Notes under the pieces: generated by a model | Databases searched by the model: none | Seen by the model: the letters and a program-made list of their open reading frames with translations, nothing else | What the model was told of the DNA's origin: nothing | Translations under genes and position numbers: made by a program | Part shown: positions 1 through 64,000 of the stretch, in pieces | Layout: each line of letters opens with the position of its first letter | Numbering within the stretch: position 1 is the stretch's first letter | From: Thermodesulfobacteriota bacterium | GTDB lineage: Bacteria; Desulfobacterota_D; UBA1144; Nemesobacterales; JAJCZQ01 | NCBI GenBank assembly: GCA_965203965.1 | Contig: CBDBDR010000017.1 | Span: 278,440 to 342,439 of the forward strand | Direction: 5' to 3' | DNA length: 64,000 bases

Positions 1-78
1 TGATAGAGTGGTCTTTCCAACTCCGTGAGGACCTATTATAGCAATGTTGCGTATTTGCTCTGCGGCGATTTCTGACAT
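1..78 (-). CDS. N-terminal fragment (start codon at 78, continues off the left edge) of a P-loop NTPase; the fragment reads MSEIAAEQIRNIAIIGPHGVGKTTLS
   Basis: Reverse-complement translation gives a start codon followed by a GxxGxGKT Walker-A motif. Family cannot be assigned from 26 aa. Confidence 0.35.
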   Translation of the reverse strand, partial: MSEIAAEQIRNIAIIGPHGVGKTTLS

Positions 79-251
79 TTGTAACCCTGTTCTAAAGAGA
101 CCTTGCTCTTATTATAGAATTTGGAGGTGTCTGTTGTAAAGCTATTTTTTAAAATTTTGGTTAAAGCTAAGTTGTAATAGCTTTAACCAAAGTCTAAAGA
201 ACAGTACTATTTAAATCTGGAGCAGTGCGATATAAATCTGGCGATCAAAGA

Positions 252-1148
252 TTATTTCCCAAGTACCGTATCCAGATTTATGAGGGGTACTCCTTCGGCT
301 CCAGAAAATCTTGGCAATACTCCATCCCATTTCTCAGCTATTCTGAGTTGGATAAGTTCGGGGTTGTTTTTAAGTGCTTTTGCCTCTCTGCTGATTGCAT
401 CTGCCCGTGCTTTTGAGCCAACTTCAATCTCATAAGCCTCTGCGTCTGCGGCGAGTTTTCTTTCTGCAGCTCCAGCCTCAGCCTGAGTTACTCTTCTGGT
501 TTTTTCATTTTTTGCTTGTAGGGCTTCCTGTTCTGCTCTTACTTTCAACTCAATTGCCTTGTTGAATTCATCAGAAAAATCAAAATCAGTAATGGCAACA
601 TTTGCAATTCTCAGGGAGTTAGTAACTCCTTTTTCTTCGAGGGTTATGTTAATAAAGTTGTTAATAGCTTCCTGGATTTGCAGTTTTACCTCTGCCCTTT
701 TGGTTACAAGTTGTTCTGCTGTATATTGTGCAGTAATAGCTTTAACGGATTCCTGAATTGCAGGTTCAATAAGCGTTGCTGATACTATATCACGGGTGCC
801 TATTTTCTGGAATGTTAAAGGAGCAATTTCACCCACTAATGAGTATTGAACAGTAACCTGAGTGCTGACAGTTTGCAGGTCTTTTGATGCAGCTCGGGCT
901 TTTGCATTTGCTTTTGTGAGCCTTACATCTATTTGTTCAACTTTATCAATAAATGGTTTTCTAAAATGAAATCCTTCCGGCAATGGTTCAAGTTGCACGG
1001 CTCCAAGTGTTCTGATTACACCCACGTGACCGCTTTCAACGATGACAAATGCGCTTGAGATCATAAAAAACAGTACAATAATGATCATTGGGTATTTAAA
1101 GCTAAAACTTGAAAAAAGATTGTTTACCTTGCTCATAACTACCTCCAA
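252..1148 (-). CDS. SPFH/band-7 (prohibitin/HflK-C-like) membrane protein
   Basis: 298-aa ORF with an N-terminal TM segment followed by an SPFH core and a coiled-coil Ala/Glu/Lys-rich tail (…RAEQEALQAKNEKTRRVTQAEAGAAERK…). Confidence 0.8.
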   Translation of the reverse strand: MEVVMSKVNNLFSSFSFKYPMIIIVLFFMISSAFVIVESGHVGVIRTLGAVQLEPLPEGFHFRKPFIDKVEQIDVRLTKANAKARAASKDLQTVSTQVTVQYSLVGEIAPLTFQKIGTRDIVSATLIEPAIQESVKAITAQYTAEQLVTKRAEVKLQIQEAINNFINITLEEKGVTNSLRIANVAITDFDFSDEFNKAIELKVRAEQEALQAKNEKTRRVTQAEAGAAERKLAADAEAYEIEVGSKARADAISREAKALKNNPELIQLRIAEKWDGVLPRFSGAEGVPLINLDTVLGK

Positions 1149-1259
1149 TTTGCTGAATATTTAGTAAAACTCAACTGACACTGACAGTAAGAACTTAAAA
1201 CCATCCAACTTTTGCTGTGTTATATTTTTATGTAAATTATTAGTTTTATTTTTTCAAAG

Positions 1260-3269
1260 TCAATTTACAGCTATTACTTTCAAGCTAAGTCTTTTCCTCA
1301 AAGGATTAACTTTTTCAACGCTCAATGTAACTTCATCGTATTCTTTCAGATTTTTTATTGAATTATTTACGACAGGCATTTCTCTAAAAAAATCAGGTAG
1401 GTAAACAGATAGGTTTGTCTCATTTGCATAGCTGACAATTCCCTTAATACTTTGCCCAATATTGTTTTCTAAATACTTGTATAGCCAGTATCTCTGCCTG
1501 TTTTTCTGGAGAGGTCTTCTTTCTCTGAAACTTTCTGTTACGGTCGTTATTATTTCAGAAAGTTCCTTGTCATCGTAAGTCCACTCATTACCTTCCAATA
1601 TGCCTATGATTTGTCGCTGGACAACCAGATCAAAATATCTTCTTATGGGTGAAGTAACTTGCACGTATGAGTCAAGTCCGAGTGACCTATGGGGTCCGGG
1701 ATTGGTGCTAGTAATAGATGGTCTCAAATATTTGACGACTTTTATGGAATACAGAGGGTCATTTTCAGATAGCTGTTTTCCCTCCTGTGGTATCTCTTTA
1801 TGCTGAACCCTGAATATTGAAGGCACTTTATGCTCTTTTATGAATTTGGCTGCCAGTTTGTTGGTAAGGATCATAAGCTCGGTGATAATAACATGGGGTA
1901 GGGAGTTCATGTAGTTTTTATAAGTGTTTACATTGCCTTTTTTGTCAATTATGAGCTTGAGTTCAGGTAGATGTAGAATAAAGGCTCCCTTAATGAGTCT
2001 TTTTTTCCTGAGAGAGATTGCTATGTTGGCGAGTTCTCTACCTTCTTTTTCTTTAAGAAGCTCATTTGCCACCTCCATGTATGAAAGATTTTTTGAGATT
2101 GAAATTACTGATTGTATAAACCTGTATTTTTTTATTTCATAAGTTTGCTTATCAAATTCCAGTATAAGAGAAAGTGCCAGTTTTGGCTCTTCTGCAAAAA
2201 GGCTGAATTTTTTTCTTATCAGATCCTGTGGGAATATATCAATGTGTTTATCGGGTATATAGACTGTTTCGCCTTTGGTGCATGCCTCAATATCCAGACT
2301 TGAGCCTTTTTTTATGTAATGGGCAACATTGCAAATGTGAATACCAAGCTCAATTATCTCTTTTTTTATCTCAATGGATATTGCGTCGTCAATATCTTCG
2401 GTATTTTCATCATCAATTGTAAATATTTCTTTGGACGTTAGATCAACGAGATCGTCTTTTTCCAAAGATGTAGACATTATATTCTCGGCTTCATCTAAAG
2501 ATATTTTTGAGAACTTACCAATTTCTTCCAGTTTTTTCAGATCAGGATTTGCATCGGCATCCCATTCACCTAACTTGATCATAAGCTCGGTCGCGTCTTC
2601 AATTGTGCTTATTCCAAGTTGATGAACAAACGATCTCGCTTCCCTGTTTTTCTTATTACCACGGTGTTTTGTAAGAACGTAATGACTTATGAGTTCGTTA
2701 AAGTAAGTTTTGTCAAACTCTGGTTTTTTTATGGATTCAATATCATTATCTTTGATAAAATTTTTAAAATATTTCACCACCGCTGATGTTTCTTCCTTTT
2801 TTCTTTTCTCTTTTTCAATCTCCCACAACTTGTTGTTTACTTCCGACTCTGCAGAAGGAAAGTATGAGTCCTCAATCTTTTTGAAATAGATCTTGTCTTT
2901 ATTCACAGCCCAGTAAATTTTCAGTTTTTCATTGTCGTCAACAATCCCATTGCCATAATAAATCTCAATGAGATCATTAAATGATATTTTTTCCACCGAT
3001 CCGACGACGCGTTTCCATAAAACTTCCAGATCAACTTCATTGCTGATTTCATTAAGTTTATTCCTGTAACCTCTAAGTGTGGATTTTCTATCGGAATTTA
3101 TAATTATTGAGGTTTTCAGTTTAATTTGGTCGAGGTTTATACTGATTTCTCTTCCATCTTCCGATAGCACAACCATATTGTCGTCATTGGCTGAGCATAC
3201 TAAACCAAGCACCGGTTTGTTTTTTTTGGCAAATACAACTAATTCGTTGGATAAGTAAGTAACGTTCAT
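1260..3269 (-). CDS. rnr: RNB-domain 3'-5' exoribonuclease (RNase II / RNase R family)
   Basis: 669 aa. Conserved RNB catalytic motif (…VQVTSPIRRYFDLVVQRQ…) with a C-terminal S1-like region. Confidence 0.8.
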   Translation of the reverse strand: MNVTYLSNELVVFAKKNKPVLGLVCSANDDNMVVLSEDGREISINLDQIKLKTSIIINSDRKSTLRGYRNKLNEISNEVDLEVLWKRVVGSVEKISFNDLIEIYYGNGIVDDNEKLKIYWAVNKDKIYFKKIEDSYFPSAESEVNNKLWEIEKEKRKKEETSAVVKYFKNFIKDNDIESIKKPEFDKTYFNELISHYVLTKHRGNKKNREARSFVHQLGISTIEDATELMIKLGEWDADANPDLKKLEEIGKFSKISLDEAENIMSTSLEKDDLVDLTSKEIFTIDDENTEDIDDAISIEIKKEIIELGIHICNVAHYIKKGSSLDIEACTKGETVYIPDKHIDIFPQDLIRKKFSLFAEEPKLALSLILEFDKQTYEIKKYRFIQSVISISKNLSYMEVANELLKEKEGRELANIAISLRKKRLIKGAFILHLPELKLIIDKKGNVNTYKNYMNSLPHVIITELMILTNKLAAKFIKEHKVPSIFRVQHKEIPQEGKQLSENDPLYSIKVVKYLRPSITSTNPGPHRSLGLDSYVQVTSPIRRYFDLVVQRQIIGILEGNEWTYDDKELSEIITTVTESFRERRPLQKNRQRYWLYKYLENNIGQSIKGIVSYANETNLSVYLPDFFREMPVVNNSIKNLKEYDEVTLSVEKVNPLRKRLSLKVIAVN

Positions 3270-3272
3270 TAG

Positions 3273-4898
<1,626 letters not shown>

Positions 4899-4918
4899 TC
4901 AGGATTTTTGAATTATAT

Positions 4919-5530
4919 TTAATACTGAGTTTCTTTCAATATTGGCTGTGAATTCAGATAATTTGCCAGCTTTTTAGCGGCTATTGATCTGTGACTTATT
5001 TTATTTTTATCCGCAGGATCAAGTTCTGCCATGGTTTTTTGCATTTCTGGCAGGTAAAAAATTGGATCGTAACCAAAGCCATTATTTCCTCTTTTCTCAT
5101 CTATGATGACCCCTTCACAACTTCCTTCAAACAATTTGGTTGTGCCGCTGGGATTTACAAACGCAATCACGCATACAAATTTAGCTTGCCTGTTTTTTAT
5201 TGCCTTGATATTCTTCAGCAACTTGTTCACATTTTCATCATCTGTGCTGTTATTACCGGCGTATCTTGCTGAATAAATACCCGGTTCTCCGTTCAGAGCT
5301 TTGACGACCAATCCCGAGTCATCGGCGATGGTTATTTTGTTAAAAAAAGCTGAAATTATCTCAGCTTTTTTTAGTGCATTTTCTTCAAACGTACTCCCGT
5401 TTTCAATTATTTTGGGTGCTTGGTCAAAATCCAACAGAGATTTAAAGCTGAAGTAATTGCCAAGTAACTCTGAAAATTCAGCGAGCTTTCCCCTGTTTTT
5501 AGTTGCTATTATTATTTCTTTTGACTCCAT
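4919..5530 (-). CDS. rdgB: Non-canonical purine NTP pyrophosphatase (RdgB/HAM1 ITPase)
   Basis: 203 aa. IIIATKNRGKLAEF… and FGYDPIFY motifs typical of the Ham1 family. Confidence 0.9.
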   Translation of the reverse strand: MESKEIIIATKNRGKLAEFSELLGNYFSFKSLLDFDQAPKIIENGSTFEENALKKAEIISAFFNKITIADDSGLVVKALNGEPGIYSARYAGNNSTDDENVNKLLKNIKAIKNRQAKFVCVIAFVNPSGTTKLFEGSCEGVIIDEKRGNNGFGYDPIFYLPEMQKTMAELDPADKNKISHRSIAAKKLANYLNSQPILKETQY

Positions 5531-5639
5531 GATCCGTGTTTACAACTCACAAGGTATCAAAATTGTTTCAGATAACTGTATGGTTCAATCAATATCTTTA
5601 TCTTTAATTATATTATCTGCATTTTGATGTTTTTTATGT

Positions 5640-8324
5640 ATGCTAATGCCATTCGTAGAAAATAAGGAGGATGGCTTGATGGTAATGCATTGTAAAAAAC
5701 TTTTGTTTATTGTATTTAACTTTTTTGTATTTGTCCCGATAGTTTTTGCTCAGAATACAGATAACTCTGAAAATCAAATATTCAGCTTTGACCCTTTGGT
5801 GATAACGGGAAGTAGAACCATTACTGATGATTCAACTTCTCCCGTACCGGTTGACCGCATAGAAAAGGATGAACTTCTCAAAACTGGACATAATGAACTT
5901 GGCAGGGCAATACAAACGTTGATCCCTTCTTTTAATTTTTCAAGTTCCACAATAAGTGATGGAACAGACTCCGTTCGTCCTGCGACTTTGAGAGGGATGG
6001 GGCCTGACCAAGTGCTTCTGTTGATAAATGGAAAACGTCGACATGGTAGTGCACTTATACACGTAAATACTTCAGTTGGGCGTGGTACAGCGGGCTATGA
6101 CATAAACTCCATACCCATAAGTGCAATTGATCGTGTGGAAGTATTAAGAGATGGAGCTTCTGCTTTGTATGGCTCCGATGCAATAGCTGGTGTCATCAAT
6201 ATAATTTTAAAAACTGACTATGAGGGAGCAGTTTATACTTCTTATGGAGAAACTTATGAGGGAGATGGTGCTCAATTTATAACCAGATTGAACAAAGGGT
6301 TCAGTATTGGTGGGGATGGGGTGCTTCACCTTGCAGCAGAGTTTCGTGATAGGCAGAGAACCAACCGTGCTGGGTTGTCAGGAACAATACAATATCCAGA
6401 CTCTACAAGTTTCCCTCTGGATGATAATGATGACAATAACTTTGACCCAGTTTTGAATACCAATCTCATTAATGAGGGATTTAGACCGGGGACAATCGTT
6501 CTGTTGAATGATCCAGACGGTAAAGAAGCGAGTTTTAACCGCCGTAATTTCCGCATTGGGGATGCTGATGCAGAGTATGTAAGCGGTGTGTATAACTTTG
6601 AAAAACCGATCAGTATTGGCTCAGGTGCAAATATATATTCATTTGGTTCTATTTCACGGAAGGAAAGCACAAGTGGAGGTTTTTACAGAAGAGCAAACGA
6701 TGCCCGGAATCCGGGGGCAAGCTATCCGGATGGATTTCTTCCTCTGATTGAAACTACGGTATGGGATTTTTCACTGAATATGGGTGTAGATTATGAATTT
6801 GATAGTGGTCTCAAAGTTGATCTTGGAGTTACACATGGAGGAAATACCTTTAACTTCGGTGTGAAAAACTCCCATAATGCCTCATGGGTCTATCGTAAAC
6901 TCAATCCCGATACCGATTTCACGTTTGGAACCGCCGCGTTTAGAACTGGTACAGATCCTTTCTCAGAAACGGATTTTTCTGGCTCAATTCCAACCTCCGC
7001 AGACTCGGGGGAACTCGCATTATATCTCACCACAGTAAATCTGGATTTTGTAATGCCTATACAGGATTGGCTTAAACTGGCTTGGGGAGGAGAGTACAAA
7101 AGGGACAACTACAAGATAGAAGCAGGGGATCCTTATTCTTATGAGGATTATGATGGAATTACAGAAAGTGGGGCTCCAGGAGGGATACAGGTTTTTCCAG
7201 GATTTCAACCTGAAAACGAAGTAGATGAATCAAGACATGCTTTTGCTCTTTACACTGAAGCAAGTGTAACTCCTTATGAATCATTACTGATAAGTCCTGC
7301 CGTGCGTTACGAAAGATACAGTGATTTTGGTAACAGTTTGAATGGCAAGATAGCGGCAAAGTTAGACGCTTTTGAAATTATTACTTTCAGAGGTTCACTA
7401 AGCAGTGGGTTCAGGGCACCTTCAATGCAGCAGCTTTACTTCAACAACGTAAGCACTCAATTTCTTCCCGTGGGTAACGATCAGGTTCCTTTTGAGGTTG
7501 GAACTTTCAGAAACGACAGTGAAATAGCCAATGCAATTGGGATCCCTGATCTTGATGAAGAAACTTCTGTAAACTGGAGCGGTGGTTTTTTATTTAAACC
7601 CTTTTCTAATTTCTCCATTACCACGGATTTTTACTACATAACCGTAGATAATAGAATTATCCTAAGCGGTCCATTGGAGCCGGGTAATGAGGCTCTTTCA
7701 CAAACCGCGAGAGAGTTTTTTATTGCTAGAGGCATTGGAAGAGCTCAGTTTTTTATGAACGCGGCTGATACAAGGACAAAAGGTGTGGATATAATTTCCG
7801 CTTGGCAAGTCCCGTTTGTTTCCAAAGGGTCATTGAAACTCAAATTTGCTGGGACAATATCAGACACAAAGATCACTTCAGTGAACCTCCCAGTTGGACT
7901 TCCCGATTCGCTTTACACTGATCGGGATCGTTCCATTTTGGAAGAGTGGCAACCAGATAGTAAATTCACACTTTCAGGTAACTACGATATTAATAGATTT
8001 TCATTTTGGTTAGCATTTCATCGTTATGGTGAATACAGAATAACAAATGGGGGTAGACAACAGACTTACGGTGCTAAATATCTGACCGATGCACAAATGA
8101 GCATTGATCTCGGAAGGTTAGGAGCAATAAAATTCGGAGCTAATAACCTATTTGACGTGACGCCTGATAGGAACGAGATAACTATTTCAAACAGAGGCAC
8201 TATAATAGACCCAGAAGGTAACGTAATTGTGGATTCACCCGGTGTTTTCACTTACTCAAGAGGGTCTGCTCCATTTGGATTTAACGGTGGATTTTATTAT
8301 GTCGCTTTTGAGAGAAGTCTGTAA
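5640..8324 (+). CDS. TonB-dependent outer-membrane receptor. The likely true start is the internal Met near 5679 (MVMHCKK…, signal peptide).
   Basis: Signal peptide, plug-domain motifs (…VITGSRT…, …RGMGPDQVLLLINGKR…) and a long beta-barrel with a C-terminal aromatic-rich end. Confidence 0.85.
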   Translation: MLMPFVENKEDGLMVMHCKKLLFIVFNFFVFVPIVFAQNTDNSENQIFSFDPLVITGSRTITDDSTSPVPVDRIEKDELLKTGHNELGRAIQTLIPSFNFSSSTISDGTDSVRPATLRGMGPDQVLLLINGKRRHGSALIHVNTSVGRGTAGYDINSIPISAIDRVEVLRDGASALYGSDAIAGVINIILKTDYEGAVYTSYGETYEGDGAQFITRLNKGFSIGGDGVLHLAAEFRDRQRTNRAGLSGTIQYPDSTSFPLDDNDDNNFDPVLNTNLINEGFRPGTIVLLNDPDGKEASFNRRNFRIGDADAEYVSGVYNFEKPISIGSGANIYSFGSISRKESTSGGFYRRANDARNPGASYPDGFLPLIETTVWDFSLNMGVDYEFDSGLKVDLGVTHGGNTFNFGVKNSHNASWVYRKLNPDTDFTFGTAAFRTGTDPFSETDFSGSIPTSADSGELALYLTTVNLDFVMPIQDWLKLAWGGEYKRDNYKIEAGDPYSYEDYDGITESGAPGGIQVFPGFQPENEVDESRHAFALYTEASVTPYESLLISPAVRYERYSDFGNSLNGKIAAKLDAFEIITFRGSLSSGFRAPSMQQLYFNNVSTQFLPVGNDQVPFEVGTFRNDSEIANAIGIPDLDEETSVNWSGGFLFKPFSNFSITTDFYYITVDNRIILSGPLEPGNEALSQTAREFFIARGIGRAQFFMNAADTRTKGVDIISAWQVPFVSKGSLKLKFAGTISDTKITSVNLPVGLPDSLYTDRDRSILEEWQPDSKFTLSGNYDINRFSFWLAFHRYGEYRITNGGRQQTYGAKYLTDAQMSIDLGRLGAIKFGANNLFDVTPDRNEITISNRGTIIDPEGNVIVDSPGVFTYSRGSAPFGFNGGFYYVAFERSL

Positions 8325-8405
8325 AGGCAGGTAAGGTTTACGGGTCAAAATCCGCACCGTATTTCAGCCTCCACTCAAATTATTTGTTTAGGGTTATAAT
8401 AAAAA

Positions 8406-8437
8406 GGACACACGAGCTAATTGTGTGTCCTTTTAGT
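8406..8437 (+). terminator. Rho-independent terminator after the TonB-dependent receptor gene
   Basis: ggacacac-N9-gtgtgtcc stem followed by ttttagtttt. Confidence 0.5.
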
Positions 8438-8567
8438 TTTTCCTGTGGGTGGGTAAAAAAGTGCGGTGGTGAGGGTGGGTCGGTAAGAATCATATCTGCA
8501 TAATTATCTGAAAACCGTAAAATCTTTATTCTTCCTTGCGAAATTGCGTTCTGATTTCTTTAACATT

Positions 8568-9215
8568 TTATGCTTTTTCAATTTTTTTGTCGGTTCTCAA
8601 GTCAAGGAAATACCAATCATTTATCTTCTCCCATTCAAATTGATAAGAGTTATGTAAAGTCACTCTAATATTTTCTCGCCCTTTGCTGTCATACCAAAAT
8701 TCTTTCCCTTTTTCAGTTATAAATCCATCGTGTGTAGCGAAAACAGTCCCAACACCTTTTTTTGATTGTTTGATATATGGTGTACTATTAGTAATCATAT
8801 AAAATCTTCCAAGTTTAAATTGTCCTTTGGTAATAACCAATTCAAGGGCTTCAATATCAACGTAAGCATCAATTCTTCCATGGTCTTGCGCCCCTTGTTT
8901 TGCTGTCTTAAATTTTAATTCAATAGCGCATTTTATTTGGTCAACGAATTCGCAAGAAATGTCAATGTACTTTGATTTTCCTTTTATGTTGTCACATTTA
9001 GTTTCCAAATCCACTTTGAAAAGGTCTTTTTCAGCGATTGAGTATAGATTTCCAACGTTTCTTATTATTTGGGCGAAATGATGTTGAAAAGGTGCTTCTT
9101 TACTGATTTCGTGTCTGCTGTGAATAAACTGAGATTTAAAGATTTTCCACGACAAGTCTAAAACTTCATTTAGTCGTTTTGGATATTCAAATTCTATAAT
9201 CTCTTCTTCTTTCAT
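8568..9215 (-). CDS. Hypothetical protein with a possible PD-(D/E)xK-like motif (…YIDISCEFVDQIKCAIELKFK…)
   Basis: 215-aa ORF, AT-rich, with no recognisable family. Lies between the receptor terminator and the tmRNA 3' flank. Confidence 0.45.
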   Translation of the reverse strand: MKEEEIIEFEYPKRLNEVLDLSWKIFKSQFIHSRHEISKEAPFQHHFAQIIRNVGNLYSIAEKDLFKVDLETKCDNIKGKSKYIDISCEFVDQIKCAIELKFKTAKQGAQDHGRIDAYVDIEALELVITKGQFKLGRFYMITNSTPYIKQSKKGVGTVFATHDGFITEKGKEFWYDSKGRENIRVTLHNSYQFEWEKINDWYFLDLRTDKKIEKA

Positions 9216-9579
9216 TTTTTACGGCTTGTGCTATCCCCTTCACTAACAGGGACAATATGGGAGGCATCAATTAATTTAAGTTGCGAGTCACATTATAACG
9301 GAATAACTAAAATGGCACAATGGGATAAAAAACTGAAAACTGACTGACCGAGAATTTAAGTAATCTAATCAATTTTTACCTTTTTTCTGCCATAACTTTC
9401 CCTAATTATTATACTTTTTATTTTTGCAGTTTTTGACGCTTATTGCATCTAATTTCTGAACTTGCGGACATTTTAACAAAAAAATCAATGTTAAAATGTT
9501 AAAGGGGAGTTAGGAACTCGTTAAGTATCAACACTATCGCTGTTTTCGGTCATTTTTTGTAAGTGGGAAAATAATCGTT

Positions 9580-9623
9580 TGTTAAACACCGTTTAAATCC
9601 CGTTTAATCCCCATTTAAACTGT
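9580..9623. repeat. Four tandem 11-bp-phased TTTAAA-core repeats (gTTAAAcacc / gTTTAAAtcc / cgTTTAATcc / ccaTTTAAAc)
   Basis: Direct reading of the sequence shows TTAAA cores at 11-bp intervals. A related array lies at 50869-50923. Confidence 0.6.
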
Positions 9624-9708
9624 CAATAATTCCGCCAAAAGACCTCTCTAATCCGCGTTTCTCTGGGGTTTATACTGGAACTTATTTGCTCTTTGCGAGT
9701 GGGGTGGA

Positions 9709-9750
9709 AGGGAAGGGAAAAGGAAAACCCTGCCAATTTTGAGCAGGGTT
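9709..9750 (-). terminator. Rho-independent terminator of ssrA (tmRNA)
   Basis: aaccctgc-N9-gcagggtt hairpin, followed on the minus strand by a T-rich tract (tttccttttcccttccc). Confidence 0.55.
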
Positions 9751-9779
9751 CTAAAGTGGTTGCTACCGAAAGTAGCTTT

Positions 9780-10132
9780 TGGTGGAGGCGCTGGGAATCG
9801 AACCCAGGTCCGCTAAAGAGCCTCACTTAGCTTCTACATGCTTATCCTGCTTATTAAATTTCACAAGGCAAATACCAACAGGCGGGTCTAGCCTTGCAAT
9901 CCCGGTTTTAATCTCGCTGCTTTACCAACCGAGCAAAGTAAATCAGCCAGCCCGTTTTTATTACGCCTCATCAAGAACCACGGGCATGATCCCTGAGAGA
10001 CGTCACAGCATTATTTATGCTGCGAGTGCATTAATTGGTTCGGCACTTATTGTGCGCAATCAGTTTTACGAGTTAATCAGCTCGACATGCAGCTTAAGTT
10101 GTCTCGTTTACCGTCGAAGCCAATACGCCCCC
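9780..10132 (-). ncRNA. ssrA: tmRNA (SsrA), ~353 nt
   Basis: 5' end GGGGGCGUAUUGGCUUCGACGG… and 3' tRNA-like end …GGGUUCGAUUCCCAGCGCCUCCACCA. An internal reading frame ends …NALAA-UAA (candidate tag ~AEPINALAA). It sits immediately downstream of smpB. Confidence 0.9.
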
Positions 10133-10143
10133 TTGTCAAAGAT

Positions 10144-10593
10144 CTATTTTCTACCTATTTTTATTGCTTTTTCCATATCTCGCTTTGCTTCTTTTCTTTT
10201 TATGTCTTCGCGTTTGTCATGCTTTTTTTTGCCTTTTGCCAACCCTATCTCTAATTTTGCTCTTCCGTTGGTAAAATATATTTTTGTAGGTATTAAAGTA
10301 TAACCACGAGTATTTACTTTTCCTATCAGCTTGTTTATCTCCCTTCTGTGTAAAAGGAGTTTTCTCTCCCTTTTTGTATCATGGTTAAAGATATTAGCGC
10401 CGAGGTAAGGTGCAATATAGCTGTTTAATAAAAACACCTCGCCTTTGCGTACCAAACCAAAACTCTCTTTTATGCTCGCACTTCCATTACGAAGAGATTT
10501 AACTTCTGACCCTTTTAGAGCCAATCCTGCTTCAAATTTCTCTTCAAATATGTAATCCCTATGTGCAGTGGGATGTTTGCTGACTATTTTCAT
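10144..10593 (-). CDS. smpB: SsrA-binding protein SmpB
   Basis: 149 aa. Conserved SmpB features with a basic C-terminal tail (KGKKKHDKRED…). Confidence 0.9.
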   Translation of the reverse strand: MKIVSKHPTAHRDYIFEEKFEAGLALKGSEVKSLRNGSASIKESFGLVRKGEVFLLNSYIAPYLGANIFNHDTKRERKLLLHRREINKLIGKVNTRGYTLIPTKIYFTNGRAKLEIGLAKGKKKHDKREDIKRKEAKRDMEKAIKIGRK

Positions 10594-10772
10594 CTTGTTA
10601 ATATAATACCAATGCTTAATTAAACCAGCAGTTCAGTGTGTTCGTATTGGATTAACGGAATTATGGGAAAGGATATTGTTAATTCTGATCTTAATAAAAA
10701 CTTGTCACCATTGCCTGTATGGGACAAACAATGGTGACAATAAATATTTTAAAACTCTAATACTTCATTCAG

Positions 10773-12041
10773 CTATAAGATGTTAATATCAAAGTCATAT
10801 CGTAAGCCGAGACTGAAAGTATTGGAAGTATCTGCATCTTCCATTTCAAAGTCAGTCAATACCCATTCTGCAAAGACTTTAGTGCTTGGATGCAGTTGCT
10901 TGATCAAAGTCAAATTGACGCCTTGTCGACCTTGGTTTCTATCGTCATCGTGCATAAAATAGCCCGCAATAGTCGTAACCCCGCTGTTGCCAAGATCTAG
11001 GGAAGTTACCACGTCCAAAGTATAAGGGTTTAACTCTTCTCCGTTAGACTCAACGGATTCATCAATATATTGATAAGTGGCGGCGATATAGAGAGCTTCT
11101 GTCACGTTAAAACTACCACCAATACCATAGAAATCCCTCTTATCTATATCATCGAGACCTTCAAGATTTTGCCTCAAGTAGGATATACCAAGATAGGCAG
11201 GTCCGTAACGGTAGCTTATCCCTACGCTGACTGCGTCTACATTGTCGGGAGCAGTGCTTACGCCGCTATTAGTGCGGAAAACCCTATCTTCGCCGGAACC
11301 AGTTTCCAACTCCCCGTTTACCTGCATACCAGCATCTATACTGAAACCCATGAAACTGTGTGCGTATCTTACTAAGTTATCGGTACGGAAAGGACCTTCA
11401 TTGTCATAGCCAAAAGGACTTGCTCGGTGGTAGTAAATGTCGGTTACCTCGGCAATGAGGTTATAGTATGGATCCCATTGCTTACCGATGGCAACAAGCC
11501 CGAACTGGTTGCTTTTCAAGCCCACATAAGCCTGCCTCGCATCACCAAAATCACCGTTGGCTTCAATGTCAACATCCCATTCTCCTTTTATCACAGCCGT
11601 CAAGTCCTCGCTTATCTTGGTACTGGCAGATATACCGACTCGGGACAGTGCATCAGTAATATCAAGGGATGAATCATTGTCGTTTTTGTAGGTCAGTCTG
11701 GGCCAAAACCTACCATAGATGGAGACGTCAACATTATCTTTCATTTTGGACATCATGGTGTCTTCTTCCATCATGGTGTCCATAGTGTCCTCTTCCATCA
11801 TTTCCTGTTCCTGAGCATCCTTTTGCTTCTGCATCATTGTCGGTTCCATTTTTTCCACGATCTGCTGAAGCCTTATTCTTTCCTCTTGCTCTTTTTTCAG
11901 TGCCTCTTCAAGTCTCATAATGCGGTCTTCTAACTTATTCATAGGGCTAGAGGATCCTGCATTGGCAAAACTCGGAAGCAACACTCCACAAATGACAACT
12001 CCAAGGAGAATTGTCAAAGTCTTATTGATATGGTTACTCAT
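10773..12041 (-). CDS. Putative outer-membrane beta-barrel porin with an N-terminal coiled-coil, Met/Glu/Asp-rich segment
   Basis: Signal peptide (…LLPSFANA), an acidic repeat (MMEEDTMDTMMEEDTMM), then alternating-hydrophobic beta strands to the C-terminus. Confidence 0.5.
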   Translation of the reverse strand: MSNHINKTLTILLGVVICGVLLPSFANAGSSSPMNKLEDRIMRLEEALKKEQEERIRLQQIVEKMEPTMMQKQKDAQEQEMMEEDTMDTMMEEDTMMSKMKDNVDVSIYGRFWPRLTYKNDNDSSLDITDALSRVGISASTKISEDLTAVIKGEWDVDIEANGDFGDARQAYVGLKSNQFGLVAIGKQWDPYYNLIAEVTDIYYHRASPFGYDNEGPFRTDNLVRYAHSFMGFSIDAGMQVNGELETGSGEDRVFRTNSGVSTAPDNVDAVSVGISYRYGPAYLGISYLRQNLEGLDDIDKRDFYGIGGSFNVTEALYIAATYQYIDESVESNGEELNPYTLDVVTSLDLGNSGVTTIAGYFMHDDDRNQGRQGVNLTLIKQLHPSTKVFAEWVLTDFEMEDADTSNTFSLGLRYDFDINIL

Positions 12042-12239
12042 AGCTAACCTCCTTATTATTTTTGAAATTGATTTATTAAAACTGCATTAAATTAATATTA
12101 AAATACTTTTGACCCGATATTTCAAGTTATTTATTTTTTCACGCGAAATTAATGCAAGTTAATTTGTTCATTGTGTCTCTTTGTGCGTTGGCAAATTTCA
12201 TTGAAACTGAAGGTGATCTTGTATAACATAGTTTCTCAT

Positions 12240-13324
12240 ATGTTTAGAAAATCCAGACGGATCTCAATTGGAGGGGTGGATGTAGGAGGAGGAGCCGCGG
12301 TGTCAGTTCAATCAATGACAATAACTGATACGCGGGACGTTGAAGCTACTGTTGGTGAAATAAAAAGACTTGAAAATGCAGGTTGTGATATAGTGCGCGT
12401 TGCCGTTCCGGATATGGATGCATGTAAGGCAATAGGGAAGATAAAAAAGCAGATAAAAATACCCATAATATCAGATATACATTTTGATTATCGTCTTGCA
12501 CTTGAAGCCGTCAGGCAGGGTGTTGATGGCATGAGGATCAACCCTGGCAACATAGGTGCCAAATATAAAATAAAAGCCGTAGTGGATGCAGTAAAAGAAA
12601 GAGACATTCCTATCAGGATTGGTGTTAATTCCGGTTCACTTGAAAAAGATATACTCAAAAAGCACGGAAATCCTACGGCAGAGGCTTTGGTGGAAAGTGC
12701 TATCAGGCATGTTCATATTCTGGAAGATTTTGATTTTTACGACATTAAAATATCGGTCAAGTCAACCGATGTAAAAAAAATGATAAAGGCATACAGGCTG
12801 CTTGCAGAAAAGACCGAATATCCTCTTCACCTTGGGGTAACTGAAGCCGGAACACCAAAAATGGGAGTTGTAAAGTCATCAATTGGTATAGGAAGCCTTT
12901 TGGCAGATGGGATAGGTGATACGATCAGAGTTTCATTGACCGGCGACCCGGTTAACGAGGTGATAACTGGGATAAACGTCCTTAGATCTCTTGGAATGAG
13001 GAACAACGGTATTGAGCTTATATCATGTCCTGGTTGTGGTAGGCTGGAGATTGATCTTATAAAATTGGTCAATGACGTTGAGGAAAGAGTGGGTGGGATT
13101 GAACTGCCCAGACCTGTTAAGGTGGCAATCCTTGGCTGCGTGGTGAATGGTCCTGGTGAGGCATCAGAAGCTGACATAGGAATAGCGGGAGGTAAGGGTA
13201 AAGGTATGCTTTACAAAGATGGAAAACTTATACGTTCTTTTAAGGAAGAGGATATTGTGGATGAACTTGTTAAGGAGATAGAGATTTTCGCTGACTGCCC
13301 CTCAACGATTTCTGCCGAACATCA

Positions 13325-13346
<22 letters not shown>
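12240..13346 (+). CDS. ispG: 4-hydroxy-3-methylbut-2-enyl diphosphate synthase (IspG/GcpE)
   Basis: …ISIGGVDVGGGAAVSVQSMT… plus a C-terminal [4Fe-4S] cysteine region (CPGCGR…GCVVNGPGE). Start chosen at the internal Met (MFRKS…); the ORF opens at 12171. Confidence 0.9.
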
Positions 13347-13401
<55 letters not shown>

Positions 13402-13461
13402 CCAGGTAACTGAGTAGTGTATTAAAACCTGAATACATGTCAAGTTGTGCTCTAAAACATC

Positions 13462-15273
13462 TCAATTTATTTGTGATAATTCCACGGTTTCTTGAACCAT
13501 GTCCTTTAGAAGATCCAACCCCCCTTGCCAGAAATTGGGATCGTTGATGTTTACCCCTACCTTTTTAATAAGAAGTTCAGGTGGTTCACTGCCACCAGCG
13601 GATAGCATGTCAAGGTATTTGGGAACAAATGATCTTCCATCTTGCAGATATTTCTGATAAAGTGCCAGAACAAGCAGTTCACCGAATGAATAGGCATAGC
13701 AGTAAAAAGGGGAATGAATAAAATGCGGTATATACATCCACCAGATTTTGTAGTTTTCCGTTAGCTCAACCGATTTGCCAAACATAGTTTTGTTCACTTC
13801 CATCCAAAGCTCATTGATTCTTTCTTTCACAAGTTCGCCTTCTTTGCGTCTGGCTGTGTGGAGAGCATGCTCAAACTTGGTCATAACCACCTGTCTGAAA
13901 ACCGTGGCGAAAGCGTCTTCAAGTTTTCCACACATAAGAGCCAGTTTTGCTTCCCTGTTTTTCTCGTTTTTTATTAGCTTGTCAAAGACAAGCATTTCCG
14001 CAAAGACACTGGCAGTTTCCGCTGTGGTAAGTGGAGTATTTGCCTGTAAATGCCCCTGTTTTTTTGAGAGGTATTGATGAATGCCGTGTCCCAATTCATG
14101 GGCTACCGTCATAACGTCTCTCATTTTTCCAGAGTAATTAACAAGCACATAAGGGTGAGCACTGGGGACGGTGCCATGGCTGAATGCCCCGCCTCTTTTG
14201 CCTTCTCTAAGCTCTGCGTCTATCCAGTTTTTATCAAAGAACATTGTGGCTATTTTTGCCATCTTTACCGAGAAATCACCGAACGCCTCCAAGATGATTC
14301 TTTTTGCCTCATCATAATTTACCGTTTTGTCCCCTGATAATACCGGTGCATATCTGTCATAATCATACATTTTTCCCAGCTTGAGAACTGTTTTCTTCAG
14401 CTTGTAGTATTTTTCAACAATGTTGTAGTTTTTTACGCATGATTCGAGCAAAGTGGTTACAGTTTGTTCATCAATCTCATTGTCGAGATTTCTGTGTGAC
14501 ATTGCATGGGGGTATGCTCGTAAACGGTCGTTGATTGAGTGATCATTTACAATTGTGTTAAATATGTAGGTTATAACGTGAGAATTCTGGTCAAGCCCTT
14601 TTGTAAGACTCACAGAAGCGGCTTTTCTTACTTTTCTATCTGGGTCATAAAGGAGTGAGAGGATCTCTGTTTCCGTTAGATTTTGAATTTTACCCTTTAA
14701 CTTGATTTGAAATTTGATGTTATTTATTAATTCATCAAACAGCCTGATAAACGCCCTTGAACCCGTGTTGGCTTTTTCAGCAAGAATTTTTTCCTCTGCT
14801 TCAGAAAGTGTGTGGGGTTTATATTTTCTCTGGTGCTTCAAGATATGGGCATAGTCTGAAAGTTGATTGTCTTTCAGCAGTTTGTTTGCAGTTTTGTCTG
14901 AAAGCTCAACCCATTCAAGCTCAAAAAAGATCAGCGTTTTTCTTATCTCAGTAGTTTTTTCCTGAATTGATTGCAAAAAAGCACCATACTCAGGGTTTCT
15001 GGTATCGCCGGCAAAGAGCAAATAGGCAAAGGACAGCAGTTTATCAATGGATTCCGATATTGTTTCCAGTTCTTTGACTGCTTTTAACAACTTAGAACTG
15101 TTTAGTTTGTCGGATCTTATTTTATTCCTGTATTTTTTCTCAAAACGTTGAGCGTCTTGACGTGTTTTACCTATATCACGTTCTATGTTTTTGTCGTCTA
15201 ATCCTTTATAAAGGTCATTTAAGTTCCACCTTACACCTTCGGCTCCAGTTCGGTTCTTTTCTGCTCTACTCAT
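13462..15273 (-). CDS. pepF: Oligoendopeptidase F (M3B family)
   Basis: 603 aa with the HEXXH zinc motif (VAHELGHGIH). Confidence 0.85.
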   Translation of the reverse strand: MSRAEKNRTGAEGVRWNLNDLYKGLDDKNIERDIGKTRQDAQRFEKKYRNKIRSDKLNSSKLLKAVKELETISESIDKLLSFAYLLFAGDTRNPEYGAFLQSIQEKTTEIRKTLIFFELEWVELSDKTANKLLKDNQLSDYAHILKHQRKYKPHTLSEAEEKILAEKANTGSRAFIRLFDELINNIKFQIKLKGKIQNLTETEILSLLYDPDRKVRKAASVSLTKGLDQNSHVITYIFNTIVNDHSINDRLRAYPHAMSHRNLDNEIDEQTVTTLLESCVKNYNIVEKYYKLKKTVLKLGKMYDYDRYAPVLSGDKTVNYDEAKRIILEAFGDFSVKMAKIATMFFDKNWIDAELREGKRGGAFSHGTVPSAHPYVLVNYSGKMRDVMTVAHELGHGIHQYLSKKQGHLQANTPLTTAETASVFAEMLVFDKLIKNEKNREAKLALMCGKLEDAFATVFRQVVMTKFEHALHTARRKEGELVKERINELWMEVNKTMFGKSVELTENYKIWWMYIPHFIHSPFYCYAYSFGELLVLALYQKYLQDGRSFVPKYLDMLSAGGSEPPELLIKKVGVNINDPNFWQGGLDLLKDMVQETVELSQIN

Positions 15274-15282
15274 TGTCCTCTC

Positions 15283-15750
15283 TTATCCTTTCTGGTTGTT
15301 TTCCAGTTTCTGAAGTTCTCTTCTTACAATCTGGTTTATTAATTTACCGTCCGCTTTTCCCTTGAGATGTGGCATAACTAGTTTCATAACGGTTCCCAAG
15401 TCCTTGATTCCACCGACATCACTTCCCGCGATGATCTCCAGAACTTTACCGGTGATTTCATTTTCAGAAAACTGCTCAGGCATATATTTCATCAATATAT
15501 CCATTTCTTGCTTTTCTATGTCCGCAGCGTCTTTACGGTCTACTTTGATATATTCTTCTGCAGCCTCTCTTCTTTTTTTGATCTCGCTTGATACCACTTG
15601 GATAACCTGTTTGTCGTCCAGTTTATTCTTGTTTTCAATCTCCTTATTTTTTATGGATGCCTGAAGCATTCTTAGAACGTTAAGCTCAAGTGATCTCTTC
15701 TCACGTAGGGCGGATTTTAAATCTTCTGGTATTTGATCTCTTAATCCCAT
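15283..15750 (-). CDS. GatB/YqeY-domain protein
   Basis: 155 aa. …IPEDLKSALREKRSLELNVLRMLQASIKN… is typical of YqeY. Confidence 0.7.
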   Translation of the reverse strand: MGLRDQIPEDLKSALREKRSLELNVLRMLQASIKNKEIENKNKLDDKQVIQVVSSEIKKRREAAEEYIKVDRKDAADIEKQEMDILMKYMPEQFSENEITGKVLEIIAGSDVGGIKDLGTVMKLVMPHLKGKADGKLINQIVRRELQKLENNQKG

Positions 15751-15751
15751 A

Positions 15752-16282
15752 TTACTCTCCTTTGACGCTCAACTCATATATCCCATTCAGATTTCTACCC
15801 CATCCATTGTAGTCCATTCCATAACCAACAAGGAACCCCCCATCAACATCAAATACTTTGTAGTCTGCTGATATGCCAATTTCACGTCTTTCTTTTTTAT
15901 CAATTAAGGTGCACGTTTTCAAACTTTTGGGTTTATGTCTGCCAAGGTATTTCTTTAAGTAAGCGAGCGATTTTCCAGTGTCAATAATGTCTTCCACTAT
16001 TATCACTGCTCTTTCAGAAATATCAGTTGATAGATCATTGATGAGTGAAATCTCTCTTGCCGTCCTGCCTTTCGGGTAGCTTGAAATTTTAATGAAATCA
16101 ATTTCATGGTTTATTTTGATGCTTCTTGCCAGATCAGATAGAAACATGCAACTACCGTTCAAAACCCCTATCAAGATAGGATCCAGATTTCTATAATCTT
16201 TGGATATTATAGTTCCGAGTTGTCTTACTTTTTCGTTAATCTGGCTTGCGCTGAATATAGGTTTCAATGAGGCTTTATTCAT
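15752..16282 (-). CDS. hpt: Hypoxanthine(-guanine) phosphoribosyltransferase
   Basis: PRPP-binding motif VIIVEDIIDTGKSL. 176 aa. Confidence 0.85.
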   Translation of the reverse strand: MNKASLKPIFSASQINEKVRQLGTIISKDYRNLDPILIGVLNGSCMFLSDLARSIKINHEIDFIKISSYPKGRTAREISLINDLSTDISERAVIIVEDIIDTGKSLAYLKKYLGRHKPKSLKTCTLIDKKERREIGISADYKVFDVDGGFLVGYGMDYNGWGRNLNGIYELSVKGE

Positions 16283-16300
16283 AGGTTATAGGAAAACTTG

Positions 16301-16699
16301 TCAGAATTTAAAATTCGGTATCAATTCAAGAATTGAATCTCTTAAAAAATTTCGTGAATATACATTGGGGTCAACTACCCGGTCATTCCATACTAATATA
16401 TCAAGATCTATGGTTCTCGGTCTATTTTTTATTGTTGTTTTTTTTCTCCCAAGTTTTATCTCAATATCCTTTAAAATTTTATCAATACCGGTTTCATCGT
16501 GTTCAGTCTCTATAAGAAAAGCCCCATTCAGGAAATCATCCTGATTTTCGTATCCGATAGGTTTTGTGAAAATAAATTTTGAAGAATTTAAAATCTTTAA
16601 CTTCAAAGAGACTTTCTCCATCGCGAGCTTGATATTGTCTTTGGGGTTAATGTTTGAACCTGCCCCGATAACTGCGGTGTTTGTTTTAACTCTGCTCAA
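16301..16699 (-). CDS. folK: 2-amino-4-hydroxy-6-hydroxymethyldihydropteridine pyrophosphokinase (HPPK)
   Basis: 132 aa. AVIGAGSNI… and …IDLDILVW… motifs. Confidence 0.8.
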   Translation of the reverse strand: MSRVKTNTAVIGAGSNINPKDNIKLAMEKVSLKLKILNSSKFIFTKPIGYENQDDFLNGAFLIETEHDETGIDKILKDIEIKLGRKKTTIKNRPRTIDLDILVWNDRVVDPNVYSRNFLRDSILELIPNFKF

Positions 16700-17036
16700 T
16701 TGTGTGTGTTACTGAAACGGAATCTGCAAATCTTAAAGCACCCGGCTTGTCAACTCTGACTATTGCTTTTTTTATTTTTTTATCTTCCATTATAATGCTG
16801 CCAATAGAGACGACCATTTTTTCCAGAAGATTAAAACTTTCTTTTTCCACATAGTTTATGATTTTTTTGTTTAGGGATTTATAGTCAACAGTATCCTCAA
16901 TCCTGTCATTTTTTCCTGCCATTGTACCATCAAACTCCAATTCAATATTAATGTTTACGTCCTGTTTTTTCTCTTTTTCCCAGTCAAACACTCCTATAAT
17001 TGTTCTCAGCTTTAAATTTTCTATCTTTATTATCAT
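16686..17036 (-). CDS. folB: Dihydroneopterin aldolase
   Basis: 116 aa. Conserved MIIKIENLKLRTIIGVFDWEKEKKQDV… Overlaps folK by 14 nt. Confidence 0.8.
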   Translation of the reverse strand: MIIKIENLKLRTIIGVFDWEKEKKQDVNINIELEFDGTMAGKNDRIEDTVDYKSLNKKIINYVEKESFNLLEKMVVSIGSIIMEDKKIKKAIVRVDKPGALRFADSVSVTHTIEQS

Positions 17037-17038
17037 TT

Positions 17039-17749
17039 TTACAAGTGTTGACCACCATCTATAAACATGGTTTCCCCAGTGATGAACTCGTTGGTTATTA
17101 AATACCTGACGGCTTGGTTAATATAGCTTGTATTGCCAACTTTTTTCAAGGGTGTTTTCAAGGCAATTTTCTTGAGTTTTTTCATATCATCTCCTTGTGC
17201 AGGCATTATGGGACCGGGACAAATGGCATTTACCCTGATTTTTGGAGCAAGCTCTTTAGCAAGCATTAGTGTGAGTTGATGAAGTAGTTTTTTACTCAGA
17301 TTGTAAACAAAGTGTGCATTGTGGACCTTGGAAATTCTTGAATCAAGCATATTTATGATCATTCCACTTGAGATGTTTTTTGCAAAATTCTGGGAAAGAA
17401 AAAAAGGGGATTTGAAATTTATATTGAAGTCAGCGTCAAAGCTTTTCTCAGTCACATCGGCAAACCTTATTTCTCTAAATATTGAAGCGTTGTTAATAAG
17501 GATTTTAAGGCCGGGGAATTTTGTTATTACTTTACTTATTAAAGCTGAACTTGCAGAGGGGTCAGACAGATCAGCCTTGAAAATTTCACATTTAACGCCG
17601 AGTTTTTGAATATCTAATTTTGTTCTATCTGCTTCCTCACTTGACAAATTATAATGAATTGCCACGTCATACCCCATACCGGCGAGCTCCATTGAGAGTG
17701 ATCTTCCTATTCTTATAGATCCACCTGTTATAAGTGCTGCATTTGCCAT
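17039..17749 (-). CDS. Short-chain dehydrogenase/reductase, probably a pteridine reductase (FolM/PTR1-like) given its place in the operon
   Basis: Rossmann motif TGGSIRIGR plus the YxxxK catalytic motif (YNLSK). It sits directly upstream of folB-folK. Confidence 0.65.
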   Translation of the reverse strand: MANAALITGGSIRIGRSLSMELAGMGYDVAIHYNLSSEEADRTKLDIQKLGVKCEIFKADLSDPSASSALISKVITKFPGLKILINNASIFREIRFADVTEKSFDADFNINFKSPFFLSQNFAKNISSGMIINMLDSRISKVHNAHFVYNLSKKLLHQLTLMLAKELAPKIRVNAICPGPIMPAQGDDMKKLKKIALKTPLKKVGNTSYINQAVRYLITNEFITGETMFIDGGQHL

Positions 17750-17955
17750 TTTTTATTGTTACAGTTTTTCCTTATCTCGTATTATACTAATGAAGAGCAA
17801 ATCTTTGTTTTTACCAAAAGTCGTTTTACTTCCTGTATTAAAAGTATTAGTTTATCTGATAATTTTCTGGCCAGAAAATATTTGACTTACTTGATAGATT
17901 GTTTATGTTCAATGGTCAAATTAATATTTACAGAGATTGTTGAAGGGGGTTATTC

Positions 17956-18975
17956 ATGAGAGCAATAACTTTATTATTTATGGCTGTTATTTTTCCTCTA
18001 CTTGTGAACACGGTTCAAGGTGGAACACTTGAAAAGGTCAAGCAGCAGGGCAAGTTGGACTGCATTATTTCATCCGGATTGGCAGGGTTTTCCTCAACGG
18101 ATGCAAAAGGCAACTGGCAGGGTTTTGACGTAGATTTTTGTAGAGCTGTTGCTGCTGCCGTTTTGGGTAGTGGTGACAAAGTAAAATTTATTCCTTCCAC
18201 GAATGAGGAGCGTTTTACCAAGCTAAATTCCGGCGAAGGCGACATTTTGTTCCGTAACACCACTGAAACGTTCAGTCGTGATACTGATCTGAAATTAACT
18301 TTTCTACCCGTTAATTACTACGATGGTCAGGGTTTTCTAATCCGCAAAGATCTTGGTGTGAAATCCGTAATGGAATTGGAGGGAGCTTCTATATGTATTC
18401 AGACGGGAACTACCACTGAATTGAATCTGGCTGATTATTTCCGTTCCAATAATATTAAATATGAGCCGGTTAATACTAAAACCAATGAAGAAAGCATTAA
18501 GAATTATGAGAGTAAGAGGTGCGACGCATATACAACTGACACATCTGGATTGGCTGCTACGCGTGCGGTGCTGAAAAATCCTTCGGATCACATTATTCTT
18601 CCTGAGATAATTTCAAAAGAACCTCTTGCCGGTGCTGTGCGTCAAGGCGACGACCAGTGGGCAGATATAGGTAAGTGGGTTGTTAATGCAATAATAATTG
18701 CTGAAGAGTTGGGAATTAACTCAAAGAACGTATTAAAACATGCATCTGCACCGGGTAAAGATCCAAAAATTAATCGTCTTTTGGGTACTGCAGGTAATAT
18801 GGGTGCAAAACTTGGGCTTGATAAAGAATGGGCGGTTCGCGCAATTTCAGCCGTGGGTAACTATGGTGAGATATTTGATTCAAATATTGGTTCCAAAACA
18901 CCTATCAACTTAGAAAGGGGTTTAAATGCTCTCTGGAAAAACGGCGGGATATTGTATGCAGCCCCTATACGTTGA
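17956..18975 (+). CDS. Periplasmic substrate-binding protein of a polar/general L-amino-acid ABC transporter (AapJ/BztA-like)
   Basis: Signal peptide, 339 aa, SBP family 3 features. Operon with two permeases and an ATPase. Confidence 0.8.
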   Translation: MRAITLLFMAVIFPLLVNTVQGGTLEKVKQQGKLDCIISSGLAGFSSTDAKGNWQGFDVDFCRAVAAAVLGSGDKVKFIPSTNEERFTKLNSGEGDILFRNTTETFSRDTDLKLTFLPVNYYDGQGFLIRKDLGVKSVMELEGASICIQTGTTTELNLADYFRSNNIKYEPVNTKTNEESIKNYESKRCDAYTTDTSGLAATRAVLKNPSDHIILPEIISKEPLAGAVRQGDDQWADIGKWVVNAIIIAEELGINSKNVLKHASAPGKDPKINRLLGTAGNMGAKLGLDKEWAVRAISAVGNYGEIFDSNIGSKTPINLERGLNALWKNGGILYAAPIR

Positions 18976-19006
18976 TCAGGTATTGCCTCGGTAAGATGTC
19001 CTAACA

Positions 19007-20212
19007 ATGGACAAAGGAACCGAAATTTCCAATCGAACTGGATCTTCACAAAGAATCCTGTCCCGGCTGTGGAATGATGAAGCATCCAGATCGGTTATAA
19101 TCCAAATAATTGCGTTTGCACTGATATTCGGATTATTAATATACTTTATAAGAAATGTTGTTGTTAATCTTGAGGCAATAGGAAAGGGTTTCAGTTTTAA
19201 CTATTTATGGGAACCTGCAGGTTATGATATAAATCAGCGCCTGATAGAATATACCTCTCATTCCACTCACTTCCGGGCTATGGTAGTGGGGATACTCAAT
19301 ACGTTATTGGTGGCGATTAGTGGGATTATTTTGTCAACTATACTGGGTTTTTTCCTCGGTGTTTTGCGATTATCAAAAAACTGGCTGACAAGTAAATTAG
19401 CCTATGTTTATGTTGAATACGTCAGGAATGTTCCTGTGTTGCTCCATATATTTTTGGTATATGGCATCATGGTTAATACACTGCCGGTGCCAAGAGAGGC
19501 ACAAAGTCTGGGAGATATTGCTTTTCTGACTAATCGTGGTTTTTTTCTTCCAAAACCGCTTTTTGAACCTCTGTTCTGGGTGGTATCATTACTGTTTATT
19601 GCAGGTGTTGTTTTTGTTATATTGTTCCGCAGGCACGCACGTAAAATACAACATAAAACTGGAAAGCAATACCCGACTTTCTTAATATCAATGTTAGTGG
19701 TATTGGTCGTTCCGTTTGTGGCTTATTTTCTGACAGGTAGTCCAATCGCTTGGGATATACCAAAATTCAAGGGATTTAATTTTGCGGGGGGTATTGTGAT
19801 CAGACCTGAATTCATTGCGCTTTGGCTTGCTCTGTCCTTATATACCGCGTCTTTCATTAGTGAGATTGTCAGGGCAGGAATTATAGCTATTGATCGTGGA
19901 CAGACTGAGGCTTCTCTATCTCTTGGCATAAGTCGGAGCAAAACACTTGATTTGGTTATTATACCCCAGGCACTCAGGGTGATCGTGCCGCCTCTTACTT
20001 CCCAGTATCTTAACATTACCAAAAATTCATCTCTTGCTGTTGCAATCGGTTATATGGATATTGTTGCAACTATTGGTGGTATTTCACTGAATCAAACGGG
20101 CAGGGAAGTGGAGTGTATGCTTATTGTATTATCCTTATATCTGGTTTTATCCCTGTTAATATCGTCGGCTATGAATATATACAACAAACGGATTAAATTG
20201 GTTGAACGTTAG
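19007..20212 (+). CDS. ABC amino-acid permease (AapQ/BztB-like)
   Basis: Multi-TM ORF with the EAA-like permease loop (…ASLSLGISRSKTLDLVIIPQALRVIVPPL…). Confidence 0.8.
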   Translation: MDKGTEISNRTGSSQRILSRLWNDEASRSVIIQIIAFALIFGLLIYFIRNVVVNLEAIGKGFSFNYLWEPAGYDINQRLIEYTSHSTHFRAMVVGILNTLLVAISGIILSTILGFFLGVLRLSKNWLTSKLAYVYVEYVRNVPVLLHIFLVYGIMVNTLPVPREAQSLGDIAFLTNRGFFLPKPLFEPLFWVVSLLFIAGVVFVILFRRHARKIQHKTGKQYPTFLISMLVVLVVPFVAYFLTGSPIAWDIPKFKGFNFAGGIVIRPEFIALWLALSLYTASFISEIVRAGIIAIDRGQTEASLSLGISRSKTLDLVIIPQALRVIVPPLTSQYLNITKNSSLAVAIGYMDIVATIGGISLNQTGREVECMLIVLSLYLVLSLLISSAMNIYNKRIKLVER

Positions 20213-20281
20213 GAAGGTGCAGTCATAAGTAAGCAAAACTATAAAATTGGAGAACACCCTGATCTTCCACCACCACCTGGT

Positions 20282-21334
20282 GTGATAGGCCCCTACGCTT
20301 GGGTAAGGGAAAATCTTTTATCGTCTCCCGCTAATATAGTGATGACTATACTCACATGCTGGCTATTGTTTGAGATCATACCTCCTTTAATGAATTGGCT
20401 ATTTCTTGATGCTGCCTATACGGGAGAGAGTCGAGATGAGTGTCGTGCCGTCGCCAGTGGGGCATGCTGGGCTTTTATCGGAGAGCGTCTTAGCCTGTTC
20501 ACTTATGGTTTTTATCCTGTTGCTGAACGTTGGAGAGTTAATCTGTCCTTTATTCTGCTAATAATTGCCATTGTCCCAATCCTGTATGACAAGGTGCCTT
20601 ATCGTAAATATGGGTTTTATTTTGCAGCCGCTTTCCCTTTTATTGCCGGTTGGCTTTTAATTGGAGGGTTCGGACTAACGCCAGTTGAAACCGATAGATT
20701 TGGTGGTTTTATGCTGACTTTGGTCATTGGTATTACTGGTATAGCATTTTCACTTCCGATTGGAATACTGCTTGCCCTTGGCCGCCGGTCCTCAATGAGA
20801 GTTATTCGTTTATCTTCAATTTGCTTTATAGAGTTCATTCGTGGGGTACCTCTGATTGCTTTACTGTTTGTGGCTTCAACAATGCTTAACTATTTTCTTC
20901 CCCCGGGACTGACTTTTGATCTCTTGCTACGGGTGTTGATCATGGTTACGTTGTTCGCGTCGGCTTATATGGCTGAAGTTGTTCGGGGCGGATTGCAGGC
21001 AATACCCAAAGGGCAATCTGAAGCGGCAGACGCACTGGGTCTCAAATACTGGTCTACTGAACGATTGATAATTCTTCCGCAGGCATTGAAGATATCCATA
21101 CCAGGTATAGTAAACACCTTTATCGGATTATATAAGGATACAACCCTGGTAATTATTATCGGTTTATTGGATCCACTGGGTATTGGCAGAGCATCTTTGG
21201 CAGATACAAAATGGACAGGGCTTTCCAGTGAAGTTTACTTATTTGTAGCTATATTCTTTTTTATTTCCTGTTTTGGTATGTCCAGATATTCATTATATCT
21301 AGAGAATAAGCTGAAAACTGACCACAAAAAGTAA
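20282..21334 (+). CDS. ABC amino-acid permease (AapM/BztC-like)
   Basis: Multi-TM ORF with the permease loop (…[27 protein letters not shown]…). Confidence 0.8.
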
Positions 21335-21348
21335 GGAGCGCATCTGTA

Positions 21349-22134
21349 ATGAAGAGGCAAAAAAAATCAATCCAAGAAAACATGAGTTCAAACTCGGAGA
21401 GTTACGCGATTGTAATTCAGGAAATGCACAAATGGTACGGTCAGTTTCACGTCTTAAAAAATATTAATCTTAAAATTAGGCACGGCGAGAAGATCGTTGT
21501 ATGCGGCCCATCTGGTTCGGGTAAATCAACTGTGATCAGATGTATTAACCGTCTTGAGGAGTATCAAAGGGGAAAGATAGTGGTTGATGGAATAGAATTG
21601 ACCCGTGATCTGAAAAACATTGAGGTTATCCGGCGTGAAGTAGGGATGGTTTTTCAACATTTCAATCTGTTTCCGCACTTAACTGTTTTGGAAAACTGTA
21701 CTCTTGCCCCCATCTGGGTTCGCAAAATGCCTCTTGTCAAGGCAAAAGAAATAGCAATGCAGTATTTGGAGAGAGTTAAAATACCGGAGCAGGCAAATAA
21801 ATACCCCGGACAACTGTCCGGCGGTCAGCAACAACGAGTTGCAATTGCTAGAAGTCTCTGTATGAATCCCCGCATCATGCTGTTTGATGAACCTACATCC
21901 GCCTTGGATCCTGAAATGATAAAAGAAGTGCTGGAGGTAATGATTCAGCTAGCTGGTGAAGGTATCACAATGATATGTGTAACCCATGAAATGGGATTTG
22001 CGAGAAAAGTTGCCGACCGTGTCATATTTATGGATGGTGGAGAAATAATTGAGGAAAATAATCCTGAGGATTTTTTCCTCAATCCCCAGCATGAAAGAAC
22101 CAAACTGTTTCTCAGCCAGATACTGAATCATTAG
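21349..22134 (+). CDS. ABC transporter ATP-binding protein (polar amino-acid type, AapP/GlnQ-like)
   Basis: Walker [10 protein letters not shown], signature [13 protein letters not shown], Walker [11 protein letters not shown]. Confidence 0.9.
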
Positions 22135-22249
22135 TGCCGAAGCGTTGAAACTGTTTTTGCAATAATTTCTATTTATGTGTATTGCCTATTCAAATTAAAT
22201 TATTTATCATTTTTACCCTTTATTCTGCTTAAGGCAAACAAGGATTAAA

Positions 22250-24271
22250 ATGAGCACCCCGGACTTGGAAAGATCAGTTATCAGTTGTATAAGAGCATTG
22301 TCAATGGATGCGGTTCAAAAGGCAAATTCAGGTCATCCGGGCACACCTATGTCTCTTGCTCCCGTTGCATTCAAGTTGTGGGACAAGTTTATTGTGCATA
22401 ATCCCGCAAATCCAGATTGGGCAAACAGGGATCGTTTTGTTTTATCAGCCGGTCATGCTTCAATGCTGCTTTACAGTATTTTGCATATATATGGTTATGG
22501 CGTGAACCTCCAAGATATAAAAAATTTCAGACAACTGCACAGCAGATGTGCAGGTCATCCTGAACTCGGGCTTATTCCCGGGATTGAAACTACAACTGGC
22601 CCGCTTGGTCAGGGTGCTTCTGTGTCAGTAGGTATGGCTATTGCAGAAAAGTGGCTCGCGAGCTACTTTAACAAACCCGATTATGAGATCATAAATTACC
22701 ACGTATATTCCATACTCAGTGACGGGGATATTATGGAAGGTGTTACGTCCGAAGCTGCTTCTTTGGCGGGTCACCTTGGGCTTGGCAACGTTATCTGGAT
22801 ATATGACAACAACAATATCACGATTGAAGGTGATACAAAACTCGCTTTTTCAGAAGATGTTGAAAAGAGATTCCAATCATATAACTGGCACACACAACAT
22901 GTTGATGATGCAAATGATCTACAAAAACTGGAAAGTACAATAAGTCTGGCTAGAAAAGAAAAAGAGCATCCATCAATTATTATAATTGATAGTCAGATCG
23001 CTTATGGAAGTCCGAATAAGCAAGGTAAGTGTGAATCCCACGGGGCGCCGCTGGGAGAGGAAGAGGTAAGACTAGCTAAAGAGTTTTACGGATTGGATCC
23101 TGATAAGGTTTTTTACGTTGCAGATGAAGTTAAACAGTATGGAAATGAGGTTGCCAATAATGGTAGGGAATTGGAGCAACGTTGGAAAGATCTGTTTGAT
23201 GAGTATTCAGGTAAATATCCAGAACTTGCCCATGAGTTTGAACTTGTTCAAAGAGGGGAGCTTCCTGAAAATTGGGACAGTGAATTACCAGTTTTTTCGC
23301 CTGATCAGAAAAACGTACCTACCAGAAAAGCTAATAACAAAGTCATGAACGCGGTAGGAAAACGTGTGAAGTGGATGCTGGGAGGTGCTGCTGACGTTGG
23401 TTCTTCCACGAATACCTATCTGGATGGTACTAATAGCAATTCAAAAGACGAGCCCGGCGGACGGAATTTTCACTTTGGTATCAGAGAGCACGCCATGGCA
23501 GCGATTGCAAACGGTATGGCACTCAGCAAACTTCGTCCTTATGCTTCAACGTACTTTATATTTTCGGATTACTTAAAGCCGGCGCTGCGATTATCTGCAC
23601 TAATGAATCTTCCCGTTATCTATATTTTTACCCATGACAGTATTGGACTGGGTGAGGATGGTCCAACTCACCAGCCTGTTGAGCATTTACCTTCATTGCG
23701 ATCCACGCCTAACTTGGACGTTATCAGGCCTGCCGATCCTAATGAGCTCTCAGTCCTCTGGAAACACGCAATGATCACAAAGGATCATACAGTGGTTTTT
23801 GTTCTTACTCGTCAGGGTGTCCCCGTGATTGACAGACAAAAGTATTTGTCTGCCGAAGGTGCTTTGAAAGGGGGGTATGTAATAGCAGATTCAGACGGAG
23901 AGCCTGAAATAATTATTATTTCCACGGGTTCTGAGGTAAGTATTTGTCTCGGTGTCTATGAAAAACTGAAAGAAGAAGGGATAGGCTCCCGGGTGGTAAG
24001 TCTGCCTTGCTGGGATATTTTTGAAAGACAATCAAAACAATACAGAGAGAGCATATTACCTTCAAACATCACAAGGAGATTGTCTGTTGAAGCAGGCTCA
24101 ACTTTTGGTTGGGAGCGATACGTTGGTTACAACGGCAAGGGAAGGGCTTTCGGCATTGACCGCTTTGGCGAATCCGCTCCCGGTGGTGATTTAATGAAGG
24201 AATTTGGCTTCACAGTTGATAACCTTTATAAGGAAGCAAGAAAGATAATTTCTGATGGGTCAAAAGACTAA
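22250..24271 (+). CDS. tkt: Transketolase
   Basis: 673 aa. ThDP-binding GHPG…, …GDGDIMEG…, and a C-terminal transketolase domain. Confidence 0.9.
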   Translation: MSTPDLERSVISCIRALSMDAVQKANSGHPGTPMSLAPVAFKLWDKFIVHNPANPDWANRDRFVLSAGHASMLLYSILHIYGYGVNLQDIKNFRQLHSRCAGHPELGLIPGIETTTGPLGQGASVSVGMAIAEKWLASYFNKPDYEIINYHVYSILSDGDIMEGVTSEAASLAGHLGLGNVIWIYDNNNITIEGDTKLAFSEDVEKRFQSYNWHTQHVDDANDLQKLESTISLARKEKEHPSIIIIDSQIAYGSPNKQGKCESHGAPLGEEEVRLAKEFYGLDPDKVFYVADEVKQYGNEVANNGRELEQRWKDLFDEYSGKYPELAHEFELVQRGELPENWDSELPVFSPDQKNVPTRKANNKVMNAVGKRVKWMLGGAADVGSSTNTYLDGTNSNSKDEPGGRNFHFGIREHAMAAIANGMALSKLRPYASTYFIFSDYLKPALRLSALMNLPVIYIFTHDSIGLGEDGPTHQPVEHLPSLRSTPNLDVIRPADPNELSVLWKHAMITKDHTVVFVLTRQGVPVIDRQKYLSAEGALKGGYVIADSDGEPEIIIISTGSEVSICLGVYEKLKEEGIGSRVVSLPCWDIFERQSKQYRESILPSNITRRLSVEAGSTFGWERYVGYNGKGRAFGIDRFGESAPGGDLMKEFGFTVDNLYKEARKIISDGSKD

Positions 24272-25967
24272 TGCCTCTTTTTTACGTGATGGATATTGTG
24301 AGTATTTAACTATTCACAAAGATCCATTTAACGACAAGTTGTCTGATCCATTTACACTGGAACTGTCCAAGGGTATATGGTCAAAAAGCTACAAATTGTG
24401 GCAAGATAAGCCGGATGAGATTTCTAACAGGCTTGGGTGGTTAGAACTTCCAGATTTTATGACTTCCGTCACGGATTCTATTGACGAGTTTTCCCACCAA
24501 ATAGTAAGTAGTGGTTTTACTGATGTTCTTGTTATTGGTATGGGAGGGTCAAGTCTTGCATCTGAATTTTTTGAAAAGACTTTTTCATTGGAAAGAAAAC
24601 TATCTCTTACTGTAGTTGACACAACTGATCCAGAGGCAATAAGAGCTTTTGTAGGCTCTGTCAATCCTGAAAAAACCTTGATCGTTGTTTCTACAAAATC
24701 AGGGACGACGGCGGAGACAATTTCTTTAATGAGATATTTCTACCGTAAATTCTGTGAAAAACTGGGTGAAGATAGAGCAGGTGATAATTTTGTTGCAATT
24801 ACTGACCCCGGATCAGGTTTGGAAAAGATCGCAAAAATGTTGGATTTTAGAAGAATATTTCTTGGACTTCCTGATGTGGGAGGACGTTTTTCTGCACTTT
24901 CTCCTTTTGGTCTTGTTCCTGCTTCATTGATAGGTATGAACGTGAAAAAATTGCTGAAAGCAGCAAAGGGATGTGCCGAATTAACTAAATTAAATGATAT
25001 AAATAAAAACTTTCCTCTTAGACTTGGTTTGCTGATGGGATATTTTGTGGAACAAAAAATAGATAAGATGACTATTGTTGCTTCAAAGAACGCTAGATAT
25101 TTTGCCTACTGGGTGGAGCAACTTGTGGCTGAGAGCATCGGCAAAGAAGGGATTGGGATATTGCCAGTAATACAAGAAAGTATTTACGATAACGTGGAAT
25201 ACGGTGAGGACAGATTTTTCGTATTTTTGAAAATGAAAGGGGATGAAGATCTGCAAACAGAAGTGGAGTTGGCTTTAGACAAGAATATTCCAACTGTTTG
25301 CATGGAGATAGACGGCTTGTATGGTTTTGGCGATCAGCTTTTTGGTTGGGAGTTTGCAACGGCAGTATGTGGCGCAGCATTAAAAATAAATCCATTTGAC
25401 CAACCTGACGTTGAATACTCAAAAAAACATGCAAGAAATTTTGTAAATGAATACTTAAAGAGCAAATCCATGCCTGAATTGGATCCTTTGTTTGAATACG
25501 ATTGTCTCCGTTTTTTCTGCAACTCCAGTTTCAGAGATGTTAAAGGTTTTAGAGAATGGCTTTTTCAAAAAGCCAGCAAGGGTAAATACGTTGCAATTCA
25601 GGCATTTCTTACACCTTCGGATGAGAATGAAAAGATACTAAAAGATATGGTGGAGAATCTGTCTGCTAAACTCAGAGTTCCAGTAACTTTTGGTTTTGGT
25701 CCTAGGTATCTTCACTCAACTGGTCAGATGCATAAAGGTGACAGTGGAAATGGTGTTTTTATCCAACTTGTATCAAAGTCTATAAATGACGTTCCTATTC
25801 CTGATGATCCGTTTTCCGATAAGTCATCACTTGGTTTTGGGGTTTTAAAAAATGCTCAATCCCTTGGAGATTATCTTGCTTTGAAAGACAAAGGACGAGA
25901 CATTGCAAGGATAGATCTTGGTGACCATACGAGAGAAGGTTTAACAATACTTACAGGATTTATATAA
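24255..25967 (+). CDS. pgi: Glucose-6-phosphate isomerase (PGI family)
   Basis: …VLVIGMGGSSLASEFF… and PGI signature …LPDVGGRFSALSPFGLVPA… Overlaps tkt by 17 nt. Confidence 0.75.
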   Translation: MGQKTNASFLRDGYCEYLTIHKDPFNDKLSDPFTLELSKGIWSKSYKLWQDKPDEISNRLGWLELPDFMTSVTDSIDEFSHQIVSSGFTDVLVIGMGGSSLASEFFEKTFSLERKLSLTVVDTTDPEAIRAFVGSVNPEKTLIVVSTKSGTTAETISLMRYFYRKFCEKLGEDRAGDNFVAITDPGSGLEKIAKMLDFRRIFLGLPDVGGRFSALSPFGLVPASLIGMNVKKLLKAAKGCAELTKLNDINKNFPLRLGLLMGYFVEQKIDKMTIVASKNARYFAYWVEQLVAESIGKEGIGILPVIQESIYDNVEYGEDRFFVFLKMKGDEDLQTEVELALDKNIPTVCMEIDGLYGFGDQLFGWEFATAVCGAALKINPFDQPDVEYSKKHARNFVNEYLKSKSMPELDPLFEYDCLRFFCNSSFRDVKGFREWLFQKASKGKYVAIQAFLTPSDENEKILKDMVENLSAKLRVPVTFGFGPRYLHSTGQMHKGDSGNGVFIQLVSKSINDVPIPDDPFSDKSSLGFGVLKNAQSLGDYLALKDKGRDIARIDLGDHTREGLTILTGFI

Positions 25968-26020
25968 AGTCCTTTCAACTAAATTGATAGCAGTTTCACA
26001 CTCAAGTAAGCTAACCTTTC

Positions 26021-26722
26021 ATGTTGCGAAACGGCTTTGCAGAGATTAAGAGGAGAGCGGCAAATTTTGCGGTTGACTTTATAAAATCAGGAATGGTTGT
26101 AGGACTTGGCACGGGTAGCACTGCGCAGTGCGTGATCATGGAGATAGCCGAAAGGTTAGATCGGAAAGAGTTACACAGTCTCATTTTTATTCCAAGCTCG
26201 CTCAAAACAGCAAACTTTGCTTCCGATTTGGGTATTGAGTTGTCTGGTATTGATAAGGTTCAGAGAATTGACATAAATATAGATGGTGCTGATGAAGTTG
26301 ATGCAAGTGGCAACTTGATCAAAGGTGGGGGCGGTGCTCTTCTCAGGGAAAAAATCATTGCACAGAGCAGTAGGAGGAACGTTATTGTTGTTGATCAAAG
26401 TAAGATATCTACTGAATTGGGTGAAAATTGGCATCTGCCGGTTGAGGTTCTGCCATTTGGATATCGCTTAGAGATCTCATACATTGCTTCTCTGGGGGCA
26501 AAGCCTGAGATTAGAAAATGTGTTGAAGGGAAAAATTTTAAAACCGATCAAGGGAATTATATACTTGACTGTGACTTCGGTTTAATATCTGATCCACAGT
26601 GGCTTTCATCTAAATTAGAACAGAGGGCAGGTATTATAGAGCATGGGTTATTTGTTCAAACCACAAATGACCTGATTATTGGAAGACCTGATTCAGTTGA
26701 GCACAGGCATATTACTGGATAG
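26021..26722 (+). CDS. rpiA: Ribose-5-phosphate isomerase A
   Basis: Motifs GLGTGSTA and …DGADEVD…. Confidence 0.85.
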   Translation: MLRNGFAEIKRRAANFAVDFIKSGMVVGLGTGSTAQCVIMEIAERLDRKELHSLIFIPSSLKTANFASDLGIELSGIDKVQRIDINIDGADEVDASGNLIKGGGGALLREKIIAQSSRRNVIVVDQSKISTELGENWHLPVEVLPFGYRLEISYIASLGAKPEIRKCVEGKNFKTDQGNYILDCDFGLISDPQWLSSKLEQRAGIIEHGLFVQTTNDLIIGRPDSVEHRHITG

Positions 26723-27481
26723 ATGGAAATTTCAGGGATTATCGGGGTTGTAGTACTTTTTTTTACAGGCATTTTTGCTGCTTTCTTGAACGTTACGGCT
26801 GGTGGTGGTTCAAGTATTACCTTGCCCGTATTGATCTTTCTTGGTGTGGATCCAGTAATGGCTAATGGCACAAACCGTCTGGCTATAATGCTTCAAAATG
26901 CCTCTGCTTCTGCTTCTTTCAGAAATGAAAAAATTTACCAGAGTAAATACACTCTTATCTATGCCTTGCTAACTATCCCGGGGTCTATACTTGGTTCAAT
27001 ATATGCAACTGGGATTAGCAACGAGGCTTTTAAGAATGCGCTAGGTATAGTCCTAATAGGTGTTATGATCACAGTTATTCTGCCAAGGTCTAAGCAGGTT
27101 ATTGAGGGAGTTTCTCTCAGAAATAGGTTTTCTTGGCTTATATATCCCGGGTTTTTTATTCTTGGATTTTACGGGGGATTTATACAGGTTGGCATTGGTT
27201 TTATGATAATTGCTCTTATCCAACACACACTCCAAATTGATATGTTAAAAACCAATATGCACAAGACGTTTACAATTATGGTAATTAACATCCCAGCTTT
27301 GATAATATTTATTGCTACTGGCAATATGAACTGGGTTTTTGGAGTTGCACTTGCCATAGGTACTATGACAGGAGCATGGTGGGCGGCAAAGATTTCTGTG
27401 AGAAAAGGGGATGGGTTCATAAGATACTTTTTTGCACTTGGGTTAGTTGCGATATCAATGAGGCTTTTCGGGTTGATCTAG
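26723..27481 (+). CDS. TauE/SafE-family (DUF81) membrane exporter
   Basis: 252 aa, polytopic, with two internal repeats each carrying a GGGSS/GGF-type motif (…TAGGGSSITLPVLIFLGV…). Confidence 0.7.
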   Translation: MEISGIIGVVVLFFTGIFAAFLNVTAGGGSSITLPVLIFLGVDPVMANGTNRLAIMLQNASASASFRNEKIYQSKYTLIYALLTIPGSILGSIYATGISNEAFKNALGIVLIGVMITVILPRSKQVIEGVSLRNRFSWLIYPGFFILGFYGGFIQVGIGFMIIALIQHTLQIDMLKTNMHKTFTIMVINIPALIIFIATGNMNWVFGVALAIGTMTGAWWAAKISVRKGDGFIRYFFALGLVAISMRLFGLI

Positions 27482-29538
27482 CCGTCCGTAGCTGAAGAAA
27501 CTTTCCAAACCTCCTTCTGGTAATTGTTAAGGTTGTAGTATATTCCCCTGTTTTCCAAAAGTTCATGGTGAGTTCCTGTTTCCACTATACTGCCCTTGTG
27601 AATTACTATTATCCTGTCGGCATGGCGAACATTTGATAGCCTGTGAGCTATTATGAGGCGGGCTTTTTCATCCTGACTTCTTATAGATTTCTGTATGTTC
27701 TTTTCAATTTTAGCATCTATGTTTGAGGTTGCTTCATCCATGATCAGGAGAGTTGATTTCTTGTTCAGAGCCTTTATAAAGGACACCACCTGAATTTCAC
27801 CAGATGATAGCGTGCTTTTTTGGGTACTGATCTTTCTGTCTTCTCCTAAAAGGGATTTGATTTTTTCATAGTCCAATGGCTCGTCTAAAATATCTTTGCC
27901 AAAAAGGAACAAGTCTTGAAAGATCGCTGTTATGCTTGCCCTCAGAAAATTGTTGTCAACATCGTTTATGTTTACACCGTTAAAGAGAATCTCACCTCTT
28001 TGCACTTTATAGAATTTGAGAATCAAGTTCACCACTGTTGTCTTTCCCGACCCTGTAAGTCCGACCAGTGCCACCGTATCTCCGGGACATATCTTAAAAG
28101 ACACGTCTTTCAACGTCCAATCCCTGTCGTTATAGGAAAACCACACTTTCCTGAATTCTATTATTGTGGAAGAATAGGAGGGTTTTTTATTGCCACTTTT
28201 TTCGATCGGTTCATGGATCAGGTCATAGAGGTTTTCCGATGCAGCTACGGCAGATTGGAAGATATTGTATCGCTCGGATAGCTGTTGTATGGGGTTGAAC
28301 AACATTCTGACGTAATACAGGAAGGCTATGAGCCCGCCTATAGTGAGGTCGTGATTTATCACGCCGCGTCCTCCTTGCCAGAGTATCAATCCTACTCCGA
28401 GTATGCTGACGTATTCAATGAATGGTCTGAACATTGCATAAGTCCAGAGTTGTGACATATTTGCCGAGTAATTTTCTCTGTTTATGCTGTTAAATCTCTT
28501 AAAATTTTCATACTCTTTGTTGTATAGCTTTATAAGGGTTATTCCCTGAATGCTTTCCTGCACAAATGAATTGAGCTTCCCTATTGTAATGCGTATATTC
28601 CTGAACGCGGTTTTCAATCTCATCCTAAACAGCGCCGCTGCAAAAACGAGAAACAGAGTGAGGCAAAGTATTATCAGAGTCAACTTTGCATTCATTGTAA
28701 ACATGATTGAAATAATTCCTATAATGACCAGAATGTCCTTGATAAACTGAACAAGCACGGAGGTATACATTTCATTGATAGCATTTACGTCGTTTGTTAC
28801 CCTTGTGGTTATTCTTCCCACGGGGTTTTTGTCAAAAAAAGACTGAGGAAGCCGAAGGATGTAGGAGAATGCATTGTGTCTTATACTGTGCATTATCTTG
28901 TGTCCCGAATAAAACAAGGAATAGGTAAATGCTGAAGTAAAGATAAATACACCGAGCAATCCCAGAGAGATAAAAACAAAGTATTTTACAAGAAATTTGT
29001 AATTGTTAGAGCGTAAAAACTGTATCTCGTTCCGTTCCAATAATTCAAGATCATTGAGTTTGGCGTAGTATATCGTCCGTTCGGCTTTGTAAAATACGTT
29101 CTCGTTGCGGTTAAAAATGTCCAGAAATTGAGTTCTTTCTCTATTATCTATTCCAGATATATTGAAGACCATATATCTCGCATCAGTTATTGAGCCACTT
29201 TTTTCAAGGTTTGTACTATCCACCCGGTCAATTCTGGAGATATTAACAAGGTAGCTGCCGTCTTCCAACCTTATAACCTGTTCGGGATATTTGTTGATAA
29301 GTTGATCTGTATTTTTTATGCTTCCATCTGATCTGACCCAAGTGGGGTATATATAATTATCAACGGCATATTTAGTCAGATAAGGGATTGACACTTCCAA
29401 CGCTGCCGTAAGTATCATAAGAAGCAAGGAAAGTATGAAAAGTGGTCTGTGAGGTTTCACATAGCTTAGAAGCCATTTTATGATCTTGAGGTCGTATGTC
29501 CTTGTTCTCTTTTTCTCTTCAGATTGAAATGTGCTCAT
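27478..29538 (-). CDS. ABC exporter with fused transmembrane domain and nucleotide-binding domain, a large extracytoplasmic insertion (~130 aa) between TM1 and TM2, and a degenerate signature motif (LSSGE)
   Basis: Walker A GLTGSGKTT, Walker B LLIMDEATSNID, signature LSSGEIQV (non-canonical). 686 aa. Confidence 0.8.
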   Translation of the reverse strand: MSTFQSEEKKRTRTYDLKIIKWLLSYVKPHRPLFILSLLLMILTAALEVSIPYLTKYAVDNYIYPTWVRSDGSIKNTDQLINKYPEQVIRLEDGSYLVNISRIDRVDSTNLEKSGSITDARYMVFNISGIDNRERTQFLDIFNRNENVFYKAERTIYYAKLNDLELLERNEIQFLRSNNYKFLVKYFVFISLGLLGVFIFTSAFTYSLFYSGHKIMHSIRHNAFSYILRLPQSFFDKNPVGRITTRVTNDVNAINEMYTSVLVQFIKDILVIIGIISIMFTMNAKLTLIILCLTLFLVFAAALFRMRLKTAFRNIRITIGKLNSFVQESIQGITLIKLYNKEYENFKRFNSINRENYSANMSQLWTYAMFRPFIEYVSILGVGLILWQGGRGVINHDLTIGGLIAFLYYVRMLFNPIQQLSERYNIFQSAVAASENLYDLIHEPIEKSGNKKPSYSSTIIEFRKVWFSYNDRDWTLKDVSFKICPGDTVALVGLTGSGKTTVVNLILKFYKVQRGEILFNGVNINDVDNNFLRASITAIFQDLFLFGKDILDEPLDYEKIKSLLGEDRKISTQKSTLSSGEIQVVSFIKALNKKSTLLIMDEATSNIDAKIEKNIQKSIRSQDEKARLIIAHRLSNVRHADRIIVIHKGSIVETGTHHELLENRGIYYNLNNYQKEVWKVSSATDG

Positions 29539-29553
29539 TGAATTAGGCTATTA

Positions 29554-31281
29554 CTATACTGTCTGTATTTTATAGGTGCTTGAGTATATGCCGTCGGTTT
29601 TCATAAGCTCTTCATGGTTTCCGATCTCAACTACATTGCCGTTCTCAAAAACTGCGATTTTGTCAAAACTGCTTATTCTGGACGATATCCTGCTTGAGAT
29701 AACAATAAGGGTATTCCCTTTCATTATTTTGATAATGTTCTGCAAAACTAGGCTCTCTGTTTGCATATCAAGAGATGAGAGCACGTCGTCAAGTATGAGG
29801 ACTTTTGGTTTCAAGAGTATCGCCCGGGCAATTGCTATTCTCTGCCTCTGTCCCCCTGAAAGACTAAGTCCTCTTTCACCTACAACTGTGTTAAATCCTT
29901 CCGGAAATTCAATGATCTCGTTATAAATTGCTGCCATACTTGTTGCCTCTTCTATCTCCTGCTCGGTGATGTTCGGGTTCATAAATGTAATATTATTTTT
30001 TATTGAGCCGCTGAAGATAGTTGTGTTCTGTGGCACACACACTACTGATCTATTTATTATTTCTCTCGGTATTCTTGTTATATCTACCTCATCAATGAAT
30101 ATATGATTTTCCTCAGTGTCATAGACCTTCATCAACAGGTTTATAAGTGTTGTCTTTCCCGACCCGGTTCTCCCTGTAATTGCAAATGATGACCCACTTG
30201 GTATTTCAAAATTTATTTTGTTTAAAGCGGGTTGGCTTCTCTCGTTGTAAATAAACTCCAGATTATTGAACCTGATATTTCCATTTAGTGGCTGCTCGTA
30301 TGCGTTTTTTATGTTCTCCTTTTTCGGTTGAACTTCAAATATTGCATTTAGCCTGTTTATAGAAGCATTCCCTCTTTTAATTATGTCCACAGACCACCCC
30401 ATTGCCATCATAGGCCAGACTAGCATGGAGATGTAGAACAGCATAGCCGCGAATTTTCCAAGTGAGATTTCCAGATTGATCGTGCTGATACCTCCCACTA
30501 AAATGAATATTGCTGCTGAACTTCCCGCCATGAAAGTTATCAGAGGTTGATAGACCCCCCAGATCCTCACAAGATTTATATTCCTGTCCAAATAGTCAAT
30601 GCTTGCTTTTTCAAAGTCTTTAAGCTCAGGTTTTTCCCTGTTGAATGCTTTTACAACTTTTATCCCAGATATTGATTGTCTTGCACTTTCAGTAAGTTCA
30701 GAAAATGAATCCTGAGTTTTTTGAAACCTTTTTTCAATCTGGTTTCCGAACTTATACATGAAAAACCCGAGTAAAGGGAAAGGAATAAATGCGTAGAGAG
30801 TTAGCTCTGGTGAAACGAAAAGCATTGCTATGAATATAAAGCAGAAGAGAAAAATTCCATCGTATGCAACAAGTACACCCAAACCACATGAGAATTTCAG
30901 AGTTTCAATGTCACTGACGGTATGTGCCATCAGATCCCCGACTTTACGGGAAGAGAAGAAATCAAAATTCAGACTTTGTATATGTTTGAAGAAATCGTTT
31001 CTGAGAGAATTTTCTATTTTTCTTGCTGATCCCATTATGAAATATCTCCAGCCAAGTCTGAAAACCGCCATGAAAAATCCCAGTCCGAGTATGTAGAGGC
31101 TATATCTTGTTATAAGGGCAGTATCCAGTTGATCCGGCTCTGTAAGGGTGTCAATTATCCACTGGATGATCTTTGGAACGGCAAGCTGGGCAATATCAAC
31201 AAGAGACAGGCATACAACACCAGCCAGAAAAGAGTATTTGTATTGAAATAGAAGGGATTTGATACTTTTTTTCTTGAACAA
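29554..31281 (-). CDS. ABC exporter (fused transmembrane and nucleotide-binding domains), the partner half of a heterodimeric exporter. Its Walker B has DD instead of DE.
   Basis: Walker A GRTGSGKTT, signature LSGGQRQRIAIARA, Walker B VLILDDVLSSLD. 575 aa. Confidence 0.8.
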   Translation of the reverse strand: MFKKKSIKSLLFQYKYSFLAGVVCLSLVDIAQLAVPKIIQWIIDTLTEPDQLDTALITRYSLYILGLGFFMAVFRLGWRYFIMGSARKIENSLRNDFFKHIQSLNFDFFSSRKVGDLMAHTVSDIETLKFSCGLGVLVAYDGIFLFCFIFIAMLFVSPELTLYAFIPFPLLGFFMYKFGNQIEKRFQKTQDSFSELTESARQSISGIKVVKAFNREKPELKDFEKASIDYLDRNINLVRIWGVYQPLITFMAGSSAAIFILVGGISTINLEISLGKFAAMLFYISMLVWPMMAMGWSVDIIKRGNASINRLNAIFEVQPKKENIKNAYEQPLNGNIRFNNLEFIYNERSQPALNKINFEIPSGSSFAITGRTGSGKTTLINLLMKVYDTEENHIFIDEVDITRIPREIINRSVVCVPQNTTIFSGSIKNNITFMNPNITEQEIEEATSMAAIYNEIIEFPEGFNTVVGERGLSLSGGQRQRIAIARAILLKPKVLILDDVLSSLDMQTESLVLQNIIKIMKGNTLIVISSRISSRISSFDKIAVFENGNVVEIGNHEELMKTDGIYSSTYKIQTV

Positions 31282-31441
31282 AAAAAACGACCTTTGGAAA
31301 TCGGGATTTTGAACTTTGTCAGGGTATAATATACCCGTGTAATTGTTAATTGATTTGCTACGATGTTAAATGGTAATAAATATAATGTTGCAGAAAATGT
31401 AAAAACAAAGAAATCCTTCTCTGCTTTCAACTAAAAATTTA

Positions 31442-31470
31442 TTGAAAATGATCAGTAAATCTGGTATTAT
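31442..31470 (+). promoter_or_regulatory. Sigma70-like promoter for gltA (-35 TTGAAA, 17-bp spacer, -10 TATTAT)
   Basis: Read directly from the sequence; a strong AAGGAGG RBS sits upstream of the gltA ATG. Confidence 0.35.
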
Positions 31471-31533
31471 CCATAAGCAGTTTTAGTTAGATATTATTAA
31501 AACCTATTCGTAACCACTCCAAGGAGGTTTTTT

Positions 31534-32826
31534 ATGGAAAAGAAAAAGGACACACTTACTATAACAGACAATAGAAACGGTAAGGTTTACGAAATTCCAA
31601 TAGAAAATGAAACTATTAGGGCAACGGACCTGAGGCAGATCAAACTGAAAGACGAAGATTTTGGAATGATGAGCTACGACCCTGCTTTTGGTAACACGGC
31701 ATCTTGTAAAAGCAAAGTTACTTTCATTGATGGTGAAAAAGGTATCTTACGCTACAGGGGCTATTCAATTGATGAGCTTGCTAAAAAAAGTTCTTTTCTT
31801 GAGGTTTCATACTTACTGCTTTATGGGGAGCTACCTACAAAAAAGCAGCTTGATGGTTTTACGCATGACATAATCCATCACACATACCTACATGAAAATA
31901 TTAAAAAGTTAGTTGATAGTTTCAGATATGATGCGCACCCGATGGGAATGCTCATGGGCACTGTTGCCGCACTTTCAACTTTCTATCCTGAAGCAAAAAA
32001 TATTTTTGACACTGAAAACAATGAACTTCAGATAAAACGGTTGATAGCAAAACTGCCAACCATCGCAGCGTTTTCCTACAGGCATATAATGGGACTCCCT
32101 TACATATACCCTGATAACGATCTCAGCTATACCGGGAATTTTCTCAATATGATGTTTAGAATGGCAGAGTTGAAATATGAACCAAACAAAGCTATTGAGA
32201 AAGCCATTGACGTTTTATTTATACTCCATGCAGATCATGAACAAAATTGCAGTGCAAGCGCAATGAGAAGTGTGGGAAGTTCTCAACCCGATCCCTATAC
32301 GTCAACCGCATCCGCTATAGGTGCTTTATACGGCCCATTGCATGGTGGTGCGAATGAAGCCGTTCTTCAAATGCTTCAGGAAATAGGATCAAAGGACAAG
32401 ATCCCCGAATATATTGAACGGGCTAAACGCGGTGAATTTAGACTTATGGGTTTTGGTCACAGGGTTTATAAAGCCTATGATCCAAGAGCCAAGATAATAA
32501 AAGATGCAGCACACGAGGTATTTGAAGAGACGGGGAAAAACCCTCTTCTTGAAATTGCACTTGAGCTTGAAAGAATAGCTCTTGAAGATGACTACTTCGT
32601 AAAACGCCGCTTATATCCAAATGTAGATTTCTATTCTGGGTTGATATATCAGAGTATGGGCCTGCCAACAAGCATGTTTACAGTGCTTTTTGCGATTGGA
32701 AGAACTCCCGGTTGGCTTGCACAATGGAAGGAGATGTTAGAAGACCCAGAAACAAGGATTGCAAGACCGCGGCAGGTTTATCTCGGATATGATCTAAGAG
32801 ATTATTCACCAAAATCCAAAAGATAG
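31534..32826 (+). CDS. gltA: Citrate synthase (type II)
   Basis: 430 aa. …GFGHRVYKAYDPRA… and other citrate synthase signatures. Confidence 0.9.
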   Translation: MEKKKDTLTITDNRNGKVYEIPIENETIRATDLRQIKLKDEDFGMMSYDPAFGNTASCKSKVTFIDGEKGILRYRGYSIDELAKKSSFLEVSYLLLYGELPTKKQLDGFTHDIIHHTYLHENIKKLVDSFRYDAHPMGMLMGTVAALSTFYPEAKNIFDTENNELQIKRLIAKLPTIAAFSYRHIMGLPYIYPDNDLSYTGNFLNMMFRMAELKYEPNKAIEKAIDVLFILHADHEQNCSASAMRSVGSSQPDPYTSTASAIGALYGPLHGGANEAVLQMLQEIGSKDKIPEYIERAKRGEFRLMGFGHRVYKAYDPRAKIIKDAAHEVFEETGKNPLLEIALELERIALEDDYFVKRRLYPNVDFYSGLIYQSMGLPTSMFTVLFAIGRTPGWLAQWKEMLEDPETRIARPRQVYLGYDLRDYSPKSKR

Positions 32827-32843
32827 AAAAGACAGTTTTAATA

Positions 32844-32880
32844 AAGATAAGCAGGGTTTTGTTGATCCCCTGCTTATCTT
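32844..32880. terminator. Perfect 13-bp-stem hairpin (aagataagcaggg-N11-ccctgcttatctt). A bidirectional terminator between gltA and the GC-rich RM island.
   Basis: Read directly. A/T-rich flanks on both sides. Confidence 0.5.
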
Positions 32881-32906
32881 TGGGGATTTATATATGAAAA
32901 TCTCAT

Positions 32907-33092
32907 TCAGGTGCCAGAATCTTTTACGACATTCATGGGTGAAAGTGCAACCCTGACCAGTTCACCGGGTGTAGGTACTGATCCATCCGGGTTTCGAATC
33001 ATGACAATCTCTTCCTTTTCCACCTTTAACGGTTGATAACTATGTGACTTGACCCGAACAGTCGGACGGTCATCAAGGTTTCGCTGTGTCAT
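32907..33092 (-). CDS. Small (61 aa) GC-rich ORF tightly coupled downstream of the Type IIG RM gene; function unknown
   Basis: AAAGGAG RBS 7 nt before its ATG and only 16 nt after the RM stop. Same GC-rich composition as the RM gene. Confidence 0.4.
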   Translation of the reverse strand: MTQRNLDDRPTVRVKSHSYQPLKVEKEEIVMIRNPDGSVPTPGELVRVALSPMNVVKDSGT

Positions 33093-33108
33093 GTCTCATC
33101 TCCTTTCG

Positions 33109-36100
33109 TTAAACATCATTTTCCGCAGTATTTAGCGTCATCGTGATTGTCTTCATGATTTGGTCAGTCTCGGACAGGATTTTGAGGATGCTTTGATAAT
33201 GCTTCACATCCTCGAAGCTGAGAACGCGACCTTTGCGGTATTTGAGCCATTTCTGGGCGGGCTGATAGCCGCCAATGTAGAAATCCCATGATACGGCGGG
33301 CGCGTCGGCAAAATACTGGCTGTCATTGATCCAGACGCAGCCATCCTCGAAACGGAACTTGCCCACCTCGTTGTCACCGTCGCCCGTGAACGGGTAGGGG
33401 GTCGCACCGATTGAGGCAGGTTCCATCAGGTGGAGCTTGCGTAACTCCGCGCCCTTGGCGGACACGTCCCAGAATTCGTCTGGGGTGGTCGGCCACGGGA
33501 TGCGGGGGAAGTCGATTTTCAGGAACTCGGCATAGGTATCGCGATAAGCGGGACAATGCAGCACGCCATAGATGTAATCGAACACCTGCATCTCGTCGGG
33601 TTTGCCATCTTCGGGATGATCAGCCAGTTTTTGAATCTTCTTGTAAAGCTTTGGATCGAAATTCACCCGCTGAGTCTGATCGAGATCTTGTTCGTCGGGG
33701 TAGAGGTAGAGGGGGGCAAAGATTGATCCAGTTGTTGCCTCTCCGCACTTCACATCTGATACATACGTTGAGCAGTAGAAATGATTAACGCCCTTTTTGT
33801 TGCTTCGCGCTGTGATGAGTGAAATATTTGGATGTAACATATGTTTAGAAACATCCATTCTAGGCCATGAAACCAACGCAGGATGCAGAGCGACTTTCCT
33901 GTTATCAAAAGGCCGAAACGCATAGGGAACGATATAATCAAGGATGTTTCCACATGGAATGCGCTGTCTCTCTGCATCAAGCTTCCAATCTCTAGTGTCC
34001 CCCGCTGGAAATTTTTTGGAAGTCTGGGAAAAGAATTTCCTGCGAATAGTTTCTGTCGAGATGCTTTCGTCGCAAATTTCTGAAATTCTCTCCTGAATTT
34101 CTGCGTTGCTTTCTCCCACGGCAACAGGGTCACGAGATGTTTGTATCCCCGTAGTATTCAAAGGGAAAATCTCTACAATTGAGAAACCATTTTGATATGC
34201 AGGAGGAGCACTTACCCCTTTCCCGTTGAAGGTGAAATATGGCTCCGACGGATTCAATTTTTCTGATGAAATGCTGATGCGGTTAAGTGACTGAAGACGC
34301 TCATATTTAAGTTCACAACTTCCCCAAAGTTCAGAGAATGTGACTTCAGAGTTTCTGATCTGAGGTTGAGGCTTCTTCTTGATTGCTATGACTATCGAAA
34401 CACCCTGTTGGATATCGAATACGTTTTCATCCTTGATGCCATTTGGCGAAATTTCACCATGTTTGGAATTTCCATGTAAATCAACGACATGAATTTTGTC
34501 GAACGTCTGCATAAGGTGCCATCTCATTCCTCGAAAAGTCGGGTTGTCGAGGTAGCCATGGTTGGTGATGAAGCCAAGAATGCCTTCGCCGTTCTTTGCG
34601 ATCAGGCTCTCCGACAGGCGGATGAACTTGACGTAGTCATCATGCAAGGAGTGCTTTCGCTCTCCAAAGTGTTTGCCATCAACGTATTTGTAGTCCTCGA
34701 TCAGATTGCTGATCCAATCGCCCATGTTCTGCGAAATCCCAGAGTATGGTGGATTCCCGATCACGCACATGATGGGCATGTCGCGCTTGATTGTGTTCGC
34801 GCCCTTGGCCTCGCGGGATAGCCATTGCGTGAAAGGCAGGGTTTGGTTGGCAGGCTCGCCTTCCTCAAGGCTGTTGGTCAGATAGACTGACAGGCGCGGT
34901 GGGTTTCCCGTGGGCTTATAACCTAGCTCGGTCAGGATCATGTCGAGTTTCATATGGCACATGGCATAGGACGCCATGAGAAGCTCGAAGCCGTGCAGGC
35001 GGGGAATCAGATCGTCCTCGATGTATTTCGACCACATCGCGGGTGCGATGTCCTGAATCTTGGGTGCGATTTGCTTGATCACCTCGGCCAAAAACGTGCC
35101 TGTTCCTGTGGCAGGATCGAGGATTTGAACGCGGTGAACATCCTTCTTGATCGCGACGGGTTTGCCCTTCCTGTCGGTCTTGCCTGTGTCCCAGTCGATG
35201 GTCACTTTCGACGTGTCAGCCAGTCCATCGGGCAGGCTGAATTCCGTCTGCAAGACCTCGTCCACGGCGCGCACGATGAAATTCACAACGGGTTCGGGTG
35301 TGTACCAAACCCCTCGTGCCTTGCGTTTATCGGGGTTATAGGCAGCGAGGAATGTCTCGTAGAAATGAAGGAAGGGATCGTTCCGGCCCGTCAGCTTACC
35401 AAACCCCTCCATCAGCTTTGCCACATCACAGGCTTGGAACACGCGCGCAAGATCATCGATGATCCACGCGATGCGGTCGTCGAGATCATAACCAGCTATG
35501 TAGCTGAATAGCGAGCGCAGAAACGGGTTGGACTTGGGTAGCAGCTCCAATGCCTCCTGGCGGCTGAATGTGTCCAGACTGGTGTCGTGGAGCCGAGCTG
35601 CAAACATCCCATAGGCGATAGTTTCAGCATAAATGTCGGCGAAATCTTCTGCCTCGATGTTGTGGATCAGGTTTTCCCTGAACGCCTCATATTGTCCTAC
35701 AAGTTCTTCTGCATCGTCAGCCAGGGTATTTTGCAGCACATCCTTGATCAGAATGGCTTTACCTGCCATTCGTTCGGCCAGTTCACGGGGGCTGGTGATC
35801 GTTTGGGGCCTCTGGGCAACAAAATCCCGCAGTAGATTTTCGAGTGTCGTGTATTGATCCGGCTTCGGTTGAATGCCCGGAGTGAGGTCGGCGATGCGTA
35901 CCGAGGCGGTCAGTTCGCCGTCACGGTAAAAATCCCAATCAAGGCAGTTGGTATAGATCAGATTGGGTAGTGCAGCGCGGTAGCGTTCCTGTTGTGCCTT
36001 GTTGCTGCCTTTGAGGCCACGAATTCCAACGGGAATATCTTTGGCCTCAACGTGGCCGATCACAATATCACCCTGCGACACGATAAAATCAGGCGCACCA

Positions 36101-36258
36101 CATTCGATCTTTTTGGGTTCGTTCAGGGCTGTCACATCATCCGAAATCGAGGACAACAGATTTTGCAAGGTGGCGCGGTATGAGTGTTCCGTTGCATTGC
36201 CCGTATTATAAATGCTGGTGACTTCTACCAGATACCCTTGAATATTCAATGCCTGCAA
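33109..36258 (-). CDS. Single-chain Type IIG/IIL restriction-modification enzyme (MmeI family): N-terminal PD-(D/E)xK nuclease, gamma-class N6-adenine methyltransferase, target-recognition domain
   Basis: N-terminus …APDFIVSQGDIVIGHVEAKD… (D…EAK). Methyltransferase motif X GVWYTPEPVV, motif I DPATGTGTFL, motif IV GNPPYSG. 1049 aa. GC-rich relative to the genome. Confidence 0.75.
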   Translation of the reverse strand: MQALNIQGYLVEVTSIYNTGNATEHSYRATLQNLLSSISDDVTALNEPKKIECGAPDFIVSQGDIVIGHVEAKDIPVGIRGLKGSNKAQQERYRAALPNLIYTNCLDWDFYRDGELTASVRIADLTPGIQPKPDQYTTLENLLRDFVAQRPQTITSPRELAERMAGKAILIKDVLQNTLADDAEELVGQYEAFRENLIHNIEAEDFADIYAETIAYGMFAARLHDTSLDTFSRQEALELLPKSNPFLRSLFSYIAGYDLDDRIAWIIDDLARVFQACDVAKLMEGFGKLTGRNDPFLHFYETFLAAYNPDKRKARGVWYTPEPVVNFIVRAVDEVLQTEFSLPDGLADTSKVTIDWDTGKTDRKGKPVAIKKDVHRVQILDPATGTGTFLAEVIKQIAPKIQDIAPAMWSKYIEDDLIPRLHGFELLMASYAMCHMKLDMILTELGYKPTGNPPRLSVYLTNSLEEGEPANQTLPFTQWLSREAKGANTIKRDMPIMCVIGNPPYSGISQNMGDWISNLIEDYKYVDGKHFGERKHSLHDDYVKFIRLSESLIAKNGEGILGFITNHGYLDNPTFRGMRWHLMQTFDKIHVVDLHGNSKHGEISPNGIKDENVFDIQQGVSIVIAIKKKPQPQIRNSEVTFSELWGSCELKYERLQSLNRISISSEKLNPSEPYFTFNGKGVSAPPAYQNGFSIVEIFPLNTTGIQTSRDPVAVGESNAEIQERISEICDESISTETIRRKFFSQTSKKFPAGDTRDWKLDAERQRIPCGNILDYIVPYAFRPFDNRKVALHPALVSWPRMDVSKHMLHPNISLITARSNKKGVNHFYCSTYVSDVKCGEATTGSIFAPLYLYPDEQDLDQTQRVNFDPKLYKKIQKLADHPEDGKPDEMQVFDYIYGVLHCPAYRDTYAEFLKIDFPRIPWPTTPDEFWDVSAKGAELRKLHLMEPASIGATPYPFTGDGDNEVGKFRFEDGCVWINDSQYFADAPAVSWDFYIGGYQPAQKWLKYRKGRVLSFEDVKHYQSILKILSETDQIMKTITMTLNTAENDV

Positions 36259-37088
36259 AATCGCGCCCCGCTGCGTTTGTTGCCATCTGTGAACGGATGA
36301 TCCTTGACGATAAAGTACAGAAGATGCGCTGCCTTTTCTTCCAAACTTGGATAAACGTCTTTTCTAAAAGCGGATTGAAACACACCGCCGACGATACCCG
36401 TCACACTCCCGCTTTCTCGCTCCTGCCCGAAAATTTCCGTAGCTTCTTTTTTTCTCACGAATTCTTTTTTTAACACCACCAAAGCCGCTTTGAGATTTTC
36501 CGCCGTAAATGTTATCTGCTTCCTACTTGCCGCCGATTTTGGTAAACTGCCTTTATCATAAGCGTCTAGTGAAAACCAAGTACCCGCAAAAATACTGACA
36601 AGCTCCAAAATGTCCTTTGCTTTGACTTCATCGCTTGCGGGCAGCAAATCTCGTACGTTGGACACTGCTTGCATAAATTTTTTGTAGTTCTTCCCGGCGC
36701 GCTTTTTGTTGATCGAGTAGCCAAGGAGCAAGTGTTGTTTGAGTGTTTGGGTCGCCCAGATACGGAATTGCGTGGCTTGTTTAGAATTTACACGGTAGCC
36801 CGCAGAGAGTATAGCGTCTAAATTGTAATATTCTATTTGACGAGTTACTTGCCTCTTCCCTTCTTTTTGAACTGTTTCCAAAACGGAAACGGTTGATTTT
36901 CTGTTGAGTTCACCTGTCCGATAAATGTTTTTCAAATGCTTTGATATAGCAGGCCTCTGGACGTCAAATAAATCGGCGATTTGTTGTAAAGTCCCCCAGA
37001 TTGTATCCTTTTCAATATCCCCGCGAAACGCTATTTCTCCGTTTTCGGTTTGATACAAAACAATGTTCGGCTTAGTTTTCATGCTCAA
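36246..37088 (-). CDS. RhuM/Fic-DOC-family protein. The ORF ends only 8 aa after the Fic motif HPFTDGNKR, so it is probably C-terminally truncated.
   Basis: Fic motif HPFTDGNKRSG at the extreme C-terminus. The ORF overlaps the RM gene start by 13 nt. Confidence 0.55.
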   Translation of the reverse strand: MSMKTKPNIVLYQTENGEIAFRGDIEKDTIWGTLQQIADLFDVQRPAISKHLKNIYRTGELNRKSTVSVLETVQKEGKRQVTRQIEYYNLDAILSAGYRVNSKQATQFRIWATQTLKQHLLLGYSINKKRAGKNYKKFMQAVSNVRDLLPASDEVKAKDILELVSIFAGTWFSLDAYDKGSLPKSAASRKQITFTAENLKAALVVLKKEFVRKKEATEIFGQERESGSVTGIVGGVFQSAFRKDVYPSLEEKAAHLLYFIVKDHPFTDGNKRSGARFCRH

Positions 37089-37338
37089 CCCCGCTCAAAT
37101 TCTTCAAAATTCGCTTATTTAATTCCGCTTCTTCCTTGATCTGTTCCTCAAACTCATCTTTTATATCTTCTTCTCTAAATATATCCCTAAAACTCGCACC
37201 CTCTGCACTACTACCTATGGGTGATGTAAATACTTTGTTCTTATTAAACGGAGGATCTAAGTCAATACAGTCAGAGTTTATTCCTTCTAATACTTCAAGA
37301 TTGTCATGACAGAATATAGTTCTATTACTTACATTCAT
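37072..37338 (-). pseudogene. N-terminal fragment (88 aa) of a beta-class amino-methyltransferase (N4-C/N6-A) with a DPPF motif
   Basis: …IFCHDNLEVLEGINSDCIDLDPPFN… matches methyltransferase N-termini of the PF01555 type. Full-length enzymes are more than 250 aa. Confidence 0.5.
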
Positions 37339-37339
37339 C

Positions 37340-37364
37340 TAATAATTTCAGTAATTTGGTTCAT
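37340..37364. repeat. 25-bp exact direct repeat (taataatttcagtaatttggttcat), copy 1. On the minus strand it encodes MNQITEII, matching a piece of the IS1595 transposase C-terminal region.
   Basis: Identical 25-mer at 41936-41960, inside the IS1595 transposase fragment ORF. Confidence 0.7.
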
Positions 37365-37402
37365 CATTCTCACCGCACTATTGTATATAATTCCTTGTTT
37401 TT

Positions 37403-37753
37403 TTAAGTGCTTGAAAACTGTTTGCTTATAATACTGTTGTAGTAAAAGTCAATTGTATGCTCTATTGATTTCAAGAACAGATCAATGATTTCTTTCTGAC
37501 CTTCTTCTGATTTTATAAAGTTTGATACGTCTGTTTCTTTTTTTAGTCTGAGATTCAGAACTTCGGAGAATGATTCTGTAATGGTTTGCCGATCATCTTC
37601 AAGCATTGTTTCTATCAATGCCTGATCTTGGACGTCATATTTTTTGTTTGCAATTGCAGTTGAGAGGTTGTCTATAAATTCAGGAACTACCAGTTTAGGA
37701 TGGCTTTCTTTTACAATGGACTCAAAGGTTTTTATGAGGTCTTGAGAGTACAT
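37403..37753 (-). CDS. Hypothetical acidic protein (116 aa)
   Basis: ORF only; no recognisable motifs. Confidence 0.35.
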   Translation of the reverse strand: MYSQDLIKTFESIVKESHPKLVVPEFIDNLSTAIANKKYDVQDQALIETMLEDDRQTITESFSEVLNLRLKKETDVSNFIKSEEGQKEIIDLFLKSIEHTIDFYYNSIISKQFSST

Positions 37754-37795
37754 ATTATTGAATTTCTTATTCTATAATTCAGTCTATAAAGAACT

Positions 37796-38821
37796 TCAGT
37801 TTTTAAAGCCGTCAATATTTTCCAGAAGAGCAGTGATAAGTTTGATCGTGTTTTTTATATCTTCTTTGTATGCAATGGAACTTGGGCTATGCAAATATCT
37901 GGTGGGTACTGATATTACTGCGGCACGGCTTCCCTTTCCTGTTACCTGCATTGCGGTGGCGTTCGTTCCACCTGCCTTTTTGACCGTGATCTGGGTTGGT
38001 ATATCTTTCTTTTCTGCAAGTTCATTTATATCAAAAGAAAATTTTCTATCTGCCACCAAATACCTATCGGACAGCCTTATTTCGGGTCCTTTACCAACAT
38101 TTGCAAGAGATTTGTCTGCAGGTATACCCGGGACGTCCATTGCCACGGTGCCTTCCAGAGCAACAACAAAATCAGGTTCAACAACAGGGGTTATAAGCCT
38201 TGCCCCTCTTAATCCCGTTTCTTCCTGAACCGTTGCCGTAACAAAAAGATCACATTTTATATTAGGGTTTTTACTCAATGCTTCAATTATGATGAACAAG
38301 CCCATTCTATCATCCAATGCCTTTGAAATTACCGCGTCTTCAGTTTCTGTGAACTTGGTGTCAAATGATGCAAAATCTCCAACTTTGACCAAACTCTTAA
38401 CTTTTTCAGCCGATAATCCAACGTCAACCACGCAGTCCTCAATTTCCGGAACTTCTTTGTTATTGCTGCCTTTGCTTACGTGGGGAGGAATAGCTGCTAC
38501 CATACCGACAAGCTGGGTTTTACCCCACACTACTAACCTTTGAGCGTAATAAACCCGTGGATCTATGCCACCGAGAGGGGTCAATCTTATAAAACCGTTG
38601 TCATCTATATGGTGAACCATAAATCCGACTTCATCCGTATGAGCGTCAAGGACGACCCTGGGACCCTGTCCTTTTATATGTGCAATGATATTTCCCATTG
38701 CATCCTTGGAAATATCTTTTGTGAACTTTTTCAATTCATCAGTAACAACGTCACTTATGAGGTCTTCTCCGCCTGGCATGCCCGGGGTGTTGCATAATAT
38801 TTTCAACAACTCTATGTTCAT
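37796..38821 (-). CDS. M42-family metallo-aminopeptidase (FrvX/CelM-like)
   Basis: 341 aa with M42 family features (…VLDAHTDEVGFMV…, …DDRMGLFIIIEAL…). Confidence 0.85.
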   Translation of the reverse strand: MNIELLKILCNTPGMPGGEDLISDVVTDELKKFTKDISKDAMGNIIAHIKGQGPRVVLDAHTDEVGFMVHHIDDNGFIRLTPLGGIDPRVYYAQRLVVWGKTQLVGMVAAIPPHVSKGSNNKEVPEIEDCVVDVGLSAEKVKSLVKVGDFASFDTKFTETEDAVISKALDDRMGLFIIIEALSKNPNIKCDLFVTATVQEETGLRGARLITPVVEPDFVVALEGTVAMDVPGIPADKSLANVGKGPEIRLSDRYLVADRKFSFDINELAEKKDIPTQITVKKAGGTNATAMQVTGKGSRAAVISVPTRYLHSPSSIAYKEDIKNTIKLITALLENIDGFKN

Positions 38822-38902
38822 AGTTTTTTGATTATAGTCTAAAACCCATTATTTTCCAGATTTTAATTGATTTGATGGGCTGAAAATTCTAATATTTACA
38901 TT

Positions 38903-40261
38903 ATGGATGAGAAACTATATCCCGCTAACAATCCTCCCCTGTTTGTCCAGCCAGAGTCTACCAAACCCCTTGCCGAAAGACTGAGGCCACAAAGACTGGA
39001 AGACGTCGTTGGTCAAGATCATTTATTGGGAGAACAAGGGATGATAAAAAAGATGATAGAAGCAGGTGCACTTCAACCCATGATTTTCTGGGGCCCTCCA
39101 GGGACTGGCAAAACGACCCTTGCCCAGATCATAGCAGATAAGATCAATGCCATTGTATACTCTATAAATGCAATATCCTCAGGTGTTAAAGACCTACGGG
39201 AAGTAATTGAAAAGGCAAAAGAGTCTATACTGACGGGTAAAAAAACAGTTTTATTTGTGGATGAAATTCACAGGTTCAACAAAGCACAGCAGTCAGCTCT
39301 TTTGAAAAGCGTGGAAGATGGAACGGTTGTGCTTATCGGTACCACCACTGAAAACCCTTCTTTTGAAGTTATTGCTCCTCTTTTGTCACGGTCTCAGGTC
39401 TACACTTTAAATTCACTCAATGAAGATGACCTGAATGAAATTTTGAGACGTGCTTTGGAAAACATCCCAACCCTTGATACAAAGAACAAAGGTTCTCATC
39501 TAAAAATTAATATAGATAACAAAGCCAGAAGTGAGTTGATCAGGTTGGCAGGTGGGGATGCGAGAGTTATGCTTAACGCTCTGGAAACTGCAATTCATAC
39601 CACTTCTCCCGTTAATAATGGAATAACAATAGATATAAACACGGTAAAGCAAGCATACCAGACCAGCAGATACAGGTATGATCAATCTGGGGAAGATCAT
39701 TACAACACCATTTCAGCTTTTATCAAGAGTGTGAGGGGCAGTGATCCCGATGCTTCAGTTTACTATCTGGCAAAGATGATAGAAGCAGGTGAAGATGTTA
39801 AGTTCATTGCAAGGAGACTTATAATACTTGCTTCGGAAGATATAGGGAACGCGGAGCCTTATGCACTTACTCTGTCAACAAGTTGCTTTACAGCTGTAAA
39901 TTACGTTGGTTTACCGGAAGCGGGGTTGATACTTGCACAGACTGCAACCTATCTTGCAAGTTGTCCAAAGAGCAATGCCTCTTACTTAGCACTTGGTAAA
40001 GCAGTTGAAGATGTTAGGTCAAAGCCAAATCTTGAAGTGCCAATGCATTTGAGAAATGCACCGACAAAACTTATGAAGGAACTTGGATACGGTAAAAACT
40101 ACAAATATTCACATAACTATGATGAGCATTTTGTAGATCAGGACTTTCTGCCTAAAGGATTGAGGGATAAAATATATTACAAACCAAATGAAATAGGGCG
40201 TGAAGTCTCGCTCAAAAAATACCTTGAAACCAAGTGGAAAAAGAGGCAAAAAAAGGATTAA
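38903..40261 (+). CDS. rarA: Replication-associated recombination protein A (AAA+ ATPase RarA/MgsA)
   Basis: Walker [14 protein letters not shown], Walker [13 protein letters not shown]-terminal MgsA domains. Confidence 0.9.
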
Positions 40262-40641
40262 TCTTTTCTTTCTATCAATTCCACCTTGTAACCATCTGGG
40301 TCTTCAAAGAACGCAATAACGGTGTTTCCGTGCTTCATTGGGCCAGGAGGTCTTGTCAGCCTACCACCGAGTTTTTCTATTTTTTCGCAAGCCAGATATA
40401 TATCTTCAACCCCAAAAGCTATGTGTCCATAGCCATTACCCAGATCATATTTGGAAGTATCCCAGTTATGTGTCAACTCTAAAAATGGTTCAGTATCGTC
40501 CCCGTAACCCAGAAATGCGAGGCTGAATTTTCCATCGGGATACTGTGTAGTCCTATGATGTTTGAGTCCCAATGATTCCGTGTAGAATTTTATTGATCTT
40601 TCAAGATCACCGACCCGTATCATTGTATGAAGGTATTTCAT
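40258..40641 (-). CDS. gloA: Lactoylglutathione lyase (glyoxalase I)
   Basis: 127 aa. [27 protein letters not shown]… is classic GloA. Confidence 0.85.
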
Positions 40642-41017
40642 TTTTAGGCTCCTACTCTAAAGTTTGGGGGTTATATACCTACTTACCCGAACTGATATAA
40701 CTACTTATACTATGATTAAGTTTTATCTTTTGTTGGTTTGTAGTTTATATTGGGGATTGTTTTATCAGTAGGTTGTAAGTCATTTTGAGGTAGATTTCTC
40801 TTTTGAGTATCCGTTTTCTTTTTAGCGAATGTAGCATCTACGACTTCTTCCATAGTTGCTCTTATCGGTGGTATGATTTTTTGTTTTCTACCCATTTTTG
40901 ATATTTACCTGTTTTAACGTCTTTACCTACTTTGCACTAACGTTTATTATACCTACTGATTTATACACTTATGTATTAAGAGCTAAGAAATACGTATTTT
41001 ATAACAAATAAAGTTAC

Positions 41018-41305
41018 TTATACTGACATTAGTATAGTTGGAATTAATATTACTCTCGCTATCCATTTTATGGTGTTAATACCACCATATAACTTATTTA
41101 ACTTTTTTGTATCTTTCCTTACTTTTTTCATATCCTTTCTTACTTCACCTATATCTTCTCTCATATCATTTCTTAATTCGGTGAATTGAGTATTCATCAA
41201 GTTAATGATATCTGTATTTGTAGGTATATCTTGCATAAAAACTAAACTCCTTTCTAATGTAGTTTTTTTCTCACTGGTAATATCATATTCACCATCCATA
41301 TTCAC
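41018..41305 (-). CDS. Small coiled-coil protein with a C-terminal TM segment (XhlA-like/phage-associated)
   Basis: 95 aa. Lys/Arg/Asp-rich coiled-coil …ELRNDMREDIGEVRKDMKKVRKD… and C-terminal hydrophobic helix IKWIARVILIPTILMSV. Confidence 0.3.
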   Translation of the reverse strand: MNMDGEYDITSEKKTTLERSLVFMQDIPTNTDIINLMNTQFTELRNDMREDIGEVRKDMKKVRKDTKKLNKLYGGINTIKWIARVILIPTILMSV

Positions 41306-41466
41306 ATTTATACATTAGTTTTTAGCAAGAATTTAGCAACCCTGACTTTGGGACTTCCTAGTAAGTGGGTATGAATGAATTTCACCTCACACTTTTACCC
41401 ATTGTTAGGGTTGCTACTTTTTTTACTGTGATTGTTTAATATATAAGTAAATCATAAAAAACTACT

Positions 41467-41661
41467 ATGAAAGTCAGAGAAATAATAAAATTAATAAAAG
41501 ATGATGGGTGGTATCTAGATAAACACAAAGCAACAAGTCATAGGCAATTCAAACATCCATCTAAGCCAGGTAAAGTAACAGTAGCTGGAAATTTAGGAAA
41601 GGAATTAAAGAAAGGAACAGAACATAGTATAATTAAACAAGCAGGAATACAATTACATTAA
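41467..41661 (+). CDS. hicA: HicA-family toxin (mRNA interferase) of a type II toxin-antitoxin system
   Basis: 64 aa. …LIKDDGWYLDKHKATSHRQFKHPSKPGKVTVAG… (YcfA/HicA signature). Confidence 0.8.
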   Translation: MKVREIIKLIKDDGWYLDKHKATSHRQFKHPSKPGKVTVAGNLGKELKKGTEHSIIKQAGIQLH

Positions 41662-41670
41662 AAACGGAGG

Positions 41671-41892
41671 TTGATAACAATGAAAAACAAATATCTTATT
41701 ATAATTGAAAAAACAGGCAATGGTTATAGTGCTTATGCTCCTGATCTTCCAGGATGTATAGCTGCTGCGGACACCCTTGAAGAAACCAGACAACTTATGT
41801 CTGAAGCCATTGAATTTCATATAGAGGGACTAAAAGAAGATAACTATGCCGTACCTCAACCAATAAGTGTTGCCGGATATGTTACCTGCTAA
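41671..41892 (+). CDS. hicB: HicB-family antitoxin (UPF0150)
   Basis: 73 aa. …YLIIIEKTGNGYSAYAPDLPGCIAAADTLEE…. Confidence 0.7.
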   Translation: MITMKNKYLIIIEKTGNGYSAYAPDLPGCIAAADTLEETRQLMSEAIEFHIEGLKEDNYAVPQPISVAGYVTC

Positions 41893-42290
41893 CCCACCAA
41901 TTCTTTATAACTTAGTTTTTTTCCGAGCAAGTCGTTAATAATTTCAGTAATTTGGTTCATAGTATCCAGAGGTCTCAAATTATGCCGACCCACGTACTCA
42001 TCAATATATCTTTGTAGATGCTTAACCGACATTTTATGATACACACCAATATAACCTCTTTTTAACATACTCCAGAAAGACTCAATACCATTAGTATGAG
42101 CTTTATCGTTTATATACTCACCAACGCTATGATTTACCGCAGTATGATCAAACCCCTTTTTACTCAACCCTTTATATCCCCTATGCTGAATTGCTTTTAT
42201 CAAGTAGTTTATAGTAAATTCTTTAGCAAGAAATATTTTTGTGTAATTGGGTATATAACCCCCCTTAATATACAATGTTAGTTCATTCAA
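41889..42290 (-). mobile_element. C-terminal fragment of an IS1595-family (ISXO2-like) transposase; an IS remnant with no N-terminal half
   Basis: …HTNGIESFWSMLKRGYIGVYHKMSVKHLQRYIDEY… matches the DDE_Tnp_IS1595 C-terminal region. Full transposases are ~300 aa. Confidence 0.6.
41936..41960. repeat. 25-bp exact direct repeat, copy 2 (identical to 37340-37364)
   Basis: Exact match read from the sequence. Confidence 0.7.
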
Positions 42291-42304
42291 TCGTGTAAAG
42301 AGAT

Positions 42305-43321
42305 ATGAAAGTAGGTGTTACCGGAGCAACTGGTTTTATAGGTGGAAAATTATTAAGAAGATTGCTGGGTGAAGGTCACGAGGTTAAATGTCTTGTAAGA
42401 GACCCGCAAAAAGCTAAATCTATTCAAGAACTTGGAGTAGAGTTATACGTAGGAGATTTAGCTGACCCAGAAAGTTTAGATGATTTTCCGCGGGATTGTG
42501 AATACGTCTACCATGTTGCCGCATTTGTATCTGACTGGGGCAGCAAACATGATTTTTATAAAAGCAACGTTCAAGCCACCAGATCCTTACTTGAGGCTTC
42601 TGAAAATCATAATGTGAAGAGGTTTATTTTCGTTAGTTCATCCACCGTTATCTGGAACGTGAGCTTCTGGAGAATGCACAATCTTGAAAACATAGATGAG
42701 ACGTATCCATACCCACGAGAATACACTGACTCATATAACGAATCCAAAAGTATGGCAGAAAAGCTGGTGCTTTGTTTTCACCGTAAAAGCAAACTGGAAA
42801 CGGTTGTAATAAGACCTTCAAATGTATGGGGGGCAGGTGATACAGTAATTTTGCCAAGAATTATCAAGGTGGCAAAAAAGGGAGTTTTGATACCTATGGG
42901 TTCCAGAGAAAACATCATAACGCCCTGCCACGTTAATAATCTTATTGAGAGCCTTATTTCAGTAACAACAAGCGATAACGTGGCGGGAAAGATTTATTTC
43001 ATCAATGACGGAAATAAAGTTAAATACTACGATTTTTTGCGGGATCAAATGAGTGCAGCCGGAATAAGTTGGGATCCCAAATACGCAATACCATATAAAC
43101 TGGGATACCTTGTTGCCTTGCTCTTGGAGCTAACTTACAAGTCCATTCGTTCAAAAACCCCACCCGTTCTGACAAGATTTGCCGTTGCGGCGCTATCTGG
43201 CACGCGGATCTACAGTATTTCAAATGCGGAGAGGGATTTCGGTTATAAAAGCGTTATTAGCTATTCGGAAGGAATGGAAAAACTCAGAGAATGGGTTGCC
43301 AATAAAGGTTTAGGAGATTAG
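42305..43321 (+). CDS. NAD-dependent epimerase/dehydratase (SDR superfamily)
   Basis: N-terminal GATGFIGGKLLRRL and a YxxxK motif (YNESK). Confidence 0.8.
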   Translation: MKVGVTGATGFIGGKLLRRLLGEGHEVKCLVRDPQKAKSIQELGVELYVGDLADPESLDDFPRDCEYVYHVAAFVSDWGSKHDFYKSNVQATRSLLEASENHNVKRFIFVSSSTVIWNVSFWRMHNLENIDETYPYPREYTDSYNESKSMAEKLVLCFHRKSKLETVVIRPSNVWGAGDTVILPRIIKVAKKGVLIPMGSRENIITPCHVNNLIESLISVTTSDNVAGKIYFINDGNKVKYYDFLRDQMSAAGISWDPKYAIPYKLGYLVALLLELTYKSIRSKTPPVLTRFAVAALSGTRIYSISNAERDFGYKSVISYSEGMEKLREWVANKGLGD

Positions 43322-44014
43322 GTGAGTAGAGACACTGCTGTCCGAGTGGGTGGATTGACCAAGTTTTACGGTTCCTCAAAGGTTTTGAACAATGTAGATT
43401 TGGAGTTGAAAAAGGGGGAATTTGCGACTTTTTTTGGTCCAAACGGTGCCGGTAAAACAACTTTAATAAAGATACTCTCAACTTTGGTAAGCCCCGATAA
43501 AGGAGAGGTCTATATAAACGGATGCAATTTGAAAAAAGAGCCAAGGGAAATAAGAAAAGTGGTCGGGGTTGTTTCCCACGAGCATTTTTTGTATCACAAC
43601 CTTACGGTGGCGGAAAACATGAGATTTTTTGGTGAACTTTACGGGATTTGCGATCTGTCTGAAAAAATAACCTTTAATCTTCAAAAATTAGGTATTTACT
43701 CTAAAAAGAAAGAGTTTGTGAGAAATCTTTCAAATGGAATGAAACAGAGGGTAGCAATAGCACGGTCTGTACTGCATGAACCTCTGGTTTTATTATTTGA
43801 CGAACCATTTGTGGGGTTGGATAAAGAGGGTATTTCTCTACTTATGGATATTTTTAAAGAATTCAAGCAGGATAACAAAACCGTAATTATTACAACGCAT
43901 AACGCAAGACTCGGGTTAAAAAACTGCGACACGGTTTTTATGTTAAATAAAGGCAGTGTGGAGTATACAAAACCCGCGAATGAAGTTGCAGTGGGTGATG
44001 TTGAAGGTAAATAA
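43322..44014 (+). CDS. ccmA: Heme exporter ATP-binding protein CcmA
   Basis: ABC ATPase (GPNGAGKTT, LSNGMKQRVAIAR) immediately upstream of ccmB/ccmC. Confidence 0.8.
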   Translation: MSRDTAVRVGGLTKFYGSSKVLNNVDLELKKGEFATFFGPNGAGKTTLIKILSTLVSPDKGEVYINGCNLKKEPREIRKVVGVVSHEHFLYHNLTVAENMRFFGELYGICDLSEKITFNLQKLGIYSKKKEFVRNLSNGMKQRVAIARSVLHEPLVLLFDEPFVGLDKEGISLLMDIFKEFKQDNKTVIITTHNARLGLKNCDTVFMLNKGSVEYTKPANEVAVGDVEGK

Positions 44015-44184
44015 TAGAGAAAGGTAGGGAGTAGCAAAGGATTGGCGATCAAGATTAATCCATACCAAACAAGCGACCCAGAACGTGCTTTCAAATCTGC
44101 ATTGCACTTTTAAAAATAAAAGCTAAATTAAATGTCATATATTTTACTTTAAACCCCTTTGTTTCTTTCACTTTTGTATAAAGC

Positions 44185-44856
44185 ATGAACAGTATTAAAA
44201 CCATTCTATGGAAAGATGTTATATGCGAGTTGCGAACAAGAGAGATGCTTTTCTCAATGGGAGCATTCTCGGTTGTGATAACTGTGCTTTTTAGCTTCAG
44301 TCTGACGGTAACAAGAGAAAATGCCGTTTTTATTGTTCCTTCTCTGTTATGGGTATCAACGATATTTGTTGGCACTTTAGGTTTGGGCAGAGCGTTTGCA
44401 ATGGAAAAAGAAAACAGCGCCTTTACGGGTATTCTGTTAAGTCCTGTTGACAGGAGTTTGTTGTATTTTGCAAAAGTTTTAAGCAATTTTCTGTATGTTT
44501 TTATAATACAGCTACTTCTGACCTTATTCTTTGTTCTATTTTTCAATATGGAGATCAAGGGTAGCTTTTTGAACTTGCTTATTGCATTCATTCTTGGAGG
44601 TATAGGTTTTTCATCGCTGGGAACACTTTTTTCCACAATGTCCGTAAACACTCGTCTGAGAGAAGTAATTCTCCCAATTATACTATTTCCCTTGCTTCTT
44701 CCCCTTCTAGTGAATGCTATAAATATAACCTCAGTTGTATTAGCAGGCGGTGCTTTTGGCGAAGTGATCCCTTCTATAAAAATATTGATCTGTTTTGATA
44801 TAATCTTTCTTGCTGCAAGTGCACTTGTTTATGAATACGTAGTGGAGGAAACATAG
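44185..44856 (+). CDS. ccmB: Heme exporter protein CcmB
   Basis: 223-aa polytopic membrane protein between ccmA and ccmC. Confidence 0.75.
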   Translation: MNSIKTILWKDVICELRTREMLFSMGAFSVVITVLFSFSLTVTRENAVFIVPSLLWVSTIFVGTLGLGRAFAMEKENSAFTGILLSPVDRSLLYFAKVLSNFLYVFIIQLLLTLFFVLFFNMEIKGSFLNLLIAFILGGIGFSSLGTLFSTMSVNTRLREVILPIILFPLLLPLLVNAINITSVVLAGGAFGEVIPSIKILICFDIIFLAASALVYEYVVEET

Positions 44857-44861
44857 ATCAG

Positions 44862-45527
44862 ATGGTGAGAATAACTCTGTATATATTGGCTTTGATACTT
44901 ATGCTCGCATCCACTTATGCGGCGTTTCTGTATGCTCCGACTGAATTAGTAATGGGAGATATACAGAGAATATTCTATTTTCATCTTGGCTCGGTTTGGG
45001 TGGCAACAATTGCTTTTACGATCGTGTTTATCTCAAGCATTGCCTATTTGGTAAACAGGGAACGGAAATGGGATATTATGGCTTATTCGTCTGCCGAAAT
45101 AGGTGTTTTGTTTATCACAATAACGATAGTAACGGGGAGCATCTGGGCAAAGCCTATATGGGGCACTTGGTGGACGTGGGATCCTCAACTTACCGCGACT
45201 TTTATATTGTGGATACTATACGTTGTTTACCTGCTGATACGTGCAAATTCAGATTATGATGAAAAAAGGGCTAAATACTCAGCTGTTTTTGCCATTATTG
45301 CGTTCATAGACCTTCCTCTGGTTTATATATCAGCAAGGGTAATGAAAGGTATTTCCCCGGTTGTATTTGGTCCCGGAGGGGGTGGGATTGAACCTAAAAT
45401 GATGCACACGCTCTTATTGACCTTGCTGGCTTTTACATTCTTATTTCTTGTTTTAATAGTAGAGCGGGTAAGAATAGAAAATATGAGATACAGAATTGAC
45501 TTATTGCGTAACAAGGAGGTTTCGTAA
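44862..45527 (+). CDS. ccmC: Heme exporter protein CcmC
   Basis: WWD-domain motif (WGTWWTWDPQLT) with flanking His residues. Confidence 0.85.
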   Translation: MVRITLYILALILMLASTYAAFLYAPTELVMGDIQRIFYFHLGSVWVATIAFTIVFISSIAYLVNRERKWDIMAYSSAEIGVLFITITIVTGSIWAKPIWGTWWTWDPQLTATFILWILYVVYLLIRANSDYDEKRAKYSAVFAIIAFIDLPLVYISARVMKGISPVVFGPGGGGIEPKMMHTLLLTLLAFTFLFLVLIVERVRIENMRYRIDLLRNKEVS

Positions 45528-45643
45528 TGGCATATCTTTTCTGGGGTCATGTAATAACTTGGATAATGGTAATTTTTTACGTGGTTTATTTGAAAATTAA
45601 GACAAAAAAACTTGAGCGTGAATTAGAAGATATTCAGGGATGA
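45527..45643 (+). CDS. ccmD: Heme exporter protein CcmD (38 aa, single TM). Not in the supplied ORF track; found by hand.
   Basis: ATG overlaps the ccmC stop (taATGg). Translation MAYLFWGHVITWIMVIFYVVYLKIKTKKLERELEDIQG. The size and position are typical of CcmD. Confidence 0.6.
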   Translation: MAYLFWGHVITWIMVIFYVVYLKIKTKKLERELEDIQG

Positions 45644-45655
45644 CAATATAAAGTA

Positions 45656-46075
45656 ATGTTAAAGAACCAGTTGAAATTTATTGTTGCGATCGTGATCATA
45701 GTGGGTGCTTTAAGCTACCTTGTATTTGCAGGCGTCAAGGAAACTATGGTTTATTACCTGACCGTAAGCGAGCTTGAATCAAAAACCCCTTCTATTTACG
45801 GTACAAGGGTAAGGGTTTCCGGTGTGGTAGTTCCGAACACGATTGAAAAGGGGATAGACGGCAGCATCAAGTTCCAGATAGCCGGTGGTAACCGTAGCAT
45901 CAACGTTTTTTACGACGGTATAATTCCGGACATTTTTAGAGATGAAGTTGAGGCGGTTGTGGAAGGGAAATATTTCAGCAACGGGGAGTTTCAAGCGGAC
46001 GTGCTTCTGGCAAAATGCCCGACAAAGTATGAGTCGGACGATCAGTTTTACGATCCGAGCAGGAAAAGCAACTGA
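45656..46075 (+). CDS. ccmE: Cytochrome c-type biogenesis heme chaperone CcmE, CXXXY variant
   Basis: N-terminal TM anchor and OB-fold. The heme-binding region reads …LLAKCPTKYES… (Cys in place of the canonical His of HXXXY). Confidence 0.8.
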   Translation: MLKNQLKFIVAIVIIVGALSYLVFAGVKETMVYYLTVSELESKTPSIYGTRVRVSGVVVPNTIEKGIDGSIKFQIAGGNRSINVFYDGIIPDIFRDEVEAVVEGKYFSNGEFQADVLLAKCPTKYESDDQFYDPSRKSN

Positions 46076-48051
46076 TGTGGCAAATAGGCAATGCCGCCCT
46101 TTATTTTGCTTTTTTCCTTTCTCTTTACACTGTTGTAGCATCACTTATAGGTATTCGGTTTAAGAACGGTAATATAATTGAAAGTGGCAAGAACTCCGCC
46201 TTATCAATTTTTATCCTCCTTTTTATATCCTGCGGTGCGCTTGTCTATGAACTGATAGATCTAAATTTTTCATTAAGATACGTTGTTCTGAATACAAGCA
46301 CGGATCTCCCGATAATATACAGATTTACGGCACTCTGGGCAGGTCAGGCAGGCTCGCTTTTACTCTGGGGATTTATTCTATCGGCTTATTCGGCTATAGC
46401 TGTTTTTAAGTTTGGCAAAAGAGGCTCGCTGTTTAATTCCCACTTTGCCGTGGTGGCATTTTCTATCCTCGCGTTCTTTTTATATTTGGTCACCTTTGTT
46501 GAAAATCCTTTTCAAAAAGCTCCTTTCACTCTTGATGAAGGAAGGGGACTTAATCCCATATTGCAGAACGGCTATATGGCTATTCATCCAGTTACCCTTT
46601 ATCTGGGTTACGTTGGATTAACAATTCCTTTTGCTTTTGGTATGGCAGCTCTAATGAGCGGAAAACTTGATGATACGTGGATAAGGAACTCAAGAAAGTG
46701 GACACTTTTTGCTTGGACGTTTCTCAGCATTGGTCTGGTACTTGGTGCAAGATGGGCATATCTTGAACTTGGATGGGGAGGTTACTGGGCGTGGGATCCC
46801 GTTGAGAATGCAGCTTTTATGCCGTGGTTATCCGCAACTGCTTTCCTGCACTCCGTTATGATACAGGAGAGAAGGGGAATGCTGAAGAAGTGGAACATGG
46901 TATTGCTTATAATTACGTTTTTTTTGACCTTGTTTGGAACTTTTATTACACGGAGCGGTATAATCTCGTCAGTTCATTCCTTTGCACAGTCTGATATAGG
47001 TCTCCCGTTTCTTTGCTTTATAGCATTTGTGCTTATTTTTTCATTTGCAGCTTTTACCTACAGACTGAAAGACCTTGATAGTGAAGAGAGTTTTGACTCT
47101 ATTCTTTCAAGAGAAAGTGCCTTTATATTCAACAACCTTCTGTTTCTCGGTGCTGCTTTTACGGTGTTTATTGGAACTCTGTTCCCAATTATTTCTGAGG
47201 CATTGGCAGGGGAGAAGATCCTTGTGGGGCCACCATACTTCAACAAGGTCAACGTGCCAATAGGACTTGTTCTCATATTCTTAATGGGAATTGGTCCGCT
47301 TATCCCTTGGAGGAAAGCATCATCGGATAGCTTGAAGAAAAACTTCTTGTTGCCGATCATAGCAGGAGTGTCAACGGGTGTGATCTTGTTTGTTTTAAAT
47401 ATTAGGGACGTGGTTGCGTTGGCTACGTTCAGTATTTGTGGTTTTGTTGTTTGCACCGTTGTGGTTGAGTTTTATAAAGGAGTTTCGGTAAGAATGAGCA
47501 GAAAAGAGAACGTGTTTACCGCATTTACAAAGCTGATCTCTAAAAATAAAAGAAGGTATGGAGGATATATAGTGCATATTGGTATTGTCTTGATAGTGAT
47601 AGGCATAACCTCATCATCAACCTTCAACGAGGAAAGGAAAGTAATTTTAAGCATAGATGAGAAGACTGAAGTCGGAAAGTATGAGTTGCAGTTCAAAGGT
47701 ATTGAGACTTATAATAACGATGCAAAAAATGGCACAAGGGCAAATCTGGAACTAAGCCATGGAGGTAACAGGATTGGAATGCTTTACCCTGAAAAAAATA
47801 TCTACAAATATGAAGGTAACAGGGAAATAAATCAGGAAACTGAAGTTGCACTGCGGTCAACGCTCACCGATGACCTTTATGTAATACTGTCTGATGTCAA
47901 CAACGATGGCAGCGTAACTATACGTGTTTTTATAAACCCGATGGTAAGTTGGATATGGGCTGGTGGAATGGTCGTGTTACTTGGTGCGATCACGACAATG
48001 CTTCCCGGCTTAAAAAGGAAAAGGGGAAATGTCTTGAAGCAGGGTGCTTGA
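46075..48051 (+). CDS. ccmF: Cytochrome c-type biogenesis protein CcmF (heme lyase subunit)
   Basis: 658-aa polytopic protein with a WWD-like region (…GWGGYWAWDPVENAAFMPW…). ATG overlaps the ccmE stop. Confidence 0.85.
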   Translation: MWQIGNAALYFAFFLSLYTVVASLIGIRFKNGNIIESGKNSALSIFILLFISCGALVYELIDLNFSLRYVVLNTSTDLPIIYRFTALWAGQAGSLLLWGFILSAYSAIAVFKFGKRGSLFNSHFAVVAFSILAFFLYLVTFVENPFQKAPFTLDEGRGLNPILQNGYMAIHPVTLYLGYVGLTIPFAFGMAALMSGKLDDTWIRNSRKWTLFAWTFLSIGLVLGARWAYLELGWGGYWAWDPVENAAFMPWLSATAFLHSVMIQERRGMLKKWNMVLLIITFFLTLFGTFITRSGIISSVHSFAQSDIGLPFLCFIAFVLIFSFAAFTYRLKDLDSEESFDSILSRESAFIFNNLLFLGAAFTVFIGTLFPIISEALAGEKILVGPPYFNKVNVPIGLVLIFLMGIGPLIPWRKASSDSLKKNFLLPIIAGVSTGVILFVLNIRDVVALATFSICGFVVCTVVVEFYKGVSVRMSRKENVFTAFTKLISKNKRRYGGYIVHIGIVLIVIGITSSSTFNEERKVILSIDEKTEVGKYELQFKGIETYNNDAKNGTRANLELSHGGNRIGMLYPEKNIYKYEGNREINQETEVALRSTLTDDLYVILSDVNNDGSVTIRVFINPMVSWIWAGGMVVLLGAITTMLPGLKRKRGNVLKQGA

Positions 48052-48080
48052 ACGCAGGGTGTTTAAACAAAGGGGGCTTT

Positions 48081-48374
48081 ATGTATACGATCGTAATATC
48101 GCTGATGTCCATTGTGATTTCACTTTACGTTATCCTACCTCTTGTAAGGGGTGGTATTTCACGCAGAGAAGATATATCGGTGGATGGTAAAGATAGTAAA
48201 AGGCTTTCCGAGTTGTTGAATAAAAAGGAAGTTATCATGAATGAGATCGCAGACGTTGATTTTGATCATGGACTGGGCAAGTTGAACCACGGAGACTACA
48301 AAGAAATAAAAAGTAGATATATGCAAAAGGCAGCAGAGATATTAAAGCAGATTGAAAAGATCAAAAAAGTGTAA
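48081..48374 (+). CDS. Small membrane protein (97 aa) downstream of ccmF; function unknown
   Basis: N-terminal TM helix (MYTIVISLMSIVISLYVILPLV) followed by a charged helical tail. No CXXC motif, so it is not CcmH/CcmG. Confidence 0.35.
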   Translation: MYTIVISLMSIVISLYVILPLVRGGISRREDISVDGKDSKRLSELLNKKEVIMNEIADVDFDHGLGKLNHGDYKEIKSRYMQKAAEILKQIEKIKKV

Positions 48375-48418
48375 TTTCACATAGAAATTAAACCCCGGTT
48401 CAATTTGAACTGAACATA

Positions 48419-49678
48419 ATGACAAAAAAAATATTCATAAACGGTATTCTGCTCTTACTTGCTTCATTTTTGCCTGTAAATGCCTATGCAGATGAATTGA
48501 GCGGCAAAAAGTTATTTGAGGAGAGACGTTGTTCAAGGTGTCACACTATAGGCAAGGGAATATTCGTTGGTCCAGACCTATATGGTGTAAGCGATAGATA
48601 CAGTGAACAGGAGATCATGGACTGGATCACTGGGCCGGAGACAATTTACCAAAAATTTGGTAGATCACCTGTAAACAAAGGTTACCCACCTATGCCCAAT
48701 TTGAATGTCTCGGTGGATGAGGCATCTAAAATAACCGAGTTTTTAATTGGCAATCAAATCGAGAAAGACAATAAAACGAGTGGAACGATAAAGGGCAAAG
48801 TCATCAATAAAACAGTGGGTGGGGGAGTTGAGGGTGTTGATGTGTATCTCAGGTTGTTCATGGGCGATAGGAAAATGGACGAAAAGCTGTCTATTTCCGA
48901 CAAAACAGGCGGGTTCATATTTGAAAACCTACCTTGGAACAGAAGCTACGGCATAGTAATAAGATCGGATGGCATTGAATACGAGACTGCAAGAATGGTT
49001 TTTCCATCGGACAAGACAGTGATTGACCTTGATCTACCGATCTTTAATGCAGGAAATGATGATTCAAATATAGTAATAAATGTCAATCATTACGTTATGG
49101 ATATTGAAGATGAACATATTGCCGTTGCCGAGATATATGAGTTTGAGAATGCAGGCGATACCATTTTCACGGGATTGAAGCAGGATCAACGAGACGACTT
49201 CAAAGGGACAATTAAGTTAAACGTGCCGAAAGAGGCAGAAGATCTGGCATTCAGGGAAGGTATCAGCCAAGAAAATTCCGTAAGAAAGGGTGAAGTGGTC
49301 TATGATACTGCCAGTTTTTCTCCAGGGAACAAAAGGTTAGTGTTTACCTATAAGCTGCCTTTGAAACTTGGAAGGAATCAGATGAAAAAAACCTTTTACT
49401 ATGATACAAGGTCTGCAGTTGTATTGGTGTCTGGATCAGAGAAAGTGCAAATAAGTGGTATGGAAGAGATGAAACCTATTTCATTCGGTGATCAGACCTA
49501 CCGTAGATGGTTTATCAGGGATATAAAACCAAGAGAAAACAACATAACAATAAGTTACTTCAACACCCACCTGCAATTTAAGAGAGTAGAGCTTTATCCA
49601 GTGATAATATTTGCACTCATAATTCTGTTGTTCTATCTATTCAGCCTGAGAGGTAAGAGGAAAAAGACGGACATATAA
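48419..49678 (+). CDS. Membrane-anchored mono-heme c-type cytochrome with a large beta-rich middle domain
   Basis: Signal peptide, one CxxCH (CSRCHTIG), C-terminal TM helix (LYPVIIFALIILLFYLF), 419 aa. Located next to the ccm operon. Confidence 0.7.
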   Translation: MTKKIFINGILLLLASFLPVNAYADELSGKKLFEERRCSRCHTIGKGIFVGPDLYGVSDRYSEQEIMDWITGPETIYQKFGRSPVNKGYPPMPNLNVSVDEASKITEFLIGNQIEKDNKTSGTIKGKVINKTVGGGVEGVDVYLRLFMGDRKMDEKLSISDKTGGFIFENLPWNRSYGIVIRSDGIEYETARMVFPSDKTVIDLDLPIFNAGNDDSNIVINVNHYVMDIEDEHIAVAEIYEFENAGDTIFTGLKQDQRDDFKGTIKLNVPKEAEDLAFREGISQENSVRKGEVVYDTASFSPGNKRLVFTYKLPLKLGRNQMKKTFYYDTRSAVVLVSGSEKVQISGMEEMKPISFGDQTYRRWFIRDIKPRENNITISYFNTHLQFKRVELYPVIIFALIILLFYLFSLRGKRKKTDI

Positions 49679-49712
49679 CGAAGGAAAGACTTTTTACGCT
49701 CAGTTTATTGTG

Positions 49713-50438
49713 TTAAATATCCCCGAGGCAGAATTGAATTATGGAAACAGAGGCTATTGATGCCGTTTCAGTCCTTAATGTTCTTGGACCCAGACTGACT
49801 ATTTTTATCCCCTGATCTTCTGACGCTTTTATCTCATCTTTTGAAAAACCACCTTCCGGTCCAATTATTAAACTTACAGTTGTGATCTTTTTATCAAAAG
49901 ATCCCAGAACTTTTTTCAGTTCAATATCACCGTTTTGTTTATCAAAAAGCAGGTTTAAGGCTTTTCTCGGCAGGTTATTGATAGTATCATCGTAACTTTT
50001 TGGTTCATTGATCTTGACTGGCAAACCTCTTCCTGACTGCTTGCATGATTCCATTGCGATCTTTATCCATCTTTTCATTTTATCCGTATGGCGGACAACC
50101 GTTCTTTCCGTGTATATCGGGGTAATGGATTTTACTCCAAGTTCACAACATTTCTGAACTATAATATCCATTTTGTTTCCTTTGATAATGGATTGAAACA
50201 AGTTGATATCCAAGTTGGATTCATTCTCTAATTTGAAAGAGTTATAAATTTCAACAGTTAATTTTTTACTTAAAATAATTTTGATAATTGCCTGATATAT
50301 AATGGAATTTTCATCAAATAATTCTATTTTCTGTCCTTCTTTAAACCTCAATACTTTTACAATGTGTCTATGGTTCTCTCCTGAGAGATCTACCAGTTTT
50401 CCCTTCACTTGTTTGCTTGATACTAAAAATTTAGGCAT
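49713..50438 (-). CDS. rsmE: 16S rRNA (uracil1498-N3)-methyltransferase RsmE
   Basis: 241 aa. N-terminal PUA-like region (MPKFLVSS…ENHRHIVKVLRFKEGQ) and a SPOUT C-terminus (…LIIGPEGGFS…). Confidence 0.85.
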   Translation of the reverse strand: MPKFLVSSKQVKGKLVDLSGENHRHIVKVLRFKEGQKIELFDENSIIYQAIIKIILSKKLTVEIYNSFKLENESNLDINLFQSIIKGNKMDIIVQKCCELGVKSITPIYTERTVVRHTDKMKRWIKIAMESCKQSGRGLPVKINEPKSYDDTINNLPRKALNLLFDKQNGDIELKKVLGSFDKKITTVSLIIGPEGGFSKDEIKASEDQGIKIVSLGPRTLRTETASIASVSIIQFCLGDI

Positions 50439-50581
50439 CTGGAATTTAGAGCATTTTAACTTTTGATACTGTAGTTAAAGCTGTTTGTTAGTATTACTTT
50501 AACTATTTTTCTTATTGTTTTAACTCATCAGAAAAAATTCGTGAGGAAAATTCCCCTCCTATGGAGGGGTGGCAGGCAGAG

Positions 50582-50615
50582 CCTGACGGGGTGGTATAAG
50601 AAAACAACACAAGCA
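50582..50615 (+). repeat. 35-nt element copy 1 (cctgacggggtggtataagaaaacaacacaagca), preceded by the ccccTCC-tat-GGAgggg hairpin
   Basis: Near-identical copy at 50815-50849 in the same orientation. Confidence 0.55.
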
Positions 50616-50814
50616 CTATGTTGAGTTTTTTGGAGGTAGTGGGCAGTGTTGCTCAACAAATTTTTGAACATTTTCAATAGATGCCGGTGTATTTCTGTTC
50701 TCTTTGTCTTCTTAAATTTGTTTGCCATTTTGTATTGTGGAGTGTCTAAGGATATTTAAGAATGTTTAAAGTAGTATTAAAAATGTCTAGTTTCTAAAAA
50801 CTACCCTGTCATTT

Positions 50815-50849
50815 CCTGACGGGGTGGTAAGAGAGAAACAACACAAGCA
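50815..50849 (+). repeat. 35-nt element copy 2 (cctgacggggtggtaagagagaaacaacacaagca)
   Basis: See copy 1. Both lie in a 590-bp gene-free region. Confidence 0.55.
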
Positions 50850-50868
50850 GAATATCTACAAATTGACA

Positions 50869-50923
50869 CTTTAAATGGGGTTTAAACGGCATTTAAACAG
50901 CATTTAAATATAGTTTAACTCAA
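50869..50923. repeat. Five tandem 11-bp-phased TTTAAA-core repeats (cTTTAAAtggg / gTTTAAAcggc / aTTTAAAcagc / aTTTAAAtata / gTTTAActcaa)
   Basis: Read directly from the sequence. Related to the array at 9580-9623. Confidence 0.6.
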
Positions 50924-51026
50924 TAGTTGATTTTTAAGTTTTTGATCTAAAATTTATAATAATATCAGTAAATAAAGAACATAAGTTATAGTTATTTATT
51001 CATTTTTACTTTCAAGCCATTGAGGT

Positions 51027-52574
51027 TTAAGAGGCATAATATTTCAGCATTTCGGATACAAGTCCTTCAATAGTGTGCTTTGATGCTGTGATCTCGGGTT
51101 TAAATCCATTGGAGATCAGCGTGTCGGAAGTTATTGGGCCTATGGAAGCACAGTTTGTGTTGTGCAGATATTTAGAGTTTTTGTCTAGGATCTTTAGCAT
51201 GTTGATCACAGTTGATGAACTTGTGAAAGCAATAAGGTCAATTCCACCTGATCTCAATTTGTCTATGAACTCTTTTTTTAATGAAGGTTTTATTTTTGGT
51301 ATTACAGTTTCATAGCAACTTGCGATAGTAACTTTACCTTTCATCTCTTTCAAAGTTTTGGGCAATGTGTCTCTTGCAACTTTTGCTCTTGGTATTAAAA
51401 ATCGCCGTCCCTTTATTTCACTTGGTTTAAGGCTCTCAATTATGCCTTCTGCAGTGTAGTTGTGGGGGATAATATCGGCTGATAATCCGTAGCTTTTTAG
51501 TTCAGAACCAGTTTTTTCTCCAATTACCACTATTTTCTTTTCGGAAAATATCCTTGAATCCAGACCTTTACTGAATATCCTTGAAAAAAAGTATTTAACA
51601 CCGTTGACGCTGGTAAATATCACGTAGTCAAACTTGCTTATAGATTTTATGGTCTTGTCAACTTGTTCCCATGAACTTGTCGGAATTGTCTCTATCGTTG
51701 GAAACTCAATTACATTGGCACCATAGGAACTTAGCAGGTCATAGAATGCCGAAGACTGATCTTCAGCTCTTGTAATAACTATGTTCTTTCCAAAGAGAGG
51801 CTTCTTTTCATACCAACTCACTTGCTTTTTCAGATTTACTATTTTTCCCACTAATATAATTGCTGGAGATTTTATAGCAGGGTCCGAGCGTATAAGTCCC
51901 GCTATACTGTCAATCGTGCCTTTAACTGATCTTTGCGTTGGTATTGTCCCCTGTGAGATCACCATCGCAGGTGTGTTTTTGGGTATTTTTTCCTCTATTA
52001 GCTTTTTCATAATGAGGTGGATGTTTTTCAGGGACATTAAAAAGATCAGGGTTTCTTGTTCTGATATTGCTTTCCAGTTCAGCTTGGGATCTGATTTAAA
52101 TGGATTTTCATGCCCTGTGATCACAGTAAAAGAGGAGTTGTATTCTCTATGAGTAAGTGGCACACCTGAATAAGCTGGAACAGAACTGACGGAACTGACG
52201 CCGGGAACTATCTCTATCACTATATTGGCTTTAACCAGTGCTTCTGCTTCTTCTCCCCCGCGACCGAATATGAAGGGGTCTCCTCCCTTTAACCTCACTA
52301 CGGTTTTCTTTCTTCTGGCATGGTATATGAGTTTTTTATTTATCTCATTCTGAGTGCTTTCTTTCTGACCGGGGGTTTTTCCCACGTAGATCAGTTTTGC
52401 CGACTTTTTACAGAAATTTAACAGTCTTTTGTTTATAAGCGCATCGTATATGACAACGTCAGCGTATCGTAGTATTTTCTTGCCCTTTAAGGTCAGCAGT
52501 TCAGGATCACCGGGTCCGGCGCCCACGAGATAAACGACTGGCTCCATTATGTTTGAAAAAGAAACCGCAGGCAC
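51027..52574 (-). CDS. Uroporphyrinogen-III C-methyltransferase / uroporphyrinogen-III synthase fusion (CobA-HemD)
   Basis: N-terminal SUMT motifs (VGAGPGDPELLTLKG, VVRLKGGDPFIFGRGGEE) and a C-terminal HEM4-like half. 515 aa. Confidence 0.85.
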   Translation of the reverse strand: MPAVSFSNIMEPVVYLVGAGPGDPELLTLKGKKILRYADVVIYDALINKRLLNFCKKSAKLIYVGKTPGQKESTQNEINKKLIYHARRKKTVVRLKGGDPFIFGRGGEEAEALVKANIVIEIVPGVSSVSSVPAYSGVPLTHREYNSSFTVITGHENPFKSDPKLNWKAISEQETLIFLMSLKNIHLIMKKLIEEKIPKNTPAMVISQGTIPTQRSVKGTIDSIAGLIRSDPAIKSPAIILVGKIVNLKKQVSWYEKKPLFGKNIVITRAEDQSSAFYDLLSSYGANVIEFPTIETIPTSSWEQVDKTIKSISKFDYVIFTSVNGVKYFFSRIFSKGLDSRIFSEKKIVVIGEKTGSELKSYGLSADIIPHNYTAEGIIESLKPSEIKGRRFLIPRAKVARDTLPKTLKEMKGKVTIASCYETVIPKIKPSLKKEFIDKLRSGGIDLIAFTSSSTVINMLKILDKNSKYLHNTNCASIGPITSDTLISNGFKPEITASKHTIEGLVSEMLKYYAS

Positions 52575-52722
52575 GCCCCGTTGTCAAGTATGGTAAATTG
52601 CCGAGATGATCTATGACGTTTCAGGTTCTAACAAAATATGGGTTCAGAAAAAATAATACAGTAATAAAGTTTCTACAAATTTTCTCTTGACACACGGTTA
52701 TTTGTGCTTAAATTCTGGAATA

Positions 52723-53310
52723 ATGCAAAAGAAACTCGGTGATATTGCTACTGTTCAAATGGGATTTCCCTTTCGTTCACGTATTGAACCAGACGAGGAT
52801 GGAAATGTCTCTATTATTCAAATGAGCAATTTAGGAGAAAATAGTTTGAAGGCTCATACGGATCTGCTCAAGGTTTACCTAAAGAATATATCTCATAAGC
52901 ACTTAGTGAAACAAAAAGATTTGATCTTTCGTTCAAGGGGAAAAACAATAAATGCAGTGATAATTGATAAAGAAATTGAGCGAGCAGTCGTAGCGGCACC
53001 GTTAATTAGAATAAGAGTTACGGAAAAGGACGTTATTCCGGAATATCTTCTCTGGTTCATGAATCAGCCATTATCTCAAGCATTTTTGCACGGCAGAGCC
53101 ACCGGAACTTCAATGCCTATGATCGGTAAGTCAACTCTTGAAGATCTGCGGATTACTATCCCTGATCTTGAAACTCAAAGGCAAATCGTAATACTTGCTC
53201 ATTTATCGGACAAAGAGCAAAAACTAATGAAACGGTTGGCTAAGGCAAATGGTAGTTTAGTTCAAAAAACTTTGAAACAGTTGGTAACAGATCCTAAGAA
53301 GTCTTATTAG
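52723..53310 (+). CDS. hsdS: Type I RM specificity subunit, half-size (single target-recognition domain plus conserved region)
   Basis: ~195 aa with one target-recognition domain and the conserved helical region …LETQRQIVILAHLSDKEQKLMKRL… It is immediately upstream of hsdM. Confidence 0.7.
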   Translation: MQKKLGDIATVQMGFPFRSRIEPDEDGNVSIIQMSNLGENSLKAHTDLLKVYLKNISHKHLVKQKDLIFRSRGKTINAVIIDKEIERAVVAAPLIRIRVTEKDVIPEYLLWFMNQPLSQAFLHGRATGTSMPMIGKSTLEDLRITIPDLETQRQIVILAHLSDKEQKLMKRLAKANGSLVQKTLKQLVTDPKKSY

Positions 53311-53322
53311 AGGAGCAGAGAA

Positions 53323-54837
53323 ATGACAAATGGGACAATAGATCAAAAAAACATAGACAATGCTGCATGGTCTGCCTGCAACACTTTTCGTGGAGTGATG
53401 GACGCGTCCGTTTACAAGGACTACATACTCGTGATGTTGTTTCTCAAATATGTTTCGGATGTTTGGAAGAGCCATTATGAGAAATACAAAAAGCAATACG
53501 GAGACCACAAAGAGCGCATCAACCGCCTTCTTAAAAATGAGCGGTTTGTTTTGCCTAAAGACAGCAGTTTTTACAACCTGTATGAGAATCGTTCTGCTTC
53601 AAATATCGGTGAACTTATAAACATTGCGTTGACCGCATTTGAAGACGAAAACAAAGAGAAACTGGAGGGTGTTTTCCGCAACATTGACTTCAATAGCGAA
53701 ACAAATTTCGGCAAAACAAAAGACCGCAATCGCCGTCTTAAAACACTACTTGAAGATTTGAACAAACCAGAGTTGGATATGAGTCCAGATAATGTTACAG
53801 AAGACATTATCGGCAATACATACATCTATCTGATAGAGCGTTTTGCGTCCGATGCTGGCAAAAAAGCGGGAGAGTTCTACACACCTCACAAGGTTTCGGA
53901 GTTGGTAGCAAAGTTATGCGACCCCAAGCCCGGAGCACGCATTTGCGACCCTACTTGTGGTTCTGGAGGGCTTCTAATTGAAGCCGCGCGCGAAGTGGGT
54001 GGCGATGATTACTCTCTTTGTGGGATGGAAGTCAACGGAGGTACTTGGGCGCTTTGTCGGATGAATATGTTCCTTCACGGGATGGATTCAGCACGAATTG
54101 AATGGTGCAATACATTAACAGCCCCCGGACTCGTGGAAACCGACCGCCTGATGAGGTTTGACAATATTGTCGCAAATCCACCTTTCTCGTTGGATAAGTG
54201 GGGAGCGGAAGAAGCGGGAAACGACATTTACAAGCGTTTTTGGCGAGGAATTCCTCCCAAGTCTAAGGGGGATTACGCTTTCATCAGTCACATGGTGGAG
54301 GCAGCTCTGGAAAAGAAAGGGCGCATTGCGGTTGTTGTCCCACATGGTGTTTTATTCAGGGGCGCGGCAGAGGGGCGTATCCGTCGCCATTTAATAGAAG
54401 AAAATCTGCTGGATGCCGTCATCGGCTTACCGGGTAATCTTTTTCCAACCACGTCCATTCCGGTTGCTATCTTGGTGTTTGACCGTTCACGCGAGACAGG
54501 TGGTGCAAATGAGAAACTCAAGGATGTGTTGTTCATTGATGCAAGCCGTGAGTATGAGTCCGGAAAAAATCAGAACAAGCTACTGGACAAGCATATAGAA
54601 AAGATCGTTGACACATATAAAAAGCGTAAAAGTGTTGACAAATATGCGCATTTGGCAAAACCAGAAGAGATTGAAGAAAACGATTTCAACCTGAACATCC
54701 CGCGTTATGTGGACACCTTTGAGGAAGAAGAGGAGATAGATATAGACGCGGTGCAGCGAGAAATAGATCAACTGGAAAAAGAACTGTCCAAAGTGCGGAT
54801 GGAGATGGCGAAAAAAATGAAGGAGATTAAAAGATGA
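53323..54837 (+). CDS. hsdM: Type I RM N6-adenine DNA methyltransferase subunit
   Basis: N-terminal HsdM domain, motif I (DPTCGSGGLL), motif IV (NPPF). Confidence 0.9.
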   Translation: MTNGTIDQKNIDNAAWSACNTFRGVMDASVYKDYILVMLFLKYVSDVWKSHYEKYKKQYGDHKERINRLLKNERFVLPKDSSFYNLYENRSASNIGELINIALTAFEDENKEKLEGVFRNIDFNSETNFGKTKDRNRRLKTLLEDLNKPELDMSPDNVTEDIIGNTYIYLIERFASDAGKKAGEFYTPHKVSELVAKLCDPKPGARICDPTCGSGGLLIEAAREVGGDDYSLCGMEVNGGTWALCRMNMFLHGMDSARIEWCNTLTAPGLVETDRLMRFDNIVANPPFSLDKWGAEEAGNDIYKRFWRGIPPKSKGDYAFISHMVEAALEKKGRIAVVVPHGVLFRGAAEGRIRRHLIEENLLDAVIGLPGNLFPTTSIPVAILVFDRSRETGGANEKLKDVLFIDASREYESGKNQNKLLDKHIEKIVDTYKKRKSVDKYAHLAKPEEIEENDFNLNIPRYVDTFEEEEEIDIDAVQREIDQLEKELSKVRMEMAKKMKEIKR

Positions 54838-55055
54838 GCAAGATGCCAACAAATAAACATCATCAAACATTTGAGGATGCTTGTCGCCGTACGGAAAACG
54901 GCGCCGAATTTTGGTCTGCACGCGAACTTTTGTCCATTCTCGATTATGGAAGTTGGGATAAATTCAAGGCAGTCATTCATAAGTCTATAAGTGCTTGTGA
55001 GAATTCGGGCATGGTTTCCTCAGACCATTTTTCCCAGATGGGAAAAATGGTCTGA
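54834..55055 (+). pseudogene. DinD-like (DNA-damage-inducible protein D family) N-terminal fragment, 73 aa
   Basis: …HHQTFEDACRRTENGAEFWSARELLSILDYGSWDKFKAVIHKSISACENSG… resembles DinD N-termini. ATGA overlap with the hsdM stop; truncated. Confidence 0.4.
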
Positions 55056-55175
55056 AGGGTTCGGGTCGGAGGTAATGGCTAAACAGGAGAGAAAGGAACA
55101 GGCATTGTTGAAAAGGATAAAAAGGGCATAAAATAGGTATTTTTTGCCTATATCTACAACGACATATACACAAAA

Positions 55176-55745
55176 TTGAATTTTATGTACACATTAAGCA
55201 AACATATACATAATTTTGAGAGCATTCACCCGTTCCCTGACGGCAATGGTCGCATTGGTCGCGTGCTGAACGTGCTGTATCTGACGCACAAGGGGCTTTT
55301 AGACGCTCCCATCCTTTATTTGAGCCGAGCGATCAACCGCACAAAGCCAGACTACTACCGCTTATTGCAAGCCGTGCGTGAAGAGGGCGCATGGGAAGAA
55401 TGGATCATCTACATACTGAGTGCCGTTACAGAAACGGCAAAATCAACCTTGCAACTTGTATCGGGTATTCGGGAACTGATGGCTGAACACAAAAAACTTA
55501 TACGAGATGAACTGCCGAAAATCTACTCTCAGGACTTGTTGAATAATCTGTTTCGCAACCCCTATACGCGTATTGACTACGTGGCGAAAGACCTAACGGT
55601 TGACCGCAGAACAGCACGCAAGTATCTCAAACAATTAACTGAAAAGGGGATTGTGGAGGAAGTAAAGGCGGGGAGGAACAACTACTACATAAACAAAAAA
55701 CTGGTTGACCTGTTTGTCAGTGTCTCGGTGGAAGGGGATCAGTGA
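55176..55745 (+). pseudogene. Fic-family protein lacking the N-terminal half (begins just before the HPFPDGNGRIGR motif)
   Basis: Canonical Fic motif HPFPDGNGRIGR at residues 18-29, followed by a C-terminal wHTH-like region. A functional Fic fold needs ~100 aa upstream of the motif. Confidence 0.55.
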
Positions 55746-57895
55746 TGAGTAGGAAAGGGGAAAAGGAACGAGCGTTGCCCGATGGGTGGCAGGAAGTGAG
55801 GCTGGGGGACATAATGGAATTCAAAAATGGATTGAATACAGAGAAAGGAAACTATGGTAAGGGTGTAAAATTTGTGAACGTAATGGATGTTTTCAAGTTT
55901 AACTATCTTTATGAACATAATGTTGTTGGCTCTGTTCAAGTTAGTGAAAAAAACAGAATTGAATATTCAGTTAAATATGGGGATATCTTGTTTAATAGGA
56001 CATCTGAAATACTTAATGAGATTGCTATGTCATCTGTATATCTCGATGAGAAAAAAATAATCTTTGGAGGTTTTGTTATTAGAGGACGCCAAAAAATTAC
56101 TGCTCTTACTCCTCGATTTTCTATTTGTTGTCTTCAATCCAATAAAGTACGAAAAGAATTAATAAGACGAGGGCAAGGTGCCGTCCGAGCGAACATTGGA
56201 CAAAAAGATCTAGCGAAAATTCCTGTTGTTATTCCACCGCTCCCCGAACAAAAAGCCATCACCTCTTTACTGGAAACATGGGACACGGCGATTGAGAAAA
56301 CTGAAGCATTGATTGAGGCAAAGGAAAAGCGGTTCAAGTGGTTGCTGAAAACACTCATCAGCAATCAGCAAGACAATCCTGAATGGCGGGAAGTGAGGTT
56401 GGGGGATGTTACGAAGGTTATTGTAGGCCAGTCTCCAAAAGGGATTTTCTATAATACAGAGGGTGAGGGCATGCCCTTCTATCAAGGTAAATCTGAATTT
56501 GGGAAAATCTACATTAACAATCCTAATATGTGGACTACTCAAACAACTAAAACGGCAGAGAAAGGCGATATTCTTATGTCCATTAGAGCTCCTGTTGGGT
56601 CAATTAACCGTACAAATAACAAAATTTGCATTGGCCGAGGGCTTGCTAGTATTAGGGTTCATAGCATCAAACGAACGTTCTTATTTTTTTACTTGCAGTT
56701 TATCAAAAGCCAAATAATAGGAAATGGTGGCTCTATATTCAATTCGATTACTAAGCGTCAAGTTGAACAAATTCCAATTCTTTGCCCCCCAGTTTCTGAA
56801 CAAAAAGCCATTGCTGCTGTACTAAACACGGTACAACGTGAAATTGATCTACTGGAACAACTCACCCAACAATACCGCACACAAAAGCGCGTGCTGATGC
56901 AGAGATTATTGACAGGAGAATGGAGGACAAAGATGAATCGTTATATTCTGAGAATGGGCACTTACGAGTGTCCTAAAACAGTAATTAAAAAAGAAAGATT
57001 TGAACAATTAAAGGAAGCGAGAAATATCTTGTCAAAAGCATTGGTTTTTGAGGGGAATTACGAGATTATAGTGCATAATTACCTTGAGTTGGAAAAAGAA
57101 TTGATGGGAATTACTATTGAAGATATTGGTAGAACTTATTATAGTTATGATGATTTCTTCAATTATACACTTTCTTCTAATATCAGAGTATCAAACCTTC
57201 TGAATTCGGCAAAATTTTACATTGATACACTTTCGCAAACTCTCGAGAACTGCTTTCAAAATGAGGAAGTTTCTCCTGATATAAAACAAATAATCAAAGA
57301 GGATGAGGGCAACTCGCTTCTTGAATTTGTTTATGAACTAAGGAACTATCTTCAGCATGTTGATTTGCCAGTGCATAACACCTTAATAAATAGAAGATGG
57401 ACAGATGACAATCTTATGGAATATTCCACGCATATCTTTTCTTCAAAGAAATATCTTTCAGAGGATGAAAAGTCAGAATCAATACTTAAAAAAATGGAAG
57501 AACAAAAAATAATGAAAGAAGAAGAAATAAACCTAAACCTTACCATTAGACACTATGTAGAATTCATCAGTAAAATGCATATTCAAACGAGATCTAAGAT
57601 AGAAAAAAGAGTTAATGAGGCAAGAGATTGCATAGAATCTACGATTAAGGAATATTTAGACGAACATAGGATTAAGGAAAAGGAATATTTAGATGAAGAT
57701 GGGAAGTTTATAGGTTTTTTACATGCTTTCCATTTCAACCATAGTGAAATAGAAGAGAAAATTCCTTTGTTTCTGGATTACGACGATGTTCGTCTTAATC
57801 TAATACGTAAGAACAACAAAGAACTGGTTAATCTACATAAACGATATGTTACAACACGAGTTGATTCAGTAAATAAGAAGGAAATATCTAAATAA
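55742..57895 (+). CDS. hsdS: Type I RM specificity subunit HsdS (two target-recognition domains, aa ~1-395) fused in-frame to a ~320-aa Lys/Glu-rich C-terminal domain with an Rx4H (HEPN-like) motif; a candidate Abi_2-like abortive-infection domain
   Basis: Conserved HsdS central and C-terminal regions (…YRTQKRVLMQRLLTGEWRTK). There is no stop where the downstream repeat copies of this region carry their TGA, and the frame continues into MNRYIL… The motif ELRNYLQH sits at 57341-57358. Confidence 0.7.
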   Translation: MMSRKGEKERALPDGWQEVRLGDIMEFKNGLNTEKGNYGKGVKFVNVMDVFKFNYLYEHNVVGSVQVSEKNRIEYSVKYGDILFNRTSEILNEIAMSSVYLDEKKIIFGGFVIRGRQKITALTPRFSICCLQSNKVRKELIRRGQGAVRANIGQKDLAKIPVVIPPLPEQKAITSLLETWDTAIEKTEALIEAKEKRFKWLLKTLISNQQDNPEWREVRLGDVTKVIVGQSPKGIFYNTEGEGMPFYQGKSEFGKIYINNPNMWTTQTTKTAEKGDILMSIRAPVGSINRTNNKICIGRGLASIRVHSIKRTFLFFYLQFIKSQIIGNGGSIFNSITKRQVEQIPILCPPVSEQKAIAAVLNTVQREIDLLEQLTQQYRTQKRVLMQRLLTGEWRTKMNRYILRMGTYECPKTVIKKERFEQLKEARNILSKALVFEGNYEIIVHNYLELEKELMGITIEDIGRTYYSYDDFFNYTLSSNIRVSNLLNSAKFYIDTLSQTLENCFQNEEVSPDIKQIIKEDEGNSLLEFVYELRNYLQHVDLPVHNTLINRRWTDDNLMEYSTHIFSSKKYLSEDEKSESILKKMEEQKIMKEEEINLNLTIRHYVEFISKMHIQTRSKIEKRVNEARDCIESTIKEYLDEHRIKEKEYLDEDGKFIGFLHAFHFNHSEIEEKIPLFLDYDDVRLNLIRKNNKELVNLHKRYVTTRVDSVNKKEISK

Positions 57896-58030
57896 TAAAT
57901 GACTTCATCTCAATTATTATAAGATTGAACAAAATTGTTTGATCTTATAAATTCTTGAGGTCTATGAAAAGCCTTGGAATTAACAAGACCACAGGCTACC
58001 GAATTGGCTCAACGGCTCAAAAAGAAATAA

Positions 58031-58355
58031 ACTTGCTCAAACAATTATCTGAACAATACCGCACTCAAAAACGCGGGCTGATGCAGAAGTTGCTGACTGG
58101 AGAATGGAGGGTAAAGATATGATTACAAAAATCACGATGAACAATGTTACCAGTTTTAAAGAGAAAACCAGATTCATCTTTAACCGCTTGGGTTATGAAT
58201 TTTCTAATGCGGTTCAAACGCCCATTAAAGGCAGAGTTAGCCCTTCTACGTAAGGTCAAAGTTCTGGTTGGATCAGTGCGTCTTCTTTCTGCCATTATGG
58301 GTTTTACCTTTGAGCTTCATCCAAGCCACAAAACGTGGTAATGTAGTATAATTTT
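58031..58355 (+). repeat. Direct repeat R1 core (325 bp): an hsdS 3'-end copy (…QYRTQKRGLMQKLLTGEWRVKI*) plus a 45-codon 5' stub of an AAA_15/RloA-like ATPase gene (MITKITMNNVTSFKEKTRFIF…)
   Basis: ~93% identical to 59816-60140. A further homologous stretch (58440-58700 vs 60230-60480) extends each copy to ~650 bp. Confidence 0.8.
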
Positions 58356-58794
58356 CATTTACTAATAGTATAGTTTTTTCTGTATAATAATTTTCAGCAA
58401 TTCAGTATAGAAATAACGTTTTCTACATGATGAAACAAAGTTTGATCATTTGGAATTATACTGTTCCATGATCAGGTCTATAAAGAGTTTTACAATGGGT
58501 GAAGCCATTCCTCAGACTCAGTCGGCGGAGTTGTATTGGCGGTTACGAGAGCCAAGCGGGCAAAACCACGCTGGCGTATCGTACGAAAATGTTCAATACA
58601 TTGAACAAAATTGTTTGATCTGATAAATTCTTGAGGTCTATGAAAAGCCTTGGAATTAACAAGACCACAGGCTACTGAACTGGCTCAACAGCTCAAAAAG
58701 AAATAGACTTGCTCAAACAATTAGCAGAACGATACCGCACTCAAAAGCGCGGGCTGATGCAGAAGTTGCTGACTGGGGAGTGGAGAGTGAAGAG

Positions 58795-59742
58795 ATGAGC
58801 ACATCTTTTAAAATATTAAGCATAGATGGTGGAGGAGTGCGAGGAATTCTTCCCGCCAAGATACTGAAGCTCATGGAAGCCGAGCTCGGCATAGACGTAC
58901 ATGAAACCTTTGATCTCATTGTTGGCACTAGCACTGGTAGTATCATAGCTGGGGCAATCGCCGTAAAGTACAAATTGGCTAAATTAGTAAGTGATTACAA
59001 TGAAAATGCTCCGAAAGTTTTCAAGAAAAGATGGAATTTCATGGGGCTTTACAGATCTAAATACAGTTCAGCCTTCCTTGAAAGTTTTCTTCGTAAAATA
59101 TTTGGTGAGGTTACATTGGGAGAAATAGAAAAACCGCTCATTCTTAATGCTACAAATATCAGCGATGGTAATCTTCATGTTTTCAAGTCATCGTATCAAA
59201 AAAAACAACGAGAGGGGGAAGAGGAGCAGGTTTATAACAGGGATGGAGGAGTACCTTTGTACAAAGCAACTCTAGCCTCTTGTTCGGCACCAATTTATTT
59301 TGATCCGGTGAAGATAATATTTGATCCGGTGGATAAAGAAGAAAAACTTATTTGTGACGGGGGTATTTGGGCTAATAATCCTTCCTTGGTTGGATACAGT
59401 GACGCTATCAGGAATTTCAAGAATGTTGGAACCGATAATGTCAAGATCTTGTCTTTGGGAACTGGACAAACCAAGCAAATTTACCAACCAGCAAAAGCAT
59501 GGGGATACTTAACGGGATGGAAACATACGAAATTGATAGACTTCTCCATATCATGTCAGACAGAGTTTCCTAAAAATGTTTTGGAACTTATTGATTTAGA
59601 TAAAATTCTCAGGATCAACCCTTCTATTGATAATTACGAGATTGACAATTACCAAAGCATCCCAAAGTTAATGGAACTGGCTAAAAAGGAATTCAATAGT
59701 AGCAGTGAAAAAATTTCAAATTTTCTTAACATAAGAAGATAG
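58795..59742 (+). CDS. Patatin-like phospholipase (PNPLA family)
   Basis: Oxyanion hole SIDGGGVRGI, nucleophile elbow GTSTG (GxSxG), catalytic Asp motif CDGGIWANNP. ~316 aa. The start codon (GTG) overlaps the last hsdS 3'-end copy (copy B). Confidence 0.8.
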   Translation: MSTSFKILSIDGGGVRGILPAKILKLMEAELGIDVHETFDLIVGTSTGSIIAGAIAVKYKLAKLVSDYNENAPKVFKKRWNFMGLYRSKYSSAFLESFLRKIFGEVTLGEIEKPLILNATNISDGNLHVFKSSYQKKQREGEEEQVYNRDGGVPLYKATLASCSAPIYFDPVKIIFDPVDKEEKLICDGGIWANNPSLVGYSDAIRNFKNVGTDNVKILSLGTGQTKQIYQPAKAWGYLTGWKHTKLIDFSISCQTEFPKNVLELIDLDKILRINPSIDNYEIDNYQSIPKLMELAKKEFNSSSEKISNFLNIRR

Positions 59743-59815
59743 GAGACAAAAATTACAGTTTACGAGGAAAAATTTGTTCTCTTTTCTGATAGGTATTCCT
59801 GTCAAAAAGAAATGG

Positions 59816-60140
59816 ACTTGCTCAAACAATTAGCAGAACGATACCGCACTCAAAAACGCGGTTTGATGCAGAGGTTGTTGACTGGAGAATGGAGGGTGAA
59901 GATATGATCACAAAGATCACGATGAACAACATCACCAGTTTTAAAGAGAAAAGCAGATTCATCTTTAACCGCTTGGGTTATGAATTTTCTAATGAGGTTC
60001 AAACGCCCATTAAAGGCAGAGTTAGCCCTTCTACGTAAGGTTAAAGTTCTGGTTAGATCAGTGCGTCTTCTTTCTGCCATTATGCGTCTTACCTTTGAGC
60101 TTCATCCAAGCCACAAAACGTGGTAATGTAGTATAATTTT
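59816..60140 (+). repeat. Direct repeat R2 core (325 bp), copy of R1: hsdS 3' end (…LLTGEWRVKI*) plus the ATPase 5' stub
   Basis: See R1. Together R1 and R2 bracket the patatin gene. Confidence 0.8.
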
Positions 60141-60408
60141 TTCCACCCAATATGGAGAAAAAACTGTATAGAAATTTTTACTGATTGTTGTATAAAAATA
60201 GAATTATAAGGCTGAATTTTCGGCATTATATTGCTCCATGATCAGGTCTATAAAGAGTTTTACAATGAGTGAAGCCATTCCTCAGACTCAGTCGGCGGAG
60301 TTGTATTGGCGGTTACGAAAGCCAAGCAGGCAAGACCACGCTGGCGTACCGTACGAAAATGTTCAGTACATTGAACAAAATTGTTTCATCTGATAAACTT
60401 TCACATCT

Positions 60409-60687
60409 ATGAAAAGCCTGGAATTAACAAGACCACAGGCTACCGAACTGGCTCAACGGCTCAAAAAGCCTTGCCGGTTTATTCAGTCCATATCGGGGGC
60501 GAAGCAGAAAAGAAAAGTCGCTTTGCTGATATTGGGTGAGGTGCAGAAGTTTCCACACTGGTCAGCGATTGTAAAATATCTTTGGGATGAAGATAGTCGC
60601 ATGAAAAGAATGGTGGCGGCAAAGTGCCTGTTTCGTTTCCCAGATTGGACGTTTTTTGCAAAATATTCAAAACTGCTCAGCAGTTGA
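60409..60687 (+). pseudogene. Degenerate copy of the DUF4143 AAA ATPase gene (61018-62223) with two large internal deletions; the Walker A region is lost
   Basis: N-terminus MKSLELTRPQATELAQRLKKPCRFIQSISGAKQ matches the intact gene, then jumps to …KRKVALLILGEVQKFPHW…SRMKRMV…FPDWTFFAKYSKLL. Confidence 0.6.
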
Positions 60688-60726
60688 TCGTTTCCTGTCA
60701 ACGCCTGCGGAACATTGGTTAAATTG

Positions 60727-60897
60727 ATGCCTGATTTTCTATTTGACGAAAAAAGCCTCTCCCAGATCCCAGCTTTACAGCAGTTGATCAATCCAGTGCA
60801 ACAATTGGTTTTTGGGATGAATGGAAGAAAGAAAAGGATGGACAAAGGAATAAAAGAATCTATTGAAACATTAAGAAAACAGAGTAAATCTCAATGA
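60727..60897 (+). pseudogene. Duplicated 5' fragment of hsdR (first ~21 codons, MPDFLFDEKSLSQIPALQQLI) followed by unrelated sequence
   Basis: Near-identical to the hsdR start at 62223 (MPDFLSDEKCLSQIPALQQLI). The preceding ~60 nt also match the 3' end of the intact ATPase gene. Confidence 0.5.
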
Positions 60898-60946
60898 AAA
60901 TAACACTAAAACAGGGGAAGCAAGCACTGCTTTTAAATAACAAAAA

Positions 60947-60986
60947 TGTTCAATACATTGAACATTTTTGTTCAATGTATTGAACA
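60947..60986. promoter_or_regulatory. Two tandem operator-like palindromes (TGTTCAAT-ac-ATTGAACA and TGTTCAAT-gt-ATTGAACA, centres 22 bp apart) 32 bp upstream of the ATPase gene
   Basis: Perfect 8-bp inverted arms. Single copies or remnants precede each ATPase 5' fragment (58595-58612, 60362-60379, partial at 57927-57945). Confidence 0.4.
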
Positions 60987-61017
60987 AAATTGTTCAGTCT
61001 GATAATCTTTTTAGGCG

Positions 61018-62223
61018 ATGAAAAGTCCGAAATTCATAAGACCTCAAGCCACCGAATTATTGCGACGACTCAAAGAGCCTCGCCGGTTTATTCAATCCAT
61101 ATCGGGGGCGAGGCAGATCGGCAAAACAACCCTTGCCCTACAAGTGGCAGAGCAAAGCCGATTGCCTTATCACTTTGCAAGTGCTGATAGGCCGACGCTT
61201 CGCGCCGGTGATGGATGGATCGTGTCGCAATGGAAGGAGGCGCGACATCTGGCGGAACAATCAAAAAGGAAAGGCGCTTTGCTGATATTGGATGAGGTGC
61301 ATAAGGTTCCACACTGGCCAGCGACTGTAAAAGGTCTTTGGGATGAAGATACTCGCATGAAAAGAATGGTGAAGGTGGTGCTGCTCGGTTCAGCACCGCT
61401 GTTGATCGGGCGAGGACTTACGGAAAGCCTCGCCGGGCGTTTTGAAACCGTGTATCTGCCACATTGGAGTTTTCCCGAGATGCGAGATGCCTTCGGATGG
61501 GATTTGCAACAATATCTTTTTTACGGTGCCTATCCGGGAGCCTCACCCTTCATAAAACAGCCGGCGCGCTGGTCGCGCTACATAAAGAACTCTCTTATAG
61601 AAACAACCATTTCCCGCGATGTGCTTTTATTTTCCCCTGTGGACAAACCGGCTTTGCTTAGGCAATTGTTCGAGATGGGTTGTTCCTATTCGGGGCAGGT
61701 ACTCTCTTACAGAAAACTTGCAGGACTGCTTCAGGATAAAGGTAACGTTACCACCCTTGCGCATTACCTTGACTTGCTCGCCGGAGTCGGCACGGTTGCC
61801 GGGTTGCAAAAATATGCGGGTAGCTTCGGGGCACGCCGGCGTTCCATACCCAAACTTCAAGTCTTCAACACTGCCCTGATCACCGCGCAATCTGGGATGA
61901 CCTGGCAGGAGGTGTTCAAAGATGGACGACTGCTGGGGCGGCTTACGGAGTCGGCCGTGGGAGCTCATCTGCTCAATGCAGCCACTGGCGGGGAGTGTGA
62001 ATTATTCTATTGGCGAGATAACAATCGCGAAGTAGATTTTGTTTTGCGCAGAGGAAAGAAGCTTGTTGCCATAGAAGTAAAAAGCGGTAAAATGCCTGTT
62101 TCGTTTCCCGGATTGGATGCTTTTTCCAAAATATTCAAAACTGCTCAGCAGTTGATTGTTGGTGAAGGCGGAATTCCCATTGATCGTTTCCTGTCAACAC
62201 CTGCGGAACATTGGTTAAATTGA
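61018..62223 (+). CDS. AAA+ ATPase of the AAA_14/DUF4143 family
   Basis: Walker A SGARQIGKTTLA, Walker B LLILDEVHK, C-terminal DUF4143-like region. Strongly GC-rich compared with its surroundings. Its stop overlaps the hsdR ATG. Confidence 0.8.
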   Translation: MKSPKFIRPQATELLRRLKEPRRFIQSISGARQIGKTTLALQVAEQSRLPYHFASADRPTLRAGDGWIVSQWKEARHLAEQSKRKGALLILDEVHKVPHWPATVKGLWDEDTRMKRMVKVVLLGSAPLLIGRGLTESLAGRFETVYLPHWSFPEMRDAFGWDLQQYLFYGAYPGASPFIKQPARWSRYIKNSLIETTISRDVLLFSPVDKPALLRQLFEMGCSYSGQVLSYRKLAGLLQDKGNVTTLAHYLDLLAGVGTVAGLQKYAGSFGARRRSIPKLQVFNTALITAQSGMTWQEVFKDGRLLGRLTESAVGAHLLNAATGGECELFYWRDNNREVDFVLRRGKKLVAIEVKSGKMPVSFPGLDAFSKIFKTAQQLIVGEGGIPIDRFLSTPAEHWLN

Positions 62224-64000
62224 TGCCTGATTTTCTATCTGACGAAAAATGCCTCTCCCAGATCCCAGCTTTACAGCAACTGATAAATCTGGGCTATGAG
62301 TATCTGCCACCTGAACAGGCGTTTCAGGAACGCAATAGCAAATACGGCAATGTTTTGCTGGAAAACATACTGCGAGACCAACTCAAAAAAATAAACCGCA
62401 TTAATTATAGAGGCAGAGAATACCTTTTCAGTGAGGAGAACATTCAGTCTGCCATTGAGAAGATCAAAAACATTCCATATGACGGTTTGATAAAAACAAA
62501 TGAAAAGATCTACGATCTTTTGACGCTTGGCACGTCGCTTAAGCAGACCATTGAGGGCGATTCCAAAAGTCACACACTTCGCTATATTGACTGGGAAAAT
62601 ACGAATGCAAATGTTTTTCACGCCACTGCGGAGTTTTCGGTTGAACGTTCCCGGAGTTCTGAAACTGTAAGACCGGACATTGTGCTGTTTGTAAACGGCA
62701 TTCCTCTTGTTGTGATTGAGTGCAAAACGTCCGGAGTTGCCGTGGATGAAGGCGTTTCTCAGATGATCCGCAATCAGGGAGAGGATCATATTCCTCGCCT
62801 TTTTACTTATGTGCAGTTGGTAATGGCTGTAAATAAGAATGAGGCAAAATACGCGACCGCCGGAACTTCAAAGAAATTCTGGAGCGTCTGGAAAGAGTTA
62901 GAAGATCACGAAGATGAAACAAAAACCATTGTGGATCAACCGCTTTCAGATGAGAACAAGAATGTTCTTTTTTCTTCCAATGAATTTGCTTATGCCCGTG
63001 CGCATTTTGATAAAATTGAGAGCCAAGGTGGACGTCTTGTTACGGAACAAGATAAAGCAGTTCATAGCCTGTGCCGTCCTGAGCGCCTGCTTGAGATCGT
63101 TTACGGGTTTACAATTTTTGATAGTAAAACAAAAAAAATTGCCAGATACCAACAGTTCTTTCTTGTTCGCTCGGCAATTAAAAACATCAAAACAAAAAAC
63201 AGTGAGGGTGTGAGAAAAGGTGGGATCGTGTGGCACACGCAAGGTTCTGGTAAATCCATAACAATGGTTATGCTCACGCGAGCCCTTGTGATGGATCCGG
63301 AACTGAAAAACACGCGGATCATTCTTGTTACAGACCGCAAAGATCTGGACGAACAACTCGGCAACACCTTTGCTGCTTGCGGTTTGAACAAAGAACGCGC
63401 CACTTCGGGACGTGATCTGGTCAAGCATATAAAACGCAAGACGGACATTATCACCACGTTGATAAACAAATTTGAAACGGCATCTGCTGCCGAAAAATAC
63501 GTAGATGATTCACCTGATATTATCGCTCTTGTGGACGAGAGCCACCGCACAAATTTCGGGGAATTGTCCGCAAATATGAGGAGGATGCTTCCAAAGGCAT
63601 GCTTTATAGGTTTTACCGGCACTCCGTTGCTAAAAAAAGAGAAAAACAGTTTTGCGCGCTTTGGGGAGTTGATTGAGCCGTCTTATCCGGTCAGAGCAGC
63701 CATAGATGACAAACAGGTTGTCCCTCTGATCTACGAGGGTCGGCATGTGGAGATAAAACAGGATAAAGAAGCCATTGATAAATGGTTTGCCCGTCATACT
63801 GAGGGGCTTTCCGATAAACAGAAAACTGATCTAAAGAAAAAATATTCACGTGCTGCAAAACTGAACAATTCCGATAGGGTCATCTATATGACGGCTTTTG
63901 ACATTAGCGAGCATTTTCGCGCCAATTGGAAAGAGACGGGAGAGATGGGATTTAAGGCTCAACTTGTGGCTCTGAACAAGGCAACTGCTCTTAAATATCA
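62223..64000 (+). CDS. hsdR: Type I restriction enzyme R subunit HsdR, N-terminal ~592 codons; continues beyond the window
   Basis: The reading frame is open to the window end. HsdR N-terminal nuclease region (…IVLFVNGIPLVVIECKTSG…) and SF2 helicase motifs (TQGSGKS, VDESHR). Absent from the ORF track because there is no stop in the window. Confidence 0.85.
   Translation, partial: MPDFLSDEKCLSQIPALQQLINLGYEYLPPEQAFQERNSKYGNVLLENILRDQLKKINRINYRGREYLFSEENIQSAIEKIKNIPYDGLIKTNEKIYDLLTLGTSLKQTIEGDSKSHTLRYIDWENTNANVFHATAEFSVERSRSSETVRPDIVLFVNGIPLVVIECKTSGVAVDEGVSQMIRNQGEDHIPRLFTYVQLVMAVNKNEAKYATAGTSKKFWSVWKELEDHEDETKTIVDQPLSDENKNVLFSSNEFAYARAHFDKIESQGGRLVTEQDKAVHSLCRPERLLEIVYGFTIFDSKTKKIARYQQFFLVRSAIKNIKTKNSEGVRKGGIVWHTQGSGKSITMVMLTRALVMDPELKNTRIILVTDRKDLDEQLGNTFAACGLNKERATSGRDLVKHIKRKTDIITTLINKFETASAAEKYVDDSPDIIALVDESHRTNFGELSANMRRMLPKACFIGFTGTPLLKKEKNSFARFGELIEPSYPVRAAIDDKQVVPLIYEGRHVEIKQDKEAIDKWFARHTEGLSDKQKTDLKKKYSRAAKLNNSDRVIYMTAFDISEHFRANWKETGEMGFKAQLVALNKATALKY

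Follow-up and report, generated by a model that had tools for sequence, protein, structure and literature searches.

A phased, dyad-symmetric operator array travels with a PDC-S01 ATPase gene and probably serves its autoregulation beside putative recombination scars in a type I restriction–modification operon

Arrays of phased palindromes lie upstream of most ATPase genes compared here from a very large family (COG1373/DUF4143/PDC-S01), and the sequence of their half-sites co-varies with residue 244, the start of the predicted recognition helix in the winged helix of the ATPase. In the window (the whole 64-kb stretch of DNA analysed), one such gene is embedded in a type I restriction–modification (R-M) operon, next to degraded relatives of itself. 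Probably, the ATPase represses its own gene, and the stubs beside it are scars of additive recombination that swaps cargo genes.

The operon is read on the + strand, in the order hsdM (53323-54837), hsdS (from 55742), the intact ATPase gene (61018-62223) and the type I restriction subunit gene hsdR, which occupies 62223-64000 and continues beyond the window end (Pfam HSDR_N, SWI2_SNF2 and ResIII). The ATG of hsdR overlaps the ATPase stop codon (ATGA). In the window, the slot between hsdS and hsdR holds Fic, an unknown ORF, patatin and the ATPase as cargo; related loci carry RhuM/Fic, Schlafen-AlbA2 or PIN-TPR-GreAB-C systems. Genes of the hsd type are found nearby in ~18 of 80 genome-scan loci.

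The ATPase is a protein of 401 amino acids with the domain order AAA_14 (Pfam, E = 4.5e-21; 75.6 bits for a cut-off of 27) and DUF4143 (E = 2.2e-29; 102.7 bits for a cut-off of 28.1). It aligns over its full length with hundreds of 401-residue orthologues and matches the PADLOC model for PDC-S01, a candidate defence gene, almost from end to end (PDLC04791, E = 7.5e-162, residues 6-400 on model positions 2-394 of 395). The GC content of the gene is 50.4% (GC3 49.5%) in a window of 40.0% GC, whose housekeeping transketolase has a GC3 of 37.7%. Its closest relatives (79-82% amino acid identity) belong to Nitrospirales, Poriferihabitaceae and Latescibacterota metagenome-assembled genomes, and the only named relatives of the transketolase are Candidatus Dadabacteria (64-67%). 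A putative foreign origin, suggested in the initial annotation by a gene richer in GC than its surroundings, is supported both by this atypical composition and by relatives unlike those of the transketolase. The gene has a patchy distribution and is horizontally transferred; a scan of IMG/VR gave no viral relative.

The palindromic motif TGTTCAAT-N2-ATTGAACA, with up to two mismatches, occurs four times in 64 kb (58590, 60360, 60947 and 60969), each time at the ATPase locus. Shuffled sequence is expected to yield 0.06 sites, and none of 100 shuffles reached four; the motif is not common in the window. Two palindromes, which have no strand, precede the intact gene. The first, P1 (TGTTCAATACATTGAACA, 60947-60964, an exact match), has a counterpart at -71 or -72 in the orthologues L003-L005. 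The second, P2 (TGTTCAATGTATTGAACA, 60969-60986, from the motif search), starts 22 bp past the start of P1, is its exact reverse complement, and keeps this 22-bp phasing among orthologues. A fifth half-site, TTGTTCAG, read another 22 bp downstream, is followed by a -10-like GATAAT (61001-61006; together 60990-61006, + strand), and the right arm of P2 contains a -35-like TTGAAC (60980-60985). This candidate promoter has a spacer of 15-16 nt, and a consensus promoter scan did not call the operator region; the -35/-10 assignment is a weak one, made by analogy with L003 (TTGAAC-17-TAGAAT). The motif search also gave the operator of the degraded allele (TGTTCAGTACATTGAACA, one mismatch, 60360-60377) and an orphan operator, a perfect palindrome ~190 nt upstream of the patatin gene (58590-58607). 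At 57907-57952, a fifth copy has kept its right half alone.

The comparison covered ~170 homologous loci with 25-82% identity, from >10 phyla and including plasmids. Phased dyads stand at the equivalent place in most of them, with half-sites 11 bp and palindromes 22 bp apart; a recognisable dyad is missing in ~15% of loci. An 8+2+8 palindrome is present within -130 to +8 in 71 of 85 loci, versus 11.6% of background windows, and at least three half-site pentamers in 62 of 85, versus 1.3%. In 933 kb of related loci, the ACTCA-type dyad stands at the ATPase start in 64 instances, and a single further instance lies elsewhere. The consensus of 41 arrays, tT....tTaCTCA.tatatTGAGTAAAaTTACTCA.tatatTGAGTAA, contains four half-sites at an exact 11-bp spacing, with most positions held in at least 36 of the 41. 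In this ACTCA clade a TTG stands 17 nt ahead of the central TAAAAT, and the last half-site often holds the start codon. The dyads overlap such a predicted TTG-17-TAAAAT promoter in most dyad-bearing loci. Orthologues in unrelated contexts have identical or near-identical tandem palindromes at -72 and -50. The claim that the palindromes travel with the module is borne out, the distance from the start being the same in orthologues elsewhere. Dyad-symmetric sites are thus conserved upstream of the ATPase gene and rare elsewhere, and are read as gene-borne because they are found at the ATPase start in unrelated contexts.

This specificity for one gene bears on whether the palindromes could instead be sites of a host global regulator, such as a LexA-like SOS repressor. 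LexA boxes have the form TGTTC-N4-GAACA in Verrucomicrobia and CGAAC-N4-GTTCG in Gram-positive bacteria; the arms TGTTC/GAACA resemble some of them, and the sites overlap a promoter-like region. However, the spacing between these arms is N8, not N4, and the rest of the 64-kb window has no copy of the motif, so that four sites at the ATPase gene with no regulon led to rejection of a LexA/SOS box. Furthermore, the motif tracks one gene through >10 phyla and onto plasmids, and varies with the ATPase lineage, not with the host phylum: GTTCA is common to Coxiella and a Dadabacteria-like genome, and ACTCA is found in most Proteobacteria. A host regulator is therefore extremely improbable.

Half-site types are distributed by lineage, with ACTCA in 102 loci, GTTCA in 11, and ACTAG, ACGCA, TCGAA, CTATCA and others also represented. 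Lineage-specific half-sites are seen in homologues down to ~35% identity; at ~25-28% identity, lineage-specific dyads or direct repeats appear in some cases only. Among the 401 positions of the protein, residue 244 ranks first for association with half-site type. It is the first residue of the predicted helix H244-256 (motif GN-x-TTLAHY), and is Thr in 93 of the 102 ACTCA loci and V, I or A in all 11 GTTCA loci, counts from phylogenetically related sequences that overstate independence. A clean switch of residue and half-site occurs in two independent lineages, of four GTTCA lineages. One separates the window clade from its nearest relatives, L008 and L009; the other concerns a Coxiella plasmid gene, whose product shares 59-62% identity with ACTCA-type proteins and 53% with the window clade. 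In a Bacteroidota-like clade, V244 meets both operator types, which leaves two of the four as clean switches. Nine ACTCA loci have V, A or S at position 244, and this residue alone is insufficient to set the operator type. In the TCGAA, CTATCA and distant ACTAG lineages, residues 244-246 are different as well. Residues 232, 377 and 390, considered as GTTCA diagnostics, failed once more lineages were added, R390 being present in L008 and L009 too and Q232 in some ACTCA loci.

The predicted architecture of the protein comprises an AAA+ domain, a winged helix (~residues 210-282) and a C-terminal PD-(D/E)xK-type domain. Walker A (G35-K36-T37) and Walker B (L88-L89-I-L91-D92-E93) are invariant or nearly so in 76 orthologues. 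An AlphaFold2 model (pLDDT 82.7) contains a canonical H-b-H-H-b-b winged helix, and its top structural matches are archaeal AAA+/winged-helix ATPases, Orc1/Cdc6 on origin DNA, ORC4, RuvB and DnaA; a sequence search of the PDB with the family profile gave no relative. DUF4143 has been classed as PD-(D/E)XK (PMC3424549). In the full-length model, the C-terminal part is folded as H303-323, E328-334, E337-345, E348-355, H364-372 and E377-382, and the putative nuclease residues D340 and E353 are invariant, with K355 conserved in at least 90% of sequences; a separate AlphaFold model of this domain reached a pLDDT of only 48.

The winged helix of the ATPase would bind the array of alternating half-sites, all of which would lie on one face of the DNA since half-sites are 11 bp and palindromes 22 bp apart. 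Because the array overlaps the predicted core promoter, the bound protein would shut off its own transcription. The initial annotation saw in the palindromes a repressor-binding site that belongs to the module and looked to an HTH regulator elsewhere in the genome. The link between palindrome and module holds; a separate regulator seems needless, because the ATPase is the only protein that always accompanies the site, the cassette containing no other gene, and because a residue of its winged helix co-varies with the half-site, which makes this domain the candidate reader. The only nearby winged-helix protein, Fic, has its winged helix at the C-terminus and was rejected as regulator, being present in only four of ~87 loci.

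Palindromes could be maintained equally well by a hairpin, in RNA or DNA, and the array might act as a nucleic-acid structure, either a leader RNA hairpin (attenuator, stability or translation control) or a DNA cruciform. As single strands, P1/P2 form an 18-bp hairpin (-32.8 kcal/mol, z = -7.9), the overlapping half-sites permit alternative pairings, and the second palindrome holds the start codon in many loci. However, half-site sequence is conserved beyond the ability to pair, as ACTCA illustrates in its 102 loci, and about half of the array would stay untranscribed because the predicted -35 and -10 lie inside it. In addition, no T-run follows the array on the sense strand, and covariation with a protein residue is left unexplained. 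A structural role is thus very unlikely. An Rfam scan of 52-64 kb (E ≤ 1) gave only chance microRNA- or riboswitch-like matches far below gathering scores.

Operator and gene would together form a self-contained unit of ~1.3 kb, exchanged horizontally and often placed immediately ahead of hsdR in type I R-M operons. Putative traces of such exchange surround the intact gene. A degraded ATPase allele (60409-60727, + strand) is delineated by blastn through four matches to the intact copy and its flanks: 60360-60508 with 60969-61117 (79%), 60508-60615 with 61264-61371 (91%), 60616-60692 with 62084-62160 (91%) and 60684-60793 with 62180-62289 (95%). These alignments, at 79-95% identity, confirm that the fragments are homologous to the intact gene. 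The copy has internal deletions, as first noticed, numbering three by blastn instead of two: 146 nt, with the Walker A motif, 712 nt and 19 nt. The allele lacks Walker A, most of the AAA+ domain, the winged helix and the nuclease core. The last match is a 110-nt direct repeat, in which the tail of the degraded copy indeed continues into a copy of the junction between ATPase 3' end and hsdR 5' end; the repeat includes an hsdR 5' stub (60727-60793, + strand; repeat search and blastn).

Shorter fragments, all on the + strand, lie upstream. A frameshifted ATPase 5' stub of 61 nt (58640-58700, blastn) is joined, between CTCAAAAAG and AAATAGAC, to a copy of the hsdS 3' end (58701-58798). This ATPase-5'/hsdS-3' junction is present twice: repeats and blastn place a half operator, an ATPase 5' stub (57964-58024) and an hsdS 3'-end copy at 57924-58122, 93% identical to 58600-58798. 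Both stubs, which begin MKSLGINK, are 91% identical to the degraded 5' end and ~77% to the intact gene. A third extra copy of the hsdS 3' conserved region follows the patatin gene (59812-59907; repeats and blastn). The initial annotation had placed a GKTTLAY-containing piece behind the operator as well; the MKSLGINK stubs are so placed, and the GKTTLAY piece lies upstream of an operator. That piece (58519-58579, QSAELYWRLREP ... QAGKTTLAY, with a second copy at 60289-60349) may be a third, diverged ATPase N-terminal fragment, a homology weakly supported by two short collinear matches, to residues 10-21 (E = 0.6) and 33-41 (E = 1.8). Pfam gave nothing significant for the stubs, the GKTTLAY piece, a 'MITKITMNN' stub, a reverse ORF (58065-58295), the 319-residue extension fused to hsdS or a 60-residue ORF (60715-60897). 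A phase-variable hsdS shufflon was considered and rejected: the additional hsdS pieces, ~100 nt each, are direct repeats and cover just the 3' conserved region. No recombinase was found in 45.6-64 kb.

The degraded copy and the 5' stubs are probably non-functional scars of added foreign hsdS-cargo-ATPase-hsdR alleles. In each event, one end would have been anchored in conserved sequence (the hsdS 3' region, ATPase or hsdR) and the other joined illegitimately, a route reconstructed from end products alone. At least three ATPase alleles would thereby have been stacked with three cargo segments, namely the fused unknown ORF, the short N-terminal stub and the patatin gene. Comparable arrangements exist elsewhere. 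In L049, a 269-nt hsdR 5' pseudo-copy lies upstream of the operator, followed by an ATGA-coupled ATPase-hsdR pair; in L024, an orphan operator precedes HicAB and then an intact cassette.

The layout, operator-ATPase-hsdR 5' end followed by operator-ATPase-hsdR, and the resemblance of the units 58017-58700 and 59802-60468 (88%) would also suit tandem duplication within the genome and subsequent decay, with no repeated foreign acquisition. The degraded copy is however a mosaic, with 79% identity to the intact gene at its 5' end and 91-95% elsewhere, and the GC content differs between the intact (50%) and degraded (45%) copies. Nothing in the first unit corresponds to the 146-nt segment 60794-60939, and at least three ATPase 5' sequences can be distinguished. 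Local duplication is accordingly considered doubtful.

On another view, the dyad array would serve recombination or mobility in the first place, with autoregulation secondary. The ATPase-nuclease would bind and cut there or nearby, and the cassette would thereby insert or capture neighbouring genes, leaving stubs and flanking repeats as products. In the window, every extra operator sits at a junction of unrelated segments, and in L024 the HicAB pair lies between the orphan operator and the intact cassette. Imperfect direct repeats of local sequence (30-399 nt, 81-94% identical) flank the cassette on both sides in nine of ~78 loci; control pseudo-cassettes gave matches in seven of 267, none stronger than E ~1e-6. 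The PD-(D/E)xK-type domain, in which D340 and E353 are invariant and K355 nearly so, and the failure of the one PDC-S01 tested to protect against phage also fit this view. On the other hand, these repeats differ greatly from one another in length and identity, as target-site duplications do not, ~88% of loci have no bracket and a single operator set, and nothing like the array is seen at the cassette's 3' end. The same products would arise, with no dedicated activity, from ordinary homology-anchored recombination of foreign alleles. A dedicated recombination function is thus unlikely. A transposon-like element was rejected, the array being at one end only and the repeats, of 30-399 nt and 81-95% identity, implying no fixed-length duplication. 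By a bolder extension, considered similarly improbable, PDC-S01 would be selfish cassettes and not defence effectors, their protein both repressing itself and starting recombination at its own array. If so, this would explain the operator-bounded stubs, the position of patatin and HicAB by orphan operators and the direct repeats bracketing ~12% of loci. The sole conserved genomic target of PDC-S01 would be the phased dyad array in its own promoter, and the variety of operators would mark incompatibility groups, through which one genome could house several paralogues.

The favoured reading, autoregulation with cargo exchange by additive recombination, concerns a locus reported among the most abundant 'defence candidates' in prokaryotes (29,494 bacterial and 9,986 archaeal hits, and the top rank as a single locus in rumen genomes), with no known mechanism and a negative result in the sole published phage test. 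PDC-S01 was defined by 'guilt by embedding' (bioRxiv 10.1101/2024.01.29.577857). It is reported to rank fourth among prokaryotic 'defence' loci and is described as an ATPase with a fused PD-(D/E)xK domain (PMC12988326). A representative put to the test did not protect against T4, T5 or T7 (PMC12881386). Neither the gene family nor its placement inside R-M operons is new. The literature found on DUF4143, COG1373, AAA_14 and PDC-S01 consists of surveys, with no work on mechanism or regulation, and a search of it gave no published operator, autoregulation or winged-helix recognition code for the PDC-S01 family. The phased operator and a readable protein–DNA code would be the first concrete, testable molecular property of PDC-S01, giving it a defined DNA ligand, a predicted contact residue and a regulatory prediction. 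The operator is in addition a practical marker of cassette boundaries, and the window an unusually legible record of cargo stacking in the hsdS-hsdR slot of a type I R-M operon.

Among known regulators, the C proteins of type II R-M systems and their C-boxes are the closest in layout, with tandem palindromic operators placed over the promoter of the regulator's own gene, as is predicted here. In C.AhdI, C.PvuII and C.Esp1396I, transcripts are often leaderless and control elements are transferred together with the mobile genes; divergence in operator and protein specificity would keep systems in one cell insulated from each other. C proteins, however, are small Xre-type HTH dimers with no enzymatic domain, whereas the putative regulator here is a 401-residue AAA+/winged-helix/nuclease protein, and its array has 3-8 phased half-sites, unlike C-boxes. 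Control by a C protein was rejected, the cassette containing no small Xre-type ORF and no HTH_3-type match, and the ATPase does not belong to that family. The AAA+ proteins Orc1/Cdc6, ORC4 and DnaA, which bind repeated DNA elements, have no sequence relationship with the ATPase, which has an extra PD-(D/E)xK domain; its array overlaps the predicted promoter and the start codon, whereas elements of the Orc1/Cdc6 and DnaA type are associated with an AT-rich unwinding element. The end products in the window fit homology-facilitated illegitimate recombination, which has a one-sided homologous anchor, or Campbell-type insertion. On one side, the foreign segments meet at short microhomology, as at the CTCAAAAAG and AAATAGAC junction, and they are flanked by imperfect repeats of an anchor gene: hsdR (5' end) in the window and in L049, zwf (3' end) in L024. 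Finally, embedding in a type I R-M operon is common to the window ATPase and the founding examples of PDC-S01. PrrC and other genes embedded in such operons share the same-strand position between hsdS and hsdR and the variable cargo slot, PrrC being nearly exclusive to that position. Compared with other R-M-embedded genes, the window retains its scars (hsdS 3' repeats, ATPase 5' stubs and an hsdR 5' stub), and these would document several successive exchanges.

The AAA_14+DUF4143 ATPase gene (61018-62223), a PDC-S01 candidate in PADLOC, is part of a type I restriction-modification (R-M) operon spanning 52.7-64 kb of the window on the + strand (Pfam, PADLOC). The operon comprises hsdM (53323-54837), a Bro-N-like fragment (54834-55055), a 5'-truncated SoFic-type Fic gene (55176-55745), hsdS continuing without a stop into a 319-aa ORF (55742-57895), a repeat stretch of 3 kb holding one intact patatin phospholipase gene (58795-59742), the ATPase and hsdR (62223 to the window end), all on the + strand. 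The ATPase stop and hsdR start codons share the sequence ATGA, and no recombinase is encoded from 45.6 kb to the window end. As described in the initial annotation, the ATPase gene is intact and GC-rich: its product can be aligned over the full length to hundreds of orthologues of 401 aa and matches PDC-S01 with E = 7.5e-162, and its GC content is 50.4% versus a window mean of 40.0% (hsdM 45%, patatin gene 38%, fused ORF 31%). The only named relatives of the window transketolase are from Candidatus Dadabacteria (64-67% identity).

Besides the full hsdS further along the operon, a half-size hsdS (52687-53310, + strand; 207 aa, one Methylase_S domain) directly precedes hsdM. Between hsdM and Fic, the Bro-N-like fragment ends in a perfect 17-bp inverted repeat (TCAGACCATTTTTCCCA / TGGGAAAAATGGTCTGA, 2-nt spacer; 55020-55055). 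The 31%-GC ORF fused to hsdS has no Pfam match; the fusion point is exactly the end of the other hsdS 3' copies (GEWR[VT]K), and the ORF is probably another cargo gene whose start became fused to hsdS. The truncated Fic is 82% identical to the full-length Fic of L004 (6738-7841; L numbers denote homologous loci from other genomes), located directly upstream of an ATPase orthologue at a locus where R-M genes are absent. Fic likewise adjoins the ATPase in L007 (5240-5764), and Fic and PDC-S01 may form a recurrent pair.

Upstream of the intact gene lies a degraded copy, to which it aligns (blastn) in four blocks: 60360-60508 with 60969-61117 (79%), 60508-60615 with 61264-61371 (91%), 60616-60692 with 62084-62160 (91%) and 60684-60793 with 62180-62289 (95%). 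The homology proposed in the initial annotation is thus upheld, with three deletions (146, 712 and 19 nt) instead of two, and the last block bears out that the tail of this copy duplicates the ATPase-3'/hsdR-5' junction. Identity to the intact gene varies in a mosaic along the degraded copy, from 79% at the 5' end to 91-95% elsewhere. The further 5' stubs are indeed ATPase fragments. Both are 61 nt long (57964-58024 and 58640-58700), 91% identical to the degraded allele and 77% to the intact gene, and each is fused at a common junction (CTCAAAAAG|AAATAGAC) to ∼100 nt of the conserved hsdS 3' region, of which a third extra copy (59812-59907) follows the patatin gene. A 684-nt unit is repeated with 88% identity (58017-58700 versus 59802-60468; blastn), in the order hsdS 3' end, short 'MITKITMNN...' stub, GKTTLAY piece, operator and ATPase 5' end. 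The GKTTLAY piece, also claimed as an ATPase fragment, is a possible one: it matches residues 10-21 and 33-41 collinearly in adjacent frames, each match being weak (E = 0.6 and 1.8). The 49-aa stub beginning MITKITMNN(V/I)TSFKEK, present twice (58120-58253 and 59905-60038) and overlapped by a 76-aa ORF on the opposite strand, has no Pfam match; it resembles the start of RloA/PrrC-type ATPases, which are found inside type I R-M loci.

Judged from sequence, the window appears to hold remnants of at least three ATPase alleles, the GKTTLAY piece included. Every extra operator stands at a junction of unrelated segments, and ahead of each cargo segment there is a separate copy of the conserved hsdS 3' region. 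In the simplest history, foreign versions of the hsdS-cargo-ATPase-hsdR interval would have been added repeatedly, each time through a crossover in conserved sequence at one end and an illegitimate joint at the other. The same slot in related loci is occupied by other cargo: RhuM/Fic, a Schlafen-AlbA2 protein or a PIN-TPR-GreAB-C system. hsd genes lie nearby in ∼18 of the 80 loci from the genome scan, often with hsdR directly 3' of the ATPase. The Nitrospirales loci L003 (9207-9338), L005 and L006, in which an hsdR 5' stub (MQDFRFNEKYLS...) and then an aminotransferase gene follow the ATPase stop and hsdR is gone, are stages in the decay of one R-M locus. L049 (Binatia, 5581-7473) has an ATGA-coupled ATPase-hsdR pair, as in the window, with an hsdR only 27% identical to that of the window; a 269-nt hsdR 5' pseudo-copy with an in-frame stop, upstream of the operator, shows this arrangement independently. 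The same pattern recurs at an unrelated locus, L024 (4724-7276), with an orphan operator (4889-4925), a HicA/HicB pair, an intact operator and ATPase, and three diverged copies of the zwf 3' end.

In 9 of ∼78 loci (L011, L019, L024, L027, L045, L049, L059, L060 and L065), imperfect direct repeats of local sequence (30-399 nt, 81-94% identity) flank the operator+ATPase unit (1.3-1.45 kb); the window's own pair measures 110 nt (95%; 60684-60793 / 62180-62289). Among 267 control pseudo-cassettes placed elsewhere in the same loci, seven had repeats, all of 19-61 nt and none with E below ∼1e-6. The variable repeat length argues against target duplication of the transposase type. The repeats would be compatible with a circular copy inserted in the Campbell manner or with homologous anchoring on one side, and the putative nuclease of the ATPase itself may have a role.

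Within the window, the palindromic operator is confined to the ATPase locus: with up to two mismatches it occurs four times in 64 kb, always at the ATPase locus, versus 0.06 expected from shuffles, and a fifth copy retains the right half alone. In the window and its closest relatives (≥76% identity) it reads TGTTCAAT-N2-ATTGAACA, in one to four tandem copies with 22-bp spacing. Upstream of the intact gene, palindrome P1 starts at 60947, palindrome P2 at 60969 and the fifth half-site at 60991. The best promoter candidate in the window, TTGAAC in the P2 right arm with GATAAT 15-16 nt downstream, was not called by the consensus scan. P1 and P2 (60947-60986) differ solely in their central dinucleotide (AC versus GT), and are thus exact reverse complements able to form an 18-bp hairpin with a TTTT loop (z = -7.9), which on the minus strand has a terminator-like score. 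Farther upstream (58590-59742), a perfect palindrome accompanied by a -10-like GATAAA forms an orphan operator ∼190 nt 5' of the intact patatin gene. This gene matches PADLOC 'Effector phospholipase' models (E = 2.5e-81), and its start codon shares the sequence ATGA (58795-58798) with the stop codon of an hsdS 3' stub ORF. Given this arrangement, patatin could be transcribed from a captured ATPase promoter, under ATPase control.

Across the ATPase family, a scan of one genome per species, keeping the best 80 of 591 relatives (57-80% identity), covers Nitrospirales, Latescibacterota, Acidobacteriota, Chloroflexota, Gemmatimonadota, Binatia, Planctomycetota, Proteobacteria, Bacteroidota and Verrucomicrobiota. 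Further homologues come from plasmids of Thermus, Coxiella, Bacteroides and Collinsella (41-56%) and from metagenomes (24-64%); in IMG/VR, viral contigs encode no close relative. Nearly all loci display an array of alternating inverted half-sites 5' of the start codon. An 8+2+8 palindrome occurs within -130..+8 in 71 of 85 loci (11.6% of random windows from the same loci), and at least three half-site pentamers in 62 of 85 (1.3%). That the palindrome travels with the ATPase is supported by the ACTCA-type dyad, found 64 times at an ATPase start and once elsewhere in 933 kb of ATPase loci. The consensus of 41 arrays, tT....tTaCTCA.tatatTGAGTAAAaTTACTCA.tatatTGAGTAA, has four half-sites spaced by exactly 11 bp, with TAAAAT at its center and TTG 17 nt upstream, which we infer to be a promoter. 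Often the start codon itself comes from the last half-site (ATGAGTAA or TTGAGTAA), so that an almost leaderless mRNA is predicted. The initial observation is real and its interpretation essentially right. Five distant homologues (L114, L115, L120, L121 and L168) have three or four direct repeats upstream, spaced by ∼22 bp and without clear palindromes (e.g. ATTTGAACATTTTGTA ×4; TTGAGAATTTTT ×3), which look as if they were dyads each with one half-site degenerated.

The sole protein encoded by the cassette is the ATPase. Its AlphaFold2 model (pLDDT 82.7) combines an AAA+ domain with a canonical winged helix (H210-223, strand, H231-237, H244-256 and two wing strands) and, at the C-terminus, an alpha-beta-beta-beta-alpha-beta unit in which D340 and E353 are invariant and K355 nearly so. 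In structure it is most similar to archaeal AAA+/winged-helix ATPases (2qen, 2fna), CED-4, Orc1/Cdc6 on origin DNA, ORC4, RuvB and DnaA. The half-site varies by lineage (ACTCA in 102 loci, GTTCA in 11, ACTAG and TCGAA in four each, ACGCA in two, and others). Residue 244, which opens the predicted recognition helix (motif GN-x-TTLAHY), is Thr in 93 of the 102 ACTCA loci and throughout ACTAG, ACGCA and GCTCA loci; the 11 GTTCA loci all have V, I or A there. In a scan of the 401 positions for sites where every one of the four GTTCA lineages has residues uncommon in the other group, it ranks first and is the only top-ranked column otherwise conserved (T in 101/110). Two of the switches clearly arose independently. 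One separates the window clade (V or I) from its closest relatives, L008 and L009, which have T and ACTCA operators; the other is that of the Coxiella plasmid gene, which pairs A244 with GTTCA and is 59-62% identical to ACTCA-type proteins versus 53% to the window clade. Exceptions are V, A or S in nine ACTCA loci, and one Bacteroidota-like clade with V244 and both operator types. In distant lineages, residues 244-246 change along with the half-site, e.g. I/L-E-T with TCGAATAATTATTCGA.

Collectively, sequence covariation and the structural model provide good, if indirect, support for recognition of the operator array by the winged helix of the ATPase itself. Recognition by a host regulator fits less well, leaving unaccounted for a motif that follows the ATPase gene across phyla. 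An element acting as a nucleic-acid hairpin also fits less well: the P1/P2 hairpin is an automatic outcome of two equal palindromes, and structure alone accounts neither for the conserved half-site sequence nor for its covariation with a protein residue. If the ATPase does read the array, it would repress its own gene, the array covering the predicted promoter.

Both the ATPase family and its occurrence within R-M operons have been reported before (bioRxiv 10.1101/2024.01.29.577857; PMC12988326). DUF4143 is listed among PD-(D/E)XK families with no assigned function (PMC3424549), and one PDC-S01 representative gave no protection against T4, T5 and T7 in E. coli B (PMC12881386). In the literature covered, which is incomplete, neither an operator nor autoregulation is described for the PDC-S01/DUF4143 family. 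The family-wide phased operator and its apparent recognition code are a previously undescribed trait of a family that is very abundant and mechanistically blank. Functionally, the putative control by ATPase and array would resemble the C-protein/C-box circuits of type II R-M systems as well as the pairing of Orc1/Cdc6 with ORB sites; the ATPase belongs to neither of these families.
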